A DNA stretch of 64,000 nt from Gemmatimonadota bacterium (GTDB lineage Bacteria; Gemmatimonadota; Gemmatimonadetes; JACCXV01; JAHWKZ01), in the NCBI GenBank assembly GCA_035708865.1, contig DASTFF010000001.1, positions 4,333-68,332 of the forward strand. Reading direction: 5' to 3'. The translations under genes and the position numbers were made by a program. The notes beneath the pieces are model-generated. The model was not told the DNA's origin and made no database searches. It worked only from the letters and a program-made list of their open reading frames with translations. This document shows, in pieces, positions 1-64,000 of the stretch (positions are counted from its first letter, which is position 1; each line of letters begins with the position of its first letter).

Positions 1-683
1 AGGCTCGTCTTCCCGGTGCTCGGACGGCCGGCCACGATGATCAAATCGCCGAGCTGGAACCCGGCCGTGTAGTTGTCCAGGTCCGTGAGGCCCGTCGGCG
101 CGCCGGTGATCTTTTCCTTGCGTGAGGACAGCGATTCGAGCTGATTGATGGCGCCGTGCAGGAGCTGGCTGATGGGCATGAACGACTTCTTGAAACGATG
201 CTCCGACAGGCCGAAGATCCGGGCCTCGGCCCGGTTGAGCAGATCGTCGGCATCGTCGGGCGACTCGAAGGCCTCGGATACGATCTCGGTGCCCGCCGAG
301 ATGAGCCGTCTCTTGATCGCCAGGTCGAGCACGATCTTGACGTGGTACTTCAGGTTGGCCGCGGTGGGGACGATGTCGACGATGCGGGCCAGGTACTCGG
401 CCCCGCCAGCCTCGTCGAGCAGTCCCATCCGTCTCAGCTCCTCGCGCACCGCGAGCGCGTCGGACGCGTGACCCTGGTCCCGTATGCTGACGACGGCGCG
501 GAAGATGTGGCGATGGGCGGGCTGATGGAAGTCGTCCTCGGAGAGGGTCTCCATCGCCTCGTCGGCGGCCGTCTCCTCCAGCAGCATCGCCCCCAGCACC
601 GAGATCTCCGCCTCGTCGGAATGGGGGGGCACCCGGAACGCCTGGCGACTTCGTGATGGCTGGGCTACCAGCGTGTCATCCAT
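1..683 (-). CDS. dnaB: Replicative DNA helicase DnaB, N-terminal ~227 aa (3' end lies beyond window start)
   Basis: Minus-strand translation from ATG at 681-683 gives MDDTLVAQ..FRVPPHSDEAEISVLGAMLL..QLGDLIIVAGRPSTGKTS (DnaB N-domain, linker and Walker A). Absent from the ORF track because it runs off the window edge. Confidence 0.85.
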   Translation of the reverse strand, partial: MDDTLVAQPSRSRQAFRVPPHSDEAEISVLGAMLLEETAADEAMETLSEDDFHQPAHRHIFRAVVSIRDQGHASDALAVREELRRMGLLDEAGGAEYLARIVDIVPTAANLKYHVKIVLDLAIKRRLISAGTEIVSEAFESPDDADDLLNRAEARIFGLSEHRFKKSFMPISQLLHGAINQLESLSSRKEKITGAPTGLTDLDNYTAGFQLGDLIIVAGRPSTGKTS

Positions 684-701
684 CGGCTTTCCCTCTCGGC
701 T

Positions 702-1433
702 TCATGGCTCGGCCCGCTCGTCGTAGACGCGCCGGGCGAGCTGGACGTCCTCCCAGGTGGGGCGCTTGAGCTGGGGGTTGCGAAGCAGCGCCGCAGGGTG
801 GTAGGTGGCGACCAGCGGGACCCCCCGGAACTCGAACACACGCCCGCGCAGCGCGGCCATCGCGCCGTCCACGCCGAGCAAGGTCCGCGCCGCGTGCCGC
901 CCGAGGGTAAGGATCACGAGGGGGCGAACCAGCTCGATCTGGCGCTCCAGGTACGGCAGGCAGGCCTGGACCTGGTGCGGGGCCGGGTCCGCGTTCCCCG
1001 GCGGCCGGCTCTTTAGGATGTTGGTGATGAAGACCTCTTCCCGGTTGAGCCCGATCGCTTCCAGGATCTTGGTCAGCAGCTGCCCGGCCCGGCCGACGAA
1101 CGCCTCACCCTGCTGGTCCTCGTGAAAGCCCGGCGCCTCTCCCACGACCATGAACCTGGACACGGGGGTCCCGCTGCCGAAGACCCCCTGGGTGCGGGTC
1201 CGATGGAGCTCGCAGCGCGTGCACGCCAGGACTTCGCGCCGAAGGTCCTCCCAGGCCGCCGCGTCGAACTCGCCGGCCGCCGCGTCCGCCGTCGGCCCCT
1301 CGACGGTCCCGGGCGACGCCTCCTCGGGCTCGGCTCCACCTTCGCTTCCCGGGACCCGGTACAGGAAGCGCTCGCCGAGCAAGTGCGCGTGGACGAGCCG
1401 GCGCCGGGCCTCCTCGCGATCGCCCCCGGTCAC
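702..1433 (-). CDS. Uracil-DNA glycosylase, family 4 (4Fe-4S type)
   Basis: C..C cluster followed by the motif GEAPGFHEDQQGEAFVGRAGQLL. The N-terminal ~60 aa of the track ORF are low-complexity and overlap coaBC. Start assigned to a GTG that overlaps the coaBC TGA stop (GTGA). Confidence 0.8.
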   Translation of the reverse strand: MTGGDREEARRRLVHAHLLGERFLYRVPGSEGGAEPEEASPGTVEGPTADAAAGEFDAAAWEDLRREVLACTRCELHRTRTQGVFGSGTPVSRFMVVGEAPGFHEDQQGEAFVGRAGQLLTKILEAIGLNREEVFITNILKSRPPGNADPAPHQVQACLPYLERQIELVRPLVILTLGRHAARTLLGVDGAMAALRGRVFEFRGVPLVATYHPAALLRNPQLKRPTWEDVQLARRVYDERAEP

Positions 1434-2683
1434 CGGACCGGGCTGGCCGCGCCCGCGCGCTCCACGACCTCGCGGAGCAGGCGCTCGGCGAGGGCTTCCT
1501 TGGGCATCCGCTCGAAGCGCATCCGCAGGCCCTCGGAACCCAGCAGCGTCACGGCGTTGGTCTCGTGGGCGAATCCCGCCCCCTCCTCCAGCGGGTTGTT
1601 CACCACCATGAAGTCGCAACCCTTGGCGATCCGCTTCTCTTCCGCGCGACGCTCAGGCTCGTCGGTCTCGACCGCGAAGCCGACGACGACCGTGCCCGGC
1701 TCCCGCTCGACGGCGGCACGGGCGAGGATGTCGGGAGTCGGCTCGAGGCTAAGGATACCATTCCACTCCGACTTCTTGATCTTGTGCGCCGACTTCCGCG
1801 GCGGCCGCCAATCGGTGACGGCGGCTGTCATCCAGAGCTGGGCCGCCCCCGGCAGGGCCTCGAGGACGGCCTCGGACATCTCCTCGGCGGTCCGGACCGC
1901 CCCCGCGGTCATGTAGGGAGGCAAATCGATGCCGGCGGGTCCGTGGATCAACGTGACCTCGGCGCCGTGCCGCCAGGCGGCCCGCGCCACCGCGAACCCC
2001 ATCCGGCCGGTCGAACGATTGGTCAGGATACGGGCCGGGTCGATGTCGGCCTCGGTCCGGCCCGCGGTCACCACGACCCGCCGGCCGGCGAGGGCCCCGC
2101 TCCCGTTCAGCAGCCGATCCGCAGCGGCCAGGATGGGCGCGTTCCCGGGCCAGCGGCCGACGCCGAACTCGCCGCACGCCAGCGGGCCCTCGTCAGGGGT
2201 CACCAGCCACGCGCCCCGCTCCCGCAGGAGGGCCCGGTTGGCGGCCACCGCGGGGTGGGCGTACATGGTCGCGTTCATGGAGGGCACGAAGACGACCGGG
2301 GTCCGGCCCGGATCCACGGCCAGCAACGTCGTGCTGAGGAGGTCATCGGCCAGGCCGGTGGCGGCCTTGGCCAGGATGCTGGCGGTGGCGGGCGCCACCA
2401 GGACGAGGTCGACGCCGCGCGCGAAGTCCAGGTGGGGAAAGCGGGCGTACTCCTCGTCGTCCGCCCCCGCCGGCCAGTCGGTCCACAGCTCGCTGGCGGC
2501 CCGCTCGCCCGACAGGGCCTCGAACAGAGCCGGCCGCACGAGCTCGGCGGCGGACCTGGTGAGAACGATCCTCACGCGCGCGCCCGCCCGCTGCAGGTCG
2601 CGCATCAGGTCGACGGCCTTGTAGCACGCGATCCCCGACGTCACGCCGAGCGTGACGACGCGACCGGCGAGCAGGTCGCTCAC
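1430..2683 (-). CDS. coaBC: Bifunctional phosphopantothenoylcysteine decarboxylase / phosphopantothenate-cysteine ligase CoaBC
   Basis: Flavoprotein motif GVTSGIACYKA and a CoaB domain ending in a KIKK-type motif. The track ORF start (2773) overlaps rpoZ. Start placed at an in-frame GTG (2683) that overlaps the rpoZ TGA (GTGA). Confidence 0.85.
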   Translation of the reverse strand: MSDLLAGRVVTLGVTSGIACYKAVDLMRDLQRAGARVRIVLTRSAAELVRPALFEALSGERAASELWTDWPAGADDEEYARFPHLDFARGVDLVLVAPATASILAKAATGLADDLLSTTLLAVDPGRTPVVFVPSMNATMYAHPAVAANRALLRERGAWLVTPDEGPLACGEFGVGRWPGNAPILAAADRLLNGSGALAGRRVVVTAGRTEADIDPARILTNRSTGRMGFAVARAAWRHGAEVTLIHGPAGIDLPPYMTAGAVRTAEEMSEAVLEALPGAAQLWMTAAVTDWRPPRKSAHKIKKSEWNGILSLEPTPDILARAAVEREPGTVVVGFAVETDEPERRAEEKRIAKGCDFMVVNNPLEEGAGFAHETNAVTLLGSEGLRMRFERMPKEALAERLLREVVERAGAASPVR

Positions 2684-2898
2684 GAGGCGGGGGCCCGCTT
2701 GTCGACGATATCGTACTCGATCCTGCCCGCCACCAGGTCCTCGAGGGAGCGGGTCGTGTACTTCTTTTTCCATTCCTTGCCGCCTTCCTTGGGCAGCTCG
2801 TTGAGCTTGCGCGCGTAGGCGGCGGTCACGACGAGCGCCTCGTACTTGTTGCTGTCGGGCGTCGCCACGGCGATCTGTCCGGGTGTGAATACCTTCAT
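2680..2898 (-). CDS. rpoZ: DNA-directed RNA polymerase omega subunit (RpoZ-like)
   Basis: 72-aa ORF with NKYEALVVTAAYARKL, matching the RpoZ core N(R/K)(F/Y)xLVxxAAxRARQL. It sits in the conserved gmk-rpoZ-coaBC position. Confidence 0.55.
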   Translation of the reverse strand: MKVFTPGQIAVATPDSNKYEALVVTAAYARKLNELPKEGGKEWKKKYTTRSLEDLVAGRIEYDIVDKRAPAS

Positions 2899-2917
2899 GA
2901 GTGTCCTCCTTGACGTT

Positions 2918-3586
2918 TTATCGTGTTCCCCGCTTCAAGCCCGCCGTGCGGGAAAAGTGCTGGTCGATCCAGGCTTCCAGGTCCTCCATCCGCGAGCGGC
3001 GGTGCTCCTCGGCGTGGATGATGTGCGCGAACGTATCGACGGTGTCGTCCAGCTCGCGGTTCACGACGACGTAGTCGTAGCGTCTCACCGCGTCGATCTC
3101 CCCGACCGCGTCTTCGAGCCGGCGGGCGATGGCGGCCGCCGACTCCGTCCCCCGGCCGCGCAGGCGTGCCTCCATGGCCGCGTGGGACGGCGGCAGGAGG
3201 AAGATCGAAACGGCCTCGGGGTAGAGATCCAGCAGGCTCGCTCCTCCCTGGACGTCCACGTCCAGCAGCACGTGGTGACCAGCGCCGAGCGCCGACTCGA
3301 TGTCGGCCTTCGGGGTGCCGTACAGATGGCCGTGGACGACCGCCCACTCGGCCAGCTCCCCGGCGTCCCGGGCGCGTTCGAACTCCACCTCGTCCACGAA
3401 ACGGTAGTCCGAGTCGTCGATCTCGCCCGGCCGCGGTCCTCGCGTGGTCAACGAGACCGCGAACCGGATGTACGGGAAGCGCTGGAAGATCTCCCTGGCG
3501 ACCGTGGTCTTCCCGGTCCCGCTGGGCGCCGACAGCACGATCGGGAACGGGACCATCCGGGGAAGCGGCGTCGCATCACCGGTCAT
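2918..3586 (-). CDS. gmk: Guanylate kinase
   Basis: P-loop SAPSGTGKTT plus the guanylate kinase core. ATG at 3586 overlaps the yicC TGA (ATGA); an alternative internal start is M11. Confidence 0.9.
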   Translation of the reverse strand: MTGDATPLPRMVPFPIVLSAPSGTGKTTVAREIFQRFPYIRFAVSLTTRGPRPGEIDDSDYRFVDEVEFERARDAGELAEWAVVHGHLYGTPKADIESALGAGHHVLLDVDVQGGASLLDLYPEAVSIFLLPPSHAAMEARLRGRGTESAAAIARRLEDAVGEIDAVRRYDYVVVNRELDDTVDTFAHIIHAEEHRRSRMEDLEAWIDQHFSRTAGLKRGTR

Positions 3587-4476
3587 TCCACGTTCTCCGC
3601 CTGCTCGCGCATCTTCTCGAGCTCGGCCTTCATCTCGATCGCCAGGCGCTGCATCTCGGCGTCGTTGGATTTCGACCCGATCGTGTTGGCTTCCCGTCCG
3701 AGCTCCTGCAGGAGGAACGTCAACTTCCTTCCCACCGCCTCGCCGGTGGCCTGCAGCTCCGACTCGAAATGGTCGAGATGGGCCGCCATCCGAGTCAGCT
3801 CCTCGGAGATGTCCAGGCGATCGGCGAGGAGGACGATCTCCTGCGCCACACGCTGATCCACCACCGCGTCATCGTCGATTTCGACGAGGGTCCGGACCTT
3901 GGCCTGCAGACGCTCGCGCTCGCGCTCCTCCCGTTGCGGCGCCAGCGCCGCGACCCCGTCCCGGAGCTCGCGCAGCCGTGCCAGGCGGGAGGAGAAATCG
4001 GCCGCCAACGCTTCGCCTTCCGTGCTGCGGCTCGCCACGACGCCGTCCAGCGCCGTATCGAGCGCGCGCCCCGCGCCGTCCCGGAAGGTCGCCTCCTCGA
4101 TCACCGTGTCGGCCTCCCAGACGAGGACGCCCGGCAGGCCCAGGAGCGCCTCGACCGTGACCCCGCTCCGCACGCCCGGGAGACCTTCCAGGCCGGCCGC
4201 GATTCCGAGCAGCCGGTCCAGCACGTCCCGGTTCAGACGCGGCGGCCGTCCGTCCGCCCGCTCCGCGGGCTCGACCTCCACGCTCACGGACAGATGCCCG
4301 CGCTCGCAGCGGGCCGCGCAACGCGCCGCCACGAAGCTCTCCAGGTGCGAGAACTCGCGCGGAAGCCGGATGTGGGTGTTGAGGAACCGGTGATTGACCG
4401 ATTTGATCTCGGCGAGAAACCGGTAGCCCCCGGCCTCCACCTCGCCGCGGCCATAGCCCGTCATGCTGCGGATCAT
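3583..4476 (-). CDS. yicC: YicC family stress-induced protein (YicC_N/DUF1732)
   Basis: Canonical N-terminus MIRSMTGYGRGE at the internal M18 of the track ORF; the first 17 aa of the track ORF are rejected. Confidence 0.8.
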   Translation of the reverse strand: MIRSMTGYGRGEVEAGGYRFLAEIKSVNHRFLNTHIRLPREFSHLESFVAARCAARCERGHLSVSVEVEPAERADGRPPRLNRDVLDRLLGIAAGLEGLPGVRSGVTVEALLGLPGVLVWEADTVIEEATFRDGAGRALDTALDGVVASRSTEGEALAADFSSRLARLRELRDGVAALAPQREERERERLQAKVRTLVEIDDDAVVDQRVAQEIVLLADRLDISEELTRMAAHLDHFESELQATGEAVGRKLTFLLQELGREANTIGSKSNDAEMQRLAIEMKAELEKMREQAENVE

Positions 4477-4552
4477 TCGCTCCTCCCGCAGCCATTGGAA
4501 TGTATCCGTGAACGCGATCGCCCGCAACGACGGCGGCGCGCCGGATCCGGCC

Positions 4553-4948
4553 TCACACGCGGCGCTCCAGCTCGCCCGGCAGGAGCTGGGAAATCGCCGA
4601 CAGCCCGCTCCGGACCGCCCGGATCAAGTCCACGTTGCCTTCCCAGTGCTCGAGGACGATCGACTCGTCGATCCGGTTGAGAAGGCTGTGCATGGCGAGC
4701 AGGACGACCACCACGTCGTCGACCTGCCCGAGACCCGGGACGAAGTCGGGGACGACGTCCAGCGGCGAGACGAGGTAGAGGAGCGTTCCCCCGACGACGA
4801 GCTTGCTGCGGCGCGGAACGCGGGGGTCGCCGATCAACCGCTTGAGCAGGAGCGCGAAGTGCGGCAGGAAGAGCGCCAGGTCGCGCAGGACCCGCCCGGC
4901 CCGGGAACCCTCCGGCAAGGCCTTGTCGGCCGGCTCCAGCTCACGCAT
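4553..4948 (-). CDS. DUF1232/YkvA-family small membrane protein
   Basis: Hydrophobic 131-aa product. ATG at 4948 lies 5 nt after the larB stop (4941-4943). The upstream part of the track ORF is low-complexity. Confidence 0.5.
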   Translation of the reverse strand: MRELEPADKALPEGSRAGRVLRDLALFLPHFALLLKRLIGDPRVPRRSKLVVGGTLLYLVSPLDVVPDFVPGLGQVDDVVVVLLAMHSLLNRIDESIVLEHWEGNVDLIRAVRSGLSAISQLLPGELERRV

Positions 4949-5738
4949 CGAGCCCCCCCGCCGCGCGCTCCATGCCGTCCTCGACCTCGCGACGGCCGGA
5001 GGCGCTGGCGCGCGCCGCCGCCACCCCGGCCCCGAACCCGTTGTCGATGTTGACGACCACGACCCCGGGCGCACACGAATTCAGCATGGTGAGCAGGGCG
5101 GCCAGGCCCTGGAACGAAGCCCCGTATCCGACCGAGGTCGGCACCGCGATCACCGGCCCGCGGGCCAACCCGCCAACGACCGAAGCCAGCGCGCCGTCCA
5201 TGCCCGCGACCACCACCACCGCCGCGGCGGCGGCGATGCCCGCGGCGCGCTCGAGGATGCGGTCGATCCCCGCGACGCCGACGTCGATCGCGGTTTCGAC
5301 CGGCCGCCCGAACATGCGCAGGGTCTCGAGCGCCTCCTCGGCCACCGGCTGATCGCCGGTTCCGGCCGTGATCACCAGGACCGGCCCGCCGGTCGGACGT
5401 TCCGGACGTCCGGCGGAGACCGTCCGCGCGATCGGGTTGTGGACGGCCCCGGGGACGGCGGCGGCGATCGCCGCGGCGTGGTCGACTTCGGCCCGGGTGG
5501 CGAGCAGCCGGCCCGACCGGCGCCAGATCCGCTCGGCGATGGCGGCCGCCTGGAGCGGCGTCTTCCCCTCGCAGAAGACGACCTCGGGAAGCCCCGTCCG
5601 CTCCTCCCGACGGTGGTCGATGGTGGCGAACGGGAGCCGCTCGTGCGGCCAGCCGGAAAGCCGCCGGCACGCCTCGTCGAGGTCGAGCTCGCCGCTCTCC
5701 AGGGCCAACAGCGTGGTGCGCAGGTAAGAGTCCGCCAT
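4941..5738 (-). CDS. larB: LarB-like PurE-related protein (nickel-pincer cofactor biosynthesis family, COG1691)
   Basis: VAGMDGALASVVGG..VPTSVGYGAS..GLAALLTMLNSCAPGVVVVNIDNGFGAG, typical of LarB/PurE-like proteins. ATG at 5738 (MADSYLRT..); the upstream 81 codons of the track ORF are rejected. Confidence 0.65.
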   Translation of the reverse strand: MADSYLRTTLLALESGELDLDEACRRLSGWPHERLPFATIDHRREERTGLPEVVFCEGKTPLQAAAIAERIWRRSGRLLATRAEVDHAAAIAAAVPGAVHNPIARTVSAGRPERPTGGPVLVITAGTGDQPVAEEALETLRMFGRPVETAIDVGVAGIDRILERAAGIAAAAAVVVVAGMDGALASVVGGLARGPVIAVPTSVGYGASFQGLAALLTMLNSCAPGVVVVNIDNGFGAGVAAARASASGRREVEDGMERAAGGLDA

Positions 5739-5808
5739 TAGGTTGAGTCTATCGCGCCGCGAGATCGAGTTCCACATCCGACCGCACGGCATTCCAAGGG
5801 AGATGACG

Positions 5809-6540
5809 ATGGCGCGCTGGGAGACGCCGCCGGGGAGGCCCCGGCTGGCCAAGGACGAGGTCCACGTCTGGCGGATCTCGCTGCCCTCGATCGAGCCGCG
5901 CCGGGCGTGGGAGACCCTCTCCGACGAGGAGCGACGGCGGGCGGCGCGGCATCGCTTCGCCGTCCACAGGAGCCGCTTCATCGCCGGCCGGGCCGCCCTG
6001 CGTGCGGTGCTGTCCGCCTACCTCGACGTCGACGCCGCCGACGTACCGCTTGTAACCGGGGCCGGCGGAAGACCGCGCCTGGCCGGCGATCCGGACCTCG
6101 ACTTCAACCTGGCCCACTCCGGGGACGTCGCGTTGATCGCGGTGGCACGCGGGCGGGCGGTGGGGATCGACGTCGAGCGCCTGCGGCGCGGGGTCCCCTA
6201 CGATCGGCTGGCCCGACGCTTCTTCGCGCCGCGCGAGGCCGAGGACCTGCGGCGCGTTCCGGCCGCGCTCAGGCCGGCGGCCTTCTTCGCCTGCTGGACG
6301 CGGAAGGAAGCCTGGCTCAAGGCCTCCGGATACGGCCTAGAGCGGGGCCTTCCGTCGGCCCTTCCGCGCTTCGCGGTCCCGGTCGAGCCCCGCCTGCCGG
6401 CTCTCGCGGTCACGCTGCCCGACCGGCCGGAGGAGAGCGCCCGCTGGACCCTGGTCGACGTGGGCGTGGGCTCGGGCTATGCCGGGGCGCTGGCCGTCGA
6501 AGGACCCCTGCAGGCCCGGTTCTACCTTTGGGCGTCCTGA
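5809..6540 (+). CDS. 4'-phosphopantetheinyl transferase (Sfp/EntD type)
   Basis: GIDVERL..FFACWTRKEAWLKASG motifs. ATG at 5809 has an AAGGGAG box 7 nt upstream. Divergent from larB. Confidence 0.7.
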   Translation: MARWETPPGRPRLAKDEVHVWRISLPSIEPRRAWETLSDEERRRAARHRFAVHRSRFIAGRAALRAVLSAYLDVDAADVPLVTGAGGRPRLAGDPDLDFNLAHSGDVALIAVARGRAVGIDVERLRRGVPYDRLARRFFAPREAEDLRRVPAALRPAAFFACWTRKEAWLKASGYGLERGLPSALPRFAVPVEPRLPALAVTLPDRPEESARWTLVDVGVGSGYAGALAVEGPLQARFYLWAS

Positions 6541-7817
6541 GCCCTGCGGCTCGTCGCCCAGCGGTCCTCCTCGTCGGCGCCCTGGCCCTGACCGCCGCGG
6601 CACCCGAGGCGCGGGCCCAGGAGCGCCGGCCGTCCGAACCGATCCCCCTGGGAGAGCCGGCCGAGCCCGGGCCGGCTCCGCTCCCCGGGGTCGACGGGCC
6701 GGTGGCGGCGCTTCCCGAAGCCGAGGAGGCGGGCCAGGCCTGGCCGTGGCTGGTCGACCTGCACGGCGTCTACGGCGTCACGCTCGCGCGCTACAATCGC
6801 GTCCACGGCCTCGTCCCCGCCTGGGGGCTGGATCTCGAGCCGGTCGATCCGGCGCGGACCCCGGCCCTGGGGGGCGAGTACGGGCGTTCGACCACCCATT
6901 CACGGGGCCTGTGGAACGTCTGGCTCGAGCAGCGGCTCCCGCTGCCCGGCGAGGTCCGGCTCCGTTTCGAGCACTTCCAGCGGACGGCCACCTTCGACGG
7001 CTGGAAGATCACCGAGCGCGAGAACGACATGGCCAGCTTCCTGACGGGATCCGACCTGATGGACTGGTGGCGGGAAAAGGGATACCGGATCGAGCTCCAC
7101 GGGGAGACCGTCGACGCCCGGCTCTCCGGCAGGATCTCCCTGCTGGACGCCAGCCAGCACTCGGAGCGTAACCGGTCGCCGTTCGTCCTCTTCGGCGGCG
7201 ACGATGACTTCCGGCCCAATCCGGAGATCGGGGGCGGCGACCTGCGGAGCGTGACGGTGGGGGGCCGCCTCGACACCCGCGATATCCAGAGCCCGCTCCT
7301 GCCGTCCCCGGGATGGCGCCTCGAAGTCGAGGTCGAGGGGGCCGGCGGGCCGCTCGGCGCGGACCTGGACTTCGTGCGCGGGTTCGTCGATCTGCGACGC
7401 TATACGCGGCTGGGAGGCGACGTGTGGTGGGATGCCAGGCTCGTCTGGCTGGGCCCGCTGGACGGAGACGGCGTGCCCCCGCAGCGCAAGGCGGCGCTGG
7501 GCGGCCCGGGCTCGCTGCGGGGTTTTCCCGCCGGCCGCTTCGTGGGCGAAGAGGCGCTCCAGGCCTCCACCGAGGCGCGCTTCCCGCTGCCCCTGTTCCG
7601 GCCGCTCGACGCCCTGTTTCTCTCCTGGCACCTGGTCGGCTTCGCCGACGCGGCGGCCATCGACGACTACGACCGGTGGCACGCCGACGTAGGGGCTGGC
7701 GTATCGGGCATCAATCTCTTTTCTTATGTCGGCTTCTTCGTGGCGCAGCGGGTAACCGACACGGGTGAGCCGGACGACGGCCCGCGCTTCCTGGTCCGCT
7801 TGCGGCGCGATTTCTGA
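6528..7817 (+). CDS. Omp85/bacterial-surface-antigen family outer-membrane beta-barrel protein (no POTRA detected)
   Basis: Signal peptide (M)GVLSPAARRPAVLLVGALALTAAAPEARA after a TTG at 6528. Omp85 C-terminal signature LGGPGSLRGF..EARFPL, and the C-terminus ends in an aromatic F. The first ~207 codons of track ORF 5907..7817 overlap the PPTase and are rejected. Confidence 0.5.
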   Translation: MGVLSPAARRPAVLLVGALALTAAAPEARAQERRPSEPIPLGEPAEPGPAPLPGVDGPVAALPEAEEAGQAWPWLVDLHGVYGVTLARYNRVHGLVPAWGLDLEPVDPARTPALGGEYGRSTTHSRGLWNVWLEQRLPLPGEVRLRFEHFQRTATFDGWKITERENDMASFLTGSDLMDWWREKGYRIELHGETVDARLSGRISLLDASQHSERNRSPFVLFGGDDDFRPNPEIGGGDLRSVTVGGRLDTRDIQSPLLPSPGWRLEVEVEGAGGPLGADLDFVRGFVDLRRYTRLGGDVWWDARLVWLGPLDGDGVPPQRKAALGGPGSLRGFPAGRFVGEEALQASTEARFPLPLFRPLDALFLSWHLVGFADAAAIDDYDRWHADVGAGVSGINLFSYVGFFVAQRVTDTGEPDDGPRFLVRLRRDF

Positions 7818-7923
7818 TGGTTCGTGGAGCGGGGCTGCCGGCATGGCATGGAAATGGTAGCGTCCCCCTCGTCCGACAGGGGCCGCTGGCTCCGACATCT
7901 CCCGAATGGAGGATGAATCCCAC

Positions 7924-8376
7924 ATGAAGCTGGTCGAATTCCTGTCGCGCGACGAAGTGTCGCTCGATCTCCAGGACAGGACCAAGGACGAGGCGCTGCG
8001 CGAGATGGTCGAGCTCCTGCGTCTGGACGAGAGCTCCACCGAGAGCCTGTTCAAGCTGCTCCGGAAACGGGAGAACCTGGGCTCGACGGGCATTGGCAAG
8101 CACGTCGCCATCCCCCACTGCCGGTCGCTCGTGGTCGACCGGTTGCGCGTGGCGTACGGACGCAGCTCAAAGGGAATCGAGTTCGACGCCATCGACGACA
8201 AGCCGGTGAACCACATCTTCCTCATCGTGGCCCCGCCCGTCGAGATCTCCAATCAGTATCTGCCTGTGCTGGGAAAGATCGCGCAGTTCTGCAAGGACCC
8301 ACAGAACCTTGCGCGGCTGGACGAGGTCCAGACCATCGACGAGTTCTTCGACGCCGTCGAGCGGTCGGCCAGCTGA
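7924..8376 (+). CDS. ptsN: PTS EIIA type-2 domain protein (PtsN / EIIA-Ntr-like)
   Basis: Active-site region GIGKHVAIPHCRS in an EIIA_2 fold of 150 aa. GGAGGA box 10 nt upstream of the ATG at 7924. Local GC is lower than the surroundings. Confidence 0.7.
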   Translation: MKLVEFLSRDEVSLDLQDRTKDEALREMVELLRLDESSTESLFKLLRKRENLGSTGIGKHVAIPHCRSLVVDRLRVAYGRSSKGIEFDAIDDKPVNHIFLIVAPPVEISNQYLPVLGKIAQFCKDPQNLARLDEVQTIDEFFDAVERSAS

Positions 8377-8390
8377 ACGAGGAGGACGCC

Positions 8391-8723
8391 CTGGATATCG
8401 GAATCGAGCTGCTGATCGCGCTTCAGGACCTGCTTCAGCTCAAGCGGGACCTGCAGGACAAGAGCTACGAGATGATCGGGTTCGAGACGGGTGGCGAGTC
8501 GGTCATCGATGCGGAGATCGAAAGCCTGCGCGGAGAGATCGACCGCCCCCTGCTGCGCCGCTTCGATCGTATCGCGACCAAGTACGACCGGCCTCTCGTG
8601 CCGGTGCGGAACGGCGTCTGCTACGGCTGCTTCGTCCAGTACCCGACCGCCAAGATTGCGGGGCTCGGCGCCACGCCGACGACCTGCGAGAGCTGCGGCC
8701 GGCTGCTCTACCGCATTCCCTGA
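8391..8723 (+). CDS. Small C4 zinc-ribbon protein (zf-RING_7/COG1579 C-terminal domain type); start uncertain
   Basis: C-terminus CYGCFVQYP..CESCGRLLYRIP matches the zf-RING_7 ending CxxC..CxxCGRILY. A strong GAGGAGGA SD directly follows the ptsN stop, but the first in-frame canonical start is an ATG at 8472 (83 aa). Possible CTG (8391) or ATC (8397) initiation. Confidence 0.45.
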   Translation: MDIGIELLIALQDLLQLKRDLQDKSYEMIGFETGGESVIDAEIESLRGEIDRPLLRRFDRIATKYDRPLVPVRNGVCYGCFVQYPTAKIAGLGATPTTCESCGRLLYRIP

Positions 8724-9172
8724 ATGGGCTCCTCCGCGCCCGGCGGCGCGGAGGGGGCGCGCACCCGCAGGCGCATAAGCGCGGTCTGGTCCCCGGCCTC
8801 CAGCTTGTACCAGTAGACCCCCGCCGGCACCGGCTCCCCGTTCATATCCTGACCGTCCCATGCCACCCGGTGGAGTCCGCGCCCCTGGCGCTGGTCGACG
8901 AGGACGGCGACTTCCTGGGCCAGCAGGTTGTACACGGTGAGCCGCACGTGCGCCTCGTTCTCCAGCCGGTAGGTGAAGATCGTCGGGCTGACGCCGGGGG
9001 TGAACGGATTGGGGAAGTTCTGCTCGAGGCGGAAGCCGGCCTCCGCGCCGCCGGTCTGGGCCGACGCCGACGGCGGCACGATCAGCGCGCCCGCCAGCAG
9101 CGCGAGGAGGGCCGGGCGTGCGATCCGGCTACGGGGCCCGGACGACCCAGGCGTCGGCGTAGCCGGCGGCAC
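8708..9172 (-). CDS. Secreted mini-protein consisting of a signal peptide plus a T9SS C-terminal sorting domain (Por_Secre_tail / FlgD-Ig-like)
   Basis: RLEQNFPNPFTPGVSPTIFTYRL..VRLTVYNLLAQEVAVLVD..GLHRVAWDGQDMNGEPVPAGVYWYKLEAGDQTALMRLRV fits the T9SS type-A CTD pattern. Preceded by ARPALLALLAGALIVPPSASA. GTG start at 9172 is tentative. Confidence 0.6.
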   Translation of the reverse strand: MPPATPTPGSSGPRSRIARPALLALLAGALIVPPSASAQTGGAEAGFRLEQNFPNPFTPGVSPTIFTYRLENEAHVRLTVYNLLAQEVAVLVDQRQGRGLHRVAWDGQDMNGEPVPAGVYWYKLEAGDQTALMRLRVRAPSAPPGAEEPIQGMR

Positions 9173-9770
9173 GGATGCGGTCCCGCGCGCGCGCCCCGGC
9201 GTGCTCGTCCTGGAAGCGGCCCAGGAAGACGCGCACCAGGCCGTCGGGCCCGGCGACCCTCCAGGCCGGCAGGTCGCGGAATCTCTGCTGGAGTTCTCGA
9301 ATGCGGACAAGGGCTCCCGTGTCGCTACCGAAGGCTCCCATCTGAAGGGTCCAAAGTCCGTCGCGGGACGTCGGGTCCGGCGCGGCCACGGCCGGCGGGA
9401 CCCGAGCGGCCGGCACCCCTTGATTATACTGGTCGTCCGACCCCAGGGTTCCGAGGAGCTCTGCGGTGCTCGGGTCACCGCGGTCGCGGGGGGTCGTGAT
9501 CGGGGCCGGCCGGGCCGCGCCCGCCCCGCCTGCGGCGGCCACCGAATCGGGGTGGACGAACGGCTCGTAGACGCCCGCCGCCAGCGCCTCGGCCTGGCTC
9601 TCGAAGTCGGGCCGGGCGGCTTCCCGGGCGGCCTCGAACTCCGGGTCGCCGGACCGGTCGGGGGTCGGCTCCGCCCCTCGCTCAGGTGACGACGCGCAGG
9701 CGAGCGCGGTCACGACCGCCAGCAGGGCGACCGTCGACAGCAGCGCCGCGGATCGCCGCCCGGGCCTCAT
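9129..9770 (-). CDS. SPOR-domain lipoprotein
   Basis: MRPGRRSAALLSTVALLAVVTALAC lipoprotein signal. C-terminal SPOR fold WTLQMGAFGSDTGALVRIREL..WRVAGPDGLVRVFLGRF..AGYADAWVV. ATG at 9770 overlaps the selB TGA (ATGA). Confidence 0.7.
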   Translation of the reverse strand: MRPGRRSAALLSTVALLAVVTALACASSPERGAEPTPDRSGDPEFEAAREAARPDFESQAEALAAGVYEPFVHPDSVAAAGGAGAARPAPITTPRDRGDPSTAELLGTLGSDDQYNQGVPAARVPPAVAAPDPTSRDGLWTLQMGAFGSDTGALVRIRELQQRFRDLPAWRVAGPDGLVRVFLGRFQDEHAGARARDRIRAAGYADAWVVRAP

Positions 9771-11677
9771 CCCGCCTTCCCCAGCGTGCGCCGGTTTCCC
9801 TCGCGGCGGGTGATCCCGACCCGGTCGAAGTGCTCGAGGACCGGGATGAGGTACTTGCGGCTGACCTGCAGAGTCTCCTTGCATATCCCGGTGTCGGCCC
9901 CGCCATGGCGCACGATGGCGGCGGTGAGCGCCCCGCGGGCGCGCTCCAGGGCCCCGGCGTCCGCCCACCAGTCGCTGGCCAGCCGGACCAGCCGTCCCTC
10001 GGCCTCCAGGTATCTCAGCACGGCTCGAAGGCGCCCCACCTCGATCCCCAGAACCGCGGCGACGCCGCCGGTCTCGGGCGCCTCGAGCCCCGCCTCCCGA
10101 TAGCGGTCCAGGACGGCCGCCACCAGCCGCTCCGCCTCCGGGTCGAGCTCGGCCGCCCGGCCGGCCTCGGCCAGCGCGGTCCCGCGCCGTTCCAGCGTCC
10201 GCTCGCCGATCAGCGTCTCGATGGCCGACTCGACGAGCGCGGGATCGGCGTCGGGGACCGCCCGCCGGGCGGCGGGCAGCGGCAGTCCGGGCTCGAGCGG
10301 GTGGCTCTGGTGCCGGCGGGCGGTCTCGGCCGCGATCTCCGCCATGACGAGCTGCCGGGCGCCCTGGGGGAACCACCGCCCGCCGTGCCGCTCGACCTCC
10401 TCCCCGGCGGCGATCGCGGTCAGCGACTCCCGGGTCAGACCCGTCTCCACCGGCAGGTCCCGCTCGGCGACCCCCCGCACGCCGGCCAGCCACAGGACCG
10501 CCGCCAGGCGCCCCGGCCCGCGCGCCTCGGCCAGGCTGGCCAGGATCCGCGCGCGCTCGGCGCGCGCGTGGCCGCGGGTCCAGCTCGGCGTCCGCGCCAG
10601 GACCTCCCCGCCGCCGATCGTGGCCACCGGGCTGTAGGACCGCAGCACGAGCCGATCCCCGACCGCGGGGACGACCGGCTTCTCCAGGATCAGGAGCGCC
10701 ATCGACGCGGTGCCGGGTGGAACGGGTTTCGACTCGTACGTCCGGACCCGCGCCATCACCTCCGCAGTCCCGTGATGGACGCGCACCCGATCCCCACTCT
10801 TGAGGGGCCGGGGCGCACGGGCCGCCAGCCAGAGCCTCGCATCCAGCCGCCGCACCGCCTGCCACCCCCCGTCAGGATCGATCAGCATAGCGCCGCGCCG
10901 CAGACCGCCGGCGGAAGGGCCCGTCAGGGCGAGCGCCGCCCGCGACCCTGCGGCCGCCCTCGCCACCGGCCGGCCATGAACCTCCAGCGAGCGGATCCGG
11001 AGCGTGCCTGCGCCGGGATGGACTGCCACCGTCGCACCCTCGGCGACCTCGCCGCTCCAGATCGTTCCGGTCACCACCGTCCCCGCCCCCGCCACGCGGA
11101 ACGCCCGGTCGACCGGCATCCGGAAGGGGAAGCCTACGGGCCGCTCGCCGACCGCTGAGAGGACCGCCGCCAGCGCCGATCGGAGGCGGTCCAGACCGGT
11201 CCCCCGGAGCGCGGAGACGACGACGATCTCGGCCCCGGCGAGCGCTGAGCCCGCGAGGTCCTCGCGCACTGTCTCGACCACCAGCCGGGCCCAGTCGGGC
11301 GTCACCAGGTCGGCCTTGGTCACCGCGACGACGCCCCGCTCCACGCCGAGCGCCTCGAGGACCAGCAGGTGCTCATGGCTCTGCGGCATGAACCCTTCAT
11401 CCGCGGCGACGGTGAACAGCACCGCGTCGATCCCGCTGGCCCCGGCCACCATGGTCCGAATGAACCCCTCGTGCCCCGGGACGTCGACCACGCTCGCCGG
11501 CGGGGCCCCGGGGCCGAGGTCCAGAGGGGCGAAGCCGAGATCGATCGAGATCCCGCGCTCCCGCTCCTCCGGGAGCCGGTCGGTCCACACGCCGGTCAGC
11601 GCCTGGACGAGGGCCGTCTTGCCGTGATCGATGTGGCCGGCCGTGCCGACGACCCTGCGGGACGCGCGGTCGGTCAT
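9767..11677 (-). CDS. selB: Selenocysteine-specific elongation factor SelB
   Basis: GHIDHGKT, DVPGHE and TKAD G-motifs followed by multiple winged-helix domains. ATG at 11677 (MTDRASRRVVGTAGHIDHGKT) overlaps the recO stop (ATGA). The upstream 106 codons of the track ORF are rejected. Confidence 0.9.
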   Translation of the reverse strand: MTDRASRRVVGTAGHIDHGKTALVQALTGVWTDRLPEERERGISIDLGFAPLDLGPGAPPASVVDVPGHEGFIRTMVAGASGIDAVLFTVAADEGFMPQSHEHLLVLEALGVERGVVAVTKADLVTPDWARLVVETVREDLAGSALAGAEIVVVSALRGTGLDRLRSALAAVLSAVGERPVGFPFRMPVDRAFRVAGAGTVVTGTIWSGEVAEGATVAVHPGAGTLRIRSLEVHGRPVARAAAGSRAALALTGPSAGGLRRGAMLIDPDGGWQAVRRLDARLWLAARAPRPLKSGDRVRVHHGTAEVMARVRTYESKPVPPGTASMALLILEKPVVPAVGDRLVLRSYSPVATIGGGEVLARTPSWTRGHARAERARILASLAEARGPGRLAAVLWLAGVRGVAERDLPVETGLTRESLTAIAAGEEVERHGGRWFPQGARQLVMAEIAAETARRHQSHPLEPGLPLPAARRAVPDADPALVESAIETLIGERTLERRGTALAEAGRAAELDPEAERLVAAVLDRYREAGLEAPETGGVAAVLGIEVGRLRAVLRYLEAEGRLVRLASDWWADAGALERARGALTAAIVRHGGADTGICKETLQVSRKYLIPVLEHFDRVGITRREGNRRTLGKAG

Positions 11678-12408
11678 GCCGCCTCCGGCTTCAGGTCCGC
11701 GTGCCAGCGGACGAAGTCGTGGACCAGCTCCTGGACGAGAAGCTCCTCCCGGTTCGCTGTCGTCAAGCCTTCCAGGAGGCGGTAGTCCGGATGCGCATAA
11801 AGCGCGAGAAACGCGTAGCCCCGCGCCGGCAGCCTCCGCTGGCCGGGCCGCATCGCGCACCCCGGGCAGACGAGGCCGCCCTCGCCGATCGAGAACGCCA
11901 GCTCGCCGCCGTCGGGTAGCTCGCGGCCGCAGCCGACACAGGCGTCCAGCCGCGGCGCGACGCCGAGCTCGCCGGCGGCGGCCAGCCGGTGCCACGTCTC
12001 CCAGCGCCGCTCGGTCCCCGCCCGGGCCCGCTCGAGGCGCTCGAGCCCGGCCACGGTGAGGGCGTACAGCGAGGGGTGCGGGGCCCCGTCCGGAAGCACC
12101 GCCTGGAGGAACCGGAACCAGCGCCCGGCGGCCTCCAGGCGCGGGAGGGACGCCGCGATCCCGCGGTGCGCCTCCAGCAGGTCGACGCCCGACAAGGTCT
12201 GCACCTCGCGGCCCTCCTTCCGGTAGTAGGTCACCAGAAGCCGCCGAAAGGTGCCCAGCGAAGCCCCGAAGCGGCTCTTCGGGCCGCGCACGCCCTTGGC
12301 GATGACGGGGACCACGCCGGCGTCGCGCGTGAACAGCCGGTAGATCATGCTCGTTTCGCCGAAACGGACGGCTTTCAGCACGAACGCTTCGGTCCTGACG
12401 ATGGCCAT
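11674..12408 (-). CDS. recO: DNA repair protein RecO
   Basis: MAIVRTEAFVLKAVRFGETS N-terminus plus C4 zinc motif CVGCGR..CPGC. ATG at 12408 overlaps the mgtE TAA (TAATG). Confidence 0.85.
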   Translation of the reverse strand: MAIVRTEAFVLKAVRFGETSMIYRLFTRDAGVVPVIAKGVRGPKSRFGASLGTFRRLLVTYYRKEGREVQTLSGVDLLEAHRGIAASLPRLEAAGRWFRFLQAVLPDGAPHPSLYALTVAGLERLERARAGTERRWETWHRLAAAGELGVAPRLDACVGCGRELPDGGELAFSIGEGGLVCPGCAMRPGQRRLPARGYAFLALYAHPDYRLLEGLTTANREELLVQELVHDFVRWHADLKPEAA

Positions 12409-13769
12409 TACAGCAGCCCGCCCAGGAAGATCGTCGCCGAGCCGAGGATCAGCAGGAACGACACGATGTCGGTCATGGTCGTCAGGAAGACCGACGACGA
12501 GACCGCCGGATCCAGGCCGAGCCGGTGAAGCAGGATCGGGAACGACGCCCCCCACAGGACGCCAATCGAGATCGCCACCCACATCGAGGCTCCGACCACC
12601 AGCCCGACCCGCAATTCTCCCTGCCACAGCACCCCACCCAGGCCGATGCACGACGCGATCACGAAGCCTATCACGAGCCCCGCCACGACCTCGCGCGCCA
12701 CCGACCGCAGCGGGCGGAAGGGGGTGCTCGACAGGGCCAGCCGCCGGACCGCGACGGCCGTCGCCTGGACGGCGGAGTTGCCGGCCATGGCCGCCACCAC
12801 CGGCATGAACACCGCGATGAACGCCATCCGTTCGATCGTCTCCTCGAAGTACGCCACGACGAGCGCGCCCAGACCGGAGGTGAAGAGCGTGATCAGCAGC
12901 CACGGAATCCGCGAACGGACGATCTCGCTCGGCGTGGCGTACGTCTCCTCCTCCTGGTGGACGCCGGAGAGCCGGAAGATGTCCTCGGTCGCCTCGGCCT
13001 CGAGGATGTCGATCACGTCGTCGACCGTGATGCGGCCGAGCAGCCGGTCGAACTCGTCGACAACCGGGATCGAGATCAGGTTGTACTTGGCGATGAGCCG
13101 CGCGACCTCCTCCTGATCGACGGTCGGCAGCACGCGGACGACGTCCGCCTCCATGATCTGCTCGACACGCGTTCCCCCGTCCGCGACGATCAGGTAGCGC
13201 AGGGGCAGGGTCCCTACAAGGCGGCCCTCGTCGTCGACGACATAGACGGTGAAGAAGTCGCGCACCTCCTGCCCCTGCCGGCGGACCGCCGCAATCGCCT
13301 CGTCGGCGGTCAGCGTGGCGGGGACGCTCACGAGGTCGGTGGTCATCACGCCGCCCGCCGACTCGTCGTCGTAGCGCATCAGGGCGGCGATCTCCCGGGA
13401 CTCCTCGGGCTCGATCGCGTCCAGGATCGCGCGCGCGTGACGGGCCGGGAGTTCGCTCAGGATGTCGGCGGCGTCGTCGAGCTCGAGCTCGCGGAAGAGG
13501 GCCTGCCGCTCCGCCTCTTCGACCCCGACCAGGAGCTCCGGCCACCACTCCTCTTCGACCTCGCTCAGCGTCTCGGCGCGGAGCTCCCGGGGCACGCGAC
13601 GGAAGAACGAGACGCGCTCGTCGCCGTCCAGCCGGTCGATGATCTCGGCCAGGTCCGCCGGCCGCAGCTCGCCGAGCAGCGAGTCGACGGCGGAGGCGTC
13701 GCCCCCGTCCGCGAGGGTGCCCAGGATACGGTCGACCAGCTCCTTGGTCTGTTCGGCCGATTCCGCCAC
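12408..13769 (-). CDS. mgtE: Magnesium transporter MgtE
   Basis: MgtE N-domain, tandem CBS domains and a C-terminal TM domain; full-length 453 aa with a GTG start. Confidence 0.9.
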   Translation of the reverse strand: MAESAEQTKELVDRILGTLADGGDASAVDSLLGELRPADLAEIIDRLDGDERVSFFRRVPRELRAETLSEVEEEWWPELLVGVEEAERQALFRELELDDAADILSELPARHARAILDAIEPEESREIAALMRYDDESAGGVMTTDLVSVPATLTADEAIAAVRRQGQEVRDFFTVYVVDDEGRLVGTLPLRYLIVADGGTRVEQIMEADVVRVLPTVDQEEVARLIAKYNLISIPVVDEFDRLLGRITVDDVIDILEAEATEDIFRLSGVHQEEETYATPSEIVRSRIPWLLITLFTSGLGALVVAYFEETIERMAFIAVFMPVVAAMAGNSAVQATAVAVRRLALSSTPFRPLRSVAREVVAGLVIGFVIASCIGLGGVLWQGELRVGLVVGASMWVAISIGVLWGASFPILLHRLGLDPAVSSSVFLTTMTDIVSFLLILGSATIFLGGLL

Positions 13770-13890
13770 GATGGGGGCTGCTCCGGGCGCGGGGAGTGAT
13801 GGCCCGCGAACGCGGGGCGCGCGCTCGGGGACCGGGGTCGGGCGACGGGTTCCGCGGCGCGATTCAATCTGGATAGCGGGCCGGTTGCCG

Positions 13891-14322
13891 TCAACGCGCG
13901 AGGCGCGCCACCCACTCCTCCTGAAGCGCGATCATCGCGCGCTCGGCCGCGGGGGTGCGGTGATCGCGCCCGGCCAGATGCAGCGCGCCGTGGACGAAGA
14001 GCCGCACGATCTCCCGCCCGACAGGCTCCTTGCGGGCGGCGGCCTGTGCCTCCGCGTGTGGAAGCGACACGAAGACGTCACCGAGGCTCCCTCCGGCGAC
14101 CTCGGGGTCGTACGGAAACGCGAGCACGTCGGTGGGGGCGTCGATTCCGCGGAAGCGGCGGTTGAGATCCCCGAGCTCCGCGGAGCCGGTCAGGACACAA
14201 TGGACCTCGCCTTCGGCGCGTGGCCACTCCGACTCCAGCAGACGCGCCAGCGCCGCGCCCGGAAACGGGTCCAGATCAGCCGGGGGTGGTACCGACGGAT
14301 GGAACCGAACCGCGATCCGCAT
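13891..14322 (-). CDS. ybeY: rRNA maturation RNase YbeY
   Basis: HGALHLAGRDH zinc-binding motif. 143 aa from the ATG at 14322; the upstream part of the track ORF is rejected. Confidence 0.85.
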   Translation of the reverse strand: MRIAVRFHPSVPPPADLDPFPGAALARLLESEWPRAEGEVHCVLTGSAELGDLNRRFRGIDAPTDVLAFPYDPEVAGGSLGDVFVSLPHAEAQAAARKEPVGREIVRLFVHGALHLAGRDHRTPAAERAMIALQEEWVARLAR

Positions 14323-16546
14323 CGGGGTCCTGGACCTCCGGGGCGTGGAGCGAGACCGACGGGTAGTCGACCCGCTGGTGGTGCATGCCGCACAGGACCC
14401 CCACGAACTTCTCCTGCACGATGGCCAGGTCGCGGAAGGTGAGATCGGCGTCGTCCAGCTGGTGCTCCTCGAGCTTGAGCTCCACGATCGTTCGCACGAC
14501 CTCCTCGAACCGCTCGGGAGAAGAGTCGCGGACGACGCGGCTTGCCGCCTCCACCGAGTCCGCCAGCATGACGACCGCGGTCTCCTTCGAGCGGGGGCGC
14601 GGTCCGGGATAGATGAAATCCTGGAGCGCAACCGGCTCCAGCCGTCCTTCCCTCTCGGCCTGGTGCCAGAAGTAGGACAGCCGCGTCGTTCCGTGATGCT
14701 CGCGAACGAAGTCGATCACGCTTTCGGGCAGACCCGCGCCGCGGGCCATGGCGACACCCTCGCTCACGTGCCGCGAGACGATCCGCGCGCTGGCGGCGGG
14801 ACGCAACGAGTTGTGGGGGTTGATGCCATCACGCTGGTTCTCGACGAAGTATTCGGGGCGCCTGATCTTCCCGATGTCGTGGTAGTACGCGCCGACGCGG
14901 GCAAGGAGCGAGTTCGACCCGATCCCCTCGGCCGCCGCCTCGGCCAGGTTCCCGACGACCACCGAGTGATGGAAGGTGCCAGGGGCCTCGACCAGGAGCT
15001 GCTTGAGGATCGGCCGGTTGAGGTCGGCCAGCTCGAGGAGCGTCAGGTCGGTCGTCCGCCCCGAGGCCCACTCGAGGATCGGCAGGAGCCCCATGGCGAT
15101 GAACACCGACAGCGCCGCGCTCAGCGCCCCCCACGCGAGGGCCACCGCCAGGTCCACCGAGGTCCACAGCTGAACGAGCGCGAGGCTCCCGAGAGCGAAG
15201 GTGTGGCCGACGATGATGAAGAGGAGCGACTCGTAGAACTGCGTGCGGCGCCGGATCCGGCGCACGCTCCAGGCGCCGGCAAGACCACCCAGGAGGCCGG
15301 TCCAGAGGACCGGAAAGCCGAGCTCGACCTGGCCCACGATCAGCACCGACAGGAACAGCGTGGTGGCGACGCTCAGCCGGGCGTCCCAGAGGATGGCGAC
15401 AAGGATCGAGCCGAGGGCCACCGGAGCGGCGAAGTCGGGCATCGCGTCGACACGCTCGGCGAACGCAGCCAGCCCGACGACCAGCACCCAGACCATCGCC
15501 AGGACGGACAGCGCCCGGTAGTCGTCGAAGATGTCCCGCCGGTACTGGAAGAGGTAGAAACCGTAGAGGAAGAGGATCGCGATCCCGATCGCGAATCCAC
15601 CCAGGCCCGCCCGGACGTCGTCGGCCGAGAAGCCGGCGTGACGCAGGTCCAGCTCCTGCCTCAGGCTGGCCACCTTCGCGTACTGCTCGGGGGTCACCCG
15701 TGTGTGCGCGGCCACGATCAGCTCGCCGCGCAGGACCTCGCCGGCGTACGGGCTCACCGAGCGCCGCGCCTCCTCGCGCCGGACCGTCGTCAGCGCCGGA
15801 CGCGCCTCCAGGTTGGGTGGCATGAGGGCCGGGAGAAGATCGAGGACCAGCCGCCGGAGTTCGGGATCCAGCCGCTCGGCCCGCCGCGCGAGGGGCGCGA
15901 TCTCGGCCCCCGCCTCGAGGGACACGAGGGCGTCCCTGGATACGATCTCGGCGTCGCCTTCAGACCGGACTTCGAGCTGGGTCCCCACGATGGCCGACGC
16001 CTCGTCCCCCGCCAGCAGCCAGCTCTCTTCGTACACCCCGGGCACGGACTGCCGGGCGAACTCCCGCAGGCGCTCGCGGACTCCGGGATCGGTCAGCTCG
16101 CGCAGCTCCGATGCCCGGAGGTCGACTGCCCTGGCGCCGATCCTCGCCAGCTCGGGATGCGCCGCCACCGACTCGGGCGGTACCGCCGCGAAGCGGGCCA
16201 GGAACGCGTCGATCGCCGCCAGCGCCGAGTCCGCTCCCGCGGGGCGGACCGCGTAGACGGGAGGCACCGAGGCGGCCGCCTGCTCGCGCAGCTGCACGAG
16301 CTCCTGCTCGTCTCGGCGCACCGGGTAGTCGAACGGTGCGAGCAGGTCCTCCGAGGCGACCGCGCCGACCCGCACCGCAGGGATGTCGTAGCCGCCGGGT
16401 GGCGGGAAAAGGAACAGCGTGAACCCCGCCACCATCCCGCCCAGCACCAGCCGCAGCACCAGGTCGCGTCCCGACGTGGAATCTCTCGACGGGCGCCAGC
16501 CCGCCATCAGCGCCCGAAGCCACGCCCCCCAGCGCCCGCGGCTCAT
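14276..16546 (-). CDS. pgpH: 7TM-HD membrane phosphohydrolase PgpH/YqfF family (c-di-AMP phosphodiesterase type)
   Basis: Extracellular domain, 7TM region, then HD domain (HHSVVVGNLAEAAA..YYHDIGK). ATG overlaps the phoH TGA (ATGA). Conserved phoH-pgpH-ybeY synteny. Confidence 0.85.
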   Translation of the reverse strand: MSRGRWGAWLRALMAGWRPSRDSTSGRDLVLRLVLGGMVAGFTLFLFPPPGGYDIPAVRVGAVASEDLLAPFDYPVRRDEQELVQLREQAAASVPPVYAVRPAGADSALAAIDAFLARFAAVPPESVAAHPELARIGARAVDLRASELRELTDPGVRERLREFARQSVPGVYEESWLLAGDEASAIVGTQLEVRSEGDAEIVSRDALVSLEAGAEIAPLARRAERLDPELRRLVLDLLPALMPPNLEARPALTTVRREEARRSVSPYAGEVLRGELIVAAHTRVTPEQYAKVASLRQELDLRHAGFSADDVRAGLGGFAIGIAILFLYGFYLFQYRRDIFDDYRALSVLAMVWVLVVGLAAFAERVDAMPDFAAPVALGSILVAILWDARLSVATTLFLSVLIVGQVELGFPVLWTGLLGGLAGAWSVRRIRRRTQFYESLLFIIVGHTFALGSLALVQLWTSVDLAVALAWGALSAALSVFIAMGLLPILEWASGRTTDLTLLELADLNRPILKQLLVEAPGTFHHSVVVGNLAEAAAEGIGSNSLLARVGAYYHDIGKIRRPEYFVENQRDGINPHNSLRPAASARIVSRHVSEGVAMARGAGLPESVIDFVREHHGTTRLSYFWHQAEREGRLEPVALQDFIYPGPRPRSKETAVVMLADSVEAASRVVRDSSPERFEEVVRTIVELKLEEHQLDDADLTFRDLAIVQEKFVGVLCGMHHQRVDYPSVSLHAPEVQDPDADRGSVPSVGTTPG

Positions 16547-17568
16547 GGCTTCCCACTCTCCCTGCGCGGGCGCCTTGAAGGCGCCGCCGCATTCCGGTCC
16601 TGCCCGGTCTCCGAGGTCTCGTACGCTTCCAGGATGCGCTGCACGAGCGCGTGCCGGATCACGTCCCGGCCGGTGAGATAGACGAACGCGATCCCGTCGA
16701 TCCCCTTCAGGATGCGCTCCACCTGAAGCAGCCCCGACTCCTCGCGGGGAGGCAGGTCGATCTGGGTCTTGTCGCCGGTGACCACCGCGCGCGAGTTCAG
16801 GCCGAGCCGGGTGAGGAACATCTTCATCTGCCTGGTGGTGGCGTTCTGGGCCTCGTCCAGGATCACGAACGAATCCGCCAGCGTGCGCCCGCGCATGTAC
16901 GCCAGCGGAGCGATCTCGATCGTCCGCGCCTCGAGATAGCGCCTGACCTTCTCGTGGGGCAGCATATCCTCGAGCGCGTCGTACAGGGGACGCAAGTACG
17001 GGTCCACTTTCTCCTGCAGATCACCGGGCAGGAAGCCGAGCGTCTCGCCCGCCTCCACGGCCGGACGGGCCAGCACGATGCGGCGGACCATCTTGCGATG
17101 CAGGGCATCGAGGGCCATCGCCACCGCCAGGTAGGTCTTGCCGGTCCCGGCCGGCCCGATCGATACCGTGATGTCGTTCTCGGCCATGGCGGTCAGGTAC
17201 GCCTCCTGTCCCGCCGTCTTGGGCTTGATGATCTTCTGGGTCCCCCGGATCGGCACCCGCCCGCGCTCGAGTCGTTCGAGCGGATCCTCGGTGCCGGTCG
17301 CCAGCTCCTCGTAGAACCGGCGCACGTCGTCGCCATCGAACCCGGCGCCCGTCTGGACCAGGTTCACCAGGTGCTCGATCAGCGACGCGACCCGCGCGAC
17401 GACTTCAGGCGGCCCCTCGATGCGGAGCTCGCCGTGGCGGACGATCAGGCGCGCATCGCTCAGCCGCTCGATCAGCTTGAGGTTCTGATCGTTCGTTCCG
17501 AAGAGCGTGAGCTGGTCGACGCCGTCGAGGGGGATGGCGTGCTGGTGGGCCGTAGTCCGGGTGGGCAC
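16543..17568 (-). CDS. phoH: PhoH-like ATPase
   Basis: Walker A GPAGTGKTYLAV and the PhoH family core. Confidence 0.9.
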   Translation of the reverse strand: MPTRTTAHQHAIPLDGVDQLTLFGTNDQNLKLIERLSDARLIVRHGELRIEGPPEVVARVASLIEHLVNLVQTGAGFDGDDVRRFYEELATGTEDPLERLERGRVPIRGTQKIIKPKTAGQEAYLTAMAENDITVSIGPAGTGKTYLAVAMALDALHRKMVRRIVLARPAVEAGETLGFLPGDLQEKVDPYLRPLYDALEDMLPHEKVRRYLEARTIEIAPLAYMRGRTLADSFVILDEAQNATTRQMKMFLTRLGLNSRAVVTGDKTQIDLPPREESGLLQVERILKGIDGIAFVYLTGRDVIRHALVQRILEAYETSETGQDRNAAAPSRRPRRESGKP

Positions 17569-17603
17569 GTCGGAGCGAGTCTAACGATCGCCGCGCGAAG
17601 CGG

Positions 17604-19400
<1,797 letters not shown>

Positions 19401-19460
19401 GGATTCACCTCCGAGGGGAACGGACCGGCGTGGCCGGGCAGTATAGCCGTGGCCGGCGGC

Positions 19461-20294
19461 TCAGAACAAGCGTTCGGAATGGGCCCGGAGGACCTGGCGG
19501 CTGGGGATCGCCACCGGCATTCCCTCCGGGGAATCGAGGGTCAGCGTGGAGTCCAGCACCTGTTCCTGCTCGTGAAGGTCGAAGATCCGCTCTCCCGGGT
19601 CGTACAGGTAGTGGCCGCTGACGGTGCCCCGGCCCGAGAGCGAGACGTTGGAGCCCCCCAGCGTCCCCGAGCCCCGGACGACGATCGACCCCTCGTACTC
19701 GACCGGGACAACGGCCCGGCCGGCGAGCGCGCTCGTGTCGGAGACCGTGTAGTTCACCACCGTCTCGATCTCGGTGGTCACGCCCTGGAGGACCTCGGTC
19801 ACGGTCAGCGTGTCGGTCCACGAAGACACCGGCCGCTCCGCCGAGGGCAGGTGCGGTAGAAACGCGGTCGCCGCCCGTTCGACGTAGCGCGCGCCGAGCC
19901 CGGGCGGCACGACCCCGCTCGCCACCGCCTCGAGAACCACGCCGCGCGAGTTGGTGGTCAGGTTCACCACGGTGCCCCGCAGCTCCTCGACGCGCGGCGA
20001 CGGGAAGGCGCCCTCGACGCGCATCGACAGCTCGTCGAAGCCGAGCCGCCACAGCAGGCGGTTGCCGGGATGGAGCAGCGTCAGCCGGACGACCCCGCCG
20101 GACTTCAGGACGTAGAGGTTCTCACGCCCCAGGATGCGTTGTGAGACTTGCAGCTCGTTGTCGGTGCGGTAGCGGAAGGAGGCGCCCTGCTCGGGCCCGT
20201 AGCGGAGCGACTGCGCAGCGACCGGCGGGCACCCCAGCAGACCGACCGCCGCGCCCGCTCCCCAGGCGCAGGTTACGTACAGAGCTTTCCGCAA
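19461..20294 (-). CDS. Hypothetical secreted/lipoprotein (signal peptide, lipobox-like LLGC)
   Basis: Co-oriented and tightly packed between aspS and the transglycosylase gene, with normal composition and no recognisable domain. Ends in F. Confidence 0.45.
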   Translation of the reverse strand: MRKALYVTCAWGAGAAVGLLGCPPVAAQSLRYGPEQGASFRYRTDNELQVSQRILGRENLYVLKSGGVVRLTLLHPGNRLLWRLGFDELSMRVEGAFPSPRVEELRGTVVNLTTNSRGVVLEAVASGVVPPGLGARYVERAATAFLPHLPSAERPVSSWTDTLTVTEVLQGVTTEIETVVNYTVSDTSALAGRAVVPVEYEGSIVVRGSGTLGGSNVSLSGRGTVSGHYLYDPGERIFDLHEQEQVLDSTLTLDSPEGMPVAIPSRQVLRAHSERLF

Positions 20295-20863
20295 TGGGCA
20301 AGCACCTTGCTCGCGTATCGGTTACGAGGCAGGATCCCGCGCGACAGGACCCGGCTCAGCCGGGTCCGCCCCATGTTGTAGGAAAGCAGACCCAGCGTCC
20401 AGTCATGGCCGAAGTGGGCCAGCTCGCGGCGCAGGTGGGTCAGGCCGACGCGGAGGTTGATCTCGGGGATGAAGAGCCGCTCGCGGGTCACGCTCGCGTC
20501 GTAGGCACGGGCTGTCGACGGCTTGATCTGCATCAGCCCGATCGCACCGGCCCGGCCCACCGCGCGGGCATTGAAGCCGCTCTCTGTGGCGATCAGGCCG
20601 AACACGGCGGCCGGCTCCAGGCCGTGCTCGACCGCCAGCCGGTGGATGAGGCCGGCCAGCTCCGGCTGGATCCCGTAGCGGGCCGCGAACGAGGCCACCA
20701 GGGTGTCGGGCACGGCGCGGACGACGACGGCCTCCGGAGTGCGGGGGACGCCGGTCATCGTGGATGGCGGAAGGGCCAGCCACATGAGCGCGGCGGCGAC
20801 GATCAGGGTGGCGGATCGGCGGTACGACACGGGACACCTCACGTATGATGAATGACAATGCAT
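20273..20863 (-). CDS. Lytic transglycosylase (SLT domain)
   Basis: ESGFNARAVGRAGAIGLMQIKPSTA catalytic motif. Signal peptide after the ATG at 20863, or a GTG 11 codons downstream. AT-rich promoter-like region upstream. Confidence 0.7.
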   Translation of the reverse strand: MHCHSSYVRCPVSYRRSATLIVAAALMWLALPPSTMTGVPRTPEAVVVRAVPDTLVASFAARYGIQPELAGLIHRLAVEHGLEPAAVFGLIATESGFNARAVGRAGAIGLMQIKPSTARAYDASVTRERLFIPEINLRVGLTHLRRELAHFGHDWTLGLLSYNMGRTRLSRVLSRGILPRNRYASKVLAHCGKLCT

Positions 20864-21039
20864 GACGCGTTTCGGCCCCTTACAACAAAAAAGGATCGAA
20901 CGCCGGTCCGATCCGTTGAGGGTGCCGTGTATACCCCCTCGCGACGGCCGTGTTTCCTGGCTCTCCGCGACGCCCGATCCTCTTGACACGTCGGGAGAAG
21001 GCCGGCATCTTCTCGGCGGGTCGGACCGCGACCCTCCGA

Positions 21040-21115
<76 letters not shown>

Positions 21116-21168
21116 AGATCATGCCCCGAGGGCCCTCCCGGACGCGGGAGGGCCTTCGTGTTCCCGGG

Positions 21169-21244
<76 letters not shown>

Positions 21245-21273
21245 ACTCCGTTCTTCCACCGGCGACGTCAAGG

Positions 21274-21312
21274 TAGCGGGTCGTTGAAGAGAGGCGTTCT
21301 CAACGCCCGCTA
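21274..21312. terminator. Imperfect palindromic hairpin between the convergent tRNA-Cys and SDR gene (candidate bidirectional terminator, no U-tract)
   Basis: tagcggg-tcgttgaagagaggcgttctcaacg-cccgcta: a 7-bp outer stem with an imperfectly paired interior. Confidence 0.3.
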
Positions 21313-22128
21313 GAGGAACAGATCGGGCTTGAGCGGCGTCCCCGGTCGAACCGCATACGGCTCCAGGTCCAGGACCCCGCTTTCCGAGACGACCCGATCG
21401 TCGAGCAGGAAGCGTCCGCTCACCTCCAGATCCTCCCGGGTGACGATCCAGTGCGCGGCGTCGGCCACGATCTCCGGCCGCCGGCACTCTTCCGGACGCA
21501 CCAGGCCGGCCAGCTCCCGCAGCGCCTCGGTGGCGATCGTGGTCGCCGGCCAGAGCGCGTTGACCGCGATTCCGTCCGGTCGCAGCTCTTCGGCCCACCC
21601 GATCACGCACAGGCTCATGCCGTACTTCGAGATCGTGTAGCCGAGGTGGGGGGCCAGCCAGCGCGGGTCGAGATCGATCGGCGGAGCGAGCACGAGGATG
21701 TGCGGGTTGGGCGAACGCCGCAGATGCGGCAGGCAGCGCTGCGTACAGAGAAAGGTGGCCCGGACGTTGACGGCCATCATGAGATCGAAGCGGCGGATCG
21801 GCGTGTCGGCGGTCGAAGTCAGCCGGATCGCCCCGGCGTTGTTGACCAGCACGTCGATCCCGCCGAAGCGCTCGACCGTGGCGGCCACGGCGCGCTCGAC
21901 CTGATCCTCGTCGCGGACGTCGACCTCGACCGCCAGCGGCCTGCCGCCGGCTTCCTCGACCTCGCGCGCGACCGTGTGGATGGTTCCAGGAAGCCGCGGA
22001 TGGGGTGTACCGGACTTGGCGGCGATCACGACGTTCGCCCCGTCCCGCGCCGCCCGAACCGCGATCGCCCGCCCGATCCCCCGACTCGCCCCCGTAACGA
22101 ACACGGTCCTGCCACGCAGGGAGGTCAC
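21310..22128 (-). CDS. SDR-family NAD(P)-dependent oxidoreductase
   Basis: TGASRGIGRAIA Rossmann motif, NNAG, and catalytic YxxxK (YTISKYG). Confidence 0.85.
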   Translation of the reverse strand: MTSLRGRTVFVTGASRGIGRAIAVRAARDGANVVIAAKSGTPHPRLPGTIHTVAREVEEAGGRPLAVEVDVRDEDQVERAVAATVERFGGIDVLVNNAGAIRLTSTADTPIRRFDLMMAVNVRATFLCTQRCLPHLRRSPNPHILVLAPPIDLDPRWLAPHLGYTISKYGMSLCVIGWAEELRPDGIAVNALWPATTIATEALRELAGLVRPEECRRPEIVADAAHWIVTREDLEVSGRFLLDDRVVSESGVLDLEPYAVRPGTPLKPDLFL

Positions 22129-22274
22129 GGTAGGATCAAGCGAAGGATGTCCGGCCTCTCAAAACGGTCCAGATCCGAGGCGCGCGAGCGAGGACGTCCG
22201 AGGCGTACGTCTTCTGTACGCCGCAGGACGGCCGAGGGAGTGCAACGAAGGAGATGGGCCGTTTTCAGAGGCCG

Positions 22275-23447
22275 TCAAGCGGGAACAAGAAGAGCTGTGG
22301 CGTACATCAGGATCACCCCCACGCCGGCCCCCGCCAGCACCTCCCCCCGCCACAGGCCCGACATCCCTTCCTGCCCGCGCCCCGCGACGAGCCGCCCGAC
22401 CTCGACGACCACCTGGAGGATCGCTCCCACCCCCACGGCCAGGAACACGGCCGCCCAAAGCGGATCGAAGACCAGCCCGCCGATCCAGCAGCCGAGGACG
22501 GCCGGACCACCCGCCAGCAGGGTCAGTCCGGCGAAGTCACGCAGCCGGGGCTCGCCCCGCAGCAGGGGCGCGGCGATCCCGATCCCTTCGGTGATGTTGT
22601 GGAGCGTGAAGCCGACCACCAGGAAAGTCCCCAGCCCGACCGCGCCGGTGGCCAGCGCGGCGCCGATCGCCAGGCCCTCCCCGAGATTGTGCAGCCCGAT
22701 CCCGAGCGCGATGAGGGTCGCCACAGCCAGCGGCGAGACTTCACCGCCCCGGCCACGGCGCCGGCCGGTGATCGCCAGGAGGCCGATCAGCGTCGCCAGC
22801 GCGACGATCCAGACGAGGATGTTCGCATGGAACGCGCCCGCCGCCTTTTCCGCGAGCTCGAGAGCCTCGGCGAGGGTGTCGATCGCCAGGAACACGAGCA
22901 GCCCGACCGTAAGGGCGAGCAGGAAGTCGATCCCGCGCCGGCCGAGGGCGCGCAGGAACGGGTAGGTCGCCAGGCCGAGGGCCACCGGCAGGATCCCCAC
23001 GTACACCCCCAGCAGGGCCAGCCGGCCGAACCAGCCGGGCGTCGCGCTGGGCGTTCGCGTGGCGACCTCGATGGTGGCGTCGAAGGTGACCCCGTTGCGC
23101 GACAGGAGCCGGACCTCGTGGGCCTCTCCCTCGACCCACGGATACGGGATCTCGACCGTCGCCCGGCCCAGGCGATCGATGGTCGGACCGGGGCGGATGC
23201 CGAAGGCCCACACCGCATCGTCGACCGCCACCTGATGGATGGTGACCGGATCTTGCCCCCCGTTCACGACGTGGACCACGATGCGCCCCGCCGCGGGCAT
23301 CTCGATCCGTTCGACGGTCAGCTCCTCGATCGGGGGGACCGCCCGTTCGAGGCCCACCCCACGTCCCAGCAAGAACGCCAGCAGGCCGACCAGGACCACG
23401 ATCGTCACCAGCCCGAGGATACGGCCGCCGTTACCCTTCGCGGACAT
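22275..23447 (-). CDS. ZIP-family metal importer (ZupT-like) with an extra ~110-aa N-terminal extracytoplasmic domain
   Basis: ZIP signature helices with GIGLHNLGEGLAIGA and FTLHNITEGIGIAAP. An N-terminal TM anchor followed by a soluble domain precedes the ZIP core. Confidence 0.75.
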   Translation of the reverse strand: MSAKGNGGRILGLVTIVVLVGLLAFLLGRGVGLERAVPPIEELTVERIEMPAAGRIVVHVVNGGQDPVTIHQVAVDDAVWAFGIRPGPTIDRLGRATVEIPYPWVEGEAHEVRLLSRNGVTFDATIEVATRTPSATPGWFGRLALLGVYVGILPVALGLATYPFLRALGRRGIDFLLALTVGLLVFLAIDTLAEALELAEKAAGAFHANILVWIVALATLIGLLAITGRRRGRGGEVSPLAVATLIALGIGLHNLGEGLAIGAALATGAVGLGTFLVVGFTLHNITEGIGIAAPLLRGEPRLRDFAGLTLLAGGPAVLGCWIGGLVFDPLWAAVFLAVGVGAILQVVVEVGRLVAGRGQEGMSGLWRGEVLAGAGVGVILMYATALLVPA

Positions 23448-24450
23448 CGAAGAACCCCATCCACCCGAGCTCGGCGAACTCGCTCTGGTGCGCGTGGAAC
23501 ATGAACCGCCCGGGATGCCGGAACGTCAGCTCGAGCACGTGCCGTTCGCCCTGACAGAACATGAGCGTGTCGGTGAAATCGGCCGGCTCGAGCGTCGTGC
23601 CGGTCCGGTAGACGTGGAAGAAGTTGGCGTGCAGGTGGATGGAGTTGATGAGGTCGAACTCCAGCGTGTTGACCACGTAGAGCCGTACCGGCTCCCCGAC
23701 CACGGCGGGGAGAGGATGACGCATGTAGTGGAAGGCGACCGTGTTGACGGCGTAGAACTCGTTCTCGTTGTCGAAGTTCGTGTCGAACCCGTTCATCACC
23801 ATGACGTATTCGCGGGCCGGCGGCCGCCCGCCCTGCGGATCCACCAGGAAGGCCCCGTAGAGCCCCTTGTGGATGTGCCGCCTGAGCGGCGTCGTATGGC
23901 AATGGTAGAGATGCAAGCCGTAGGGCTCGGCGTCGAACTCGTAGACGAAGCCCCGCCCCGGCTCGACGACCTCGAACACACCGTCCATGTCCGCCCGGTG
24001 GAAGCCATGGAAGTGGATCGTGTGCGCGTGGCTTCCGGCGTTGGTGAACCGGACCCTGATGCGGTCCCCCTCCGTGCAGCGGATCGTCGGTCCCGGGACG
24101 CGGCCGTTGTACGTCCAGGCCGGGAACCACACCCCGGGCGCGATCTCGATCTCCCGATCGAGAGCCACCAGTTCGTACTCGCGGCGGATCCGGCCGTCGG
24201 GCAGCCGAGTCACTATGCCGGTGTCGAAATGGGTGGCGAAGGCGCTCGGGTCGAAGCCGCCGGGGCGGATGTCGCTGACCGGACCGCTCCCCGCGGCTCC
24301 GCCATGCAGGTGCGGAACCTCGACCCGCGGCTGGAGGAGGCCCCCGCGTCGGCCGGTCTGGGAGAAGGCGGCCCCTCCCAGCGCCACCGCACCGGCCAGG
24401 GCGCCCCCCTTGAGGACGGTGCGTCGGCTGAGGCCGGACCGATCGGCCAT
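23431..24450 (-). CDS. Two-domain multicopper oxidase with Tat signal (SLAC-like)
   Basis: Tat motif MADRSGLSRRTVLKGGALAGAVALGGAAF. Copper ligand motifs HTIHFHG, HLYHCH and HLHANFFH. Alternative upstream ATGs at 24504 and 24528. Confidence 0.8.
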   Translation of the reverse strand: MADRSGLSRRTVLKGGALAGAVALGGAAFSQTGRRGGLLQPRVEVPHLHGGAAGSGPVSDIRPGGFDPSAFATHFDTGIVTRLPDGRIRREYELVALDREIEIAPGVWFPAWTYNGRVPGPTIRCTEGDRIRVRFTNAGSHAHTIHFHGFHRADMDGVFEVVEPGRGFVYEFDAEPYGLHLYHCHTTPLRRHIHKGLYGAFLVDPQGGRPPAREYVMVMNGFDTNFDNENEFYAVNTVAFHYMRHPLPAVVGEPVRLYVVNTLEFDLINSIHLHANFFHVYRTGTTLEPADFTDTLMFCQGERHVLELTFRHPGRFMFHAHQSEFAELGWMGFFDVREG

Positions 24451-24583
24451 CGGCTCGGCCCCGGGCCCGTCCTTCTCGTGGATCTCCTTATCCTCGTTCG
24501 ACATGCGGTGTTCCGTCCGGTTCGGCATGTTGAGGGGTCGTAAATTAGACGTGCCTAAATATTGCCGTCCGGACGCGACCCTG

Positions 24584-25975
24584 TCAACCCGACCCGGGGT
24601 CCAGCCGCGCCGCGAGACGCCGTAGCCGTTCGCGCAGCCCGTCGTCGTCCCCCACGTCCATCGCCGCCCGCAGCCGGTTGGCGACCACAGCTCCAAGAGG
24701 CGGGGGCGGGCTGGCCCGCTCGAGCGAGCCAGCCAGGCTGCCGTCCAGCGGCGTGGTGGCCGCTCGGTAGTCCTCTTCGGCGTCCCGCTCCACCACCTCG
24801 AGGGCGATCCCGGCCGCCTCCGCCGGGGTGACGCCCGTATCCCCGGCCCGGGCCAGGATCCGCTCGAGCCGCGCCTTCCTGCCGACCAGCCTGTCGGGCT
24901 GGATCTCGGCGTCGGCGAAATGCCAGCCTGCCCCCTTCAACCGCCGGACGACGGTCAACCGGTCGGCCCGCGCGAGCGCTCTCGTCGCCAGGAGCTCCCA
25001 CACTCCGGCCAGCGCCGGCCGTCCATCCGCCCCGCGGGCGAGCTCGGAGAAGATCCGGCTCGCCAGCCGCTCGCTGGCGGCCAGGGTCTCGACGACGAGC
25101 GTCGAGTCGAGTACCGGATCGACGTGGACGAAGGCCCGGTCGATCTCCGGCAGCCGCTCGACCGCATGCCGCACCCCCCCGCCCACGTCATGGGACTGGC
25201 GCGTCCGCATCTCCTCGTCCACCTCGACGTGGAGCTCGACGTGCACGTGGTGTCCCACGTAGTGACCGCGGACGTCGTGGACGCCCTGGACGCCGGCCAC
25301 TCCCAGCGCCGCCTCGCGGATCTCACCGAGCAGCTTCGGGCCGGGGCTCGCGCCCATCAGGTAGTCGATGTTGCGGCGCCCGAACCGGAAGCCCCCGACG
25401 ACGATCCAGATCCCCACCACCGCTCCCGCCACCGCGTCCAGCGCGGGGACCCCGACCACCGCCGCGCCGACGCCGGCCAGCGCCGCCAGCGAGGTCCAGA
25501 TGTCGTTCTCGGACTCGACCGCGTTGGCGAGGATCGCCGGGCTGTCGAGCGCCTCGCCGCGCCGCCGCAGGTACCGCGACAGGATCAGGTTGCCGAGCAT
25601 GGAGAGGAGAAGGGTCGCCAGCGCCCACCCGGGCGCCCGGATGGGCTCGATCCCCCCGGCCAGCCGCTCCACGGCGGCGCGGGTCACCGAGACGCCGAGG
25701 ATGGCGGTGAAGATCGCGACGCCGAGCGCCGCCAGAGGCTCGGCCCGCTGGTGGCCGAACGGGTGGCCCTGGTCGGGGGCCCGGCGCGACACCGCGACCG
25801 AGTACGCGATGCCGACCGAGGCCGCGACGTCGACCAGTGAGTTCAGGGCGTCCGATAAGAGGGCCAGCGACCCGGAGACGATCCCGACCGCGCCCTTGAC
25901 CACGAAGAGGAGGCCGTTCCCGACGATCCCGACGCGGGTCGCCCGCCTCGCTGCCCGGTCCGCCTCGGCCGTCAC
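24584..25975 (-). CDS. Cation diffusion facilitator (FieF-like) with ~150-aa C-terminal extension
   Basis: CDF TM core (GNGLLFVVKGAVGIVSGSLALLSDALNS..HPFGHQRAEP) plus a cytoplasmic domain. GTG start overlaps the czcD TGA (GTGA). The upstream ~240 codons of the track ORF are rejected. Confidence 0.7.
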   Translation of the reverse strand: MTAEADRAARRATRVGIVGNGLLFVVKGAVGIVSGSLALLSDALNSLVDVAASVGIAYSVAVSRRAPDQGHPFGHQRAEPLAALGVAIFTAILGVSVTRAAVERLAGGIEPIRAPGWALATLLLSMLGNLILSRYLRRRGEALDSPAILANAVESENDIWTSLAALAGVGAAVVGVPALDAVAGAVVGIWIVVGGFRFGRRNIDYLMGASPGPKLLGEIREAALGVAGVQGVHDVRGHYVGHHVHVELHVEVDEEMRTRQSHDVGGGVRHAVERLPEIDRAFVHVDPVLDSTLVVETLAASERLASRIFSELARGADGRPALAGVWELLATRALARADRLTVVRRLKGAGWHFADAEIQPDRLVGRKARLERILARAGDTGVTPAEAAGIALEVVERDAEEDYRAATTPLDGSLAGSLERASPPPPLGAVVANRLRAAMDVGDDDGLRERLRRLAARLDPGSG

Positions 25976-26922
25976 TCCACGGTCGGAACGGGCCGCGCCA
26001 TCGGACGGGCATGATCGGGCGGTGTTTCCGGCTCGAGCTGAATGGTCGTGTGGGTGATTCCGTAGCGCTCCCTGAGGACCCGGTTCAGTCGCGCCAGCAG
26101 CATGTCCCGCGCCTCGCCGTGGTCGCAGACGACGTGGGCCGAGAGGGCCGGATAACCGGAGGTGATCGTCCAGACGTGCAGGTCGTGGACGCCGGCCACG
26201 CCCTCGACCCGCCGCAGGGTTTCGATCAGGTCGCCCACGTCGACCCCCGCAGGCGCCCCCTCGAGCAGCACGTGGACGGCGTCCCGCACGACGCGCCACG
26301 AGGAGAGCAGGATCAGGATCGCGATGGCGAGGCTGGCCAGCGGATCGGCGCGGGTCCATCCGGTCAGCCGGATCACGATCGCGGCGGTCATCGCGCCGAC
26401 CGATCCGAGAAGGTCGCCGAGGACGTGCAGTCCGGCGCCGCGCAGGTTCAGGCTCCGCTCGGCCGCCCCCCCGGCGTGGTGGAGAATCGCGTACGCGATG
26501 AGGTTCACGACCAGACCCCCGGACGCCACCACGAGCATGGGGACGGCGTCGACCGGGGCCTCTTCCGCCAGCCGCCGGACGGCTTCGAGCGCGATCCACA
26601 CCACCACCCCCCACATGAACAGGCCGTTGACGAGGGCGACCAGGATCTCGACCCGGCCATAGGCGTAGGTGTGGCGGATCGTGGCCGGGCGGCCGGACAT
26701 CCACAGGGCCCCCAGCGCCAGCCCCAGCGACGCGACGTCGGTGAGCATGTGGCCGGCGTCCGCCAGCAGGGCCAGGCTTCCGGTCGCCAGGCCGCCGACG
26801 ATCTCGGCGACCGCATACCCCAGCGTGAGGACGAGGACGATCCGCAGGCGTCGCCGCTCGCCGCGGCGGTCCGGCCCCCCGCTCGGGGCACGACCGGAAG
26901 GGTGGGGGTGGGGCTTGTGCAA
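25972..26922 (-). CDS. czcD: Cation diffusion facilitator CzcD-like (Zn/Co/Cd efflux)
   Basis: CDF signature with His-rich N-terminus and HMLTDVASLGLAL, plus the CTD fold. The start may be slightly downstream of 26922. Confidence 0.8.
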   Translation of the reverse strand: MHKPHPHPSGRAPSGGPDRRGERRRLRIVLVLTLGYAVAEIVGGLATGSLALLADAGHMLTDVASLGLALGALWMSGRPATIRHTYAYGRVEILVALVNGLFMWGVVVWIALEAVRRLAEEAPVDAVPMLVVASGGLVVNLIAYAILHHAGGAAERSLNLRGAGLHVLGDLLGSVGAMTAAIVIRLTGWTRADPLASLAIAILILLSSWRVVRDAVHVLLEGAPAGVDVGDLIETLRRVEGVAGVHDLHVWTITSGYPALSAHVVCDHGEARDMLLARLNRVLRERYGITHTTIQLEPETPPDHARPMARPVPTVE

Positions 26923-27002
26923 GGAAGGAAAGCTAGCCCGATCCGCGCCGTGGGCGCGAGCGGTGGGCCGGACGTGCGGTCAGGTACGGAAGGCGGCCGG
27001 GC

Positions 27003-29012
27003 TCAGGTCGCGCCCGCGCCGGCGGTTCCGGTCGCGGCCGGCTCGATCGTGAGCCGCTCGGCGAGGTCGGCGACGATCGCGTCCCGCGTTCCCGAGCGCC
27101 CCGACCAGCGCAGCTCGGCGCCGTCCACCTGCACGAGCTCGACGTTCCGCTCCAGCGCCCACCGCTTCACGTGCTCCAGGTCCGTCACCACCATCCGAGC
27201 GCCGATCGTGAGGGCCCGGAGCTCCGAGCGGCCGGTGTAAGGGACGTACTCGGCGGCCACGCCGCCGCCGTTCGATTCACCGCTCAGCGGGCGCGTCAGC
27301 AGGGAGTCGAAGGCCGCCACGTTGTCCGGGGCGACGAGGAACTTCACCTGTCCGTGGCCGACCAGCGTCTCGACCAGCGTCGCGCACGTCACCCAGCTCT
27401 CGGGCGGAAGCCCGGTCCAGCGCTGGTCGAGCGCGACCAGTACGTACCCATCGCGGCGCGGGCGCGCGTCGGTCGGACGCCACGGCCGGATGACGACGCC
27501 GGAGTCGGTGACGTGCCCGTCCGAGTCGCGGTGGCCGAACTTCGAGGCGAGTCCGATCGTGAAGAACACCGTCTCCAGCATGATCAGGAGATCCAGCAGC
27601 AGCGACCGGTGGTGGATGTAGTAGAGATCGTACTCGAGGTTCTCGTGAATTTCCGCGTGGCGGTCGGAGCTTAGCTGCCAGATCCCGGTGATCCCCGGCT
27701 TGGCCTCCAGCCGCTGACGCTCGAGCGCGGTGTACTTCTCGACGATGAAGGGCATCTCGGGACGCGGCCCGACGATGCTCATCTCCCCCTTGAGAACGTT
27801 GACGAGCTGCGGGAGCTCGTCCATCCCGACCATCCGGAGGAGGCGTCCCACGCGCGTGATCCGCGGGTCGGAGTTGTCCCCGATGGGCGAGGTCTCGTAC
27901 GGGTTCGTGTCCTTCCTCATAGTCCGGAACTTGAACATCTGGAAGGGCCGTCCGCCCTCGCCGATCCGCATCTGGCGGAACAGGACGGGCGACCCGGACT
28001 CGAGCCGGATCCCGATCGCGGCGAGCGCCCACGCGGGGAGGAAGACCAGCATGAGGGCGCTGGCGACGAGCAGATCGACGCCCCGCTTAGCCGCCGGATA
28101 GAGCCGTCCGGAACGCGTCGAGCGCGGCCTCAGGAGCGTGATCGCGCTCAGGTCCTCGACCTCGAGCTGATCGGCGCGCACCTCTCCGAAACGGGGGACC
28201 ACGCCGACGTTGACGCCCGCCTCGCGGGCCAGCTTGAGGAGCTCGTGATGCCGCTCGGCATTGGTGAGCGATACGGTGACCAGCAGCTCGTTCACGCCCT
28301 TCTCGCGGGCGATCTCCCTGAGGTCCTGGAGGCGGCCCAGAACACGGGCCTCGTACACCTCCATGGTGGTCTGGTCGATCCGGCAGTAGACGGGCGTTCC
28401 GCGGGGAGCGAAGTCATCCAGGAACCCGATCACCGAGCACGCTTTGTGGGGTGCCTGGACGAGCTTCTTCATGAGCAGCCGGCCGGTCTCTCCGCTGCCG
28501 TAGATCAGGACGGTGCGCCGGCCGACCCGCCCGCTGAGCCCCAGCCCGCGCGCGAAGGCGGAGAAGAGCCTGCGTTGGAGGACGATGAACAGCATCGAGA
28601 AGCCGAACCCGGCGAACGCCACAAACCGCGAGAAGGGGGTGATCTGGCCCAGGAACATCACGACCAGGAACAGGGCCGAGGCCAGCGTGATTCCCTTCAG
28701 GGCATCCGCCATCTCCTGCAGGTTCAGGATGCTCGCGCGCTCCTTGTAAAGGCCGAGACGCCAGAACACGAGCACGACCAGCACCCCGTAGAGGATCCCC
28801 ATGTTGATGTAGGGAGCCGGCTCGATGTTGATAGGCGCGAGCCAGTCGAGGGTCGACACCCAGGCGCGGACCAGAATGCTGGTCCAGAACGCGAGCAGCA
28901 CCGCGAAGAAGTCGAGAAGTGCGCGGAGAATGGGGATGAGCCGCTGGTCGGCTCGCCGGGACGAAGGGGCGGGCGAGCGTTGCTCGTGGGGGATGGAGGG
29001 TCTCGTGATCAT
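27003..29012 (-). CDS. Polyprenyl-phosphate hexose-1-phosphate transferase (bacterial sugar transferase, WcaJ/EpsE-like) with ~190-aa C-terminal extension
   Basis: N-terminal TM segments, a CoA-binding-like linker, and catalytic domain PRPEMPFIVEKY..GITGIWQLS. ATG at 29010-29012 (MITRPSIPHEQRSP). The upstream 48 codons of the track ORF are rejected. Confidence 0.8.
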   Translation of the reverse strand: MITRPSIPHEQRSPAPSSRRADQRLIPILRALLDFFAVLLAFWTSILVRAWVSTLDWLAPINIEPAPYINMGILYGVLVVLVFWRLGLYKERASILNLQEMADALKGITLASALFLVVMFLGQITPFSRFVAFAGFGFSMLFIVLQRRLFSAFARGLGLSGRVGRRTVLIYGSGETGRLLMKKLVQAPHKACSVIGFLDDFAPRGTPVYCRIDQTTMEVYEARVLGRLQDLREIAREKGVNELLVTVSLTNAERHHELLKLAREAGVNVGVVPRFGEVRADQLEVEDLSAITLLRPRSTRSGRLYPAAKRGVDLLVASALMLVFLPAWALAAIGIRLESGSPVLFRQMRIGEGGRPFQMFKFRTMRKDTNPYETSPIGDNSDPRITRVGRLLRMVGMDELPQLVNVLKGEMSIVGPRPEMPFIVEKYTALERQRLEAKPGITGIWQLSSDRHAEIHENLEYDLYYIHHRSLLLDLLIMLETVFFTIGLASKFGHRDSDGHVTDSGVVIRPWRPTDARPRRDGYVLVALDQRWTGLPPESWVTCATLVETLVGHGQVKFLVAPDNVAAFDSLLTRPLSGESNGGGVAAEYVPYTGRSELRALTIGARMVVTDLEHVKRWALERNVELVQVDGAELRWSGRSGTRDAIVADLAERLTIEPAATGTAGAGAT

Positions 29013-29316
29013 GCACGCCCTGACTCGAGCCGCTTCGGCCGTAGGTGTCCAGCGTCGAGGCGGTGCGCGGCCTGGGCACCTCCACCCGCCTCGCGGCGGT
29101 CGAGACGTGCACGCACCCGATCGGTCCACGTCAGATCGAGATTCGTACGTCCTCAATCATACGCTGGTGGACTCCGTTTACGCAAGAGCCAAGCCAGCCA
29201 CGCGGGACCCGACCGGCCACGCTCTCGGCCCCTTCCTACCGGCAACGGAGCGCAAGGTTCCGGAGCCGATCCCTCCGGCACGGCCGCTGCGCGGGATGCT
29301 ATCTTGGGGGACCATC

Positions 29317-29403
29317 GCCGGGGTGGCGGAACTGGTAGACGCGCGGGACTTAAAATCCTGTGGGCGAGAGCCCGTGCGGGTTCGACCCCCGCCCCCGGCA
29401 CCA
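29317..29403 (+). tRNA. tRNA-Leu (anticodon TAA), class II with long variable arm
   Basis: 87 nt: gccgggg..GGTAGACGC..cuUAAaa..long variable arm..ttcgacc..ccccggc-a-CCA. Confidence 0.85.
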
Positions 29404-29408
29404 CCCGC

Positions 29409-31934
29409 TCAGTTGGTCGCGTCGGCAGTCTCCTCGGGGGCCGGCTCAGGCTCGGGCTCGGGGGTGGCCGGCGCTCTCCCGCCCGCTGGAGGCTCGGAGA
29501 GCGCGGCCCTGAGGACGTCCCCGATCGTCTCGGCGAACACGAACTCGAGCCCCTCTACGAGCTCGGGCTCGACCTCGGCGACGTGCTCCCGGTTTCGCGC
29601 CGGCAGGATGACGGTCCGGATCTCCGACCGCCGGGCCGCCACCAGCTTCTCCTTGATCCCGCCCACCGGCAGGACCTGACCGGTGAGCGTGATCTCTCCG
29701 GTCATCGCCACCTCGGGACGGATGGGGCGTCCGGTCAGCGCGCTCGCCAGCGCGGCCGCCATGGTGACGCCGGCCGAGGGGCCGTCCTTGGGCGTTGCGC
29801 CGGCCGGCACGTGGAGGTGGATGTCGAACTTGTCGAAAAAGTCGGCCGGGATGCCGAGCTCGGTCGCGTGGCTGCGGATGTAGCCCAGCGCGGCGCGCGC
29901 GGACTCCTGCATGACCGCACCCAGCTGGCCGGTCAGCACGAACCCCTTGCTGCCGGGCATCGTGGTCGCCTCCACGAACAGGATCTCACCCCCGGCGGGC
30001 GTCCAGGCGAGCGCGGTCGCCACTCCCGGCTGAGCCGTGCGCCGGGCGACCTCGTGGTAGGCCTTCTGCGCCCCCAGGTACTCCGGCACGTCGTCGTGAT
30101 CGACGACGAACGGCCCCTCCTCCCCGCTGGCCACCTTGGCCGCCACCTTGCGCGCGATCTTGGCGATCTCCCGCTCCAGGTTCCGGACCCCCGCCTCCCG
30201 CGTGTAACCGTTGATGATGCGCTCGATGGCGGCGTCTGTGATATCGAGCGTCCCGGGCTCCAGCCCGTTCTCGCTGAGCTGCTTCGGGATCAGGTGGTCA
30301 CGCGCGATGTGGAGCTTCTCCGGGTCCGTGTAGCCGGGCAGCCGGATCGTCTCCATTCGGTCGAGTAGCGCCGGCTGGATCGTCTCCAGCACGTTCGCGG
30401 TGGCAATGAACAGAACGCTCGAGAGGTCCAGCGGCAGATCCAGATAGTGGTCGCGGAAGCTGTCGTTCTGCTCCGGGTCTAGCACCTCGAGCAGCGCGCT
30501 CGACGGGTCCCCCCGGAAGTCGGCGCCGACCTTGTCGATCTCGTCGAGCATGAAGACCGGGTTGTTGACCCCGACCCTCTTCAGCGACTGGACGATCCTT
30601 CCGGGCATGGCGCCGATGTAGGTCCTGCGGTGGCCGCGAATCTCCGCCTCGTCGCGCAGGCCTCCCAGCGACATGCGCACGAACTCGCGTCCGAGCGCCC
30701 GCGCGATCGACTTCCCCAGCGATGTCTTCCCGACCCCGGGCGGTCCCACGAAGCACAGGATCGGTCCCTTCAAGTCTTGCTTTAGCTTGAGTACCGCAAA
30801 ATATTCCAGGATACGGTCTTTGATCTCCTTGAGATCGTAATGATCCGTGTCCAGGACCGTCCGCGCGTGGCCAAGATCCAGGCGATCCTCCGTGGATCGG
30901 GTCCAGGGCACCGTGCAGAGCCAGTCCACGTAATTGACGATCACCGAGTACTCGGGGCTGGCGGGCGGCACGCTGGTCAGCCGCTCCAGCTGCTCCTCGG
31001 CCGCTTCCATCACGTAGTCGGGGACCTCGGACTCGACCAGGCATTTTCTCAGCCGCTCCGCCTCCGCGCCCTCGTCGGGTCCCTCGCCAAGCTCCTCCTG
31101 GATCGCCTTGAGCTGCTCGCGCAGGTAGTACTCGCGTTGCTTCTTCTGGATCTCCTCGTCGACCTGGCTGCGGATCTCCCCGCCGATCCGGATCACGTTC
31201 AGCTCGCGCCGGAGCCCTTCGACCACCAGCTCCAGACGCTCCTCGGGGTCGCCGCTCGCCAGGACGCGCTGCCGCTTCTCGTCGTCGAGGTGGATCATCG
31301 ACGCGACCATATACACGAACTGGTTCGCCTGATCGAGCCGGCGTACCGCGGTCTGGAGCTCGTCGGGAAGAAAGCTCGACTCGCGGATCACCTGGCTGGC
31401 CAGCTCCTGTCCCTCGCGGAGCAGCGCCTCCCCACGCTCGGTGAGCTGGTCGGTGGGCTCGGAAAGGACGAGGATGCGGGCTTCGATATGCGATTCGGTG
31501 GAGGTCACCGATACCAGGCTGCAACGGGCGATCCCCTGCAACAGGATCCGCACCGCCTGGGGAGACCTCACCATGCGGTGGATGATCGCCACCGTCCCGA
31601 TGTCGTGGAGGTCCTCGCGGGCGGGAACACGCCCCTCCTCGACGGCGTCGCGGAGCGCCACCACCGCCACCATCCTCTGCCCGCGCATGGCGGCGTCGAC
31701 GGCCGAGATCAGCGCCGGCTCGGCGACCGCCAGAGGAATCACCGTGTACGGGTAGAGGGCGCCGTCCCGCAGCGTGAGGACCGGCAGCCGGTCGGGAATC
31801 GAGGACAGGTCGACGGTGATCTCGCCCGGGCCCGGCGACTCGACGGTCCCCGAGGCATCCGGCGAAGCTTCTTCCGGGCTCGTCCCGGCGCCGGCCTGTT
31901 CGTTCTCGTTCGCCTTTCGCTCTTCGTCAGCCAC
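29409..31934 (-). CDS. lon: ATP-dependent protease Lon
   Basis: Lon N-domain, AAA+ (GPPGVGKTS) and a proteolytic domain with catalytic PKDGPSAG. GTG start (MADEERKANEN..) has a GAGG box and lies 2 nt after the pgsA stop. Confidence 0.9.
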   Translation of the reverse strand: MADEERKANENEQAGAGTSPEEASPDASGTVESPGPGEITVDLSSIPDRLPVLTLRDGALYPYTVIPLAVAEPALISAVDAAMRGQRMVAVVALRDAVEEGRVPAREDLHDIGTVAIIHRMVRSPQAVRILLQGIARCSLVSVTSTESHIEARILVLSEPTDQLTERGEALLREGQELASQVIRESSFLPDELQTAVRRLDQANQFVYMVASMIHLDDEKRQRVLASGDPEERLELVVEGLRRELNVIRIGGEIRSQVDEEIQKKQREYYLREQLKAIQEELGEGPDEGAEAERLRKCLVESEVPDYVMEAAEEQLERLTSVPPASPEYSVIVNYVDWLCTVPWTRSTEDRLDLGHARTVLDTDHYDLKEIKDRILEYFAVLKLKQDLKGPILCFVGPPGVGKTSLGKSIARALGREFVRMSLGGLRDEAEIRGHRRTYIGAMPGRIVQSLKRVGVNNPVFMLDEIDKVGADFRGDPSSALLEVLDPEQNDSFRDHYLDLPLDLSSVLFIATANVLETIQPALLDRMETIRLPGYTDPEKLHIARDHLIPKQLSENGLEPGTLDITDAAIERIINGYTREAGVRNLEREIAKIARKVAAKVASGEEGPFVVDHDDVPEYLGAQKAYHEVARRTAQPGVATALAWTPAGGEILFVEATTMPGSKGFVLTGQLGAVMQESARAALGYIRSHATELGIPADFFDKFDIHLHVPAGATPKDGPSAGVTMAAALASALTGRPIRPEVAMTGEITLTGQVLPVGGIKEKLVAARRSEIRTVILPARNREHVAEVEPELVEGLEFVFAETIGDVLRAALSEPPAGGRAPATPEPEPEPAPEETADATN

Positions 31935-32586
31935 CTTGTTCCTCTCTGCCTGGCCTCGCGGCGGGCTCCGACGCGTCAGAGTCTGCCACCTGTCCACCAT
32001 GACCGCCACCGGATACCCCACGCGCGGGCCTGTAGCTCCACGCCCGCCGGCCGTAGGAGATGTACGAGAGCACGAGCGCCACGACCGCGATCACGGTAAG
32101 CGGCAGATAGAGCGCTTCCGAGCGCAGGACGTAGGCCAGGATCAGGAGACCCAGGCAGAAGGTGGTGAGCTTGCCGCTCCAGTTGGCCCCGAAGACCACC
32201 CGGTCGCGGCGGAAGAAGAGGACCGCGCCCAGCACCAGCGCCAGGTCGCGCGCCAGGATCGCGGCCACCAGCCACCACGGGAAGCCCCGGGCGAGCGCCA
32301 GATAGATCACCAGGCCCCCGATCAGCACCTTGTCGGCGATCGGGTCGAACAGCTTGCCGGACGGAGAGATCGAGCCACGGCGGCGGGCGAGGAGACCGTC
32401 CAGCAGGTCGGTGGCCCCGGCGAAGAGCAGCACCAGGATCGCGATCCGGTCGCCGGTCGTCTCCGACCGCGAGAGCAGGAGCAGGACCGGGACGACGAGG
32501 AGGAGCCGGATCAGCGACAGCAGGTTGGGCAGGGTCGCCAGCCTGAGGTCGTGGACGCGCTCCGGGGACCGTGCGGAATCCGTCAC
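31927..32586 (-). CDS. pgsA: CDP-alcohol phosphatidyltransferase (PgsA-like)
   Basis: D-G-x2-A-R...G...D motif region (DLLDGLLARRRG..GKLFDPIADK). GTG start overlaps the recN TGA (GTGA). Confidence 0.8.
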   Translation of the reverse strand: MTDSARSPERVHDLRLATLPNLLSLIRLLLVVPVLLLLSRSETTGDRIAILVLLFAGATDLLDGLLARRRGSISPSGKLFDPIADKVLIGGLVIYLALARGFPWWLVAAILARDLALVLGAVLFFRRDRVVFGANWSGKLTTFCLGLLILAYVLRSEALYLPLTVIAVVALVLSYISYGRRAWSYRPARGVSGGGHGGQVADSDASEPAARPGREEQGG

Positions 32587-34235
32587 CGTATCCCTCCCAG
32601 CATCTCCTCGGCGTGATGGCGCGAGACGTCGCGGTCGGGATCTCCGCCCAGCAGCCGGCTGACCTCGCGCACGCGCTCCTCCCCGTCCACCGCCCGGACC
32701 TCGGTTACCGAGCGCCCGGCGCGGGTGGCCTTGGCGGCCACCAGATGGCGGTCGGCCCCGGCCGCGATGGCGGCCAGGTGGGTGACCACGATCACTTGGT
32801 GATGTCGCGCCACCTCGGCCAGCTGGCGGGCCACCAGATGCGCGGTCGCCCCGCCGATCCCGGCGTCCACCTCGTCGAAGACGAGCGTCGGCGTCCGGTC
32901 AGCCTCGGCCAACGCCGCCTCGAGCGCCAGAAGCGTCCGCGAGAGCTCGCCGCCGGACGCGATCTCGGCCAGCGGCCGAAGGGGCTCGCCTCGATTGGGG
33001 GCGATGAGAAAGACCACCCGTTCCAGGCCCCCGCGTGACCAAGCCAGGCGCTCGCCGTCGTACACGATCCCGGCCGGGTCCGGCGTGCGCTCCAGCCGCG
33101 CCTGGAACGCGCCGTCCCCCATCCCGAGGTCGGCCAGCCGGCTGCGGACCGCCGCCTCGAGACGGTCGGCGCCCGCCTCGCGGGCACCGGCCAGCGCCAC
33201 GGCCGCCGCCTCCAGCGCCGCGCGGGCGCTCTCGATCTCGCCGTCCAGCGAGCGGTCGCGGGCCCCCTCCCGCTCGAGCTCCGCGATCTCGGCGGCCATC
33301 GCCCCGGCGTGATCGAGGATCTCCTCGACCGTCCGGCCGTGCTTCTGCCGGAGCCGGAAGAGGAGGTCCCGCCGGGCCTCGATCACGGCCAGCCGCTCCG
33401 GATCCTGGTCGACCGAGCCGGCATAGCGCTCGGTCTCGCGCGTCAGATCGTCGATCTCGTAGCGGAGGTCGCTCGCCCGCCGCGCCACCTCCGACATCTC
33501 CGGGTCGAGCTCGGCCAGCCGCTCGAGCGCCCGGCCGAGCGCTCTCAGGACCTCGCCGACCGGCCGCTCGCCCCCCTCGAGGGCGGCGTGCGCCTCGGCC
33601 GCCAGGCGGGCCCGCTCGGCGCCGTGACCCAGGAGCCGGGCGGTGGCCGCCAGCGCCTCCTCCTCTCCCGGCTCGAGCCGGGCGGCCTCGATCTCCTCGA
33701 CCTGGGCGCGCAGGTACTCCAGGCGGCTCTCCCGCTCGCCGCGGCGCGCGGCGATCGCCGCCTGCTCGCGCCGCAGCGCCTCGAGGGCCCCGGCGGACGC
33801 GGCCACCTCCCCGGCCAACCCCGCGGCCCCGGCGAAGGCGTCCAGGATCTCGCGCTGCGCCCCCCGTTCGAGAAGCCGCTGGTCGTCGTGCTGACCGTGG
33901 ATCGCGACCCGTCCTCCGACCCGCTCGCGGAGCGATCGCGCGGTCGCCATCGCCCCGTCCAGGTAGCAGCGGTTGGTCCGGTCGCGCCAGACCTCGCGGC
34001 GCACCACCCACTCCTCGCCGTCGGCGTCGAGGAACAGTCCTTCCACGGCAGCGTGGCCGGCGCCCTCGCGGACCACCGACGCCGACGCCCGGCCGCCGAT
34101 CAGCAGCCCGATCGACTCGACGATCACCGACTTGCCGGCCCCGGTCTCGCCGGTCAGCACGTTGAGCCCGGGGCCGAAGTCGATCTCCAGGTCCTCGACG
34201 AGCGCCAGGTCGGCGATCCTGAGGCGGCTCAGCAC
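32583..34235 (-). CDS. recN: DNA repair protein RecN
   Basis: Walker A GETGAGKS, long coiled coil, and a C-terminal signature/Walker B region. Confidence 0.9.
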   Translation of the reverse strand: MLSRLRIADLALVEDLEIDFGPGLNVLTGETGAGKSVIVESIGLLIGGRASASVVREGAGHAAVEGLFLDADGEEWVVRREVWRDRTNRCYLDGAMATARSLRERVGGRVAIHGQHDDQRLLERGAQREILDAFAGAAGLAGEVAASAGALEALRREQAAIAARRGERESRLEYLRAQVEEIEAARLEPGEEEALAATARLLGHGAERARLAAEAHAALEGGERPVGEVLRALGRALERLAELDPEMSEVARRASDLRYEIDDLTRETERYAGSVDQDPERLAVIEARRDLLFRLRQKHGRTVEEILDHAGAMAAEIAELEREGARDRSLDGEIESARAALEAAAVALAGAREAGADRLEAAVRSRLADLGMGDGAFQARLERTPDPAGIVYDGERLAWSRGGLERVVFLIAPNRGEPLRPLAEIASGGELSRTLLALEAALAEADRTPTLVFDEVDAGIGGATAHLVARQLAEVARHHQVIVVTHLAAIAAGADRHLVAAKATRAGRSVTEVRAVDGEERVREVSRLLGGDPDRDVSRHHAEEMLGGIR

Positions 34236-34236
34236 G

Positions 34237-35103
34237 TCACGACCCCCAGTCCGCGCGACCGCCCCACATGAGCTTCTCGCGCAGTCGGTCGTAGTAGCCG
34301 CCGGTGTCGACGCCGGCCAGCGTCACCTCGTGGTCCCCGCGCGAGACCCGGACCACGTCGCCGACGGCGATCGGCTCGTCGACCTGGCCGTCCATCACCA
34401 GGTGGACGTCCTCGGTGGCCTTCTCGAGACGGACCTCGATGCGCCGCTCACCGGCCACCACGATCGGCCGCACGGCGAGCGTATGGGCGCAGATCGGCGT
34501 CACCACCAGGACGTCGGTGTCGGGCGAGACCAGCGGGCCGCCTGCCGACAGGTTGTAGCCGGTCGATCCGGTGGGGGTCGAAAGGATCAGGCCGTCGGCC
34601 AGGTAGGGTCCGAGCGCGCTGCCCGACACCTTGAGATCGAGCCGCAGGGTGCGCTGCCCGCCGCCCTTGTGGACCACCGCGTCGTTGAGGGCGTGGTGAC
34701 GTGCGCGGACCTTTCCGTCGCGTACGATCTCGGCGGCAAGCGTCGACCGCCGCGCCTGCGGGGCGCGCCCGTCGAGGGCGTCCTCCAGCCGCGGCCACAG
34801 CCCGTCCACGGAGGTCGAGGTGAGAAAGCCGAGCCCGCCGAGGTTGACGCCGAAGACCGGCACGGCTCGCCCGTTCAGCCGGCGGACGGCGGAGAGGAGC
34901 GTCCCGTCGCCGCCCAGCGTGACCACCAGCGAGGCGTCCGGGCGGTCCCAGTTCAGGACCGGCGCGTCCACCCCCAGCCGTTCGAGAGCGACGGCGTCCA
35001 CCACGGCTTCCCACCCACGGTGGGCCAGACCCTGGAGGACCTCCTTCAGCACCGGCCCGACGTTGGGCCGGTCGGGATTGGCTACGAGGGCCGCGCGAGG
35101 CAT
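34237..35103 (-). CDS. nadK: NAD kinase
   Basis: GGDGT motif (VTLGGDGTLL) and NE/D short motif. ATG at 35101-35103; the upstream part of the track ORF is rejected. Confidence 0.85.
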   Translation of the reverse strand: MPRAALVANPDRPNVGPVLKEVLQGLAHRGWEAVVDAVALERLGVDAPVLNWDRPDASLVVTLGGDGTLLSAVRRLNGRAVPVFGVNLGGLGFLTSTSVDGLWPRLEDALDGRAPQARRSTLAAEIVRDGKVRARHHALNDAVVHKGGGQRTLRLDLKVSGSALGPYLADGLILSTPTGSTGYNLSAGGPLVSPDTDVLVVTPICAHTLAVRPIVVAGERRIEVRLEKATEDVHLVMDGQVDEPIAVGDVVRVSRGDHEVTLAGVDTGGYYDRLREKLMWGGRADWGS

Positions 35104-35167
35104 CCGCGCAGGGCTAGCGGCGGGACGGCGCGGCGCGCGGAAACGCGCGGATTCCCGCCATCGACCA

Positions 35168-37060
35168 CTACCGGCCGACCCGCTCCTCCGCGAGCGCCAG
35201 CGCCGACGCGCGGATCGAGGCGGGATCGAGGCCGCACTGCTCGAGCTGGATTTTGCGGGGGGCGTGGTCGATGATCCGGTCGGGCATGCCCAGCGAGCGC
35301 AGCTCCGGGCGCAGGCCACGCTCGGCGAGCAGTCGCGCCACGTTGGCTCCGAAGCCGCTCCAGACCGCGCTCTCCTCAACGGTCAGGATGCGGTCGAAGC
35401 GGGCACCGAGCTCGGCCAGCAGGTTCTCGTCCATCGGCTTCAGGTAGCGGCAGTTCACCACGTGCGCCTCTACGCCGTCGGCCTCCAGCGCTGCGGCCGC
35501 CTCGAGCGCCGGGCGGACCATCGTTCCCACGGCCAGCACGCAGAGGTCGCTGCCCTCCCGCAGCGTCTCCCAGCGCCCGATCGGCAGGAGCGCGAAATCG
35601 CGCCGATCGAGATCCACGCCTTCGGCGATCGACGCCCGCGGATAGCGGATCGCGAACGGGTGCTCGCGCTGGGACACGGCGGTGTAGAGCAGGTCCTGGA
35701 GCTCGTGCTCGTCCTTGGGCGCGGTCAGGATCATGTTCGGCACCACCGACAGGTATCCGACGTCGTAGGCGCCCATGTGGGTGGGTCCGTCCTCACCGAC
35801 CAGGCCCGCCCGGTCGAGCACGAACACGACCGGCAGGTCCTGGATGCAGACGTCGTGGACGATCTGGTCGTACGCGCGCTGCAGGAAAGTCGAGTAGATC
35901 GCGCAGACGGGGATCCATCCTTCGCGAGCCAGCCCGGCCGCGAAGGTGACCGCGTGCTGCTCGGCGATCCCGACGTCGAAGCCGCGCTCCGGAAACGCCT
36001 CGAGAAACGCCTGGACCCCGGCTCCGTCCGGCATGGCCGCGGTGATCGCGCAGACGCGCGGGTTCCTGCGTCCGACCTCGACGAGCGCGTTGGAGAAGAC
36101 CTTCGTCCACTTGGAGCGCGAGGGGGGACCCTCGACCTTGCCCGACTCCAGGTTGATCGCCCCGACGCCGTGGTACTTCCACTGATCGGCCTCGGCGAAC
36201 GGATAGCCCTTGCCCTTGACGGTCAGGATGTGCAGCAGTCGCGGGCCCCTGAGATCCTTGATCCGCTCCAGCGTGTCGAGGAGCTCGTCCAGGTCATGCC
36301 CGTCGATGGGGCCGAAGTAGCGGAAGCCGAGCTCCTCGAACAGGACACCGGGAGTCACCAGCCCCTTGACGCTCTCCTCCACCCGATGGGCGAAGCTTCG
36401 GACCTCGTCGGCGACGATCGGGATCTTTCCCGTCACCTGCCATATCTCGTCACGGATCCGGTTGTAGAGCGGGTTCGTCTGGATGCCGGTCAGGTAATTG
36501 TGCATGGCCCCCAGGTTGGGGGCGATCGACATCTTGTTGTCGTTGAGGATGACCAGCAGGTCGGTCTCGGTGGCACCCGCGTTGTTGAGCGCTTCGTAGG
36601 CGAGCCCGGCGGTCATGGCGCCGTCGCCGGTGACCGAGACGACCTCGAACGAGTCGCCCGCCAGGTCGCGCGCGGTGGCGATCCCCAGCGCGGCCGAGAT
36701 CGAGGTCGATGCGTGGCCCGCCCCGAAGATGTCGTGCTCGCTCTCCACGATCCGGCAGAACCCCGACGGCCCGTCGGCCTGACGCAGGCGCCCCATGGCC
36801 TCGTTGCGGCCGGTCAGGATCTTGTGGGGGTAGCACTGATGTCCGACGTCCCAGACGATCTTGTCCCGCGGGCTGTCGAAGACGTGGTGCAGGGCCACCG
36901 TGAGCTCCACGACCCCCAGGGGAGCGCCGAGGTGTCCGCCCCGGACCGACACCACGTCGAGCACCCGGTGCCGGACCTCGCCGGCGAGCTGGTGGAGCGC
37001 CTCGCGGGAGAGACCCTTGAGATCCTCGGGGCTGCGGATACGGTCGAGAATGCGACCCAT
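35168..37060 (-). CDS. dxs: 1-deoxy-D-xylulose-5-phosphate synthase
   Basis: TPP-binding GHxS..GDG motifs. Canonical Dxs N-terminus [14 protein letters not shown]. Confidence 0.9.
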
Positions 37061-37072
37061 GGAGGGGCGAAA

Positions 37073-38698
37073 CTAACCGGGGCCTGGGTCGGGGCCAAGC
37101 GGACGCAACGACGCGGGCGGGGTCGCCGGGTCGGCCTCGCGGAGGAGCTCGAGAAAGGACTCGCCGTAGCGCTCGAGCTTGACCGGCCCGACGCCCGGGA
37201 CGGCCAGCAGGGCGTCCCGGTCGGCGGGGCGCTCGCGGGCCATGTCGCGGAGGGTGGCGTCACTGAAGACGACGTAGGCGGGGACGTCGCGCTGGTCGGC
37301 CAGCTCGCGGCGGAGGGCGCGCAGGCGCTGGAAGAGGTCCTCGTCGGCGTCGGTCCAGCCGGCCGCGTCGAGTGTCTCGCCCCCGCGATACGCGGGGATC
37401 GACGCGGGGCGCCGGCCGCGAGAGCCCGCCTGGATCCGCATCAACCTTTCGATATGGGCCTCTGCGGTGACGCCGAGACACACGTCGCAGGCGTCGCCGC
37501 ACGGCGGCATCTGCTCGCCGAAGTGAGAGACCACCGCCTGGTGGCGGCAGCTGTGGCGTTCGGCCATCCGGAAGAGCCCGGTCGTGGCCGCCCGCCTCGC
37601 CCGCCGCAGATCCGGATCCTCGATCGACTCGAGGAACCGCTCGTGCAGGATCACGTCGGCCCAGGAGTAGAACAGGACGCAGTCGCTCAGGAGCCCGTCG
37701 CGGCCGGCGCGACCGAACTCCTGATACCACGACTCGACGTCCTTGGGCATGTCGCGGTGGATCACGAACCGGACATCCGGCTTGTCGATCCCCATCCCGA
37801 ACGCGATCGTCGCCACGACCACCTCGGCATCGCCGCGGGCGAACGCCTCCTGGTGACGATGGCGGTCGCCGTCCTCCATCCCGGCGTGATAGGGAAGCGC
37901 CCGGATCCCCTTCCGGACCAGCCACGCGGCGGTGGAGTCGACCGCGCGCCGCGACTGGCAGTATACGATCCCGCTGACCTGGGGCGCCGCCCGGATCAGG
38001 CTCAGGATCTCGGTCCGCGTGTGGCCACCCGCGCCCTTCCTGCGGACCCACAGCCGCAGGTTCGGCCGGTAGAAGGACCCCTTGAAGCCGGCCGGTCTCC
38101 GGAGCCCGAGCTGGCGCAGGATGTCGCGCGCGACCTGGCGCGTGGCGGTCGCCGTGAGGGCCAGCACGGGCACGTCTCCCAGCTCATCCCTGAGCCCGGC
38201 CAGCCGCCGGTAGGAGGGCCTGAAGTCGTGACCCCACTGGCTGATGCAGTGGGCCTCGTCGACGACGAGGAGCGACACCGGCCAGCCACCGAGGAGACGC
38301 CGCAGCGAGCCCTCCAGCGCCTCGGGCGCCAGGTACACGAGCTCGTAGGCCCCGGCCGCGATCCCTTCCAACCGCCGCGACCGTTCGCCCGGGTCGAGCG
38401 TCGAGTTGATCGCGGTCGCGCGCAGGCCGAGCTCGGTCAGGGCGTCGACCTGGTCCTTCATGAGCGAGATGAGCGGCGAGACCACCAGGACCGTGCCCGG
38501 CAGGAGCTTCGCCGGGAGCTGAAAGGTCAGCGACTTGCCCGCTCCCGTCGGCATGACCGCGATGCAGTCCCGGCCGGCCAGCACCGCCTCCACGACCTCG
38601 CGCTGCCCGGGCCGGAATTGGTCGAAGCCGAACACCTCGCGCAGAACGCGGTAGCCGGCGCCGCTCCGGTCGGTCCCGGGCCCCCCTCGGCCGCTCAC
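37073..38698 (-). CDS. recQ: ATP-dependent DNA helicase RecQ
   Basis: DEAH-box helicase core ([14 protein letters not shown]), RQC zinc-binding region, and a C-terminal HRDC-like region. Confidence 0.85.
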
Positions 38699-39588
38699 TC
38701 CAGCCGCTCGAGGACGTAGTGGACGAAGGCCTCGAGCAAGGTGGGGTCATCCAGGCCGGCCAGGCTCGCACGCGCCTCACCGGCGACCCGCTCGGCGAGC
38801 CGGCGGGCGGCCTCGATCCCGTAGACGGCGGGATAGGTGGCCTTGGCGAGACGCCGGTCGGCGCCGACGGCCTTCCCCAGCCGGGCCGCGTCGCCGGTCT
38901 CGTCCAGCAGGTCATCGACGATCTGGAAGGCCAGCCCGAGGTAGGTCCCGTACGCGGCGAGCGCCTCGACGTGGTCCGGCTCCCCCCCGCCGGCGATCGC
39001 GCCGAGCGCGCAGGCGGTCGAGAAGAGAGCGGCGGTCTTGGAGCGGTGGATCGCCTCGAGCCCGGCGCCGTCCACCGGCTTCCCCTCCGCCTCGAGGTCC
39101 AGATACTGCCCTCCGACCATCCCGTCCACACCGGCGCCGATGGCGAGCCGGCGAAGCATGGCCGGCAGGCGCGGCTGCAGGTCCTCCGCGGCGGCCGCGC
39201 GGGCGAGGGTCAGGAAGGCCTGCTGCTGGAGGGCGGCGCCGGCGGCGGTCGCGACCGGAACCCCGTACACGCGATGCGCGGTCGGGAGGCCGCGCCGCAG
39301 AAGGTCGTCGTCCATGGCCGGCAGGTCGTCGTGGAGGAGCGAGTAGGTGTGGACGAGCTCGACCGCCGCCGCCATCGAGTGGAGAGCCGACAGCCCGTCC
39401 GGCGGATCCCCGCCCACCGCGCGGTGGCAGGCCAGCGTGAGGAGGGGGCGGATCCGCTTGCCCCCGGCGCGCACGCTGTAGGCGGCGGCCGCACCGACCG
39501 GCGGGGCGAGCCCCGACAGCGAGAGCTCGAGCGCGGCTTCGATCCGCGGCCGCTCGAGCTCGCCAAACGCCTGGAGCTCCGCGATCAC
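38695..39588 (-). CDS. ispA: Polyprenyl (farnesyl/geranyl) diphosphate synthase IspA-like
   Basis: DDxxD motifs ([17 protein letters not shown] and the second DD motif). ATGA overlap with recQ. Confidence 0.85.
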
Positions 39589-39619
39589 GCCGCGCGCGCC
39601 GACGGGCCCCGCCGCCGCC

Positions 39620-39913
39620 TCACTCGAGATCGAAGTCCTCGAGGCTGAACAGTCCCTCGGAACGCTCGACGATCCGCTTGATCCTTCCCTCCGAGACCTC
39701 GAGGCGTCTCCGCACCGCGACCGCCAGCTCGACGCCTTCCTCGAACAGGGCGATCGACTCGTCCAGCGAGACCGCCTCGCTCTCCAGCTTCTGGACGATG
39801 GCCTCGAGCCGGCGGAGCTGCTCCTCGACCGGCGTCGCGGCGGCGTCCGGAGCGGCCGGGACCCGGCTGCCCGGCTCGTCGCCTTCGGGCACGTCGATCG
39901 GAATCTGGGTCAT
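39620..39913 (-). CDS. xseB: Exodeoxyribonuclease VII small subunit
   Basis: 97-aa helical protein (EEQLRRLEAIVQKLESEAVSLDESIALFEEGVEL). ATG overlaps the xseA TGA. The upstream part of the track ORF is rejected. Confidence 0.8.
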   Translation of the reverse strand: MTQIPIDVPEGDEPGSRVPAAPDAAATPVEEQLRRLEAIVQKLESEAVSLDESIALFEEGVELAVAVRRRLEVSEGRIKRIVERSEGLFSLEDFDLE

Positions 39914-41289
39914 CGCTCCTCCTCGTCTTCGATACGGGTGACCCGCGCCGCCACGCTCCCGCGTGCGAAGCGGATCGCGAGATCGTCGTCCTCCGCCAGC
40001 GCCCCGGCCCGCTGGACGACATGCCCCCTGACGTCGGTGACCACCGCATAGCCCCGCTCGAGGATCGAGTACGGGCTGGCGGCCCGAAGCCGCTCTTCGA
40101 GGTGGCGGGCGCGGACGTGGACGCGCTCGTGCCTTCGGGAGAGGCCGCGGCCGAGCTCGGGGGCCCGGCCGAGCGTGCGCTCGGCGCCGGCCAGCCGGCC
40201 CGCCACCGGCGCCGACAATCCGGCCGCCGCCTCCTCCATCCGGGCGCGCTCTGCCGCCATCCGCCGGCGGACCACCGGGCCCATGTCCCCGGCGGCTTCG
40301 GCCCATCGCTGGCGCGCCTCGTGGGCGCGATCCCGGACCCGCCGGAACCCGTAGCGGCGGATCGGGGCCAGCGCCTCCTCGAGCCGCCGCAGGCGCTGCC
40401 GCTCGACCGCCCGCGCCAGACGCCGGAACTGGTGGACCACCCCGCGCGCGATCTCCCGGGTCTCAGGGACCACGTGCTCCCCGGCGGCCGAAGGGGTCGG
40501 CGCGCGCAGGTCGGCGGCGTAATCGGCGAGCGTGGTGTCGGTCTCGTGGCCGACCGCGCTCACCACCGGCACCGGGGAGTCGGCGATCGCCCGGACGACG
40601 ATCTCCTCGTTGAAGGCCCACAGATCCTCGAGCGAGCCGCCGCCTCGGCCGACGATCACCACCTCGGCCACACGGTGGCGGGCGAACCAGCGCACCGCGC
40701 GCGCGATCTCGGGCGCCGCCTCGCGTCCCTGGACGGCCACCGGCTTGAGCAGGATGCGGGTCGCCGGCGCGCGGCGCAGGACCACCGACACCATGTCGCG
40801 CAGGGCAGCCCCCTCGGCCGAGGTGACCACGCCGATCGAGACGGGCCAGAACGGCAGGCTCCGCTTCCGCGCCGGGTCGAACAGCCCCTCTTCGCCGAGC
40901 CTCCGCTTGAGCGCCTCGAACTGCAGATACAGGGCCCCCAGACCGCGCGGAACCACCTGGGTCACCTCGAGCTGGAACTGGCCCCGCGCCCGATAGATGG
41001 TCGGCCGCGCGACCACGACCACGTGCATCCCCTCCTCGAGCGGAAAGGCGAGCCGCTCGTTGTCGAGCCGGAACATCACGCAGCGCACCTCGCTGGCGCG
41101 GTCCTTGAGCGTCCAGTACATGTGGCCCGACGGGCGGTGATGATGAAAGGACGACACCTCGCCCTCCACGCCGACCGTCCCGAACTCGGCCACCAGCGCG
41201 CTGGAGGCGCGGAAGACGAGCTCGCTCACCGACATCACCACCGGCGTCTCGGCAGGAGCCGGGTGTCCGAGGCCGGCCGCGCGGTTCAT
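39910..41289 (-). CDS. xseA: Exodeoxyribonuclease VII large subunit
   Basis: OB-fold N-domain and XseA catalytic core; ATGA overlap with folD. Confidence 0.85.
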
Positions 41290-42191
41290 GACGGCCGCTC
41301 CGCCACCGTGGCGATCCCCGCGCGCGCCCGGCGGGCGGCCTTCAGCGTGTTGTCGAGCAGCATGGCGATCGTCATCGGGCCGACACCTCCCGGCACCGGG
41401 GTCAGCCAGCCGGCGACCTCGCCGACCGCGGGATCCACGTCGCCGACCAGCCGGTAGCCCCGCTCCACGGCCGGATCTTCGATCCGGTTCATGCCGACGT
41501 CGATCACCGTCGCTCCCGGCTTGACCATCTCCTTCGTGACGACGCCGGCCCGCCCCACCGCGGCCACGAGGATGTCGGCGCGGCGAACGTGGGCGGCCAG
41601 GTCCGCCGTCCGGCTGTGGCAGATGGTCACCGTGGCGTGGGCGTGGAGCAGCAGGAGCGCGGTCGGCTTCCCGACGATGTCGCTCCTGCCGATCACCACC
41701 GCCTCGGCCCCCTTCGGCTGGATGCCGGTCGCGGCGACGAGACGCATGATCCCGGCCGGCGTGGCGGGCACGAAGCCGGTCTCAAGGTCACCCGCCACCA
41801 GCCGGCCGACGTTCAGCGGGTGGAAGCCGTCGACGTCCTTGCCCGGATCGACGGCGATCAGGACCCGCCGAGTGTCGATCTGGGGCGGCAGCGGAAGCTG
41901 GACGAGGAGGCCGTGAATCGCGGGGTCGCCGTTCAGCTCCGCCACCAGCTCCAGCACCCCGGCCTCGGAGATCGAGGCCGGCCGGCGCACCGTCCGCGAC
42001 ACAAACCCCGCCTCCTCGCACGCCTTGCCCTTCATCCGCACGTAGGTGGCGGAGGCGGGGTCGTCCCCCACCAGGACCGCCGCCAGGCCGGGAACGATGC
42101 CGGTCTCCTCGCTGAGCCGCGCCGCTTCCCGGGCCACCGCCTGACGGACGTCGCGGGCTACCGCCCGGCCGTCGAGCGTGCGCGCGCTCAT
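41286..42191 (-). CDS. folD: Bifunctional methylenetetrahydrofolate dehydrogenase/cyclohydrolase
   Basis: [13 protein letters not shown] plus NAD(P)-binding [12 protein letters not shown] at 42191 overlaps the tdk TGA. The upstream part of the track ORF is rejected. Confidence 0.9.
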
Positions 42192-42802
42192 CCGCCGCCC
42201 GCCTGGCGCGGGCCGATGTCCAGGGCGAGCTCCCGCTGCCCGGGCCGCGGCTCGAAGCACTGCCGGCACCGCGCCTCGTAGGACGCCGAGCCGCCGACCA
42301 CGATCCGCTCCTCGTTGTCCACGATCCGTTGCGTGAAGTTGGCGGGGTTCCCGCAGCGAACGCAGATGGCCAGGGTCTTGGTGATGTCTTCGGCCCTGGC
42401 GAGGAGCTGCGGGAGGGGCTCGAAGGGGCGCCCCATGAAATCCAGGTCGAGCCCGGCGACGACCACGCGCTTGCCAAGGTACGCCAGCCGATCGCACACC
42501 TCGATCAGCCGCTCGTCGAAGAACTGGGCCTCGTCGACCCCGACCACCTCGGTGCGAGGGTCGAGACGCTCGAGGATCTGCGGAGCGTGAGGGACCCGCT
42601 CGGCCTCGATCCGCATCGCCGAGTGGCTGACGATCTCGTCGGCGGCGAAGCGGTCGTCGACCAGCGGCTTGAACACCTGGACCCTCTGGCGCGCGATCTC
42701 GGCCCGCCGCAGGCGCCGGATCAGCTCCTCCGACTTGCCGCTGAACATGGGGCCGCAGATCACCTCGATCCATCCCATCGAGCCACGGACGAACGGGCTC
42801 AT
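42188..42802 (-). CDS. tdk: Thymidine kinase
   Basis: P-loop [11 protein letters not shown] and C-terminal zinc ribbon (CVRCG..CRQC). Alternative start at M9. Confidence 0.85.
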
Positions 42803-42841
42803 CGGCCGGACTCCGCCCGCGCCGGTGCCGTAGTGCAGGCG

Positions 42842-43624
42842 TCAATCGTACGGCTCATCGATCCTCTCGATGGCGGTCGCCCGGCCGATGGCCGGGTCGA
42901 CCGTGATGACGACGGCCTGGAACCGGACGTCCTCCTCGGCGACTTCGAATCGGTTCGGCGTCTGCTTGAGGAAGCGCTCGATCGCGCTGCCGGCCCGGAC
43001 GCCGATCACCCCGCCGTGCGGCCCCGTCATGCCGACATCGGTGACGTAAGCCGTCCCGCGGGGCAGGATGCGGGCGTCCGCCGACGGGACGTGCGTGTGG
43101 GTGCCGACCAGGGCGCTGACCCGGCCGTCCGCATAGTGGGCGAGCGCGATCTTCTCGGCCGTCGCCTCGGCGTGAAAGTCGACCACCACCACCTCCGCGG
43201 CACCGACCTCCGGCCGATCCAGGAGGGCGTCCAGCCGCCGGAAGGGGCAGTCGAGGTCCTTCATGAACACCCGCCCTTGCAGGTTGAGGACGGCCACCTG
43301 GCGCCCGGCCCGCGTCGCTGCCCATACGCCGCGTCCGGGATTGCCGCGTGGGTAGTTGTCGGGGCGCAGGATGCGCGATTCGCGGTCGAGGGCCTCGTAG
43401 ATCTCGCGCCGGTCCCAGACGTGGTTGCCGGTGGTGACGACGTCCACGTCGTCGCCGAGGATGGAATCCAGGATCGACGGGGTGATCCCGAAGCCGCCGG
43501 CCGCGTTCTCGCCGTTGACGATCACGAGGTCGGGGGCATGCGTCGCGCGGCTCGACGCCAGGCCCCGCTTGAGGGCCCGGCGGCCCGGCCGGCCGAAAAC
43601 GTCGCCGACGAACAGAACTTTCAT
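42842..43624 (-). CDS. ymdB: YmdB-like metallophosphoesterase (TIGR00282 family)
   Basis: [35 protein letters not shown] metallophosphatase motifs. Confidence 0.8.
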
Positions 43625-43639
43625 GCGCGAGGGGGCCTC

Positions 43640-43850
43640 GGGACGGAACGAGAAAGACCCCGCCGCGACGCACCGGAGAGGATTTTTTGACGCCCTCGCT
43701 GATACAGTGGGTATCCTGCTCGCCCGATTCTCGCTTCCTCCTGGGAGGCGTGCGATCGGCAGGCGAAACGAGGATCCCTTCGAGTGCGTGTTGGCTCAAA
43801 AAATGGTCTCCCCGGATCCGCGCGAGCGGGGTCTTTCCCGCCCGTTTCGA
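43640..43850 (-). ncRNA. Candidate structured ncRNA, 6S (SsrS)-like architecture; strand assigned by synteny with zapA
   Basis: 260-nt gap between zapA and ymdB with locally lower GC. A 12-bp perfect long-range complement (gaaagaccccgc at 43652-43663 with gcggggtctttc at 43826-43837) encloses ~162 nt. A nested 8-bp complement follows (ttttttga ~43683-43690 with tcaaaaaa ~43796-43803). This gives a rod-like closing stem with internal loops and a ~105-nt central region, and lies downstream of zapA as ssrS does in E. coli. Confidence 0.35.
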
Positions 43851-43884
43851 TCGATCGGCCCTGTCGTCTCCTTTCCTCTTCGTC

Positions 43885-44241
43885 CTACTTCCTGCGGGTC
43901 TGCTTCCTGTTCCTGGCGTCAGTGGACGGCTTGGCGGCGAGGACGGCCGTCTCGGCCAGCGCCTCGTCCACGTCCGTCTCGAGCCCGCGAACCCGGGCCA
44001 CCGCGTCGGCCAGGCTGACGGCGCCGAGGCGGCGCGTCTCGAACAGGCCGTCGGTGATCTCCATCGCCCCCAAAACCGCGGTCTGGAACGGCTCGAGCGT
44101 CGGCGCCGAGCCCCGCAGCTGGCGCAAGGTGCGGTCCACGTGGGCCGCCACGTCGCGGGTGTAATCCGGGTCGGCCGCCGAGCGCAGCCGAAACGGCTCG
44201 TCCAGGACGGTGACCTTGATCGTCTTCTTGTCGTCGCTCAT
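43885..44241 (-). CDS. zapA: Cell division protein ZapA
   Basis: MSDDKKTIKVTVLDEPFRLRS..AAHVDRTLRQL ZapA fold, 118 aa. ATGA overlap with the upstream coiled-coil gene. The upstream part of the track ORF is rejected. Confidence 0.8.
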   Translation of the reverse strand: MSDDKKTIKVTVLDEPFRLRSAADPDYTRDVAAHVDRTLRQLRGSAPTLEPFQTAVLGAMEITDGLFETRRLGAVSLADAVARVRGLETDVDEALAETAVLAAKPSTDARNRKQTRRK

Positions 44242-44543
44242 GCCTCGACCACGTATCGCACGCGCGACAGCAGCTCCTTCAGCTTCGTCTCGAGGAACTC
44301 CGCATGACGGGAGATGCGCTCGTTCTCCGACTCCAGCTCGCGGACCCGCTCGTCGAGCGCCACCGGATCGAGACCGCCTTCGAGCCGCCGGCGGACGGCT
44401 TCTTCCTCCCGGCATCGCTCGGCGAGCTGACGGGTCCGCTCGACGAGCAACTTAACCTTGTCCCCCAGCGCGTCCAGCGCGACCGCCAGCTCCGCAGCGC
44501 GCTCGCGCGCCTCGTCCCGCTCCTTGGTCTCACGCGCCGTCAT
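44238..44543 (-). CDS. Small coiled-coil protein (ZapB-like / cell-division associated, uncertain)
   Basis: 101-aa all-helical heptad-rich product, translationally coupled on both sides (pheT stop and zapA start, ATGA overlaps). Confidence 0.45.
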   Translation of the reverse strand: MTARETKERDEARERAAELAVALDALGDKVKLLVERTRQLAERCREEEAVRRRLEGGLDPVALDERVRELESENERISRHAEFLETKLKELLSRVRYVVEA

Positions 44544-46933
44544 CGCAACCGGTACCCGTGCTCCCTGCCCAGGGTCTCGACCAGCGCGGCGATCCGCGCG
44601 TCGATCGACTCGTCCGTCAGCGTGCGCTCGGCCTGGAACGTGAGCCTGAGGCCGAGGCTGAGGTGCCCATCCGGGACCTGGGGCCCCCGGTAACGGTCGA
44701 AGACCTCGATCCGGACGAGATCTTCCACGCCCGCTTCGCGGACCGCTTGCACCACTCGCTCGCTGGCCTGGCCTTCGGGCACGATCAGCGCCAGATCCCG
44801 CTCCACGGCGGGCTCCCTCGGTACGCCTCGCAGCGAGAGCGGCGAGGGCTCGCGTGTCACGGCGTCCAGCGCCAGCTCGGCCACTACCAGCCGGCCTTCC
44901 ACACCCCACCCTTCCGCGACCGCCGGATGGACCTCGCCGATGAACCCCACCTCGCGGTCCGTCCGGAGCCCGATCCGCCGGCCGGCGTGCAGGAAGGCGT
45001 GGTCGGTCGGCGCGAACGAGACGTCCCCGGCGCCCACTTGCGAGAGGAGCTCCTCGATCGTCCCCTTGACGTCGAAGAAGTCGGTCGGCTCGACCGGCCG
45101 CGACCAGTCGGCCGGCCGCGTGGGACCGATCGCGGCCAGCGACACGCGCCGGCTCTCCTCCACGCCGCCTTGCCGGCCGCGCCGGAAGGCGTGCCCGATC
45201 TCGAACAGCCGCACTCCGCTCGCCCCGCGATTCAGGTTGTGGACCACGGCCCCCGCGAGGGTGACGATGAGGAACGGCCTCAAGAACCGCTCCGCCTTGG
45301 AAATAGGATTTCGAATCTCAACCAGATTGTCAACTCCCGCCGCGGCCTCGACGACGGCCTCGCCCACGAAGGTGGGGGTCCGTGCCTCGTCGTAGCCGGC
45401 GCCGCGAAGGATCTCCCGGACGCGCTCGAGCGCGCGCTCGGCGGGGCCCGGAGCCGGGGCCATCGGCGGCGCCGGCAGACGGACCGCCGGGATCATGTCG
45501 TAGCCGGTCGTCCGGGCCACCTCCTCGATCAGGTCCACCTCCCGCTCGACGTCGAAGCGCCACGAGGGGACCCCGGCGACGAGCGTCCCGTCGCCCTCGG
45601 CCCGAACCGCGAACCCCAGGCTCCGAAGCGCGCGGCCGGCCTCCTCCTCAGCGATCGGCCGGCCGACGAGGACCTCGAGACGCCGAGTCCGGAGCTCGAT
45701 CCGGGGGCGCTCGGCGGGAGCCGTTGCATCCCCCACCCGCCCCTCCGCCACGCGGCCGCCCGCCAGCTCCGCGATCAGGGCCGCCGCGCGGTCCAGGGCC
45801 GGCGCGGTGATGGCCGGGTCGACCCCGCGCGAGAAGCGGATCGCGGCGTCGGTCCGCAAGCCGAGGCCGCGCGCCGTGCGCGCGACCCGGGCCGGCTCGA
45901 ACCAGGCCGCCTCGAGGAACACCTCGCTCGTACCCGCCCCGACCTCGCTGTCGAGCCCGCCCATCACGCCTCCGACCGCCACCGCCCGTTCGCCGTCGGC
46001 GATCACCGTCGTCTCCGGGTCGAGCCGGCGGGCCCGGCCGTCCAGCGTCACGATCTCCTCGCCCGGGCGGGGCCGGCGCACCACGATGCGCCGCCCGGCC
46101 AGCCGGGCCGCGTCGAACGGATGAAGCGGCTGCCCGCACTCGAGCATGACCCAGTTGGTCGCGTCGACGACGTTGTTGACCGGCCGGGCGCCAAGGGCGA
46201 GCAGCCGGACCTGGAGCCAGGCCGGGCTCGGGCCGACCGCGACACCGCGAATCAGCCGGCCCAGATAGGCCGGGCAGCCCTCACGGTCCTCCACCTCCAC
46301 CGCGACGTCGACCCGCGGGCCGGACTCCTCCAGCCCGCGCACGGGCAGGCTCGCTTCGGCGCCCGCCAACCATTGCGCCTCGCGCGCCATCCCCAGGTGG
46401 CACAGCAGGTCACCCCGATTGGACGCCACGTCCACCACGAGGATCCGGTCGTCCAGGTCGAGCACCTCGACCAGGTCGCGGCCGAGGTCACCCTCGCCGA
46501 CGCCCGGCACCGGCCAGATCCCCTCGGCCGAGCCGAGCGCCTCCAGGCCCAGCTCGGGGGCCGAGCAGAGCATCCCCTGGGACTCCACGCCGCGGATCCG
46601 GGCGCGGCGGATCTCGCGCCCCCCGGGGAGGCGCGCGCCTTCGGTGGCGTACGCGTAGATCGTCCCGACCTCGACGTTGGGGGCCCCGCACACCACTTGC
46701 CGCTCGCCGTCCCCCGCCGCCACACGGCACAGCGTCAGGCGGTCGGCGTTCGGGTGCCGGCCGGCCTCCAGGACCCGCCCCAGAACCACCCCCTCGAGCT
46801 CGGCGAACGGCCGCCGGATCTCGTCCACCGCCAGCCCCTGCAGGGTCAGGCGCTGCGCCACCCGGTCCGGATCGAGGCCGGCGAGCGCCCCGTCCGGGAA
46901 CAGTTCCCGAAGCCAGCTCCAGGAGACGTTCAT
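44540..46933 (-). CDS. pheT: Phenylalanine--tRNA ligase beta subunit
   Basis: tRNA-binding OB domain (MNVSWSWLREL..), B3/B4, B5 and FDX-ACB domains. ATG at 46933 overlaps the pheS TGA. The upstream 153 codons of the track ORF are rejected. Confidence 0.9.
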   Translation of the reverse strand: MNVSWSWLRELFPDGALAGLDPDRVAQRLTLQGLAVDEIRRPFAELEGVVLGRVLEAGRHPNADRLTLCRVAAGDGERQVVCGAPNVEVGTIYAYATEGARLPGGREIRRARIRGVESQGMLCSAPELGLEALGSAEGIWPVPGVGEGDLGRDLVEVLDLDDRILVVDVASNRGDLLCHLGMAREAQWLAGAEASLPVRGLEESGPRVDVAVEVEDREGCPAYLGRLIRGVAVGPSPAWLQVRLLALGARPVNNVVDATNWVMLECGQPLHPFDAARLAGRRIVVRRPRPGEEIVTLDGRARRLDPETTVIADGERAVAVGGVMGGLDSEVGAGTSEVFLEAAWFEPARVARTARGLGLRTDAAIRFSRGVDPAITAPALDRAAALIAELAGGRVAEGRVGDATAPAERPRIELRTRRLEVLVGRPIAEEEAGRALRSLGFAVRAEGDGTLVAGVPSWRFDVEREVDLIEEVARTTGYDMIPAVRLPAPPMAPAPGPAERALERVREILRGAGYDEARTPTFVGEAVVEAAAGVDNLVEIRNPISKAERFLRPFLIVTLAGAVVHNLNRGASGVRLFEIGHAFRRGRQGGVEESRRVSLAAIGPTRPADWSRPVEPTDFFDVKGTIEELLSQVGAGDVSFAPTDHAFLHAGRRIGLRTDREVGFIGEVHPAVAEGWGVEGRLVVAELALDAVTREPSPLSLRGVPREPAVERDLALIVPEGQASERVVQAVREAGVEDLVRIEVFDRYRGPQVPDGHLSLGLRLTFQAERTLTDESIDARIAALVETLGREHGYRLR

Positions 46934-47970
46934 CGGCCGGCGAACTGATGCAGGAAGCGGAGGTCGTTCTCGAAGAACATCCGGATGTCGGGCACGCCGT
47001 ACTTGATCATGGCGACGCGCTCGATCCCCATGCCCCAGGCGAAGCCGGTGTACCGCTCGCTGTCGTACCCCACCGCCTCGAGCACGGCCGGGTGCACCAT
47101 CCCGCACCCCAGGAGCTCGAGCCATCCGCTCCCCTTGCAGGCCCGACACCCCGCGCCGCGGCACAGCATGCAGCGGCCGTCGAGCTCGGCGGACGGCTCG
47201 GTGAACGGGAAGTAAGAGGCGCGGAAGCGTACGTCGACCTCGGGGCCGTAACAGCGGTGGACGAACTCCGTGAGCGCCCACTTGAGATGGGCGAGCGAGA
47301 TCCCCTCGTCCACCCACAGCCCCTCGATCTGATGGAAGTAGGGGGAGTGGGAGGCGTCCGGCGTGTCGTTGCGGAAGACCCGTCCCGGGCACACCACCCG
47401 GACCGGCGGCGGGCCCGACTCCATCACCCGGACCTGGACCGGCGACGTGTGGGTCCGCAGCACCAGGTCATCGCTGACGTAGATCGTGTCCATCTCTTCA
47501 CGCGCGGGGTGGCCGGCCGGGATGTTGAGGGCCTCGAAATTGTGCCACACCGTTTCGACCTCGGGACCCGACGCGACATCGAACCCCATGTCGCGGAAGG
47601 TCTCGAGCAGCTCCTCGGTGACGATGGTGAGGGGATGCCGCGTCCCGAACGGGCGGCGGCGACCGGGAAGCGTGACGTCGATCCGCTCGGCTTCGAGCCG
47701 CTCCGCCAGAGCGCCCCCCGCGAGCTCGCGGGCGCGCTCCCCCAGGACTGATTCGATGCCCTCCTTGACGCGGTTCACCAGCTCGCCGGCGGCCGGGCGC
47801 TCATCCGCCGGCAGGGCGCCGATGGACCGCGCCTCGAGGGTCAGCCGCCCCTTGCGGCCGAGCGTCCGGACACGGATCTCCTCGACCTCGTCGGGGCTGG
47901 TCGCCGCCCTCAGCTCACGCTCCACGTCGCGCTGGAGGGCCTCCAGCCGCTCGTGCAGCGAGCTGGTCAT
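46930..47970 (-). CDS. pheS: Phenylalanine--tRNA ligase alpha subunit
   Basis: Class II aaRS core with motifs 1-3 (FRNDTPDASHSPYFHQIEG; GWMGFGMG-like region). Confidence 0.9.
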   Translation of the reverse strand: MTSSLHERLEALQRDVERELRAATSPDEVEEIRVRTLGRKGRLTLEARSIGALPADERPAAGELVNRVKEGIESVLGERARELAGGALAERLEAERIDVTLPGRRRPFGTRHPLTIVTEELLETFRDMGFDVASGPEVETVWHNFEALNIPAGHPAREEMDTIYVSDDLVLRTHTSPVQVRVMESGPPPVRVVCPGRVFRNDTPDASHSPYFHQIEGLWVDEGISLAHLKWALTEFVHRCYGPEVDVRFRASYFPFTEPSAELDGRCMLCRGAGCRACKGSGWLELLGCGMVHPAVLEAVGYDSERYTGFAWGMGIERVAMIKYGVPDIRMFFENDLRFLHQFAGR

Positions 47971-48004
47971 GGAAGGGACGCGGGCAGGACTCCGGGCCGG
48001 TCGT

Positions 48005-48358
48005 TCAAAGCCTGGCCTTGGCGGTCGCGGCCAGCTCCGCGAACCCCTCCGGATCGTTGACCGCGAGCTCGGCGAGGAGCTTGCGATCGATCTCGATCTC
48101 GGCCGTCTTCAAGCCGTACATGAACCGGGAGTACGACAGCCCGTGCTCGCGGGCGGCGGCGTTGATGCGTGTGATCCAGAGCTTGCGAAACTGCCGCTTG
48201 CGGTCGCGCCGGTCGCGATAGGCGAACTGGAGACCCCGCTCGAGGGTCTCGCGGGCGGGGATGTACAACCGGTGACGGCCGCCTCGGTAGCCGCGGGCCT
48301 GCTTGAGGATCTTCTTGCGGCGCCGGGTGCGCTGCACGTTGTTGGACGCGCGGGGCAT
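48005..48358 (-). CDS. rplT: 50S ribosomal protein L20
   Basis: [26 protein letters not shown].. is near-universal L20 sequence. Confidence 0.95.
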
Positions 48359-48367
48359 GGTGACCTC

Positions 48368-48562
48368 CTAGGCGGAGAGAAGCCGCCGGATGCGGCCCTC
48401 GTCGACCGGGTGGACGTACGCGGTCTTGCGCAGATGGCGCTTCCGCTTGGTCGTCTTTTTCGTCAGGATGTGGCGCATGTAGCCGTGCTTGCGCTTGATG
48501 CGCCCGCCGGCGGTCTTCCGGAAGCGCTTCGCGGCGCCCCGGTTCGTCTTCATCTTCGGCAT
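48368..48562 (-). CDS. rpmI: 50S ribosomal protein L35
   Basis: [26 protein letters not shown].. is canonical L35. Confidence 0.95.
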
Positions 48563-48579
48563 GGCTGTCTCCTACCGGC

Positions 48580-49110
48580 TCACTTCTTCACGTTGGCCTT
48601 CATGTTGGGCGCCAGGATGAGGAACATGTTCCGTCCCTCCAGACGCGCCGCCTGCTCGACCACCGCCAGATCCCCTATCTCCTCGATGACGTCGTCGAGG
48701 ACCTCGCGGCCGTTCTCCGTATGGGCCATCTCGCGACCCCGGAACATGATCGTCACCTTGACCTTGTTGCGTTCCTCGAGGAAGCGCTTGATGTGACGCG
48801 TCTTGAACTCGAAGTCGTGCTCCTCGATGTTCGGACGCATCTTGATCTCCTTCATCTGCGTTACGTGCTGCTTGCGCCGCGCTTCCCGATCGGCCTTGGC
48901 CTGCTCGTACTTGTAGCGCCCATAGTCCATGATGCGGCAGACGGGCGGCCGGGCGGTGGGCGCCACCTCCACCAGATCGAGACCTCGTTCGCGGGCCGTC
49001 GCTTGCGCTTCTTCGATCGGTACCACGCCGACCTGCTCACCCTTGTCGTCGATCAGCCGGACCGGTGAAAAGCGGATCTGCTCGTTGACCCGCGGTTCGT
49101 TGTTGGCGAT
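48580..49110 (-). CDS. infC: Translation initiation factor IF-3 with a non-AUG (AUC) start
   Basis: IF3 N- and C-domains (NEQIRFSPVRLIDDKGEQVGVV..; KEIKMRPNIEEHDFEFKTRHIKRFLE..). Perfect AGGAGG SD 5 nt upstream of an in-frame ATC at 49108-49110. No ATG/GTG/TTG lies between the SD and the IF3 N-domain. The upstream 160 codons of the track ORF are rejected. Confidence 0.85.
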   Translation of the reverse strand: MANNEPRVNEQIRFSPVRLIDDKGEQVGVVPIEEAQATARERGLDLVEVAPTARPPVCRIMDYGRYKYEQAKADREARRKQHVTQMKEIKMRPNIEEHDFEFKTRHIKRFLEERNKVKVTIMFRGREMAHTENGREVLDDVIEEIGDLAVVEQAARLEGRNMFLILAPNMKANVKK

Positions 49111-49462
49111 GCAAACCTCCTGGTTGGACGTCGAGGCCGCGCGGTCGCTCCGACCGCTCTGGCCGTGCGTGAAAAAGGCGAGTCCCCCGCCTGCCGCGGA
49201 CGCCCGCCCCAAAAAGCGCCGCGCCGGCGTCTGCCCGAGGCAGCGTCGGCGTCGCGCCACGATACCCGCGGACAGCGCGTGGCGTCCGTCGGGCGAGAAG
49301 CCCGGGGCTTCTGCTTCCTCTGTCGAGAGCCGTCCCCGCGCAGGCGGACGGCAAGGGCAAAGATAACGTCCCGGTGTGGCCCGGGTCAACGCGACCGGAT
49401 CGGTGTCCAGGCCGCACCTGCCGGCCCCCGGCGCGCGGGGATCGACCCGGGACCGGACCCGG
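49111..49462 (-). promoter_or_regulatory. Long structured infC leader with two hairpin+U-tract elements (candidate attenuator / ribosomal-protein autoregulatory leader)
   Basis: 352-nt untranslated gap. The transcript strand carries cgccg-gcg-cggcg followed by cUUUUU (plus-strand 49211-49229), then aggcg-ggggacu-cgccu followed by UUUU (plus-strand 49171-49192), about 85-130 nt upstream of the infC start. Confidence 0.35.
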
Positions 49463-49846
49463 TCAGCCGCGCTCGATGAGCTCGATCTCGATCCCGTCCG
49501 GATCGCGGATGAAGGCGATCCGGCTCCCCCCCTCGGTGACCCGGTAGGGTCCGCGGGAAAACTCCACGCCGTGCCCCCGCAGCTCTTCACGGGTGGCGTC
49601 GAGGTCCGCGACGCCGAACGCGAAATGGCCGAACTGGTTCCCCAGCTCGTAGTCGCGGCCGTCGTGGTTGAAGGTGAGCTCGAGCGGATGGTTCCCCGTC
49701 TCGTCGACGAGGAAGACGAGCGTGGCGTCGGCCTTCTCTAGCACCGCGCGCCGATCCTCCTTCAGTCCCAGCACCTGCGTGTAGAAACCGACCGCGCGGT
49801 CGAGATCCTTGACGCGGATCATCGTGTGCAGAAGCCGTGTCTTCAT
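49463..49846 (-). CDS. Glyoxalase/VOC-family protein (lactoylglutathione lyase-like)
   Basis: 127 aa with paired beta-alpha-beta-beta-beta modules (MIRVKDLDRAVGFYTQVLGL..HFAFGVADLDA..GIEIELIE). ATG at 49844-49846. Confidence 0.8.
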   Translation of the reverse strand: MKTRLLHTMIRVKDLDRAVGFYTQVLGLKEDRRAVLEKADATLVFLVDETGNHPLELTFNHDGRDYELGNQFGHFAFGVADLDATREELRGHGVEFSRGPYRVTEGGSRIAFIRDPDGIEIELIERG

Positions 49847-49872
49847 GTGATCCCTCGTCCGGGGGTTTCGGT

Positions 49873-50748
49873 TCAACGCGGCGCGGGCTCCCGGTGGCGG
49901 CCGCGCCGCTCGCGCCAGGCCCGTACCACGCGCGCCAGGTCGCCACCGGCCTCGACCTCGCGGTTCAGCGCGCGCATGCCGGCCTCGTCGAGCGATCCCT
50001 CCAGCCCCGCCAGGACCCCGCCCACCGCCGGGTGCCGCCCGAGCGTCTCCGAGCGCACCACCGGCGCCGCCTGGTACGGCGGAAAGTAGCGGCGGTCGTC
50101 GGCCAGCACTACGAGGTCCAGCGACTCGATGCGGCCGTCGGTCGAGTTGGCGACCGCGACGTCGATCCGGCGCTCCGCGAGAGCCCGGTACATGAGGCCG
50201 AGGTCGAGCTGGAGGATCCGGCCGAACTCGAATCCGTACGCCTTCGCGAGCCCCGGATACCCGTCCTCGCGCGCCATGAACTCGGGGCCGAAGCCGGCCC
50301 TCATCCGCGCCGCGACCGGGCCCAGGTCGGTGATCGTCGCGAGGTCGAGCGATTCGGCGTCGGCCCGCCGGACGACCAGCGCGAACGTGTTCTGGAAACC
50401 CAGCGGGGGCCCCCACTCCAGCCCCCACCGCTCCGCGTACGCGTCGGCGACCTCCCGGAACGCACGCTCCGGTTCCTGGATCGGAGGCCGCTTTAGGATC
50501 GCGGTCAGGGCCGTCCCCGTGTACTCGGGATAGAGATCGATCCCTCCGTTCACGATCGCGCTGTGACAGACGAACGTCCCCCCCAGGTGAAAGCGCCGCT
50601 CGACCGGGACCCCGCGCGCCTCGAGCTCCTGCGCGAGGATCTCTCCGAGGACGTCCTGCTCGGTGAAGTTTTTCGAGCCGATCACGACCGCGTCCGCCGG
50701 ATGGCAGGCGAGGCCGAGAACGAGCAGGGCGGGGAACGCGCGTCTCAC
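49873..50748 (-). CDS. Quaternary-amine (glycine betaine/choline/ergothioneine-type) ABC transporter substrate-binding protein, OpuAC/OpuBC family
   Basis: Signal peptide (V)RRAFPALLVLGLACHPADA, then OpuAC fold (VIGSKNFTEQDVLGEILAQ..YPEYTG). GTG start overlaps the permease TGA (GTGA). The upstream ~174 codons of the track ORF are rejected. Confidence 0.8.
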   Translation of the reverse strand: MRRAFPALLVLGLACHPADAVVIGSKNFTEQDVLGEILAQELEARGVPVERRFHLGGTFVCHSAIVNGGIDLYPEYTGTALTAILKRPPIQEPERAFREVADAYAERWGLEWGPPLGFQNTFALVVRRADAESLDLATITDLGPVAARMRAGFGPEFMAREDGYPGLAKAYGFEFGRILQLDLGLMYRALAERRIDVAVANSTDGRIESLDLVVLADDRRYFPPYQAAPVVRSETLGRHPAVGGVLAGLEGSLDEAGMRALNREVEAGGDLARVVRAWRERRGRHREPAPR

Positions 50749-51416
50749 GCCGGCCGCCGCTCGACGCGCCGGGTCGCGTGCCCGGCGGGAGTGACGCGGC
50801 GCTCGAGCAGCCCGAGCAGCGCGTCGGCGAAGAGCGCCAGCAGGGCCGCCGGCACCGCGCCCGCCAGGATCACCGTGTCGTTCACCATCGCCAGGCCCTG
50901 GAAGATGTACACGCCGAGCCCCCCCGCCCCGATCGCCGCGGCGATCGTCGCGATACCGACCGAGATCACCGTCGCCACGCGGACGCCGGACAGGATGACC
51001 GGCGCCGCCAGCGGGAGCTCGACCCGGCCCAGGAGCTGTCCGCCGGTCATCCCGAGCCCCAGGCCGGCCTCGCGAACGGCGGGATCCACGCCCCGGATCC
51101 CGGCATGCGTCCCGCGGACGACCGGCAGCAGCGCGTACAGCGTGAGCGCCACGATCGCGGTCCGGGCACCGACCCCGCCGATGAACGGGACCGGGATCAG
51201 GAAGCCGAACAGGGCCAGGCTGGGGATCGTCTGGAGGACGTTGGCGGTTCCCATCACCACCCGCTCCCACCGCTGCCAGCGGGTGGCGGCGATCCCCAGC
51301 GGCACGCCCACCGCGACCGCCACCCCAACCGCCAGCGCGACCATCGTGACGTGCTCGAGGGTCAGTCCCGCGGCCTGGCCGGCGTGGTCGCGCAGGTAGC
51401 GAAGAAGCTCACCCAC
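50745..51416 (-). CDS. Quaternary-amine ABC transporter permease (OpuBB/ProW-like)
   Basis: Binding-protein-dependent permease with EAA-like loop and five TM segments. Confidence 0.85.
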   Translation of the reverse strand: MGELLRYLRDHAGQAAGLTLEHVTMVALAVGVAVAVGVPLGIAATRWQRWERVVMGTANVLQTIPSLALFGFLIPVPFIGGVGARTAIVALTLYALLPVVRGTHAGIRGVDPAVREAGLGLGMTGGQLLGRVELPLAAPVILSGVRVATVISVGIATIAAAIGAGGLGVYIFQGLAMVNDTVILAGAVPAALLALFADALLGLLERRVTPAGHATRRVERRPA

Positions 51417-52170
51417 CCGGACCTCCGCCCAGCGCCTCGACCAGCCCGCGGACTTCGGGGTGGCTCGAGGCCAGGAACTCCGCCGGCGGGGCGATCTCCG
51501 CCAGCCCGTCCTCGGTGAGCAGGCCGACCCGGCCGCCCAGCGCGAGCGCCTCGCGCAGGTCGTGGGTGACGAACAGGGCCGCCTTTTCCAGCCGTTGGAC
51601 GAGCTGCCGGAACTCCTGCTGGAGATCGGCCCTCGTCAGGGGATCCAGGGCGCCGAACGGCTCGTCGAGGAGAAGCAGCGGCGGGTCGGCGGCGAGCGCC
51701 CGGGCCACCCCTACCCGCTGCCGCTGGCCGCCCGAGAGCTCGTGCGGGTAACGCCGGCCGAACTCGCCGGCCGGCAGCCCCACCAGCTCGAGGAGCTCGG
51801 CCGTCCGCTCATCGATCCGGATCCGCTCCCATCCCAGCAGGTCCGGCACCAGACCCACGTTGCCGGCCACCGTGAGGTGCGGGAACAGCCCGACCTCCTG
51901 GATCACGTAACCGGTCCGCCGTCGCAGCGCCACGGGGTCCCAGTCGGTCGTGGGGCGCCCGGCGACGCGGACTACTCCCGCTGCCGGATCGAGGAGCCGG
52001 TTCACCAGCTTGAGGAGGGTCGTCTTGCCGACCCCCGAGCGGCCCACGAGGACAACCGTCTCGTCGGTCCCGACGGCCAGCGTGAGGCCCGCGAACAGGA
52101 CGCGCCCGTCGGGGAGCGAGAACGCCACTTGGTCGAACTCGACCGCCGGGGCCGCGGAGTCCGCCGACAA
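51409..52170 (-). CDS. Quaternary-amine ABC transporter ATP-binding protein (OpuBA/ProV-like)
   Basis: Walker A GRSGVGKTT, signature LSGGQRQRV and Walker B LLLDEP. TTG start at 52168-52170. Confidence 0.9.
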   Translation of the reverse strand: MSADSAAPAVEFDQVAFSLPDGRVLFAGLTLAVGTDETVVLVGRSGVGKTTLLKLVNRLLDPAAGVVRVAGRPTTDWDPVALRRRTGYVIQEVGLFPHLTVAGNVGLVPDLLGWERIRIDERTAELLELVGLPAGEFGRRYPHELSGGQRQRVGVARALAADPPLLLLDEPFGALDPLTRADLQQEFRQLVQRLEKAALFVTHDLREALALGGRVGLLTEDGLAEIAPPAEFLASSHPEVRGLVEALGGGPGG

Positions 52171-52221
52171 CGAAGCGGGTGGGGGGTTCGCGTACGACGA
52201 TGAGCCATGCTGAGCGATCCG

Positions 52222-52229
52222 TTAATATA
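52222..52229 (+). promoter_or_regulatory. Candidate -10 element (TAATAT) 8 nt upstream of the egtDB ATG (leaderless / very short leader)
   Basis: cgttaatatagggccccATG; no SD is present. A divergent 66-bp intergenic region is shared with the ABC transporter operon. Confidence 0.3.
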
Positions 52230-52236
52230 GGGCCCC

Positions 52237-54588
52237 ATGGCGGGCACCACCCGACCGGTCGCCCTCCCGGCGGCCGACCTTCGAGCCCCCGCCTTCGTCG
52301 AACGTGCCGGCGAGGGCTGGGTGGTGTTCGTCGATGCGACGCCCACCACCGCCGAGGCATTCGCCCACTCCGTCGCGCGCGGGCTCTCGGACCATCCCCG
52401 ATGGCTTCATTGCAGGTATCTCTACGACGAAACCGGGGGCGAGCTGTTCGGGCGGATCACCGAGCAGCCCGAATACTACCTGACACGGGCGGAGACCGAG
52501 ATCCTCGCGCGCCAGTCGGACGCGATCCGCGCGGCCGCGGGACCGGTGCCCCTCGTCGAGCTGGGCGCCGGCATGGCGATCAAGACCCGCCATCTGCTCG
52601 CGGCGTGGGACCGGGCCGGTGGGCCGGTCGAGTACGTCCCCGTGGACATCGACGCGTCCGTACTTACCGCGGCCGCCCAACGGCTGGCGGAGGAGTTTCC
52701 GGGGATCACGATCACCGGCCTAGCGACCTCGTACGAGCGCGGCCTGGACCTGATCGAAGGGCGCTCCCCGCTGTGTCTCGTCTTTCTGGGCTCGACGATC
52801 GGCAACTTCAATCCCGAGGAGACCGACGCCTTCCTGACCCGGCTCCGGGATGCCCTTTCGCCCGGGGACCGGCTGCTGCTGGGCGTCGACCTGGTCAAGC
52901 CGGTCGAGGAACTCGAGGCCGCCTACAACGATGCCGCCGGCGTGAGCCGCGAGTTCACCCGCAACCTCTTCCAGCGGATGAACCGGGACCTGGGCACCGC
53001 GATCCCGCTGGAAGCGATCGACCACGTCGCTTACTGGAACGACCGCCTCGAGCGGATCGAGATCTACGCCCAGGCACGGCGCGCCGTGAACGTAGAGCTG
53101 GCCTCGATCCAGCGGCGTTTTCGCATCGCGGCCGGCGAGATGGTCCTCACCGAGATCAGTCGCAAGTATCGGCTCGACGGCGTCGAGTCGGACTTCGCGC
53201 GGTTCGGTTTCAAGCTGGAACAGTCGTTCACCGACTCCGGCAGCCGGTTCGGTCTGCTCCTCTTCCGGCTCATCGATCCCGGCGCACGGCCGGACCAGGT
53301 GACCCGTCTGGCGGCAACGCTGCAGCGGGTACGCCGCCGTACGCTCGAGCTGATCGACGCGCTCGACGACGAGCGGCTCCGGCGGCAGGAGCTTTCGATC
53401 CTGAGCCCGATCGCGTGGGACCTCGGCCACATCGCCGAGTTCGAGGAGCTGTGGCTCGTGGATACGATCGACGCGCTGCTGACCGGCGGCGATCCATCCC
53501 GACTGTCTCCCGAATACGACGCCATCCGGACACCGCGGAGCGAGCGTGGCCATCTCCCGTTTCCCGCGCGGGGGGAGATCCTGGAGCGGCTCGAGCGCGT
53601 CCGGAAGGAGGCCCTGCGCCGGCTGCGCGCCATCGATCTGGCGGGCCATCCGCTCCTCGAACACGGGTTCGTCTACCACCTCCTGGCACAGCACGAGGCG
53701 CAGCACCAGGAGACGTTCCTGCAGGCGATCGCGCGGATGGCGGACCTGGCCTACGAGCCCGCTTTCCGCGAGCCCACCCCGCGCCCCTCGCTCCCGCCCG
53801 ATACCGACATGGTCCTCGTCGGCGAGGGTCCGTTTCCGGTCGGCGCCGCGCGCATCGCGGAGGCCTACGACAACGAGCGGCCGGTGACCCGGGTCGACGT
53901 GGACGCCTTCTGGATCGACGCCGCCCCGGTCACCAACGGCGTCTACCTCGCGTTCATGGAGGCCGGTGGCTACGAGCGCCGCGACGCGTGGAGCGACGAG
54001 GGATGGGCGTGGCGGGAGAAACACGCCGTCCGGTACCCGCTCGGCTGGCGGCGGGACGAGGGCGGCTGGGTCGACGTCCAGTTCGGCCACGTCGAGCCGC
54101 TCGTCCCCGCGCGGCCGGTCCAGCACGTCTCGTGGTACGAGGCCGACGCCTGCGCGCGCTGGCTGGGCAAGCGGCTCCCGACCGAGATCGAGTGGGAGAA
54201 GGCCGCGGCCTGGGATCCCGAGGTCCGGGTCCCGCGGCGCTACCCGTGGGGAGACGCCCAGCCCGACGCGCGCTGCGCCAACCTGGACGCCCGCACGTTC
54301 GCGCCGGCTCCCGTAGGTGCGTATCCGCGCGGCCGATCCTTCTACGGCTGCCATCAGATGCTGGGCGATGTCTGGGAGTGGACGGCGAGCGAGTTCCTTC
54401 CCTATCCCGGCTTCGAGGCGTTCCCCTACCCGGAGTACTCGGAGGCCCACTTCGGCAAGGGGTACCGGGTGCTGCGCGGCGGCTCGTGGGCGACCGCCGC
54501 GATCGTGGCGCGCAACTCGTTCCGTAACTGGGACCTTCCCGAGCGCCGCCAGATCTTTGCCGGGTTCCGCTGCGCCCGGGACGCGTGA
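52237..54588 (+). CDS. egtDB: Fused ergothioneine biosynthesis protein: EgtD-type L-histidine N-alpha-methyltransferase plus EgtB-type sulfoxide synthase (DinB_2 + FGE-sulfatase domains); Egt1-like architecture
   Basis: N-terminal 330 aa carry EgtD/Methyltransf_33 motifs (EYYLTRAETEIL, LVELGAGMAIKTRHLL, YVPVDIDASVL, FLGSTIGNF). C-terminal ~450 aa carry a DinB_2 region with an HLLAQHEAQHQETF iron-binding motif, then an FGE-sulfatase domain (GDVWEWT, RGGSWAT). Confidence 0.85.
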   Translation: MAGTTRPVALPAADLRAPAFVERAGEGWVVFVDATPTTAEAFAHSVARGLSDHPRWLHCRYLYDETGGELFGRITEQPEYYLTRAETEILARQSDAIRAAAGPVPLVELGAGMAIKTRHLLAAWDRAGGPVEYVPVDIDASVLTAAAQRLAEEFPGITITGLATSYERGLDLIEGRSPLCLVFLGSTIGNFNPEETDAFLTRLRDALSPGDRLLLGVDLVKPVEELEAAYNDAAGVSREFTRNLFQRMNRDLGTAIPLEAIDHVAYWNDRLERIEIYAQARRAVNVELASIQRRFRIAAGEMVLTEISRKYRLDGVESDFARFGFKLEQSFTDSGSRFGLLLFRLIDPGARPDQVTRLAATLQRVRRRTLELIDALDDERLRRQELSILSPIAWDLGHIAEFEELWLVDTIDALLTGGDPSRLSPEYDAIRTPRSERGHLPFPARGEILERLERVRKEALRRLRAIDLAGHPLLEHGFVYHLLAQHEAQHQETFLQAIARMADLAYEPAFREPTPRPSLPPDTDMVLVGEGPFPVGAARIAEAYDNERPVTRVDVDAFWIDAAPVTNGVYLAFMEAGGYERRDAWSDEGWAWREKHAVRYPLGWRRDEGGWVDVQFGHVEPLVPARPVQHVSWYEADACARWLGKRLPTEIEWEKAAAWDPEVRVPRRYPWGDAQPDARCANLDARTFAPAPVGAYPRGRSFYGCHQMLGDVWEWTASEFLPYPGFEAFPYPEYSEAHFGKGYRVLRGGSWATAAIVARNSFRNWDLPERRQIFAGFRCARDA

Positions 54589-54589
54589 G

Positions 54590-55603
54590 GTGAGCGGGCC
54601 GGCCGGGCCGGGCGACCTGGCGCGGCGGCTGGCCCGCCTGCCACTGGAGATCGAGAGCCATTCGGTCGAGCTGGGCTCCGTCCCGCTGGCCGGCTACTAC
54701 GACGGCGCCGAGCGCCCGACCGGGGTGGTCGGGATGGCCGGCCGGGGCCACGTCGGCCGCGGGGAAAACGTCGACTGGACACCGGCCGGGCAGGAGCGGT
54801 TCGCGGCCGTCTGCCGGGAGGTGGTCCAGGACGCCCTCCCGGCGGGGCCGACCACGCTGGGGGCGGTCGGTGCGGCGCTCACCCGCTCGCGTGCCCATCC
54901 CCACCACCGGGCGGCCCTCGAGGCGGCGGCCCTCGATCTCGCGCTCCGGCTGGCCGGTCTCGACCTCTTCCAGCTGAGCGGTCGGCAGCCCCGGGCGGTC
55001 CGCACCTGCCGCTCGATCGGCCGGGAGGAGATCGCCCGGGCGGGACCCCTGACCGCGGTCCTGGCCCTTCTCGCCCGCGAGCCGGACGCCCGGGTCAAGA
55101 TCGACGGCCCCGCCGGTGGATGGCCCGAGGACCTGTGGAGACGGCTGGCCGGGACGGGGCGGGTGGTCGTCGTCGACTTCAAGCGCGAGGGGACGGCCGA
55201 GCAGGTCGCGCTCGCCCACCGCTTCCTGCCCGGCGCCTGGATCGAGGACCCGCCCGCCGACCTCCTCGGACAGGCGGGGGCCGGGTCCTGGCTCTCACGC
55301 CTCGCGCTGGACGGGTACGTGGCGGCGGCTTCCGACCTCGACGCGCCGCCGGCCCCGCCGGCCGCCGTCAACGTGAAGCCCGCCCGGGTCGGGGGTCCCT
55401 GCGAGGCGCTGGCGATCCTCGAGCGGTGCCGGAGCTCGGGTTGGAGCGCCTACTTCGGCGGGATGTTCGAGGTCGACGTGGGCCGGCGGCAAGCGCAGGT
55501 CTTGGCTTCGCTGTTCACGGCCGGGGCGTGGAACGATCTGGCCCCGCTCACCGGGCCGTCCGGCCAGGACGGCGTTCCGGCCGGGGGGCCGGGGTTCGGC
55601 TGA
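54590..55603 (+). CDS. Enolase-superfamily enzyme, MLE subgroup (OSBS/dipeptide-epimerase/NSAR-like)
   Basis: Metal ligands and base in canonical order: VKIDGPAGGW (D), WIEDP (E), LALDGY (D), AAVNVKPARVGG (K). GTG start 2 nt after the egtDB TGA. The first 91 codons of track ORF 54317..55603 overlap egtDB and are rejected. Confidence 0.7.
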   Translation: MSGPAGPGDLARRLARLPLEIESHSVELGSVPLAGYYDGAERPTGVVGMAGRGHVGRGENVDWTPAGQERFAAVCREVVQDALPAGPTTLGAVGAALTRSRAHPHHRAALEAAALDLALRLAGLDLFQLSGRQPRAVRTCRSIGREEIARAGPLTAVLALLAREPDARVKIDGPAGGWPEDLWRRLAGTGRVVVVDFKREGTAEQVALAHRFLPGAWIEDPPADLLGQAGAGSWLSRLALDGYVAAASDLDAPPAPPAAVNVKPARVGGPCEALAILERCRSSGWSAYFGGMFEVDVGRRQAQVLASLFTAGAWNDLAPLTGPSGQDGVPAGGPGFG

Positions 55604-55625
55604 GCGGGTCCAGTGGTTTCGCCGC

Positions 55626-57200
55626 TCACCCGCGGCGCGCGAGGATCGCGGCCGCCGCCAGGCGTCCGGAGACGCCGGTGACCGCGCCCGCCGGGTGGGT
55701 GCCCGGGCCGCACAGGTAGAGCCCTTCGATGGGGGTCCCATACCGGCCCCAGCCGGGCACCGGGCGCATGAAGAGGAGCTGGTCGAGCGCCAGCTCCCCG
55801 TGGTGGGGATCCCCGCGGGTCAGTCGGTAGCGCGTCTCGAGGTCGGCCGGCGTCAGGACCCGCCTTTCGAGGATCGCCCCGGGGAGGTTGGGGGCGTGCT
55901 CGGCGAGTAGCTCGACCACGCGGTCCCCCATCGCGCCGGCCAGATCGGGCTCGGGAGCCGGGTGGTCTCCGAGCGGGACGAAACGTGCGTCGATCGACAT
56001 CACGTGCCGACCGGAAGGGGCCACCGAGGGGTCGGCGAGCGACGGGATACGCGCCTCCAGTACGGGGCGCCCCGACATCCGTCCGTGCTTGGCGTCATCG
56101 TACGCCCGCTCCACCGCATCCAGCTCCGGCGCGATCACCAGCGACCCCTGCGGTTCCACGTCGAGGCCTTCGAACCGCGGCGCCTCGGCCAGCGCCAGGT
56201 GGACTCGGACATAGCCGCCGCGGAAGCGGATCTGCCGGACCGCGTGGACGAAGTCGGGATCCAGGTGCCGGGCGCCCGTGAGGTCGAGAAAGGTGCGCGC
56301 GGGGTCCGCTCCCGACAGGACCCATCCGGCCGCGATCACCTCTCCGCCGTCCAGCGACACGCCGACCGCGCGACCCTCCTCGACCTCGATCGCGGCCACC
56401 TCCGCCCCGCACCGGACCTGGACCCCGCGCTCCTTCGCAGCCGCCGTCAGCGCCGCCGCGAGCGCGCCCACTCCCCCCCGCACCACGGTGCGCGGGCCGA
56501 ACGTCCCGGCCGGGCTTCCGACCTGGCGGTGGAGGAGCGCCAGCGACGTGCCCGGCGAGCGCGGGCCCTGGAAGACCCCGCGCACCGACAGCGCTCCCAG
56601 CGCGCCCTTCAGTAGATCGTTTTCGAAGCAGTCGTCGAGGAGATCGTAGGCGGGAAGCGGAAGCACGCGGAGCAGCTCGATCATCCGTGACCGTCCGAGC
56701 GAGCGGATCCGGCGGCCGACGCCGAAATACGGAAGCATCTCGCGGAGCGGCCCCGCCGGCCGGGCGGGGGGCCGCATCGCGACCGCCTCGAGGATACCCG
56801 AGAACGAAGCGATCCGGCCGGCGAACCCCATCCACCGCTCGGCGTCGCGGGGCGAACGTCTGGCGATCGAGGCGCGCGTCGCTTGCGGGTCGCGCCACAG
56901 GACCAGGGGCTCCCCGCCCGCCGCCGGGGCGGCGAGAACGGGATCGGGTCGTAGCTCGGCCAGGCCGTGCCTGGCGAGCCCCAGCCCGTTGACGATCGCC
57001 GGAGGCAGGTGGCCGGCGTCCGGGTGGACGGGGTCGATGCGGAAGCCGGGCAGGATCTCCTCGGAGGCGGCCTGCCCGCCCGGGACCTCGCCCGGCTCGA
57101 GCACCGTCACGCCCAGTCCCGCCTGCGCCAGCTCGAGGGCCGCGACCAGCTCCTCGATGCCGGATCCGATCACGACCACGTCCCGCCGGCCCCCGCTCAC
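55626..57200 (-). CDS. CrtI/phytoene-desaturase-family FAD-dependent oxidoreductase (paralog B)
   Basis: FAD dinucleotide motif VVVIGSGIEELVAALELAQAGLGVTVLE and C-terminal GLYLCGPGTHPAGAVTGVSG. GTG start overlaps the paralog A TGA (GTGA). The upstream ~548 codons of the track ORF are rejected. Confidence 0.75.
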   Translation of the reverse strand: MSGGRRDVVVIGSGIEELVAALELAQAGLGVTVLEPGEVPGGQAASEEILPGFRIDPVHPDAGHLPPAIVNGLGLARHGLAELRPDPVLAAPAAGGEPLVLWRDPQATRASIARRSPRDAERWMGFAGRIASFSGILEAVAMRPPARPAGPLREMLPYFGVGRRIRSLGRSRMIELLRVLPLPAYDLLDDCFENDLLKGALGALSVRGVFQGPRSPGTSLALLHRQVGSPAGTFGPRTVVRGGVGALAAALTAAAKERGVQVRCGAEVAAIEVEEGRAVGVSLDGGEVIAAGWVLSGADPARTFLDLTGARHLDPDFVHAVRQIRFRGGYVRVHLALAEAPRFEGLDVEPQGSLVIAPELDAVERAYDDAKHGRMSGRPVLEARIPSLADPSVAPSGRHVMSIDARFVPLGDHPAPEPDLAGAMGDRVVELLAEHAPNLPGAILERRVLTPADLETRYRLTRGDPHHGELALDQLLFMRPVPGWGRYGTPIEGLYLCGPGTHPAGAVTGVSGRLAAAAILARRG

Positions 57201-58795
57201 CACCTCCCGCCCCCCTGCGCGAGGACGGCGCGCGCCGCCAGGTGGCCGCTCGCGCCCATGACCCCACCACCCGGGTGCGTCCCCGAGCCGCACTGGTAGT
57301 AGCCGCGAATGGGAGTCGTGTGGCCGGCCCACGCCGGAGCCGGCCTCAGGAAGAAGAGCTGGCTCAGCGCCAGCTCGCCCTGGAAGATGTTCCCCTCCGA
57401 GAGCCCCGTTACGGTCTCGATGTCGGCCGGCGTGATCACCTGGCGATGGAGGATGGCGGAGCGGACGTTGGGCGCGTACTCGGCCAGAGTGTCGATCACC
57501 GCGTCGCCGAACGCCTCGCGGCTCCGGTCGTCCCAACCCCCGTTCCGGTGATACGGAGCGTATTGGACGAAGATCGACATGACGTGCTTCCCCGGCGGCG
57601 CCATGCCGGGATCGATGAGCGACGGGATCACGATGTCGAGGAAGGGACGGCGGGAGAACTCGCCGTACTTGGCGTCGTCGTAGGCGCGCTCGAGGTAGTC
57701 CACCCCGGGCGCGATTGCGATCGCCCCCCGCAGGTGGGGCCCGTCGCCGGGAAGCGCCGTGAAGTCGGGCGGCTCGGACAGCGCCAGGTTGACCTTGCCC
57801 GACGAACCGCGGAAGCGGAACCGCCGGACGGCCTCCACGAGCTCGTCGGGGAGCTCCGCCGGCTCGACCAGCTCGAGGAACGTGCGCCGCGGATCGAGAC
57901 CCGAGATCACGGCCCGCGCGCGGATCTCCTCCCCATCGTCCAGGACCACTCCCGCCGCCCGTCCGTTCTCGACGAGGACCTGCCGGACAGGGGCGTCGGT
58001 CCGGATCTCGGCCCCGAAGCTCCGCGCCGCTGAAGCGATGGCATCGCTGACCGCGCCGGTCCCGCCACGGGCGAACCCCCAGGCCCGGAACACCCCGTCG
58101 ATCTCCCCCATGTAGTGATGGAGGAGGACGTAGGCCGTTCCCGGCGAGCGGGGTCCGAGGAAGGTCCCGATGATGCCGCTCGCCGACTTGGCCGCCTTGA
58201 GAGGCTCGCTCTCGAACCATTCCGCCAGGTAATCCGCCGAACTCATCGTCATGAGCTTGACGAGCGCGTGGAGGTCCCGCTCGCCGAGGCCGCGGAAATG
58301 CCGTGCCAGCCGGCCCATCGCCAGGAGATCCCGCGGCCGCCATGAGGCGGGGTCGGGTGGCGAGACGCTCAGCAGCGGCTTGACCGCCATCGCCATCCGC
58401 TGCATGAGCCGGCCGAACTCCAGGTACGCGTCGGCGTCGCGCGGAGAATGGCGGTACAGCTCGCGCCGCGTCGCGTCGGGGTCGGCCCACGTCGCCAGAT
58501 AGTCGCCGTCCGGGAGTGGGTTGAACGTGCTCTCGAGCGGAACGATGTGAAGACCGTGGCCGGGCAAATCGAGGTCGCGGATAATCTCCGGCCGGAGCAG
58601 GCTCACGACGTACGAGAAGACCGAGAAGCGGAAGCCCGGGAACACCTCCTCGGTGACCGCCGCTCCCCCCACCACCGGACGGCGCTCGAGGACCAGGACC
58701 CGGCGGCCGGCACGGGCGAGATACGCCGCGCAGACGAGGCCGTTGTGGCCCCCGCCCACCACCACGTCGTCCCAAACCGCGGCGGGCGACGTCAC
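57197..58795 (-). CDS. CrtI/phytoene-desaturase-family FAD-dependent oxidoreductase (paralog A)
   Basis: VVVGGGHNGLVCAAYLARAGRRVLVLE FAD motif and C-terminal GYYQCGSGTHPGGGVMGASG. GTG start overlaps the gcvT-like TGA (GTGA). Confidence 0.75.
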   Translation of the reverse strand: MTSPAAVWDDVVVGGGHNGLVCAAYLARAGRRVLVLERRPVVGGAAVTEEVFPGFRFSVFSYVVSLLRPEIIRDLDLPGHGLHIVPLESTFNPLPDGDYLATWADPDATRRELYRHSPRDADAYLEFGRLMQRMAMAVKPLLSVSPPDPASWRPRDLLAMGRLARHFRGLGERDLHALVKLMTMSSADYLAEWFESEPLKAAKSASGIIGTFLGPRSPGTAYVLLHHYMGEIDGVFRAWGFARGGTGAVSDAIASAARSFGAEIRTDAPVRQVLVENGRAAGVVLDDGEEIRARAVISGLDPRRTFLELVEPAELPDELVEAVRRFRFRGSSGKVNLALSEPPDFTALPGDGPHLRGAIAIAPGVDYLERAYDDAKYGEFSRRPFLDIVIPSLIDPGMAPPGKHVMSIFVQYAPYHRNGGWDDRSREAFGDAVIDTLAEYAPNVRSAILHRQVITPADIETVTGLSEGNIFQGELALSQLFFLRPAPAWAGHTTPIRGYYQCGSGTHPGGGVMGASGHLAARAVLAQGGGRW

Positions 58796-59991
58796 GCGCG
58801 CTTGCGCCCGGGTTCGAAGAACGGCGTCTCGACGACGGTCGCACGGGCCCTCTTCCGGCGATGCTCGATCGTCATCTCGAGCGCGACGTCCGTTCCAGGC
58901 TCGGCATGCGAGGCCGGGACGTGACTCAAGGCGATGTACTTCTTGAGGAGCGGCGACCAGCAGCCGCTGGTCGCGTACCCCACCTGCTCGCCCCCGTCGT
59001 AGACCGGCGTGCTCGTCCGCCAGGCGGTGGTCGGGAGCTGGGGCGGGAGCCCGACCTCGGAGAACAGCGCCTCCAGCGAGTCCCACTCCACGATCAGGCC
59101 GCGCAAGGCCCACGTCGAGCCGCGCTCGCGCTCCGCCTCGAGCGCCGCCTGGCCGACGAAGCGCGATTTCGCGCGGGCCACCGTCCACCCCAGGCCGAGC
59201 TCGAAGGGGGACGACTTCTGGGTTTCGATGAGGGCCCGCCGCGCCGAGACATAGTCGACGTCGATCAGCAGCAGCCCGGCCTCGATCCGCGCGACGTCCA
59301 TCGCCAGAAGGCCGGTCGGCAGCAGGCCCGCGGGCGCGCCGGCCGCGACGAGGAGGTCCCACAGCGCCTCGGCCCGTCCATTGGCGACCCAGATCTCGTA
59401 CCCCAGGTCACCGGTGTAGCCGGTGCGCGTCACGGTGACCGGGATCCCTCCCAGACACGCCTCCGCGGCGCGGAAGAAGCGCAGCCCCGTCAGGTCGGTG
59501 TCGGCGACACCCGTCAGGATCTCGCGGGCCGCCGGCCCCTGGAGGGACAGGGCGGCCGTCGCGGCGGTCTCGTCCTCGATCGCGACGTTCATCCCGACCG
59601 CGTTCTGGTGGAGCCAGCGCAGGTTGGGGTGGGCGGACGTCATGCGGAACCGGTCCTCCTCGAGCCGCGCCACCGTTCCGTCGTCGATCACCTTCCCCTC
59701 GGGGTCGCACCACGGCGTGTACAGGACCTGCCCCACCGCGCAGCGGGCCACGTCCCGGGTCACGATCCGGTCCAGGAGCGCGGCCGCGTCCGGCCCCCGG
59801 ATCCGGTACTTGAACAGCGGGGTCACGTCGATCAGCGCGGCGGTGCCACGGATGGCCGCATACTCCAGATCGTGGACCAGGTCGTATGAGGACGCCACCA
59901 CGTAGCCGGCCCAGCGGCGCCAGGCATGGCCGCGCACGAGCGCCGCAGTGCGGGAATGGAAGGGAGTGGTCCTCAGCCCGTGGATGGTCAT
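58792..59991 (-). CDS. GcvT-family aminomethyltransferase (folate-binding; glycine-cleavage T-protein-like)
   Basis: ALIDVTPLFKYRIRGPDA (compare DVSHMGK..GPDA), RTGYTGDLGYEIW and a C-terminal barrel. No gcvH or gcvP nearby. Confidence 0.8.
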   Translation of the reverse strand: MTIHGLRTTPFHSRTAALVRGHAWRRWAGYVVASSYDLVHDLEYAAIRGTAALIDVTPLFKYRIRGPDAAALLDRIVTRDVARCAVGQVLYTPWCDPEGKVIDDGTVARLEEDRFRMTSAHPNLRWLHQNAVGMNVAIEDETAATAALSLQGPAAREILTGVADTDLTGLRFFRAAEACLGGIPVTVTRTGYTGDLGYEIWVANGRAEALWDLLVAAGAPAGLLPTGLLAMDVARIEAGLLLIDVDYVSARRALIETQKSSPFELGLGWTVARAKSRFVGQAALEAERERGSTWALRGLIVEWDSLEALFSEVGLPPQLPTTAWRTSTPVYDGGEQVGYATSGCWSPLLKKYIALSHVPASHAEPGTDVALEMTIEHRRKRARATVVETPFFEPGRKRA

Positions 59992-60015
59992 CCTTCGCCC
60001 CGCCGTCCCGGCGGA

Positions 60016-61947
60016 TCACCCAGGCGGGGGCGGAGAGGCCTCCTGGACCAGCCGGTCCACGAGGTGGTCGAGGTCCATCGTCCCGAGCTCACCCTCAGCG
60101 TGGGAGCGGACGCTCACCTTCCCGGTTCCCACCTCGCGCTCCCCCACGACGAGCATGTACGGGATCTTGTGAACCTCGGCATCGCGGATCTTGTAGCCGA
60201 CCCCCTCCCGCCGCGCGTCCACGTGCGGCCGCAGGCCCTTCCGGCGGAGGTGCTCGGCGACGGTCTCGGCATACTCGATGAACACGTCGCTCACCGGGAC
60301 GATCCGCACCTGCTCGGGCGCGAGCCAGGTCGGAAAGGCGCCGCCGTAGTGCTCGATCAGGATCCCCATGAAGCGCTCGATCGAGCCCAGGATGGCACGA
60401 TGGATGACGACCGGCCGCGCCTCGTCCCCCTCGGTGGCGGTGTAGACCAGATCGAACCGCTCTGGCAGGTTGAAGTCGCACTGGATTGTCGAGAGCTGCC
60501 ACCTCCGCCGCAGGACGTCGGTCACCTGGAAGTCGATCTTGGGGCCGTAGAAGGCGCCTTCGCCGGTCGCCTGGCGGTACTCGAGCCCGTTGGCCTCGAG
60601 CGCCTTCCTGAGCGCCGCCTCCGCCTTGTCCCACACCTCCTCCGACCCAAGCCGGCTCTCCGGCCTGAGCGAAAGATCGATGGCGATCTCGAACCCGAAC
60701 ACGTCCTCCATGACGTACCGTACCAGGCCGATGAGAGACGTCACCTCGTCCTGGATCTGGTCCGGCGTGCAGTAGATGTGGGCGTCGTCCTGCACGAAGG
60801 TCCGGACCCTGAAAAGACCGGTTACGACGCCCGATTTCTCGAACCGGTGGAGGCGCCCGAAGTCGGCGTAACGGAGCGGCAGGTCACGGTAGGATCGCTT
60901 CTGGGACGCGTACACGTAGACCGACGCAGGGCAGTTCATGGGCTTGACGGTCATCTCCCTCTCGTCGGCGGCCGTGAAGAACATGTTCTCCTTGTAGTGC
61001 TCGTAATGTCCGGAGCGGTGCCACAGCTCGACATCGAAGATCTGCGGGGTCACGATCTCGTCGTGCGGCCACCCATCCTCGTGAAGGTCGCGCATGAACC
61101 GCTGCAGGCGGTTGTAGATCCACGCCCCCTTGGGGTGGAAGTACGGGCTGGCGGGCGCATTGGGATGGAACGAGAACAGGTCCAGCTCCCTCCCCAGCTT
61201 CCGGTGGTCGCGCTTGCGCGCCTCCTCGATCCGCGCGAGGTGCTCCGCGAGCTCCTTCCGGGAGAAGAACGCGGTCCCGTAGATCCGCGTCAGCATCTTG
61301 TTGTGCTCGTCGCCCCGCCAGTAGGCGCCGGCGGTCGAGAGCAGCTTGAAGGTTCCGAGACGGCCGGTCGAGGGGACGTGCGGCCCGCGGCAGAGGTCGA
61401 GCCACTCCCCCTGCCGGTACAGGGTCAGCGTCTCGCCTTGGGGGATCGCCTCCACGATCTCGACCTTGTAGGACTCGTCCAGCTTCCGGAAGAGCTCCAC
61501 GGCGGCGTCCCGGGAGACTTCCTCGCGCTCGATCGGCAGGTCCTCGGCGACGATCTTCTGCATCTCGGCCTCGATGGCCTCGAAGTCGTCCGGCGTGAAC
61601 GGGCTCTGCCGGTCGAAGTCGTAGAAGAAGCCGTCCTCGATAACCGGGCCGATCGTGACCTTGGTCACGGGCCACAGCCGCTGGACGGCCTGCGCCATGA
61701 GATGGGCGGTCGAATGCCGGTACACTTCGAGCGCGAGCGCGTCACGCTCGGTCAGGATGCGGAGCGTGGCGTCGCCCTCCAGCGGCCGGCTCAGGTCCCA
61801 GGGGCGGCCGTCCACCTCGGCCACCAGCGCCGCCCGGGCGAGCCCGGCACCGATCCGGCCGGCCACATCGGCCGGCGTCGACCCGACCGGCATCTCGAGC
61901 ACCGAGGCGTCGGGGAGGGTCACGCGGATGATTTGTGAAGCGGACAT
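60016..61947 (-). CDS. thrS: Threonine--tRNA ligase
   Basis: TGS domain, second additional domain (HSTAHLMAQA), class II core and anticodon-binding domain. ATG at 61945-61947. Confidence 0.9.
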   Translation of the reverse strand: MSASQIIRVTLPDASVLEMPVGSTPADVAGRIGAGLARAALVAEVDGRPWDLSRPLEGDATLRILTERDALALEVYRHSTAHLMAQAVQRLWPVTKVTIGPVIEDGFFYDFDRQSPFTPDDFEAIEAEMQKIVAEDLPIEREEVSRDAAVELFRKLDESYKVEIVEAIPQGETLTLYRQGEWLDLCRGPHVPSTGRLGTFKLLSTAGAYWRGDEHNKMLTRIYGTAFFSRKELAEHLARIEEARKRDHRKLGRELDLFSFHPNAPASPYFHPKGAWIYNRLQRFMRDLHEDGWPHDEIVTPQIFDVELWHRSGHYEHYKENMFFTAADEREMTVKPMNCPASVYVYASQKRSYRDLPLRYADFGRLHRFEKSGVVTGLFRVRTFVQDDAHIYCTPDQIQDEVTSLIGLVRYVMEDVFGFEIAIDLSLRPESRLGSEEVWDKAEAALRKALEANGLEYRQATGEGAFYGPKIDFQVTDVLRRRWQLSTIQCDFNLPERFDLVYTATEGDEARPVVIHRAILGSIERFMGILIEHYGGAFPTWLAPEQVRIVPVSDVFIEYAETVAEHLRRKGLRPHVDARREGVGYKIRDAEVHKIPYMLVVGEREVGTGKVSVRSHAEGELGTMDLDHLVDRLVQEASPPPPG

Positions 61948-62000
61948 GGGCGAGGGCAAGCTATCCGGGCCGTCCGGGCGCGGCAAAAGAATCGCCGCCG

Positions 62001-62387
62001 CTACAGGGCGCCGTACCGCCGCAGCGTCTTCTCGGTAACGACATAGACGAAGGCCGGCTCCGGAGCGCCCCCGGAGCCGGCCTCGCCGGCGACCGCGCGG
62101 GCCTTGATCCGCACGTAGAGCCCTTCGTGGACCCCCTCGTAAGCGTCCAGCCGCGCATAGTCCTCGCCGGTCAACCGGCGGTAGAGATTCCCTTCCACGA
62201 CGTCCCCGGGGGCGCCGAAGACGGTCGGAAAGGCGAGGCCTTCCAGTCGCAGGAGCTCGAAGTCGAGGAGCCGGGCGGCCTCAGCCTCGACAGGCTTCTC
62301 CAGGAGCCGGGCCGCGAACTCGGTGTCCAGGAGGGTCCCGTAGACGAACAGAGGCAGGGCGGGCGGGGGACCGAGCGTCTTCGTCAG
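62001..62387 (-). CDS. Gamma-glutamylcyclotransferase-like (AIG2/GGCT fold) protein; start codon unresolved
   Basis: PLFVYGTLLD..E..YARLDAYEG GGCT-like motifs. No in-frame ATG/GTG/TTG exists downstream of the ATL stop. Only a CTG overlapping the ATL TGA (cTGA) is available, unless the gene overlaps ATL extensively. Confidence 0.4.
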   Translation of the reverse strand: MTKTLGPPPALPLFVYGTLLDTEFAARLLEKPVEAEAARLLDFELLRLEGLAFPTVFGAPGDVVEGNLYRRLTGEDYARLDAYEGVHEGLYVRIKARAVAGEAGSGGAPEPAFVYVVTEKTLRRYGAL

Positions 62388-62686
62388 CGGCTCCCGGGGC
62401 CGCGCCAGCCCCAGCGCCCGAGATCCACGGTCCCGTCCGGCCGGAACACCACTCCCTCCTCCTCCAGGAGCGCGCGCTGGAGCGCGGCCGGCACACCCAC
62501 CTTCCAGATCGAGATCCCGCCCCGGTGGTTGACGACCCGCTGCCAGGGGACGTCGGACTCGTCCGGCAGGGCGTGCAGGGCCCAGCCCACCGTGCGCGCA
62601 GCGCGTGGCTTGCCACACAGGGCGGCGACGTGGCCGTAGGTGGTCACCTTACCGGCCGGAATCCTGCGCACCATGGCGTGGACCAC
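62384..62686 (-). CDS. Alkyltransferase-like protein (MGMT DNA-binding domain, active-site Cys replaced by Trp)
   Basis: IPAGKVTTYGHVAALCGKPRAARTVG helix-turn-helix and PWQRVVN in place of PCHRVV. About 100 aa from a GTG at 62686 or an ATG at 62674. Confidence 0.65.
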   Translation of the reverse strand: MVHAMVRRIPAGKVTTYGHVAALCGKPRAARTVGWALHALPDESDVPWQRVVNHRGGISIWKVGVPAALQRALLEEEGVVFRPDGTVDLGRWGWRGPGSR

Positions 62687-62712
62687 CCCGAAGAAGCCCC
62701 CCGGCCGCCCGC

Positions 62713-63651
62713 TCACCACGGCAGCGCGCTCCTGGCGACGAACCACACGTTGGCCGGCCGCTCGGCCAGCCGGCGCATGTACCACGGGAACCACGCGTCT
62801 CCGTAGCTGATCAGGACCCGCGTCCGGCATCCGGCGGCGGCCAGCCGGCGCTGGTGCTCGGCCCGGATGCCGTACAGCATCTGGAACTCGAGGTCGCCGT
62901 CCTCGATCCCCTGCTCGAGGGCCTGCCGCCGGATCCACGCGACGAGCCCCAGGTCGTGGGTCGCGAACGCGGCGCGCACCCCCCCCTGGCGCTGGGCGTC
63001 CAGCAGGATTTCCGCCAGGAGCATGTAGCGCTCGTCCACGTCCCTTTTTCGCGGGTAGGCCACATCCCCCGGTTCGCTGTACGCCCCCTTCACGAGCCGG
63101 ATGCCCGGGGCCAGCGGGAGGAGCGCAGCCAGGTCTTCGGCCGTCCGGTAGAGGTAGGCCTGCAGGCAGACGCCCACGTTGGTGTGACGCGCGCGGAGCG
63201 CACGGTAGAGGCGCAGGGTGGGCTCCACGTACGGGCTCGCCTCCATGTCGATCCAGAGCCACCGGTCGAGGGCCCCGCTCCGGGTGGCCAGCCGTTCCAG
63301 ATGGCCGAGCGTCCGGTCCGCGTCCAGGTCCAGCCCGAGCTGGCTCGGCTTGACCGAGATCTCGGCGTCGAGCCCGCGGCGACCGATCTCGTCCAGCACG
63401 CCGGCGTAGTGGTCGGCGACGGCGCCGGCCTGGGCCGGCTCGGTGATGTTCTCGCCGAGCTGGGTCAGCACCGTGCTCAGCCCGTGCGGCTCCAGGTCGC
63501 GCGCCGCGTCCAGCGCGTCCTCGGCGCGCTCGCCGGGCATGAACCGGCGGACCGCGCGGCGGGCGAACGGCAGCCGCGGGAAGCTCTCCTTGAGCCGCGC
63601 GCTCTGCGAGGCGCGCAGGAGGAGCCGGCGTGTCAGGCTCATCCTCGACAC
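62713..63651 (-). CDS. Proline dehydrogenase (PutA PRODH-domain family)
   Basis: PRODH TIM-barrel motifs (VKPSQLG, WIDMEAS, LVKGAY). Confidence 0.8.
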   Translation of the reverse strand: MSRMSLTRRLLLRASQSARLKESFPRLPFARRAVRRFMPGERAEDALDAARDLEPHGLSTVLTQLGENITEPAQAGAVADHYAGVLDEIGRRGLDAEISVKPSQLGLDLDADRTLGHLERLATRSGALDRWLWIDMEASPYVEPTLRLYRALRARHTNVGVCLQAYLYRTAEDLAALLPLAPGIRLVKGAYSEPGDVAYPRKRDVDERYMLLAEILLDAQRQGGVRAAFATHDLGLVAWIRRQALEQGIEDGDLEFQMLYGIRAEHQRRLAAAGCRTRVLISYGDAWFPWYMRRLAERPANVWFVARSALPW

Positions 63652-63672
63652 ACGGCGGTCAGGTTCCGGTTC

Positions 63673-64000
63673 TCATTTGTGATAGGGCTCGCCACGGAGG
63701 ATCGTGAACGCCCGGTAGATCTGCTCGGCCAGGACGACCTGGGCCAGCTCGTGAGAGAGGGTCTGGCGGCCGAGCGACACCCGCCGGTCGGCCTGCGCCA
63801 CCGCGGCCGCCGACATCCCGCCCGCTCCGCCGACCAGGAACACGACCCGTCCCGCACCTTCCTGCTGCCAGGCCGAGAGCATGGCCGCCCACTCCTCGGA
63901 GGTCAGGCTGTCGCCGCCGGGCGCGAGCGCCACCCGTCGGGTGCCCGGCCGGTCGCCGGCCGCCGCCAGCAGCCGCTCGCTCTCCTCGTCCACCGCCCGG
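63673..64000 (-). CDS. rlmH: 23S rRNA (pseudouridine1915-N3)-methyltransferase RlmH, C-terminal part (5' end beyond window)
   Basis: SPOUT C-terminal motif FLVGGAGG..SLGRQTLSHELAQVVLAEQIYRAFTILRGEPYHK. The ORF is open to the window end. Confidence 0.7.
   Translation of the reverse strand, partial: RAVDEESERLLAAAGDRPGTRRVALAPGGDSLTSEEWAAMLSAWQQEGAGRVVFLVGGAGGMSAAAVAQADRRVSLGRQTLSHELAQVVLAEQIYRAFTILRGEPYHK

What the first reader, a model, noticed from the sequence alone, without database searches (positions are those of the whole stretch)
43625..43884. Structured RNA candidate (6S-like) in the zapA-ymdB gap
A 260-bp non-coding gap sits inside an otherwise overlap-packed operon, and its GC is locally lower. 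A perfect 12-bp long-range complement (43652-43663 with 43826-43837) encloses about 162 nt. An 8-bp nested complement (T6GA with TCA6) lies further in. Together they give a long interrupted closing helix with a large central region. This matches the overall architecture and size (~185 nt) of 6S RNA. ssrS lies immediately downstream of zapA in E. coli and many proteobacteria.
Basis: partly seen in the sequence, partly recalled or inferred. Interest (0 to 1): 0.6.

Follow-up and report, generated by a model that had tools for sequence, protein, structure and literature searches.

The report
6S RNA gene after zapA

Summary
The observation and the interpretation both hold. Window 43653-43835, minus strand (the strand of zapA and ymdB), matches Rfam 6S/SsrS (RF00013) end to end. 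It scores 56.3 bits against a gathering score of 46.4, with E = 1.6e-8 for the whole window. It is the only non-tRNA family hit in the window.

The RNA folds as the canonical 6S rod: closing stem, invariant internal stem (AUUUUUUGAGCC with GGCGUCAAAAAAU), a 14+14-nt central bubble and an apical stem-loop. MFE is -95.9 kcal/mol, z = -6.8.

All six related Gemmatimonadota genomes fetched carry a 6S match at the same place, directly upstream of ymdB. Three of these matches are above the gathering score and three are 0.1-5 bits below it. The RNA is more conserved than the ymdB coding DNA, conservation stops at the ends of the helix, and 7 base pairs show compensatory changes.

Acidobacteriota, Nitrospirota and Syntrophales loci carry 6S-rny-ymdB, with zapA detected upstream in most of them. 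No sigma-70-type promoter or intrinsic terminator was found in the gap. The RNA is therefore probably cut out of the pheST-zapBA-ymdB operon transcript; this is inferred.

Function is inferred by homology: sequestration of the housekeeping RNA polymerase holoenzyme, with release by pRNA synthesis. The predicted pRNA is 5'-GUUGGCUCAAAAAAUGG.

This is a new member of a known family, of low interest.

The parts
43653..43835 (-). 6S RNA (ssrS) core, 183 nt, as delimited by the Rfam RF00013 model
   Evidence: cmscan gives 56.3 bits (gathering 46.4), model 1-187 of 187, E 1.6e-8 for the window. MFE is -95.9 kcal/mol, z = -6.77.
43836..43840 (-). 5' extension of the closing stem beyond the Rfam model end; may belong to the mature RNA or to its precursor
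   Evidence: Inverted repeat I1 spans 43649-43663 / 43826-43840. The extension covaries between clades: CGGG/CUCG in the window clade and GGGC/GCCC in L003-L006, read from alignment A2.
43649..43652 (-). 3' extension of the closing stem, partner of 43837-43840
43808..43834 (-). Closing stem, 5' arm (RNA nt 2-28; two helices separated by an internal loop)
   Evidence: RNAalifold consensus of 7 Gemmatimonadota sequences. Pairs at columns 23/162, 24/161 and 2/183 show compensatory changes.
43655..43680 (-). Closing stem, 3' arm (RNA nt 156-181)
43793..43804 (-). Internal stem, 5' strand AUUUUUUGAGCC (RNA nt 32-43). Invariant in all 7 sequences. Predicted pRNA template.
   Evidence: 12 of 12 pairs never vary. 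It aligns to E. coli CCCCUGAGCC in the Rfam model.
43682..43694 (-). Internal stem, 3' strand GGCGUCAAAAAAU (RNA nt 142-154)
43779..43792 (-). 5' side of the central bubble, AACACGCACUCGAA (RNA nt 44-57). It contains the predicted pRNA start, templated by C46 at 43790.
   Evidence: The region is unpaired in the consensus structure. C46 falls at Rfam model position 45, the position of E. coli U44. That U44 is the E. coli pRNA start is from my own knowledge.
43695..43708 (-). 3' side of the central bubble, ACUGUAUCAGCGAG (RNA nt 128-141). It is the most variable segment of the RNA.
43709..43778 (-). Apical (terminal) stem with internal loops and a 4-nt terminal loop (43741-43744)
   Evidence: Compensatory changes occur at columns 63/123, 71/117, 73/115 and 84/104.
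43885..44241 (-). zapA (118 aa), immediately upstream; its stop codon lies 49 nt before the 6S 5' end
   Evidence: Pfam PF05164 ZapA, E 5.4e-11, 43.1 bits (cut-off 23.8)
42842..43624 (-). ymdB-family metallophosphoesterase (260 aa), immediately downstream; its start codon lies 28 nt after the 6S 3' end
   Evidence: Pfam PF13277 YmdB, E 8.9e-102. TIGR00282, 271 bits (cut-off 254).
44238..44543 (-). 101-aa coiled-coil protein in the position of zapB; overlaps the pheT stop and the zapA start by 4 nt each
   Evidence: ORF. Only a sub-threshold ZapB match: PF06005 E 0.04 here, and E 1.1e-5 for the protein at the same position in L008.

Best explanation
The gap encodes the 6S RNA (ssrS) of a Gemmatimonadota bacterium. 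The gene is on the minus strand, in the same direction as the surrounding operon: pheS-pheT-(zapB-like)-zapA-ssrS-ymdB-tdk-folD-xseA.

The RNA is about 183-192 nt long. It folds into a long, interrupted double-stranded rod with a 14+14-nt central bubble, a shape that imitates the melted DNA of an open promoter.

By homology with E. coli and B. subtilis 6S (inferred, not shown here), it binds the housekeeping sigma-A/sigma-70 RNA polymerase holoenzyme in its active-site cleft. It thereby damps housekeeping transcription when growth slows.

On nutrient upshift the polymerase uses the 5' side of the bubble and the adjoining internal-stem strand as a template for a short product RNA. The predicted product is 5'-GUUGGCUCAAAAAAUGG..., starting opposite C46 (window 43790). 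The pRNA unzips the invariant U6GAGCC/GGC-UCA6 stem. The freed 3' strand then re-pairs with the rest of the bubble, and the polymerase is released.

No sigma-70-type promoter or intrinsic terminator was found in the gap. The RNA is therefore most likely excised by ribonucleases from a polycistronic transcript that also carries zapA and ymdB, as E. coli 6S is excised from ssrS-fau transcripts (inferred).
For: Shown here:
- A full-length RF00013 hit above the gathering score, on the minus strand only.
- Canonical 6S architecture in the single-sequence fold and in the 7-sequence consensus fold.
- The 6S signature motifs around the bubble align to the model and to E. coli 6S: UGAGCC...GGGA on the 5' side and ACCCA...GG(C)GUCAA on the 3' side.
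- A 6S match directly upstream of ymdB in all six Gemmatimonadota loci L001-L006. The scores are 41.2-53.6 bits; L001, L002 and L003 are above the gathering score, and L004, L005 and L006 are 0.1-5 bits below it.
- RNA identity to the window is 77-95%, against 66-85% for ymdB DNA and 36-89% for the flanking spacers. Conservation starts and stops at the helix ends.
- 99.2% of cells are paired. Seven pairs carry changes on both sides, against 0-1 in the slid controls. The covariation score is 0.145 against 0.03-0.05.
- G-U pairs occur at several columns, which fit only the minus-strand reading.
- There is one copy in the window. The antisense strand scores 60 bits against 200 bits with the clade model.
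- No promoter-like or terminator-like site lies in 43300-44500.
- With the predicted pRNA template masked, the rest of the 5' bubble pairs with the freed 3' strand in 6 of 7 sequences. One pair switches G-C to A-U between clades, with L002 as the exception (alignment A1).

From the literature:
- ssrS follows zapA in E. coli (RefSeq annotation) and in beta/gamma-proteobacteria, and is processed from a dicistronic ssrS-fau transcript (PMC7641849).
- The RNAP-binding and pRNA-release mechanism is described in PMC10406553 and PMC8414754.
Against: - There are no expression data. The 5' and 3' ends, abundance, RNA polymerase binding and pRNA synthesis are all untested.
- The Rfam score is only about 10 bits above threshold, and three relatives (L004-L006) fall 0.1-5 bits below it.
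- The single-sequence MFE structure partly closes the central bubble. The open-bubble fold costs only 2.4 kcal/mol more.
- Covariation rests on 7 sequences in two clades, so it reflects few independent events. The internal stem never varies and so says nothing about pairing.
- The promoter scan covers only a sigma-70 consensus. A divergent Gemmatimonadota promoter inside zapA or in the 49-nt spacer cannot be excluded.
Confidence: 0.93

Rival explanations
1. The gap is an ordinary intergenic regulatory region. The long inverted repeat would be a terminator for zapA plus a promoter or leader for ymdB, not a stable RNA gene.
For: The gap lies between two genes of one strand, and any long hairpin could attenuate read-through. 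The single-sequence MFE fold is an almost continuous hairpin.
Against: - No terminator-like site (no T-run after a GC hairpin) and no sigma-70-like promoter was found.
- The element matches the 6S model over all 187 positions.
- The conserved block is exactly the 6S helix, while the true spacers next to zapA and ymdB diverge.
- In other phyla the same RNA is followed by rny, not ymdB, so it is not a ymdB leader.
Confidence: 0.03
2. It is a 6S-derived relic or a structured processing signal. It would be recognised by an endoribonuclease to separate the zapA and ymdB mRNAs, and would no longer act on RNA polymerase.
For: The Rfam score is modest (56 bits; 41-54 in relatives). The position inside a polycistronic operon means it must be processed in any case. 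The downstream genes in related phyla are RNase Y and its partner YmdB.
Against: The features needed for polymerase mimicry are the ones most strictly conserved: the bubble, the invariant template strand and the motifs flanking the bubble. A mere cleavage hairpin would not need a 14+14-nt bubble or 6S motifs. E. coli 6S is itself processed from longer transcripts (PMC7641849), so processing and 6S function are not alternatives.
Confidence: 0.03
3. It is a mobile or repetitive palindromic element (REP/MITE-like) that happened to insert after zapA.
For: It has long, imperfect terminal inverted repeats and a locally lower GC.
Against: The clade model finds only this one copy in 64 kb. The element sits at the same syntenic place in genomes whose YmdB is only 63-65% identical. 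Its substitutions are compensatory.
Confidence: 0.01

Closest known systems
Escherichia coli 6S RNA (ssrS, b2911; Rfam RF00013)
   Same: Both belong to the same Rfam family, and the sizes match (183 nt in both). Both have the closing stem / internal stem / central bubble / apical stem layout. Both share the UGAGCC and GGGA motifs on the 5' side and ACCCA...UCAA on the 3' side. Both lie immediately downstream of zapA on the same strand and are followed by a co-oriented protein gene. The predicted pRNA shares the GGCUCA core with the E. coli pRNA (AUCGGCUCAGGGG...; the E. coli sequence is from my own knowledge).
   Different: Sequence similarity is low: the window scores 56 bits against 140 for E. 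coli. The internal stem is U6/A6-rich instead of C4/G4-rich. The downstream gene is ymdB, followed by tdk and folD, not fau. No sigma-70 promoter is recognisable upstream, whereas E. coli has two (PMC7641849 and its reference 96).
6S RNAs of Acidobacteriota, Nitrospirota and Syntrophales found here (L008, L009, L014, L015, L025, L027, L029, L056, L066, L119, L136)
   Same: They belong to the same family (58-96 bits) and share the UUGAGCCAACAC motif at the start of the bubble. They lie in the same neighbourhood upstream of ymdB. zapA was detected upstream of 6S in seven of the eleven (L008, L009, L014, L015, L027, L029, L119), and a ZapB-like gene in some of those.
   Different: In those phyla rny (RNase Y) lies between 6S and ymdB; in Gemmatimonadota, and in L007, it does not. 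Their 3' bubble carries a clear hairpin (for example CCUGGUUUUGCCAGG) that the Gemmatimonadota RNA lacks. The Gemmatimonadota clade model detects only one of them, weakly (L014, 24.7 bits).
Bacillus subtilis 6S-1 RNA (bsrA)
   Same: Both belong to the same family and have the same rod-with-bubble architecture. Release depends on a pRNA-induced rearrangement in which the central bubble collapses into a new helix (Beckmann et al. 2012, cited in PMC8414754 and PMC10406553). An analogous collapse helix is predicted here. As I recall it, the 6S-1 pRNA starts GUUCGGUCAAAA..., close to the GUUGGCUCAAAAAA predicted here.
   Different: The genomic context differs: in lactic acid bacteria 6S is flanked by rarA and a universal stress protein gene (named uspA in the abstract; written upsA in the methods) (PMC8414754), and B. 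subtilis 6S-1 is not next to zapA. B. subtilis has two paralogues; only one copy is seen in this window.

Membership tests
6S / SsrS RNA (Rfam RF00013) | Covariance-model score at or above the curated gathering score, over the whole model | tested here: met
   56.3 bits against 46.4; model positions 1-187 of 187; E 1.6e-8 for the 64-kb window; minus strand only.
6S / SsrS RNA (Rfam RF00013) | Length about 160-200 nt, forming one extended rod: closing stem, large central bubble, apical stem-loop (PMC8414754) | tested here: met
   183 nt, or about 192 nt with the stem extension. The consensus fold of 7 sequences gives the closing stem, the internal stem, a 14+14-nt bubble and the apical stem. 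In the single-sequence fold the open bubble costs only 2.4 kcal/mol.
6S / SsrS RNA (Rfam RF00013) | Conserved sequence motifs bordering the central bubble | tested here: met
   UGAGCC, GGGA, ACCCA and G(C)GUCAA align to the model consensus and to E. coli 6S. They are invariant in the 7 Gemmatimonadota sequences.
6S / SsrS RNA (Rfam RF00013) | Secondary structure maintained by compensatory substitutions in relatives | tested here: met
   99.2% of cells are paired. Seven pairs carry changes on both sides, against 0-1 when partners are slid. Only 5 of 500 shuffles reach 7 such pairs. The basis is small: 7 sequences in two clades.
6S / SsrS RNA (Rfam RF00013) | Orthologue present at the same locus in related genomes | tested here: met
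   A 6S match lies directly upstream of ymdB in L001-L006, at 41.2-53.6 bits; L001-L003 are above the gathering score and L004-L006 are 0.1-5 bits below it. The RNA is more conserved than the neighbouring coding DNA.
6S / SsrS RNA (Rfam RF00013) | Accumulates as a discrete, abundant, stable transcript | not testable with these tools
   No transcriptome data are available for this organism.
6S / SsrS RNA (Rfam RF00013) | Binds the housekeeping sigma-factor RNA polymerase holoenzyme | not testable with these tools
   Inferred by homology only (PMC10406553).
6S / SsrS RNA (Rfam RF00013) | Serves as template for short product RNAs initiated in the 5' side of the bubble | not testable with these tools
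   The start is predicted at C46 (window 43790) from its alignment to E. coli U44 at model position 45. The predicted pRNA is GUUGGCUCAAAAAAUGG, with GG at positions 4/5 as in other Gram-negative pRNAs (PMC8414754). The conserved A 3' of the start is present in 4 of 7 sequences and is G in the other 3.
zapB-zapA-ssrS gene array (described for beta/gamma-proteobacteria, PMC7641849) | ssrS immediately downstream of zapA on the same strand, with zapA preceded by zapB | tested here: inconclusive
   zapA is confirmed (PF05164, 43.1 bits) with ssrS 49 nt downstream. The upstream 101-aa coiled-coil protein matches ZapB only below threshold: E 0.04 and 14.8 bits, against a cut-off of 31.5.

The most novel reading that the evidence does not exclude
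The (zapB-like)-zapA-ssrS array may not be a proteobacterial peculiarity. It may instead be an ancient module, pheST-zapBA-ssrS-(rny)-ymdB, shared by Gemmatimonadota, Acidobacteriota, Nitrospirota and Desulfobacterota. In this reading 6S is made as part of a cell-division/translation operon transcript. It is matured by the ribonuclease encoded right behind it (RNase Y, with its partner YmdB). Gemmatimonadota have lost rny from this position and so must mature 6S differently. That would link 6S biogenesis mechanistically to RNase Y/YmdB and to cell-division gene expression.
Probability: 0.25. Interest if true: 0.35.

Novelty: new member of a known kind. Interest (0 to 1): 0.15.

Why it matters
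It matters little beyond correct annotation. The result places a 6S RNA in an uncultured Gemmatimonadota genome; I found no paper in the searchable library that mentions 6S RNA together with that phylum. It also gives a clade-specific alignment and model, which detect relatives that the general Rfam model scores near or below threshold. The side observation is mildly useful for tracing 6S evolution and for finding divergent ssrS genes by synteny: zapA-ssrS adjacency, and ssrS-(rny)-ymdB adjacency, extend across several non-proteobacterial phyla. It also suggests, but does not show, a link between 6S maturation and RNase Y/YmdB.

Tried and rejected
- Terminator plus promoter reading. The consensus scan of 43300-44500 found 0 sites of each kind. 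Rejected.
- Other RNA families. A permissive cmscan (E up to 1) of 43400-44100 on both strands returned only 6S.
- Plus-strand RNA. There is no Rfam hit on the plus strand. The clade model scores 60 bits antisense against 200 bits sense. G-U pairs fit only the minus strand. Rejected.
- Repetitive element. The clade model finds one copy in the window. Rejected.
- More Gemmatimonadota sequences. The YmdB-based metagenome scan returned only loci at 50-58% protein identity to the window YmdB. That is the band of the non-Gemmatimonadota genome hits, so it added nothing to the covariation set.
- A broad model. The Gemmatimonadota model R1 was too specific. It picked up only L014 outside the clade.
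- A 12-sequence cross-phylum MAFFT/RNAalifold alignment. It was too poorly aligned to give a full consensus structure.
- Key papers. Wehner 2014, Barrick 2005 and Wassarman 2018 are not held in the library. Whether they already list Gemmatimonadota 6S or this synteny could not be checked.
- Rfam 'gathering' mode. Its fast filters missed the L001 and L003 hits, which 'evalue' mode found at 53.6 and 51.4 bits.

Full report
**The observation**

It reported lower GC, a perfect 12-bp long-range complement and a nested T6GA/TCA6 complement. All of this is in the sequence.
- On the minus strand, a YmdB-family metallophosphoesterase (PF13277, E 8.9e-102; TIGR00282) starts at 43624. ZapA (PF05164, 43.1 bits) stops at 43885.
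- The genes around them run on the minus strand: pheS, pheT, a 101-aa coiled-coil protein, zapA, ymdB, thymidine kinase, folD and xseA. Most of them abut or overlap by a few bases, so the gap does stand out.
- The inverted-repeat search returns arms 43649-43663 / 43826-43840 (15 nt, 93%, 162 nt apart). It also returns arms 43675-43690 / 43796-43811 (16 nt, 88%), which contain the T6GA/TCA6 pair.
- GC is 0.62 for the element against 0.71 for ymdB and for the window.

**What it is**

A scan of the whole window against Rfam 15 gives four hits at gathering level. Three are tRNAs. The fourth is 6S/SsrS RNA (RF00013) at 43653-43835 on the minus strand. It scores 56.3 bits against a gathering score of 46.4, covers model positions 1-187 of 187, and has E 1.6e-8. 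A permissive scan of 43400-44100 on both strands, with E up to 1, returns only this hit.

The 183-nt RNA folds at -95.9 kcal/mol. Dinucleotide shuffles average -66.8 +/- 4.3 (z = -6.77). The alignment to the model shows the motifs that border the central bubble of 6S RNAs. UGAGCC and GGGA lie on the 5' side, and ACCCA and GGCGUCAA on the 3' side. The same model columns are occupied by E. coli ssrS.

**Relatives**

The YmdB protein places the window in Gemmatimonadota. The best genome hit is 92% identical, a Gemmatimonadota MAG, and five more Gemmatimonadota/Gemmatimonadales loci are 63-77% identical.

All six carry a 6S match immediately upstream of ymdB, 25-44 nt before the start codon.
- Scores are 41.2-53.6 bits. 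L001, L002 and L003 are above the gathering score. L005 is 0.1 bits below it, L004 1.9 bits and L006 5.2 bits.
- The seven RNAs have 88% mean column identity.
- Against the window, the RNA is 77-95% identical. ymdB DNA is 66-85% identical and the spacers on either side 36-89%.
- In the flank alignment, conservation begins at AAAGACCCCGC and ends at GCGGGGUCUUU, which are the two ends of the closing helix.

**Structure and covariation**

RNAalifold on the seven sequences gives the textbook 6S layout:
- a closing stem in two helices;
- a 12-bp internal stem, AUUUUUUGAGCC with GGCGUCAAAAAAU;
- a central bubble of 14 nt on each side;
- an apical stem with internal loops and a 4-nt loop.

Counting pairs on that structure gives 99.2% of cells paired. 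Seven pairs carry changes on both sides, against 0-1 when the 3' partners are slid by 1-3 columns. The covariation score is 0.145 against 0.03-0.05 in the slid controls. No shuffle of 500 reaches the observed score or paired fraction.

The basis is small: seven sequences in two clades. The internal stem never varies, so it is uninformative about pairing, but it fits a sequence-level constraint such as a template role.

The closing helix also continues at least 4 bp beyond the Rfam model ends, with compensatory differences between clades: CGGG/CUCG against GGGC/GCCC. The mature RNA or its precursor may therefore span about 43649-43840.

**Strand and copy number**

Three results fix the strand as minus, the strand of the operon:
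- Rfam hits only the minus strand.
- Several conserved G-U pairs would be A-C mismatches on the other strand.
- A clade model built from the seven sequences scores the sense strand at 200 bits and the antisense strand at 60 bits.

The same search finds no second copy in the window.

**How it most likely works**

This section is inferred by homology; nothing here tests function. 6S RNA mimics an open promoter. It occupies the housekeeping RNA polymerase holoenzyme. It is released when the polymerase transcribes a short product RNA from the 5' side of the bubble into the adjacent stem, which refolds the RNA (PMC10406553, PMC8414754).

- In the Rfam alignment, the E. coli residue U44 falls at model position 45. 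That U44 is the E. coli pRNA start is from my own knowledge. The window residue in that column is C46, at coordinate 43790.
- The predicted pRNA is therefore 5'-GUUGGCUCAAAAAAUGG. It is identical to the plus strand from 43790, and it has GG at positions 4/5, as reported for Gram-negative pRNAs (PMC8414754).
- With the template nucleotides masked, the remainder of the 5' bubble pairs with the freed 3' strand in six of seven sequences (ACGC.CUCG with CGAG.GCGU in the window). One pair changes G-C to A-U between clades; L002 is the exception. This resembles the bubble-collapse rearrangement described for B. subtilis 6S-1.

**Biogenesis**

This section is also inferred. The scan of 43300-44500 finds no sigma-70-type promoter and no intrinsic terminator. 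The 49-nt spacer upstream and the 28-nt spacer downstream are not conserved between clades.

The simplest reading is co-transcription with zapA and ymdB, followed by nucleolytic excision. This is analogous to the processing of E. coli 6S from ssrS-fau transcripts (PMC7641849). A non-consensus promoter cannot be excluded.

**Comparison with what is known**

RefSeq annotates zapA-ssrS-fau in E. coli K-12, with ssrS 41 nt after zapA. ZapB-ZapA-SsrS is described as conserved in beta- and gamma-proteobacteria (PMC7641849).

The same order is seen here in Gemmatimonadota. One caveat applies: the small coiled-coil protein upstream of zapA matches ZapB only below threshold (E 0.04).

Among the non-Gemmatimonadota loci fetched, 6S-rny-ymdB occurs in several groups:
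- Acidobacteriota/Terriglobia: L008, L009, L014, L015, L029.
- Nitrospirota: L025, L056.
- Syntrophales: L027.
- Three further contigs: L066, L119, L136.

tblastn detected zapA upstream of 6S in seven of these: L008, L009, L014, L015, L027, L029 and L119. The Acidobacteria locus L007 has zapA-6S-ymdB without rny, like the Gemmatimonadota loci.

In Gemmatimonadota rny is missing from this position, and no rny homologue lies in the 64-kb window.

I found no paper in the searchable library that mentions 6S RNA together with Gemmatimonad*. The main surveys of 6S distribution are not held, so prior description cannot be ruled out.

**Verdict**

This is a 6S RNA gene, a new member of a well-known family, and routine Rfam-based annotation would find it. 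Interest is low. The only mildly new points are the cross-phylum extent of the zapA-ssrS-(rny)-ymdB neighbourhood and the clade-specific features: the U6/A6 internal stem and the absence of a 3'-bubble hairpin.

Noticed in passing
L003:2554-2877 (6S at L003:2772-2956): In this Gemmatimonadales MAG the ZapA reading frame lacks the C-terminal coiled-coil part seen in the window. It runs about 105 nt into the 6S gene before reaching a stop. L004-L006 have a normal stop about 45 nt upstream of 6S. It could be a real deletion or an assembly artefact.
   Followed up: partly
L008:1424-2980 and the equivalent positions in L009, L014, L015, L025, L027, L029, L056, L066, L119, L136; absent at window 43625-43652: RNase Y (rny) lies between 6S and ymdB in Acidobacteriota, Nitrospirota and Syntrophales loci. 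It is absent from that position in all seven Gemmatimonadota loci and in the Acidobacteria locus L007. No rny homologue is detectable anywhere in the 64-kb window by tblastn.
   Followed up: partly
window 44238-44543 (-): A 101-aa coiled-coil protein sits between pheT and zapA, overlapping both by 4 nt. It reaches only a sub-threshold match to ZapB (PF06005, E 0.04). The protein at the same position in L008 scores E 1.1e-5, also below the Pfam cut-off. It may be a divergent ZapB.
   Followed up: partly
window 39910-43624 (-): Downstream of 6S the operon continues with ymdB, thymidine kinase, folD and xseA. L003 has ORFs of matching sizes after ymdB; they were not identified by family search. 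A folate-pathway enzyme in the same transcription unit as 6S parallels E. coli ssrS-fau (5-formyl-THF cyclo-ligase).
   Followed up: no
L001:2790-2972, L003:2772-2956: Rfam 'gathering' mode with its fast filters did not report these two 6S genes. The 'evalue' mode scored them at 53.6 and 51.4 bits, above the 46.4-bit gathering score. High-GC 6S genes can therefore be lost to the filters.
   Followed up: yes
L011:2684-3001: In this Acidobacteriota MAG zapA abuts ymdB with only about 56 nt between them. No 6S match was found in the locus, so 6S must be elsewhere or lost.
   Followed up: no
L027:5562-5997, L039:5494-6771, L119:5062-5771: A 16S rRNA gene starts about 1.8-1.9 kb downstream of the end of ymdB in three loci. 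Two are named Syntrophales and Geopsychrobacteraceae; the third is an unnamed metagenome contig.
   Followed up: no
window 21040-21112, 21170-21241, 29317-29400 (+): Three tRNA genes. The third is 84 nt long with a long variable arm.
   Followed up: no
L155:2402-2470: A sub-threshold match to the Bradyrhizobiaceae sRNA BjrC68 (33.1 bits, gathering 39) lies just upstream of ymdB in a soil metagenome contig. It is probably chance.
   Followed up: no

What the first reader, a model, noticed from the sequence alone, without database searches (positions are those of the whole stretch)
49873..52236. OpuB/EgtUV-type quaternary-amine ABC transporter divergent from egtDB
A three-gene ProU/OpuB-family transporter (ATPase, permease, OpuAC-type binding protein, coupled through GTGA and a 7-bp overlap) starts 66 bp from the egtDB start on the opposite strand. 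The two share one short promoter region with a TAATAT box. Recently described ergothioneine importers (EgtUV) belong to this same transporter family. A betaine-type transporter back-to-back with a hercynine/ergothioneine synthase suggests a co-regulated uptake or export function for histidine betaines rather than a generic osmoprotectant system.
Basis: inference. Interest (0 to 1): 0.55.

Follow-up and report, generated by a model that had tools for sequence, protein, structure and literature searches.

The report
Betaine-type importer wired to ergothioneine synthesis
A three-gene nutrient importer of the betaine-transporter family sits back-to-back with the ergothioneine-synthesis gene in this soil bacterium; the pairing recurs in several phyla and the binding pocket is altered in a conserved way, so it most likely takes up ergothioneine or its precursor hercynine, not ordinary osmoprotectants.

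Summary
On the minus strand lie an ABC ATPase (52170-51409), one permease (51416-50745) and an OpuAC-family lipoprotein binding protein (50748-49873). They are 66 bp from a fused egtD-egtB gene on the other strand. The host is a Gemmatimonadota bacterium.

The binding protein is not an EgtU. It lacks both ergothioneine determinants of S. pneumoniae EgtU (Gly244; Phe293/Tyr337 switch), and the binding protein is not fused to the permease. It is not a classical glycine-betaine or choline binder either. It keeps the carboxylate clamp (K26/T79/R160). One side of the aromatic cage is remodelled (F122, L183, N201 in place of Tyr, Pro, Tyr).

This signature defines a monophyletic "type A" subfamily in Gemmatimonadota, Acidobacteriota, Cyanobacteria and Binatota. 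EgtD lies in 23 of 74 type A loci, with three different gene arrangements, and in 0 of 11 loci of the sister subfamily. A separate related lineage in Rhizobium sits next to a probable ergothionase.

Best reading (about 0.55): an importer for histidine betaines (ergothioneine and/or hercynine), co-controlled with their synthesis and used for salvage or scavenging. The substrate is inferred, not shown. I found no paper describing this linkage. I rate it a new variant of a known kind, of moderate interest.

The parts
51409..52170 (-). ABC ATPase, 253 aa, TTG start; ProV/OpuCA-like nucleotide-binding domain without the C-terminal CBS domains
   Evidence: PF00005 at 112.9 bits. TIGR01186 proV subfamily at 229.8 bits, below the 326.6 cutoff, matching profile positions 13-220 of 363. 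No CBS domain, like Listeria BilEA and unlike Listeria OpuCA.
50745..51416 (-). Single permease, 223 aa, GTG start; overlaps the ATPase stop by 8 bp
   Evidence: PF00528 at 74.8 bits. Coordinates and overlap checked. 68-90% identical in orthologous loci.
49873..50748 (-). OpuAC-family substrate-binding lipoprotein, 291 aa, GTG start in a GTGA overlap with the permease stop. 'Type A' pocket: K26 N27 F28 T29 E30, G57 T58, Y76 T79, F118 N120 F122, E156 R160, L183, N201, Y225
   Evidence: PF04069 at 196 bits. PDB hits 1e-42 to 5e-55. Pocket columns. Cys15 is invariant. All 120 closest homologues carry type A residues at these columns, with conservative substitutions at five of them.
52171..52236 (.). 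66-bp divergent control region between the ATPase and egtDB starts
   Evidence: The spacer is 24-72 bp in seven orthologous loci.
52223..52231 (.). Conserved AT-rich box TAATATAGG (+) / CCTATATTA (-); a -10-like element 5-6 nt upstream of the egtDB ATG
   Evidence: Invariant in 8/8 loci. Unique in the window, 0 expected by chance. Promoter function is inferred.
52237..54588 (+). Fused egtD-egtB gene, 783 aa: histidine N-alpha-methyltransferase plus sulfoxide synthase
   Evidence: PF10017, PF12867 and PF03781. TIGR03438 at 309 bits (cutoff 290.9) and TIGR03440 at 384 bits (cutoff 360).
49463..49846 (-). Glyoxalase-I-like VOC protein, 127 aa, 26 bp downstream of the binding-protein gene; probably co-transcribed
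   Evidence: PF00903 at 91.8 bits. Below the NCBIfam glyoxalase I cutoffs. Present after the binding-protein gene in 7 of 7 assessable fusion-type loci.
54590..55603 (+). Divergent enolase-superfamily protein (DUF8230 in related contigs); GTG start 1 nt after the egtDB stop
   Evidence: PF26684/PF26685 are listed for the orthologues. Best PDB matches are N-acylamino acid racemase / o-succinylbenzoate synthase, 2zc8 at E = 2.3e-7. Present in 6 of 8 related fusion-type loci.

Best explanation
This is a binding-protein-dependent ABC importer: a homodimeric single permease, an ATPase without osmosensing CBS domains, and a lipid-anchored periplasmic binding protein. It belongs to a distinct 'type A' branch of the AfProX/EgtU group of OpuAC-family proteins.

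Its most likely ligands are histidine betaines: ergothioneine and/or its sulfur-free precursor and oxidation product, hercynine.

Proposed mechanism:
1. The binding protein captures the betaine. A Lys26/Thr79/Arg160 clamp holds the carboxylate. A three-sided aromatic cage (Tyr76, Phe122, Tyr225, plus Asn120) holds the trimethylammonium.
2. The fourth cage wall is replaced by small or aliphatic residues (Asn201, Leu183). This reshapes the part of the pocket that meets the imidazole/thione side chain in EgtU.
3. The transporter is expressed divergently from the same 66-bp region as egtDB.
4. The cell therefore makes ergothioneine and also recaptures or scavenges ergothioneine or hercynine. Imported hercynine can feed straight into the EgtB half of the fusion enzyme.

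Shown here: gene content, pocket residues, conserved linkage, and the subfamily-specific pocket change.

Inferred: the ligand, co-regulation, and the physiological role.
For: 1. Family and direction. PF00005, PF00528 and PF04069 are present. The lipoprotein Cys15 is invariant.

2. Linkage in the close clade. egtDB is adjacent in L001-L005 and L008-L010 at 60-81% binding-protein identity. In L002 egtDB has moved to the other side of the operon yet stays adjacent. The outer flanks differ between loci.

3. Linkage beyond the clade. In a scan of species-representative genomes, 23 of 74 type A loci carry EgtD: Gemmatimonadota 11/13, Acidobacteriota 8/33, Binatota 2/2, one Clostridia MAG, one cyanobacterium. 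In 21 of the 23, the egt gene lies immediately upstream of the ATPase gene (20 of them divergent). Three arrangements occur: the D-B fusion, D alone, and a B-then-D operon. The EgtD homologues reach the TIGR03438 cutoff in six of seven tested; L071 is marginally below at 289.9.

4. The sister 'type B' subfamily has 0 of 11 loci with EgtD (Fisher P = 0.03). Type A is monophyletic in 80% of bootstraps.

5. Only 6 of about 282 alignment columns are fixed-different between types A and B. Three of them are known ligand-contact positions (EgtU 341, 401, 419). My hand hypergeometric estimate is P about 0.003.

6. The carboxylate clamp and Glu156 are invariant. Glu156 aligns with EgtU Glu375, which hydrogen-bonds the imidazole.

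7. Ergothioneine binding occurs repeatedly in this protein group. It is shown for S. pneumoniae, Listeria and other Firmicute EgtU (PMC9732360). H. pylori EgtU binds it without Gly244 or the Tyr-to-Phe switch.

8. A further lineage in Rhizobium (45% identical, also small at column 419) lies next to a HutC-type repressor and a lyase. The lyase fails the hutH cutoff, lacks the Ala-Ser-Gly MIO motif, best matches T. denticola ergothionase (6s7j), and keeps the Lys aligned with Lys384 (criteria from bioRxiv 10.1101/2025.08.13.670108).

9. Some cyanobacterial type A operons are followed by a phytochelatin-synthase-like gene, with gamma-glutamyltranspeptidase nearby. This is a thiol-metabolism context.

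10. The ATPase has no CBS domain, like Listeria BilEA and unlike OpuCA.
Against: - No binding or transport data exist for any type A protein.
- The pocket lacks the residues shown to matter for tight ergothioneine binding in SpEgtU. Gly244 is replaced by Phe28, as in the glycine-betaine binder AfProX. The Phe293/Tyr337 switch is absent. The thione contacts Ile243, Thr274 and Pro401 are replaced by Asn, Gly and Leu.
- By residue count the nearest characterised pocket is AfProX, at 11/17 columns.
- Two thirds of type A loci, including nearly all cyanobacterial ones, have no egt gene within 10 kb.
- I could not test whether those genomes encode EgtD elsewhere.
- The Rhizobium lineage is not sister to type A, so its context transfers only weakly.
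- Much of the within-phylum linkage may be inherited, not independently gained.
- Co-regulation rests only on a shared short spacer and a conserved box.
Confidence: 0.55

Rival explanations
1. It is a general compatible-solute importer for glycine betaine, proline betaine or similar. It sits next to egtDB only because both belong to a stress regulon, or because imported betaines support methyl-group supply for EgtD.
For: All public annotations call it a glycine betaine or osmoprotectant binding protein. The pocket is closest by count to AfProX (11/17 columns). That includes Phe at the EgtU Gly244 position and the full K/T/R carboxylate clamp. Most type A loci are not next to egt genes. A published suggestion links ergothioneine production to osmotic pressure (PMC12689799).
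Against: Two of AfProX's four cage tyrosines are replaced (Tyr111 to Phe, Tyr190 to Asn). These replacements are fixed across four phyla, while the unlinked sister subfamily keeps Tyr/Pro/Phe. The ATPase lacks the CBS osmosensing module. The protein fails the OsmF equivalog (141 bits, cutoff 400). A chance or regulon-only adjacency would not be expected to recur directly at the ATPase start in three phyla with three gene orders.
Confidence: 0.2
2. It imports L-histidine or partly methylated histidine, the substrate of EgtD, so that synthesis does not drain the cellular histidine pool. The Tyr-to-Asn change provides a hydrogen-bond acceptor for an N-H ammonium group.
For: EgtD is the one gene common to all 23 linked loci, and several have EgtD without EgtB nearby. 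Column 419 holds small polar residues (Asn, Ser, Asp). From my own knowledge, not tested here: ProU-family histidine importers (HutXWV/HisXVW) exist in Pseudomonas and Sinorhizobium.
Against: Three aromatic cage residues plus Asn120 are retained, which is typical of quaternary ammonium recognition. Every characterised relative in this group binds quaternary amines, and SpEgtU binds L-histidine only very weakly. The S. meliloti and Rhizobium homologues I inspected were not in genuine histidine-utilisation clusters.
Confidence: 0.1
3. It exports ergothioneine or hercynine made by EgtDB. This is the second option the first reader offered.
For: No ergothioneine exporter is known in any organism (PMC12689799), and biosynthetic clusters often carry exporters.
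Against: The system has the full importer anatomy: a PF00528 permease, an extracytoplasmic PF04069 binding protein with an invariant lipoprotein cysteine, and translational coupling of the three genes. From established knowledge, type I binding-protein-dependent ABC systems are importers.
Confidence: 0.03

Closest known systems
EgtUV / EgtU (S. pneumoniae SPD_1642-1643, Listeria BilEAB; PDB 7TXK, 7TXL, 4Z7E), the ergothioneine-specific ABC importer
   Same: Same binding-protein family and subcluster (E about 1e-42). One ATPase without CBS domains (shown here for Listeria BilEA) and one permease type. Carboxylate clamp Lys242/Thr296/Arg379, Glu375, Asn339 and Tyr443 are conserved. Linked to ergothioneine biology.
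   Different: The binding protein is a separate lipoprotein, not fused to the permease. Only 8/17 pocket columns are shared. Gly244 is Phe, Phe293 is Tyr, Tyr337 is Phe, Tyr341 is Phe, Pro401 is Leu, Tyr419 is Asn and Ile243 is Asn. It is found in ergothioneine producers next to the biosynthetic gene; EgtU was characterised in S. pneumoniae and H. pylori, which take ergothioneine up from outside. Ligand untested.
Helicobacter pylori EgtU binding domain (PDB 8DP6, 8DP7)
   Same: 10/17 pocket columns are shared, including Gly at 274, Tyr at 293 and Phe at 337. This shows that ergothioneine can be bound (Ka about 5e5 per M) without the S. pneumoniae signature. After masking residues shared with other references, it is the best remaining PDB match to the window protein.
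   Different: H. pylori has Pro, Ser, Tyr, Ile and Phe at columns 243, 244, 341, 401 and 419. The window protein has Asn, Phe, Phe, Leu and Asn. The H. pylori protein is a fusion in a non-producer.
Archaeoglobus fulgidus ProX (PDB 1SW1, 1SW2), a glycine betaine / proline betaine binding protein
   Same: The highest pocket identity, 11/17 columns. Shared residues include Lys13, Phe at the 244 column, Tyr63, Thr66, Phe107, Arg149 and Tyr214. Also a separate binding protein with a single-permease system.
   Different: Cage Tyr111 is Phe and Tyr190 is Asn. Asp109 is Asn. Pro at the 401 column is Leu.
Bacillus subtilis OpuCC / OpuBC (PDB 3PPN, 3R6U)
   Same: Same family, with similar E-values (1e-45 to 1e-48).
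   Different: 8/17 and 5/17 pocket columns shared. Those systems have two permeases, CBS-bearing ATPases (shown here for the Listeria OpuC homologue) and Gln in place of the clamp Lys.
Compatible-solute synthesis genes paired with a salvage importer (for example ectoine with TeaABC or EhuABCD)
   Same: The same logic: a cell that makes a zwitterionic solute also encodes a binding-protein-dependent importer that can recapture it. This is from my own knowledge; PMC13342039 turned up but I did not read it.
   Different: A different transporter family and a different solute. Here the pairing is a divergent gene pair with a histidine-betaine pathway.

Membership tests
OpuAC-family binding-protein-dependent ABC importer (ProU/OpuB/OpuC/OpuF/EgtU group) | ABC ATPase, PF00528 permease and PF04069 binding protein encoded together | tested here: met
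   PF00005 at 112.9 bits, PF00528 at 74.8 bits, PF04069 at 196 bits. The genes overlap by 8 and 4 bp.
OpuAC-family binding-protein-dependent ABC importer (ProU/OpuB/OpuC/OpuF/EgtU group) | Aromatic cage for a quaternary ammonium head group | tested here: inconclusive
   Three of four aromatic positions are kept (Y76, F122, Y225), plus N120. The fourth is Asn201. From my own knowledge, three-sided cages work in other betaine binders, but this was not tested here.
Osmoregulated OpuA/OpuC/ProU type | Tandem CBS domains at the C-terminus of the ATPase | tested here: not met
   The ATPase is 253 aa and has only PF00005. Listeria OpuCA shows CBS in the same test.
EgtU (ergothioneine-specific importer, S. 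pneumoniae type) | Invariant Gly244, which leaves room for the water network around the thione-imidazole ring | tested here: not met
   Phe28 in the window protein and in 120/120 homologues. Criterion.
EgtU (ergothioneine-specific importer, S. pneumoniae type) | Tyr-to-Phe switch (Phe293 together with Tyr337) | tested here: not met
   Tyr76 and Phe118, the AfProX arrangement.
EgtU (ergothioneine-specific importer, S. pneumoniae type) | Carboxylate clamp Lys242/Thr296/Arg379 and Glu375 | tested here: met
   K26, T79, R160 and E156. K26, R160 and E156 are invariant in all 120 homologues; T79 is Thr in 119 of 120 (one Ser).
EgtU (ergothioneine-specific importer, S. pneumoniae type) | Thione-contacting alkyl residues Ile243, Thr274 and Pro401 | tested here: not met
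   Asn27, Gly57 and Leu183. H. pylori EgtU also differs here (Pro, Gly, Ile) and still binds ergothioneine.
EgtU (ergothioneine-specific importer, S. pneumoniae type) | Permease fused to the binding domain | tested here: not met
   Separate genes with a GTGA overlap. A fused form exists in one cyanobacterial type A locus, L053.
EgtU (ergothioneine-specific importer, S. pneumoniae type) | High-affinity, selective binding of ergothioneine | not testable with these tools
   Needs calorimetry or fluorescence titration with the purified protein.
AfProX-type glycine betaine / proline betaine binding protein | Four-tyrosine cage (Tyr63, Tyr111, Tyr190, Tyr214) | tested here: not met
   The window protein has Tyr, Phe, Asn and Tyr at these positions.
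OpuBC-type choline binding protein | No carboxylate clamp (Gln, Asp and Leu at columns 242, 296 and 379) | tested here: not met
   The window protein has Lys, Thr and Arg.
OsmF/YehZ glycine betaine binding protein (NCBIfam NF049931) | Score at or above the curated cutoff of 400 bits | tested here: not met
   141.4 bits.

The most novel reading that the evidence does not exclude
Type A proteins form a widespread, uncharacterised class of histidine-betaine importers in ergothioneine-producing phyla (Gemmatimonadota, Acidobacteriota, Cyanobacteria, Binatota). Their remodelled three-aromatic cage would make them prefer hercynine, which is both the EgtD product and the sulfur-free end product of ergothioneine oxidation. 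Paired with EgtB, the importer would close a recycling loop: spent ergothioneine is recaptured as hercynine and re-thiolated without spending three S-adenosylmethionine molecules.
Probability: 0.2. Interest if true: 0.75.

Novelty: new variant of a known kind. Interest (0 to 1): 0.58.

Why it matters
Ergothioneine transport is known in bacteria only from EgtU, which was characterised in species that take the compound up from outside. It is not known how producers retain, recapture or exchange ergothioneine and hercynine, and no exporter is known. A separate importer class, hard-wired to egtD in soil and aquatic phyla, would give a handle on ergothioneine cycling in the environment. It would offer a second structural solution for recognising histidine betaines. 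It would also correct a large set of 'glycine betaine transporter' annotations. The prediction can be tested with one recombinant protein and a few ligands.

Tried and rejected
- **EgtU membership.** Rejected on residues and architecture.
- **Choline specificity.** Rejected, because the carboxylate clamp is present.
- **Riboswitch or other RNA element in the spacer or leader.** Rfam at gathering threshold finds nothing between 44 and 64 kb. The spacer is too short for one anyway.
- **Full sigma-70 promoter.** The consensus scan finds no -35/-10 pair in the spacer. Only the conserved -10-like box supports a promoter.
- **Genuine histidine-utilisation context.** I looked for it around the S. meliloti homologues. 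L088 lies next to a mandelate-racemase-family enzyme and L089 among sugar genes, so neither is a hut cluster. The Rhizobium 'hutH' turned out to be ergothionase-like.
- **Gemmatirosa plasmid paralogue** (48% identical). It has an AfProX-like pocket and no egt genes within 9 kb.
- **All-against-all clustering of neighbouring ORFs.** Spurious antisense ORFs in high-GC DNA made it too noisy for statistics. It only pointed to lineage-specific synteny, such as F420 biosynthesis genes in one acidobacterial clade.
- **Papers.** The Cell 2022 paper on H. pylori EgtU is not held. The H. pylori and AfProX sequences were recovered by a masked-query search of the PDB instead.
- **First bootstrap run.** It timed out and was repeated with a faster distance method.
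- **Structure prediction.** Not run. The tools return no coordinates, so pocket geometry could not have been measured.
Full report
**1. What is there**

The window has about 71% G+C. The closest homologues of the binding protein (60-92% identity) all come from Gemmatimonadota metagenome bins.

Three translationally coupled genes lie on the minus strand:
- An ABC ATPase, 52170-51409, TTG start, 253 aa.
- One permease, 51416-50745, 223 aa.
- An OpuAC-family binding protein, 50748-49873, 291 aa.

Pfam confirms PF00005, PF00528 and PF04069. The ATPase stop and the permease start overlap by 8 bp. The permease stop and the binding-protein start share GTGA.

The binding protein begins with a signal peptide ending in a cysteine. 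That cysteine is invariant in 15 aligned homologues. It is therefore an extracytoplasmic lipoprotein.

A glyoxalase-I-like gene follows 26 bp downstream.

On the other strand, 66 bp from the ATPase start, begins a 783-aa protein. It passes the curated NCBIfam cutoffs for both EgtD and EgtB. A divergent enolase-superfamily gene starts one base after its stop.

**2. The control region**

I aligned the spacer from the window with seven orthologous loci. One element is invariant: CCTATATTA, which reads TAATATAGG on the egtDB strand. It lies 5-6 nt from the egtDB ATG. The rest of the spacer, and its length (24-72 bp), vary.

The 9-mer is unique in the window, and none is expected by chance.

Its fixed distance to the egtDB start suggests a -10 element for a leaderless or nearly leaderless egtDB transcript. 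The same AT-rich block reads TATATT toward the transporter.

No -35 match is found and no Rfam family matches here. Promoter function and co-regulation remain inferences.

**3. What kind of binding protein**

Against solved structures, the protein matches many betaine-family binders about equally well:
- Thermoanaerobacter OpuBC-derived sensors: 1e-52 to 5e-55.
- OpuCC: 2e-48.
- H. pylori EgtU (8DP6): 4e-48.
- AfProX: 5e-46.
- S. pneumoniae EgtU: about 1e-42.

Whole-sequence similarity therefore does not decide specificity.

I recovered reference sequences from PDB alignments. I then compared the 17 ligand-pocket columns defined for EgtU.

| Protein | Pocket residues | Columns shared with window |
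|---|---|---|
| Window | K26 N27 F28 T29 E30 / G57 T58 / Y76 T79 / F118 N120 F122 / E156 R160 / L183 / N201 / Y225 | - |
| SpEgtU | K I G P E / T T / F T / Y N Y / E R / P / Y / Y | 8 of 17 |
| H. pylori EgtU | K P S S E / G T / Y T / F N Y / D R / I / F / Y | 10 of 17 |
| AfProX | K P F N E / G T / Y T / F D Y / E R / P / Y / Y | 11 of 17 |
| OpuCC | | 8 of 17 |
| OpuBC | | 5 of 17 |

What the pocket shows:
- The carboxylate clamp is present, which argues against choline.
- It lacks Gly244 and the Phe293/Tyr337 switch, the determinants stressed for S. pneumoniae EgtU.
- It replaces two of AfProX's four cage tyrosines.
- All 120 closest homologues carry type A residues at these columns, with only conservative substitutions (N27D in 7, T29V/I in 44, and single T58S, T79S and N201D changes).
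- H. pylori EgtU binds ergothioneine without the S. pneumoniae determinants. Failing that signature does not exclude ergothioneine as the ligand.

**4. Genome context in the close clade**

Five contigs carry homologues at 60-75% identity. All have an egtD-egtB fusion adjacent to the ATPase-permease-binding-protein genes, and all have the glyoxalase-like gene.

In one of them (L002) the fusion gene has moved from upstream of the ATPase to downstream of the binding protein. It is still adjacent.

The outer flanks differ between loci. Some have infC-rpmI-rplT-pheST. Others have thrS or glycosyltransferase genes.

**5. Context across phyla**

A scan of species-representative genomes returned 80 loci at 45-81% identity. 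They come from Gemmatimonadota, Acidobacteriota, Cyanobacteria, Binatota, Desulfobacterota, Planctomycetota and others.

Two pocket types appear among them:
- Type A has Phe/Leu/Asn (rarely Ser or Asp) at columns 341/401/419.
- Type B has Tyr/Pro/Phe (one locus has Ser at column 401).

Type A is monophyletic in 80% of bootstraps and type B in 87%.

Using tblastn with the window's EgtD and EgtB halves, egt genes are present in 23 of 74 type A loci and in 0 of 11 type B loci (Fisher P = 0.03).

| Phylum (type A) | Loci with EgtD |
|---|---|
| Gemmatimonadota | 11 of 13 |
| Acidobacteriota | 8 of 33 |
| Binatota | 2 of 2 |
| Clostridia-labelled MAG | 1 of 1 |
| Cyanobacteria | 1 of 22 (5 kb away) |

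In 21 of the 23 linked loci, the egt gene lies immediately upstream of the ATPase gene; in 20 of these it is divergent, and in L050 it is on the same strand.

Three arrangements occur:
- The D-B fusion.
- EgtD alone, in three Gemmatimonadales species and in Binatota.
- A separate egtB-then-egtD operon, in Acidobacteriota.

The EgtD homologues reach the curated EgtD cutoff in six of seven tested; the seventh (L071, 289.9 bits) falls just below it. The acidobacterial sulfoxide synthases fall below both the EgtB and OvoA cutoffs.

EgtD is a single-copy gene. Chance adjacency to a given operon should be well under 1% per genome (my inference). The linked loci are spread over at least five subclades of type A.

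**6. The pocket change tracks the split**

Only six alignment columns are fixed-different between types A and B. They are window positions 122, 154, 183, 201, 210 and 221.

Three of them (EgtU 341, 401, 419) are ligand contacts in the EgtU structure. A fourth lies two residues from Glu375. My hand hypergeometric estimate for three of six falling in the 17 pocket columns is about 0.003.

This is what a change of ligand would look like, as opposed to drift.

**7. An independent lineage next to a catabolic gene**

The closest plasmid-borne homologues are in Rhizobium (44-45% identity). There the binding-protein gene directly follows a HutC-type repressor and a gene annotated hutH.

That 'hutH' differs from a genuine histidine ammonia-lyase in four ways:
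- It fails the hutH equivalog (387 bits, cutoff 539).
- It lacks the Ala-Ser-Gly motif that forms the MIO cofactor.
- Its best PDB match is Treponema denticola ergothionase, ahead of all histidine ammonia-lyases.
- It keeps the lysine aligned with ergothionase Lys384. Histidine ammonia-lyases have Val or Tyr there. The hercynine lyase of Shewanella woodyi has Asn (bioRxiv 10.1101/2025.08.13.670108).

The lyase-binding-protein adjacency holds in every Rhizobium record listed in both result tables that I compared.

The Rhizobium pocket shares K-N-F-T-E, Leu at column 401 and a small residue (Ala) at column 419. However, this lineage is not sister to type A. It therefore counts as a parallel case, not as direct evidence.

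**8. Other context**

- In four cyanobacterial loci the operon is followed by a phytochelatin-synthase-like gene.
- In six cyanobacterial loci a gamma-glutamyltranspeptidase lies within about 0.4-10 kb.
- In L053 the permease and binding protein are fused. Two MscS-type channel genes lie between the transporter and egtD/egtB.
- Zhang et al. noted an 'Acidobacteria, Cyanobacteria' subcluster whose specificity they judged distinct from EgtU and unknown. It may correspond to type A, but I could not verify this.

**9. Interpretation**

The anatomy makes this an importer. The pocket says the ligand is a carboxylate-bearing quaternary ammonium compound, and that it is recognised differently from glycine betaine in AfProX and from ergothioneine in EgtU.

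The context points at histidine betaines: EgtD in three or more phyla, a probable ergothionase in a parallel lineage, and thiol genes in cyanobacteria.

I therefore favour an ergothioneine and/or hercynine importer that serves salvage or scavenging and shares a control region with egtDB (confidence about 0.55).

Hercynine deserves particular attention for three reasons:
- EgtD is the common partner in all linked loci.
- The thione-contact residues of EgtU are not conserved.
- Hercynine is both the substrate of EgtB and a product of ergothioneine oxidation.

Rivals:
- A general betaine importer (0.2).
- A histidine or methyl-histidine importer (0.1).
- An exporter (0.03).

**10. Novelty**

Across the nine literature searches that ran, none returned a paper that links an OpuAC-type transporter to egtD/egtB clusters or that characterises type A proteins. 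Public annotations call them glycine betaine or osmoprotectant binding proteins.

I rate this a new variant of a known kind, of moderate interest. The conclusion rests on comparative genomics and residue analysis only.

Noticed in passing
window 52237-54588 (+); also L001-L005, L008-L010: EgtD and EgtB are fused into one 756-788-aa protein, in the same domain order as fungal Egt1. The fusion is conserved across this Gemmatimonadota clade. Other Gemmatimonadales, Acidobacteriota and cyanobacteria in the scan have separate genes.
   Followed up: partly
window 54590-55603 (+): A divergent enolase-superfamily gene (DUF8230 in related contigs) starts 1 nt after the egtDB stop. Its best PDB matches are N-acylamino acid racemase / o-succinylbenzoate synthase (E = 2e-7). 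It is kept in 6 of 8 related loci. It could act on a histidine betaine, by analogy with proline-betaine racemases; that analogy is from my own knowledge. No function is known.
   Followed up: partly
window 49463-49846 (-): A glyoxalase-I-like VOC protein follows the binding-protein gene by 26 bp. It scores below the curated glyoxalase I cutoffs. It follows the binding-protein gene directly in six of the seven assessable fusion-type loci and, in the rearranged L002, sits just beyond egtDB. Its thiol cofactor in this phylum is unknown.
   Followed up: partly
window 52223-52237: The conserved box lies only 5-6 nt from the egtDB ATG in all eight loci. This implies that egtDB is translated from a leaderless or nearly leaderless mRNA.
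   Followed up: partly
L090 6312-8819 (Rhizobium ruizarguesonis pRlX2) and more than 30 other Rhizobium replicons: A gene annotated hutH lacks the MIO motif, best matches ergothionase and keeps its thiolate-binding lysine. It lies between a HutC-type repressor and an OpuAC-family binding protein. This is probably a misannotated ergothioneine-utilisation cluster.
   Followed up: partly
L046 10951-11694 and 13327-15126; also L013, L019, L064, L066, L067: In some cyanobacteria the type A transporter operon is followed by a phytochelatin-synthase-like gene, with a gamma-glutamyltranspeptidase nearby.
   Followed up: partly
L053 9305-17867: In this Nostocales locus the permease and binding protein are fused (504 aa), as in EgtU. 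Two MscS-type mechanosensitive channel genes lie between the transporter and egtD/egtB.
   Followed up: no
L088 6911-10062 (Sinorhizobium meliloti megaplasmid): A 40%-identical binding protein with Gln at the 419 column lies next to a mandelate-racemase-family enzyme and an Ldh-family oxidoreductase. This is probably a catabolic cluster for a different betaine.
   Followed up: no
window 43653-43835 (-): A 6S RNA gene (Rfam RF00013, 56.3 bits, above the gathering score) lies just downstream of pheT.
   Followed up: no
L011 6603-8301; also L012, L015: Three Gemmatimonadales species have EgtD alone next to the transporter. DUF72 follows EgtD in L011 and L015; in L012 the contig ends within EgtD. 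No EgtB-like gene lies within the 9.6-20.8 kb fetched for each. They may stop at hercynine or keep the sulfur-transfer genes elsewhere.
   Followed up: partly

What the first reader, a model, noticed from the sequence alone, without database searches (positions are those of the whole stretch)
52237..54588. Single-polypeptide EgtD-EgtB fusion (fungal Egt1-like) in a bacterium
A 783-aa ORF carries the EgtD histidine-betaine methyltransferase motifs N-terminally. It is fused in-frame to a DinB_2 + FGE-sulfatase sulfoxide-synthase module with the HxxxHxE iron site. In most bacteria egtD and egtB are separate genes inside egtABCDE. The D-B fusion order is the architecture of fungal Egt1, which uses cysteine directly and bypasses EgtA/EgtC. 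No egtA, egtC or egtE homolog is visible in the 64 kb.
Basis: partly seen in the sequence, partly recalled or inferred. Interest (0 to 1): 0.7.

Follow-up and report, generated by a model that had tools for sequence, protein, structure and literature searches.

The report
Bacterial EgtD-EgtB fusion with enolase-like partner
A soil-type bacterium (Gemmatimonadota) makes the first two ergothioneine enzymes as one protein, built independently of the similar fungal enzyme, and this gene is always followed by an uncharacterised enolase-family gene that may supply a missing later step of the pathway.

Summary
Window 52237-54588 (+) is one 783-aa ORF with Methyltransf_33 (EgtD), DinB_2 and FGE-sulfatase (EgtB) domains, and both NCBIfam equivalog cut-offs are passed. 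It is not a frameshift: all 120 listed homologs, from many assemblies, share the architecture. The 64 kb holds no egtA, egtC or egtE.

The 'fungal Egt1-like, cysteine-using' reading is only partly supported. The domain order matches Egt1, but the EgtB module is bacterial type I. It is 48-54% identical to stand-alone type I EgtBs and 23-29% to fungal Egt1. It matches the published EgtB-I composite motif exactly, including Arg87, Arg90, Asp416 and Arg420, which fungal, type II and type IV enzymes lack. The fusion is therefore convergent, and gamma-glutamylcysteine is the likelier sulfur donor.

One nucleotide after the stop begins a DUF8230 gene (54590-55603), a divergent NSAR/OSBS-like enolase-superfamily enzyme with one catalytic lysine replaced by Asp. 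It accompanies all 12 inspected fusions with an intact EgtB-I site, none of 4 fusions with a degenerate or type II site, and none of 76 unfused loci. I propose, as inference, that it processes the sulfoxide product, possibly as a PLP-independent C-S lyase.

The parts
52237..54588 (+). egtD-egtB fusion gene (783 aa): bifunctional histidine N-alpha-trimethyltransferase / type I hercynine sulfoxide synthase
   Evidence: ORF; Pfam and NCBIfam domain hits; identical protein in NCBI and on 6 contigs
52363..53268 (+). EgtD module (residues 43-344, Methyltransf_33), including the SAM-binding E108-L-G-x-G112...K116-T117 stretch
   Evidence: Pfam 5e-98; TIGR03438 309 bits > 290.9; PDB EgtD 4uy7/4pim E 1e-67; residues invariant in 46 clade members
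53320..53715 (+). DinB_2 domain of the EgtB module (residues 362-493) carrying Fe ligands H398, H486, H490 and R434/R437 (= MthEgtB His51, His134, His138, Arg87, Arg90)
   Evidence: Pfam; residue mapping on 4x8b alignment; invariance
53803..54579 (+). FGE-sulfatase (C-type lectin fold) domain of the EgtB module (residues 523-781) with Y731 (= Tyr377), Y734 (= Tyr380) and N764-W765-D766...R770 (= Trp415, Asp416, Arg420)
   Evidence: Pfam 3e-61; 4x8b alignment; composite motif comparison
54590..55603 (+). DUF8230 gene (337 aa), GTG start 1 nt after the fusion's TGA: divergent enolase-superfamily (MLE subgroup, NSAR/OSBS-like) enzyme. It has metal ligands D196/E219/D241 and catalytic K263 and R266, but K170-x-D172 in place of the KxK motif. 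Proposed partner enzyme of the fusion
   Evidence: Sequence junction; PF26684/PF26685; PDB sequence hits NAAAR/NSAR/OSBS; AF2 model pLDDT 93.2; Foldseek TM ~0.73 to NAAAR/dipeptide epimerase/NSAR; invariant residues; co-occurrence 12/12 vs 0/80
52171..52236 (.). 66-bp divergent intergenic region between the ABC transporter operon and the fusion gene (presumed promoters; inferred only)
   Evidence: Sequence; no sigma-70 consensus match and no Rfam element
49873..52170 (-). Betaine-type ABC transporter operon (ATPase 51409-52170, permease 50745-51416, OpuAC-family binding protein 49873-50748). Possible accessory (uptake of a quaternary-amine compound such as a betaine, hercynine or ergothioneine); ligand undetermined
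   Evidence: Pfam/NCBIfam; PDB OpuBC/OpuCC 1e-55 to 1e-48, EgtUC 6e-43; the same trio lies next to fused (L004, L005, L085) and unfused (L025, L027, L030, L034, L046, L063, L081) egt genes in Gemmatimonadota

Best explanation
The ORF encodes a bifunctional bacterial enzyme. The N-terminal EgtD module trimethylates L-histidine with SAM to give hercynine. The C-terminal type I EgtB module (non-haem Fe, O2) then joins a thiol to C2 of hercynine to give a sulfoxide. The fusion arose within bacterial type I EgtB/EgtD lineages, once for this clade, independently of fungal Egt1 and of other bacterial D-B fusions built on type II or type IV modules. Because the whole MthEgtB thiol-binding set is retained, the sulfur donor is most likely gamma-glutamylcysteine taken from the cell's pool. 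The fusion forms a conserved, translationally coupled two-gene cassette with a DUF8230 enolase-superfamily enzyme. I infer that this partner acts on the sulfoxide product. Its single conserved base (K263, the lysine that faces L-configured substrates in NSAR), working with Mg2+, would abstract the alpha-proton of the cysteinyl moiety, which is an N-acyl amino acid much like NSAR's N-succinyl substrates. The hercynyl sulfenate would then leave by beta-elimination and be reduced to ergothioneine. This would replace the PLP lyase EgtE and, if it accepts the gamma-glutamyl conjugate, EgtC as well. Shown here: the architecture, the typing, the independent origin and the co-occurrence. Inferred: the thiol donor and the chemistry of the partner. 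Sub-probabilities: bifunctional EgtD/EgtB about 0.9; independent bacterial origin about 0.9; functional coupling with DUF8230 about 0.8; gamma-Glu-Cys donor about 0.6; C-S beta-lyase chemistry about 0.35.
For: Domains and equivalog scores. Type I assignment: 4x8b E 1e-102; exact EgtB-I composite motif, invariant in 46 clade members. Independent origin: fused sequences form one clade in NJ trees of both halves (EgtD 200/200, EgtB 175/200 bootstraps), nested among bacterial type I sequences; fungal Egt1 is only 23-29% identical in the EgtB half and 28-35% in the EgtD half and has a different motif; other bacterial D-B fusions carry type II (6o6l E 1e-145) or EgtB-IV-like modules (8vih 3e-65). 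Cassette: stop and start are 1 nt apart. DUF8230 lies directly downstream of the fusion in the window, L004, L005, L007, L084, L085, L086, L087, L091, L092 and L093, and 3.7 kb downstream in L006; four of these were reached from the DUF8230 side and the other neighbours differ between loci. It is absent from 76 unfused egtB loci and from 4 fusions whose EgtB site is degenerate (L088, L094) or type II (L089, L090). DUF8230 is an MLE-subgroup enolase-superfamily protein: profile vs 1sja E 2e-20 and 1wue 6e-22; model pLDDT 93; Foldseek TM ~0.73. Metal ligands plus K263 and R266 are conserved, and the K163 equivalent is an invariant Asp. That argues against a two-base racemase and for a one-base (lyase-type) reaction; the link from residue pattern to reaction type rests on established knowledge of the superfamily, recalled. 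No EgtA, EgtC or EgtE-type domains occur in the window or in any of the cassette neighbourhoods.
Against: No biochemical data exist for either protein. Many unfused type I egtB-egtD operons (about 35 loci) also lack a linked egtC or egtE and have no DUF8230, so unlinked canonical genes could serve here too; whole genomes could not be inspected. From memory (not verified here), some cyanobacterial type I-like EgtBs use cysteine, so the motif may not fix the donor. No enolase-superfamily C-S lyase is known to me. The replacement of K163 by Asp has no characterised precedent that I could cite. In L006 the two genes are separated by three unrelated genes. Co-occurrence partly reflects shared ancestry within one clade, although the neighbourhoods are otherwise unrelated and identity falls to 40%.
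Confidence: 0.55

Rival explanations
1. One reading: a fungal Egt1-type enzyme that uses free cysteine directly, so that EgtA and EgtC are unnecessary and only a C-S lyase is needed.
For: Same D-B domain order as Egt1; no egtA or egtC in 64 kb. Many bacteria with only egtB and egtD are thought to use cysteine (PMC7278568).
Against: The EgtB module is type I, not the fungal or type IV kind. It retains Arg87, Arg90, Asp416 and Arg420, and the latter two are lost in all three cysteine-using classes examined (types II, III, IV). It is only 23-29% identical to fungal Egt1.
Confidence: 0.15
2. The fusion is an ordinary type I EgtD+EgtB pair. DUF8230 is functionally linked but is not a C-S lyase. It might be an epimerase or racemase, or an enzyme that modifies hercynine, the sulfoxide or ergothioneine, possibly giving a different end product.
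For: Its nearest structural relatives are racemases and epimerases acting on N-acyl amino acids and dipeptides. Enolase-superfamily betaine epimerases next to betaine transporters are known (recalled, not verified here), and a betaine-type transporter is adjacent.
Against: Two-base racemisation needs both K163 and K263; here the K163 equivalent is an invariant Asp. The partner is lost exactly when the sulfoxide synthase site is lost, which ties it to that product and not to hercynine.
Confidence: 0.22
3. The DUF8230 adjacency is inherited synteny without functional coupling. Later steps are done by unlinked EgtC/EgtE or by generic PLP lyases.
For: All cassette loci belong to one clade of fusion proteins. 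About 35 unfused egtB-egtD loci manage without any linked partner.
Against: The pair is the only conserved element in otherwise unrelated neighbourhoods across several lineages (Gemmatimonadota, Binatia, a 'Deltaproteobacteria' MAG and others) down to 40% identity. Stop and start overlap or are separated by 1-12 nt at most loci. The partner is absent from the two close relatives with degenerate EgtB sites.
Confidence: 0.07
4. A selenoneine (SenA-type) or other non-ergothioneine sulfoxide/selenoxide synthase fused to EgtD.
For: The SenA model gives a high partial score (342.8 bits). The organism has SelB.
Against: The score is below the SenA cut-off of 420. The SenA motif replaces Arg87 with His and Asp416 with Phe/Tyr, and both are retained here. 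No senB or senC lies nearby.
Confidence: 0.01
5. Sequencing or assembly artefact (two genes joined by a frameshift).
For: None found.
Against: An identical ORF occurs on 6 independent contigs. At least 120 homolog clusters of 760-860 aa from many projects share the same architecture. The linker region is colinear in alignments.
Confidence: 0

Closest known systems
Fungal Egt1 (type III sulfoxide synthase fused to EgtD; N. crassa, S. pombe, A. fumigatus EgtA)
   Same: A single polypeptide with the EgtD module N-terminal and the DinB_2 + FGE-sulfatase sulfoxide synthase C-terminal. Encoded without egtA or egtC. Works with one further enzyme.
   Different: Not homologous as a fusion. The EgtB half is 23-29% identical and the EgtD half 28-35%. 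The fungal thiol-site motif is (H/N)YH..H(M/L)H-YY-NW(Y/F)-Y, against SDH-RR-HQH-YY-NWD-R here. Egt1 prefers cysteine (62-fold, as cited in PMC13547098). The fungal partner is the PLP lyase Egt2, whereas here the partner is an enolase-superfamily protein.
Mycobacterial EgtD and type I EgtB of the egtABCDE cluster (M. smegmatis EgtD 4pim; M. thermoresistibile EgtB 4x8b)
   Same: Closest solved relatives of both halves (E 1e-67 and 1e-102). All Fe, hercynine, thiol and catalytic-Tyr positions are identical. Both NCBIfam equivalog cut-offs are passed.
   Different: There the two are separate genes in the order B-(C)-D, with egtA, egtC and egtE alongside. Here they form one polypeptide in the order D-B, so the fusion is not a simple read-through of neighbouring genes, and egtA/C/E are not linked.
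Other bacterial EgtD-EgtB fusions (Acidiferrobacterales and Planctomycetota type II fusions; EgtB-IV-like fusions; reverse-order B-D fusions)
   Same: Single-polypeptide EgtD + EgtB in bacteria. They are present in public databases under plain 'EgtB' or 'EgtD' names.
   Different: Different EgtB subfamily or different domain order. The ones inspected have no DUF8230 partner.
N-succinylamino acid racemase / o-succinylbenzoate synthase (Amycolatopsis NSAR/OSBS 1sja; Thermus and Deinococcus NAAAR) and dipeptide epimerases, MLE subgroup of the enolase superfamily
   Same: Same fold (TM ~0.73). Same metal ligands (D189/E214/D239 equivalents), K263 and R266. Their substrates are N-acyl amino acids or dipeptides deprotonated at the C-terminal alpha-carbon, which resembles gamma-Glu-Cys conjugates.
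   Different: Only ~20-25% identity. Far below the OSBS equivalog cut-off (32.9 vs 200.65 bits). The KxK motif is KxD (K163 to Asp, invariant). Its genomic context is ergothioneine genes, not menaquinone or D-amino-acid salvage.
EgtE / Egt2 (PLP-dependent hercynylcysteine sulfoxide C-S lyases) and EgtC (amidohydrolase)
   Same: They occupy the pathway position I propose for DUF8230, directly after the sulfoxide synthase.
   Different: Unrelated folds and cofactors. No homolog of either lies in the window or in any cassette neighbourhood.

Membership tests
EgtD (L-histidine N-alpha-methyltransferase, TIGR03438 / Methyltransf_33) | Scores above the curated equivalog cut-off and better than for non-EgtD Methyltransf_33 families | tested here: met
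   TIGR03438 309 bits vs cut-off 290.9; EasF family 166.3 vs 205.55; Pfam 5e-98; PDB EgtD E 1e-67
EgtD (L-histidine N-alpha-methyltransferase, TIGR03438 / Methyltransf_33) | Trimethylation of histidine to hercynine | not testable with these tools
   Needs an enzyme assay
EgtB type I (EgtB-I sulfoxide synthase) | DinB_2 + FGE-sulfatase fold with a 3-His Fe site and catalytic Tyr377 | tested here: met
   Pfam; H398/H486/H490 and Y731 aligned to His51/His134/His138/Tyr377 of 4x8b; TIGR03440 384 bits vs 360
EgtB type I (EgtB-I sulfoxide synthase) | Composite active-site motif xSDH--RRHQHYYNWDR (bioRxiv 10.1101/2024.04.10.588772) | tested here: met
   All 14 specified positions match (S390 D395 H398 R434 R437 H486 Q489 H490 Y731 Y734 N764 W765 D766 R770). 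13 are invariant and S390 >=90% conserved in 46 clade members
EgtB type I (EgtB-I sulfoxide synthase) | gamma-Glutamylcysteine as sulfur donor | not testable with these tools
   Only inferred from retained Arg87/Arg90/Asp416/Arg420 equivalents
Fungal Egt1 (type III) | Single polypeptide, EgtD N-terminal to the sulfoxide synthase | tested here: met
Fungal Egt1 (type III) | Sulfoxide synthase module of the fungal kind (sequence kinship and active-site pattern) | tested here: not met
   23-29% identity and 58-99 bits to nine fungal Egt1 proteins, against 48-54% and 366-405 bits to bacterial type I; fungal motif (H/N)YH..H(M/L)HYYNW(Y/F)Y
Fungal Egt1 (type III) | Cysteine as sulfur donor; PLP lyase Egt2 as partner | not testable with these tools
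   The donor needs an assay. No Aminotran_5 or other PLP lyase domain in the window, but the rest of the genome was not available
Mycobacterial egtABCDE cluster | egtA, egtC and egtE adjacent to egtB and egtD | tested here: not met
   None in 64 kb; the actinomycete loci show the B-C-D arrangement for contrast
SenA (selenoneine synthase) | NF041186 cut-off; motif with His at Arg87 and Phe/Tyr at Asp416; senB/senC neighbours | tested here: not met
   342.8 bits < 420; Arg and Asp retained; no senB/senC
Enolase superfamily, MLE subgroup (for the DUF8230 partner) | Capping domain + modified TIM barrel fold with three carboxylate metal ligands on successive barrel strands | tested here: met
   Model pLDDT 93.2; Foldseek TM ~0.73, E 1e-15 to NAAAR, dipeptide epimerase, NSAR and MLE; D196/E219/D241 align to D189/E214/D239 of 1sja and are invariant
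Enolase superfamily, MLE subgroup (for the DUF8230 partner) | KxK motif on strand 2 and a Lys on strand 6 as the acid/base pair | tested here: not met
   K263 is present, but the motif is K170-x-D172; the K163 equivalent is an invariant Asp
NSAR/OSBS isofunctional family (MenC) | Scores as an o-succinylbenzoate synthase equivalog | tested here: not met
   TIGR01928 32.9 bits vs cut-off 200.65
EgtUV ergothioneine ABC transporter (for the neighbouring transporter) | Subcluster F-III binding domain with the ergothioneine specificity determinants (Y-to-F switch, G244; PMC9732360) | not tested
   Family-level similarity only: EgtUC E 6e-43, weaker than OpuBC/OpuCC at 1e-55 to 1e-48. Here the binding protein and permease are separate genes, not fused as in EgtU

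The most novel reading that the evidence does not exclude
DUF8230 is a new kind of C-S lyase: a Mg2+-dependent, PLP-independent enolase-superfamily enzyme that beta-eliminates hercynyl sulfenate directly from S-(hercyn-2-yl)-gamma-glutamylcysteine S-oxide (or from the cysteine conjugate). The two-gene cassette (EgtD-EgtB-I fusion + DUF8230) would then be a complete, previously unrecognised bacterial route from histidine to ergothioneine that replaces both EgtC and EgtE.
Probability: 0.3. Interest if true: 0.8.

Novelty: new variant of a known kind. Interest (0 to 1): 0.62.

Why it matters
Ergothioneine is a widely studied antioxidant with commercial production efforts, and textbook accounts describe the fused Egt1 enzyme as a fungal feature. 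This locus shows that bacteria built the same architecture independently on a type I (gamma-glutamylcysteine-type) scaffold. Across bacteria the fusion arose several times on different EgtB subfamilies. More importantly, the strict pairing with an uncharacterised enolase-superfamily gene gives a concrete, cheaply testable candidate for the step after sulfoxide formation. How that step is carried out is unclear in many bacteria that have egtB and egtD but lack linked egtC and egtE genes. If the partner is a PLP-independent C-S lyase, that would add a new reaction type to the enolase superfamily. It would also offer a compact two-gene cassette for engineering ergothioneine production in hosts that already make gamma-glutamylcysteine.

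Tried and rejected
- **Frameshift artefact:** rejected.
- **SenA/selenoneine reading:** rejected on score and motif.
- **Search for egtA/C/E in the window:** nothing found by Pfam over essentially all called genes.
- **Promoter, terminator and Rfam scans around the cassette:** nothing informative.
- **Local Pfam copy:** it has no DUF8230 model, so the partner gave 0 families. NCBIfam gave only sub-threshold OSBS and DgcA hits.
- **First NJ/bootstrap script:** timed out; redone with my own NJ code.
- **AFDB fold search of the fusion model:** not possible, library not installed. The fusion model (pLDDT 79.9) was therefore not used. Fungal Egt1 sequences were obtained through a homology search from P0269 instead.
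- **Genes between the fusion and DUF8230 in L006** (GSDH and two unknowns): uninformative.
- **'All D-B fusions have the partner':** rejected. Type II fusions and the two degenerate relatives lack it.
- **EgtU specificity residues of the binding protein:** not checked.
- **Literature:** no paper in the searchable library mentions DUF8230, or ergothioneine together with the enolase superfamily or succinylbenzoate. The two papers holding 'ergothioneine' and 'mandelate racemase' are unrelated. I did not find natural bacterial EgtD-EgtB fusions discussed in the papers I read: a 2026 review treats natural fusion only for fungal Egt1. Subscription-journal papers were not searchable, so prior mention elsewhere cannot be excluded.


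Full report
**1. Observation**

The window (about 70% G+C) contains the ORF exactly as described: 52237-54588 on the + strand, ATG start, 783 aa. Pfam finds Methyltransf_33 at residues 43-344 (E 5e-98), DinB_2 at 362-493 and FGE-sulfatase at 523-781. The NCBIfam equivalog models for EgtB (384 bits, cut-off 360) and EgtD (309 bits, cut-off 290.9) are both passed. The EasF-type methyltransferase and SenA models are not.

An identical protein is deposited at NCBI from a Gemmatimonadota MAG under the name 'ergothioneine biosynthesis protein EgtB', and the same ORF occurs on six independently assembled contigs. All 120 listed homolog clusters (54-100% identity, about 760-860 aa) have the same three domains in one polypeptide. 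The fusion is real and not a frameshift artefact.

**2. The rest of the window**

I called genes from the strong third-position G+C bias. I scanned essentially all of them against Pfam and combined that with precomputed annotation of matching contigs. The 60 genes are housekeeping: DnaB, CoaBC, SelB, RecO, MgtE, Lon, RecN, DXS, RecQ, FolD, PheST, IF3, ThrRS and so on. There is no glutamate-cysteine ligase, no class-II amidotransferase and no PLP-dependent C-S lyase.

**3. What kind of EgtB it is**

Against solved structures, the C-terminal half is far closer to the type I enzyme of M. thermoresistibile than to other classes:

| Solved relative | Class | E-value |
|---|---|---|
| 4x8b | type I | 1e-102 |
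| 6o6l / 6qki | type II | 1e-47 |
| 8k5i | SenA | 1e-42 |
| 8vih | EgtB-IV | 1e-34 |

In the residue-level alignment (chain index = published number + 1) the following are conserved: the Fe ligands His51/His134/His138, catalytic Tyr377, and Arg87, Arg90, Tyr380, Trp415, Asp416 and Arg420. PMC4768315 lists the latter six as the putative residues binding MthEgtB's two substrates, trimethylhistidine and gamma-glutamylcysteine. The SenA preprint calls Arg87/Asp416 the thiol-binding pair that SenA replaces.

The ovoselenol preprint defines composite motifs for each subfamily. The window protein reads S390 D395 H398 R434 R437 H486 Q489 H490 Y731 Y734 N764 W765 D766 R770, an exact EgtB-I motif. Thirteen of these positions are invariant and S390 is at least 90% conserved in 46 members of the fusion clade.

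**4. Comparison with fungal Egt1**

A homology search seeded with a distant fusion returned named fungal proteins, among them 'Ergothioneine biosynthesis protein 1' of Lasiodiplodia and proteins from Mortierella, Glomus and chytrids. Results:

| Compared with | EgtB-half identity | EgtB-half bits | EgtD-half identity |
|---|---|---|---|
| Nine fungal Egt1 proteins | 23-29% | 58-99 | 28-35% |
| Stand-alone bacterial type I EgtBs | 48-54% | 366-405 | not applicable |

At the motif positions fungal Egt1 reads (H/N)YH..H(M/L)H-YY-NW(Y/F)-Y, the pattern of the EgtB-IV / OvoA-like branch. It has no equivalents of Arg87, Arg90, Asp416 or Arg420. The shared domain order is therefore convergent. All three cysteine-using classes examined (II, III, IV) lack Asp416 and Arg420, and the window protein keeps them. 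On that basis gamma-glutamylcysteine is the more likely donor. This is an inference. From memory, some cyanobacterial type I-like enzymes use cysteine, so an assay is needed.

**5. How common the fusion is and how it arose**

A scan of one genome per GTDB species returned 80 loci. ORF analysis sorted them as follows:

- **True single-ORF D-B fusions:** four loci (two Gemmatimonadota, one Ca. Binatia, one 'Deltaproteobacteria' MAG).
- **Separate egtB then egtD, 15-130 nt apart:** about 35 loci, including most Gemmatimonadales.
- **egtB-egtC-egtD:** the Actinomycetota loci.

Because the usual bacterial gene order is B then D, the D-B fusion is not a simple stop-codon loss between neighbours. In neighbour-joining trees the fused sequences form one clade in both halves (EgtD 200/200 and EgtB 175/200 bootstraps). 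This clade is nested among bacterial type I sequences, which points to one fusion event for this clade.

The exhaustive search of 1.8 billion cluster representatives and follow-up show other, independent fusions:

- D-B fusions on type II modules (Acidiferrobacterales, Planctomycetota).
- D-B fusions on EgtB-IV-like modules.
- Reverse-order B-D fusions.

The architecture is thus recurrent in bacteria and is present in databases under plain EgtB or EgtD names. I found no discussion of natural bacterial fusions in the papers I read. A 2026 review treats natural fusion as a fungal feature.

**6. The conserved partner**

The fusion's TGA (54586-54588) is followed after one nucleotide by the GTG of a 337-aa ORF (54590-55603), annotated DUF8230_N/DUF8230_C.

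*Fold and residues.* The partner is a divergent enolase-superfamily protein:

- Single-sequence PDB hits are to N-acylamino-acid racemases (E 2e-7).
- A 31-sequence profile reaches E 6e-22 and 2e-20 against 1wue and Amycolatopsis NSAR/OSBS 1sja.
- The AlphaFold model is confident (pLDDT 93.2) and superposes on NAAAR, dipeptide epimerases, NSAR/OSBS and muconate-lactonizing enzymes with TM about 0.73.

The alignment to 1sja maps the invariant residues as follows:

| DUF8230 | 1sja (NSAR/OSBS) | Note |
|---|---|---|
| D196, E219, D241 | D189, E214, D239 | metal ligands |
| K263 | K263 | strand-6 lysine |
| R266 | R266 | |
| K170 | K161 | first Lys of the KxK motif |
| D172 | K163 | Lys replaced by an invariant Asp |

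It is far below the OSBS equivalog threshold.

*Co-occurrence.* The numbers are striking:

- Starting from fusion proteins, DUF8230 is directly downstream in the window, L004, L005, L007, L084, L085 and L093.
- Starting from distant DUF8230 proteins (41-46% identical), the gene directly upstream is always a fusion: L086, L087, L091, L092.
- In the Binatia locus L006 a profile search finds the partner 3.7 kb downstream, truncated by the contig end.
- The other neighbours differ between loci, so the pair is the conserved unit.

A profile search of all fetched loci, combined with motif typing, gives:

| Locus class | With DUF8230 |
|---|---|
| D-B fusions with an intact EgtB-I motif | 12 of 12 |
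| D-B fusions with another active site | 0 of 4 |
| Unfused egtB loci | 0 of 76 |

The four fusions without the partner are two close relatives whose site has decayed and two type II fusions. P0243/L088 has lost the His triad. P0242/L094 keeps the triad but has lost both tyrosines and the W-D-R thiol site. Counting only loci ascertained from the fusion side, and before the L006 profile hit, Fisher's exact p was 2e-8.

**7. Proposed mechanism**

*Shown:* a bifunctional EgtD/EgtB-I protein in a translationally coupled, evolutionarily conserved cassette with an MLE-subgroup enolase-superfamily enzyme, whose retention tracks the integrity of the sulfoxide synthase site.

*Inferred:*

- The EgtD module makes hercynine.
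- The EgtB-I module couples hercynine to gamma-glutamylcysteine from the cellular pool, giving the sulfoxide.
- DUF8230 then acts on that product.

Enolase-superfamily enzymes abstract the alpha-proton of a carboxylate substrate with Mg2+ stabilisation. NSAR and dipeptide epimerases do this at the C-terminal residue of N-acyl amino acids and dipeptides. N-succinyl closely resembles N-gamma-glutamyl. With only one of the two opposed lysines retained, a racemase is unlikely. A one-base elimination is plausible: loss of the sulfenate from the beta-carbon of the cysteinyl residue would release ergothioneine after reduction, with pyruvate plus glutamine or ammonia as by-products. This part rests on established knowledge of the superfamily (recalled) and on inference, and I put it at about 0.35. 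Alternatives are an epimerase or modifying role, or no functional link at all. No paper in the searchable library connects ergothioneine with the enolase superfamily or mentions DUF8230.

**8. Surroundings**

Divergently upstream lies a betaine-type ABC transporter:

| Component | Coordinates (- strand) |
|---|---|
| ATPase | 51409-52170 |
| Permease | 50745-51416 |
| OpuAC-family binding protein | 49873-50748 |

Homologous trios lie next to both fused and unfused egt genes in Gemmatimonadota. The binding protein belongs to the OpuBC/OpuCC/EgtUC group. Its ligand is undetermined, and an ergothioneine or hercynine transporter is possible. I found no riboswitch or consensus promoter in the 66-bp intergenic region.

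**9. Verdict**

The fusion itself is a new variant of a known kind. It is recurrent in bacteria and already sits in sequence databases without comment. The conserved DUF8230 partner is the element worth experimental follow-up.

Noticed in passing
window 49873-52170 (-); also L004, L005, L085, L025, L027, L030, L034, L046, L063, L081: A betaine-type ABC transporter (ProV-like ATPase, permease, OpuAC-family binding protein) sits next to ergothioneine genes in many Gemmatimonadota loci, fused and unfused alike. The binding protein is in the same subcluster as the ergothioneine-binding EgtUC (E 6e-43) but scores higher to OpuBC/OpuCC. It could import or recapture ergothioneine or hercynine.
   Followed up: partly
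L094 8001-11032 (protein P0242, GCA_029261875.1): A 52%-identical relative of the fusion keeps the Fe-binding His triad but has lost both active-site tyrosines and the Trp-Asp-Arg thiol site. Instead of DUF8230, a 253-aa glyoxalase-fold (VOC) gene overlaps its 3' end. This may be a neofunctionalised non-haem iron enzyme with a different partner.
   Followed up: partly
L088 2260-4584 (protein P0243, Acidobacteriota MAG): A D-B fusion whose EgtB module has lost all three Fe-binding histidines while the EgtD half stays well conserved (65 of 70 clade-invariant residues). It is probably a hercynine synthase with a dead C-terminal domain.
   Followed up: partly
proteins P0338 (1271 aa) and P0415 (1008 aa): Proteins combining Methyltransf_33, an Aminotran_1_2 (PLP) domain and FGE-sulfatase in one chain. 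These may be whole ergothioneine pathways (methyltransferase + sulfoxide synthase + PLP lyase) fused into a single polypeptide.
   Followed up: no
proteins P0245, P0277, P0298-P0300, P0304 and others: Reverse-order EgtB-EgtD fusions (EgtB N-terminal) of about 740-785 aa also exist, as expected from read-through of the common egtB-egtD gene order.
   Followed up: no
L006 9549-9971, L085 9588-10004, L092 2641-3069; L085 13232-13705, L092 6981-7469: A HIT-domain gene lies directly upstream of the fusion in three loci. A PNPOx-like (FMN split-barrel) gene directly follows DUF8230 in two loci. Either could be an accessory, for example in sulfenate reduction, or merely inherited synteny.
   Followed up: no
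window 43653-43835 (-): 6S RNA (Rfam RF00013, 56.3 bits, above gathering score), lying between the YmdB-like gene and the ZapA gene.
   Followed up: no
window 21040-21112, 21170-21241, 29317-29400 (+): Three tRNA genes (Rfam RF00005). The first two are in tandem, and the third lies just upstream of the lon gene on the opposite strand.
   Followed up: no
window 9767-11677 (-): A SelB (selenocysteine-specific elongation factor) gene, so this Gemmatimonadota organism decodes selenocysteine.
   Followed up: no
window 55626-58795 (-) and 58792-59991 (-): Two tandem CrtI/CrtO-like FAD oxidoreductases (best NCBIfam match beta-carotene ketolase CrtO, far below cut-off), followed by a GCV_T-family aminomethyltransferase. 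They converge on the DUF8230 gene. They are not conserved next to the cassette in other loci.
   Followed up: partly
window 54590-55603: The local Pfam-A copy returns no family for this protein, whereas the precomputed annotation lists PF26684/PF26685 (DUF8230_N/C). The family is evidently very recent in Pfam and has no literature.
   Followed up: yes
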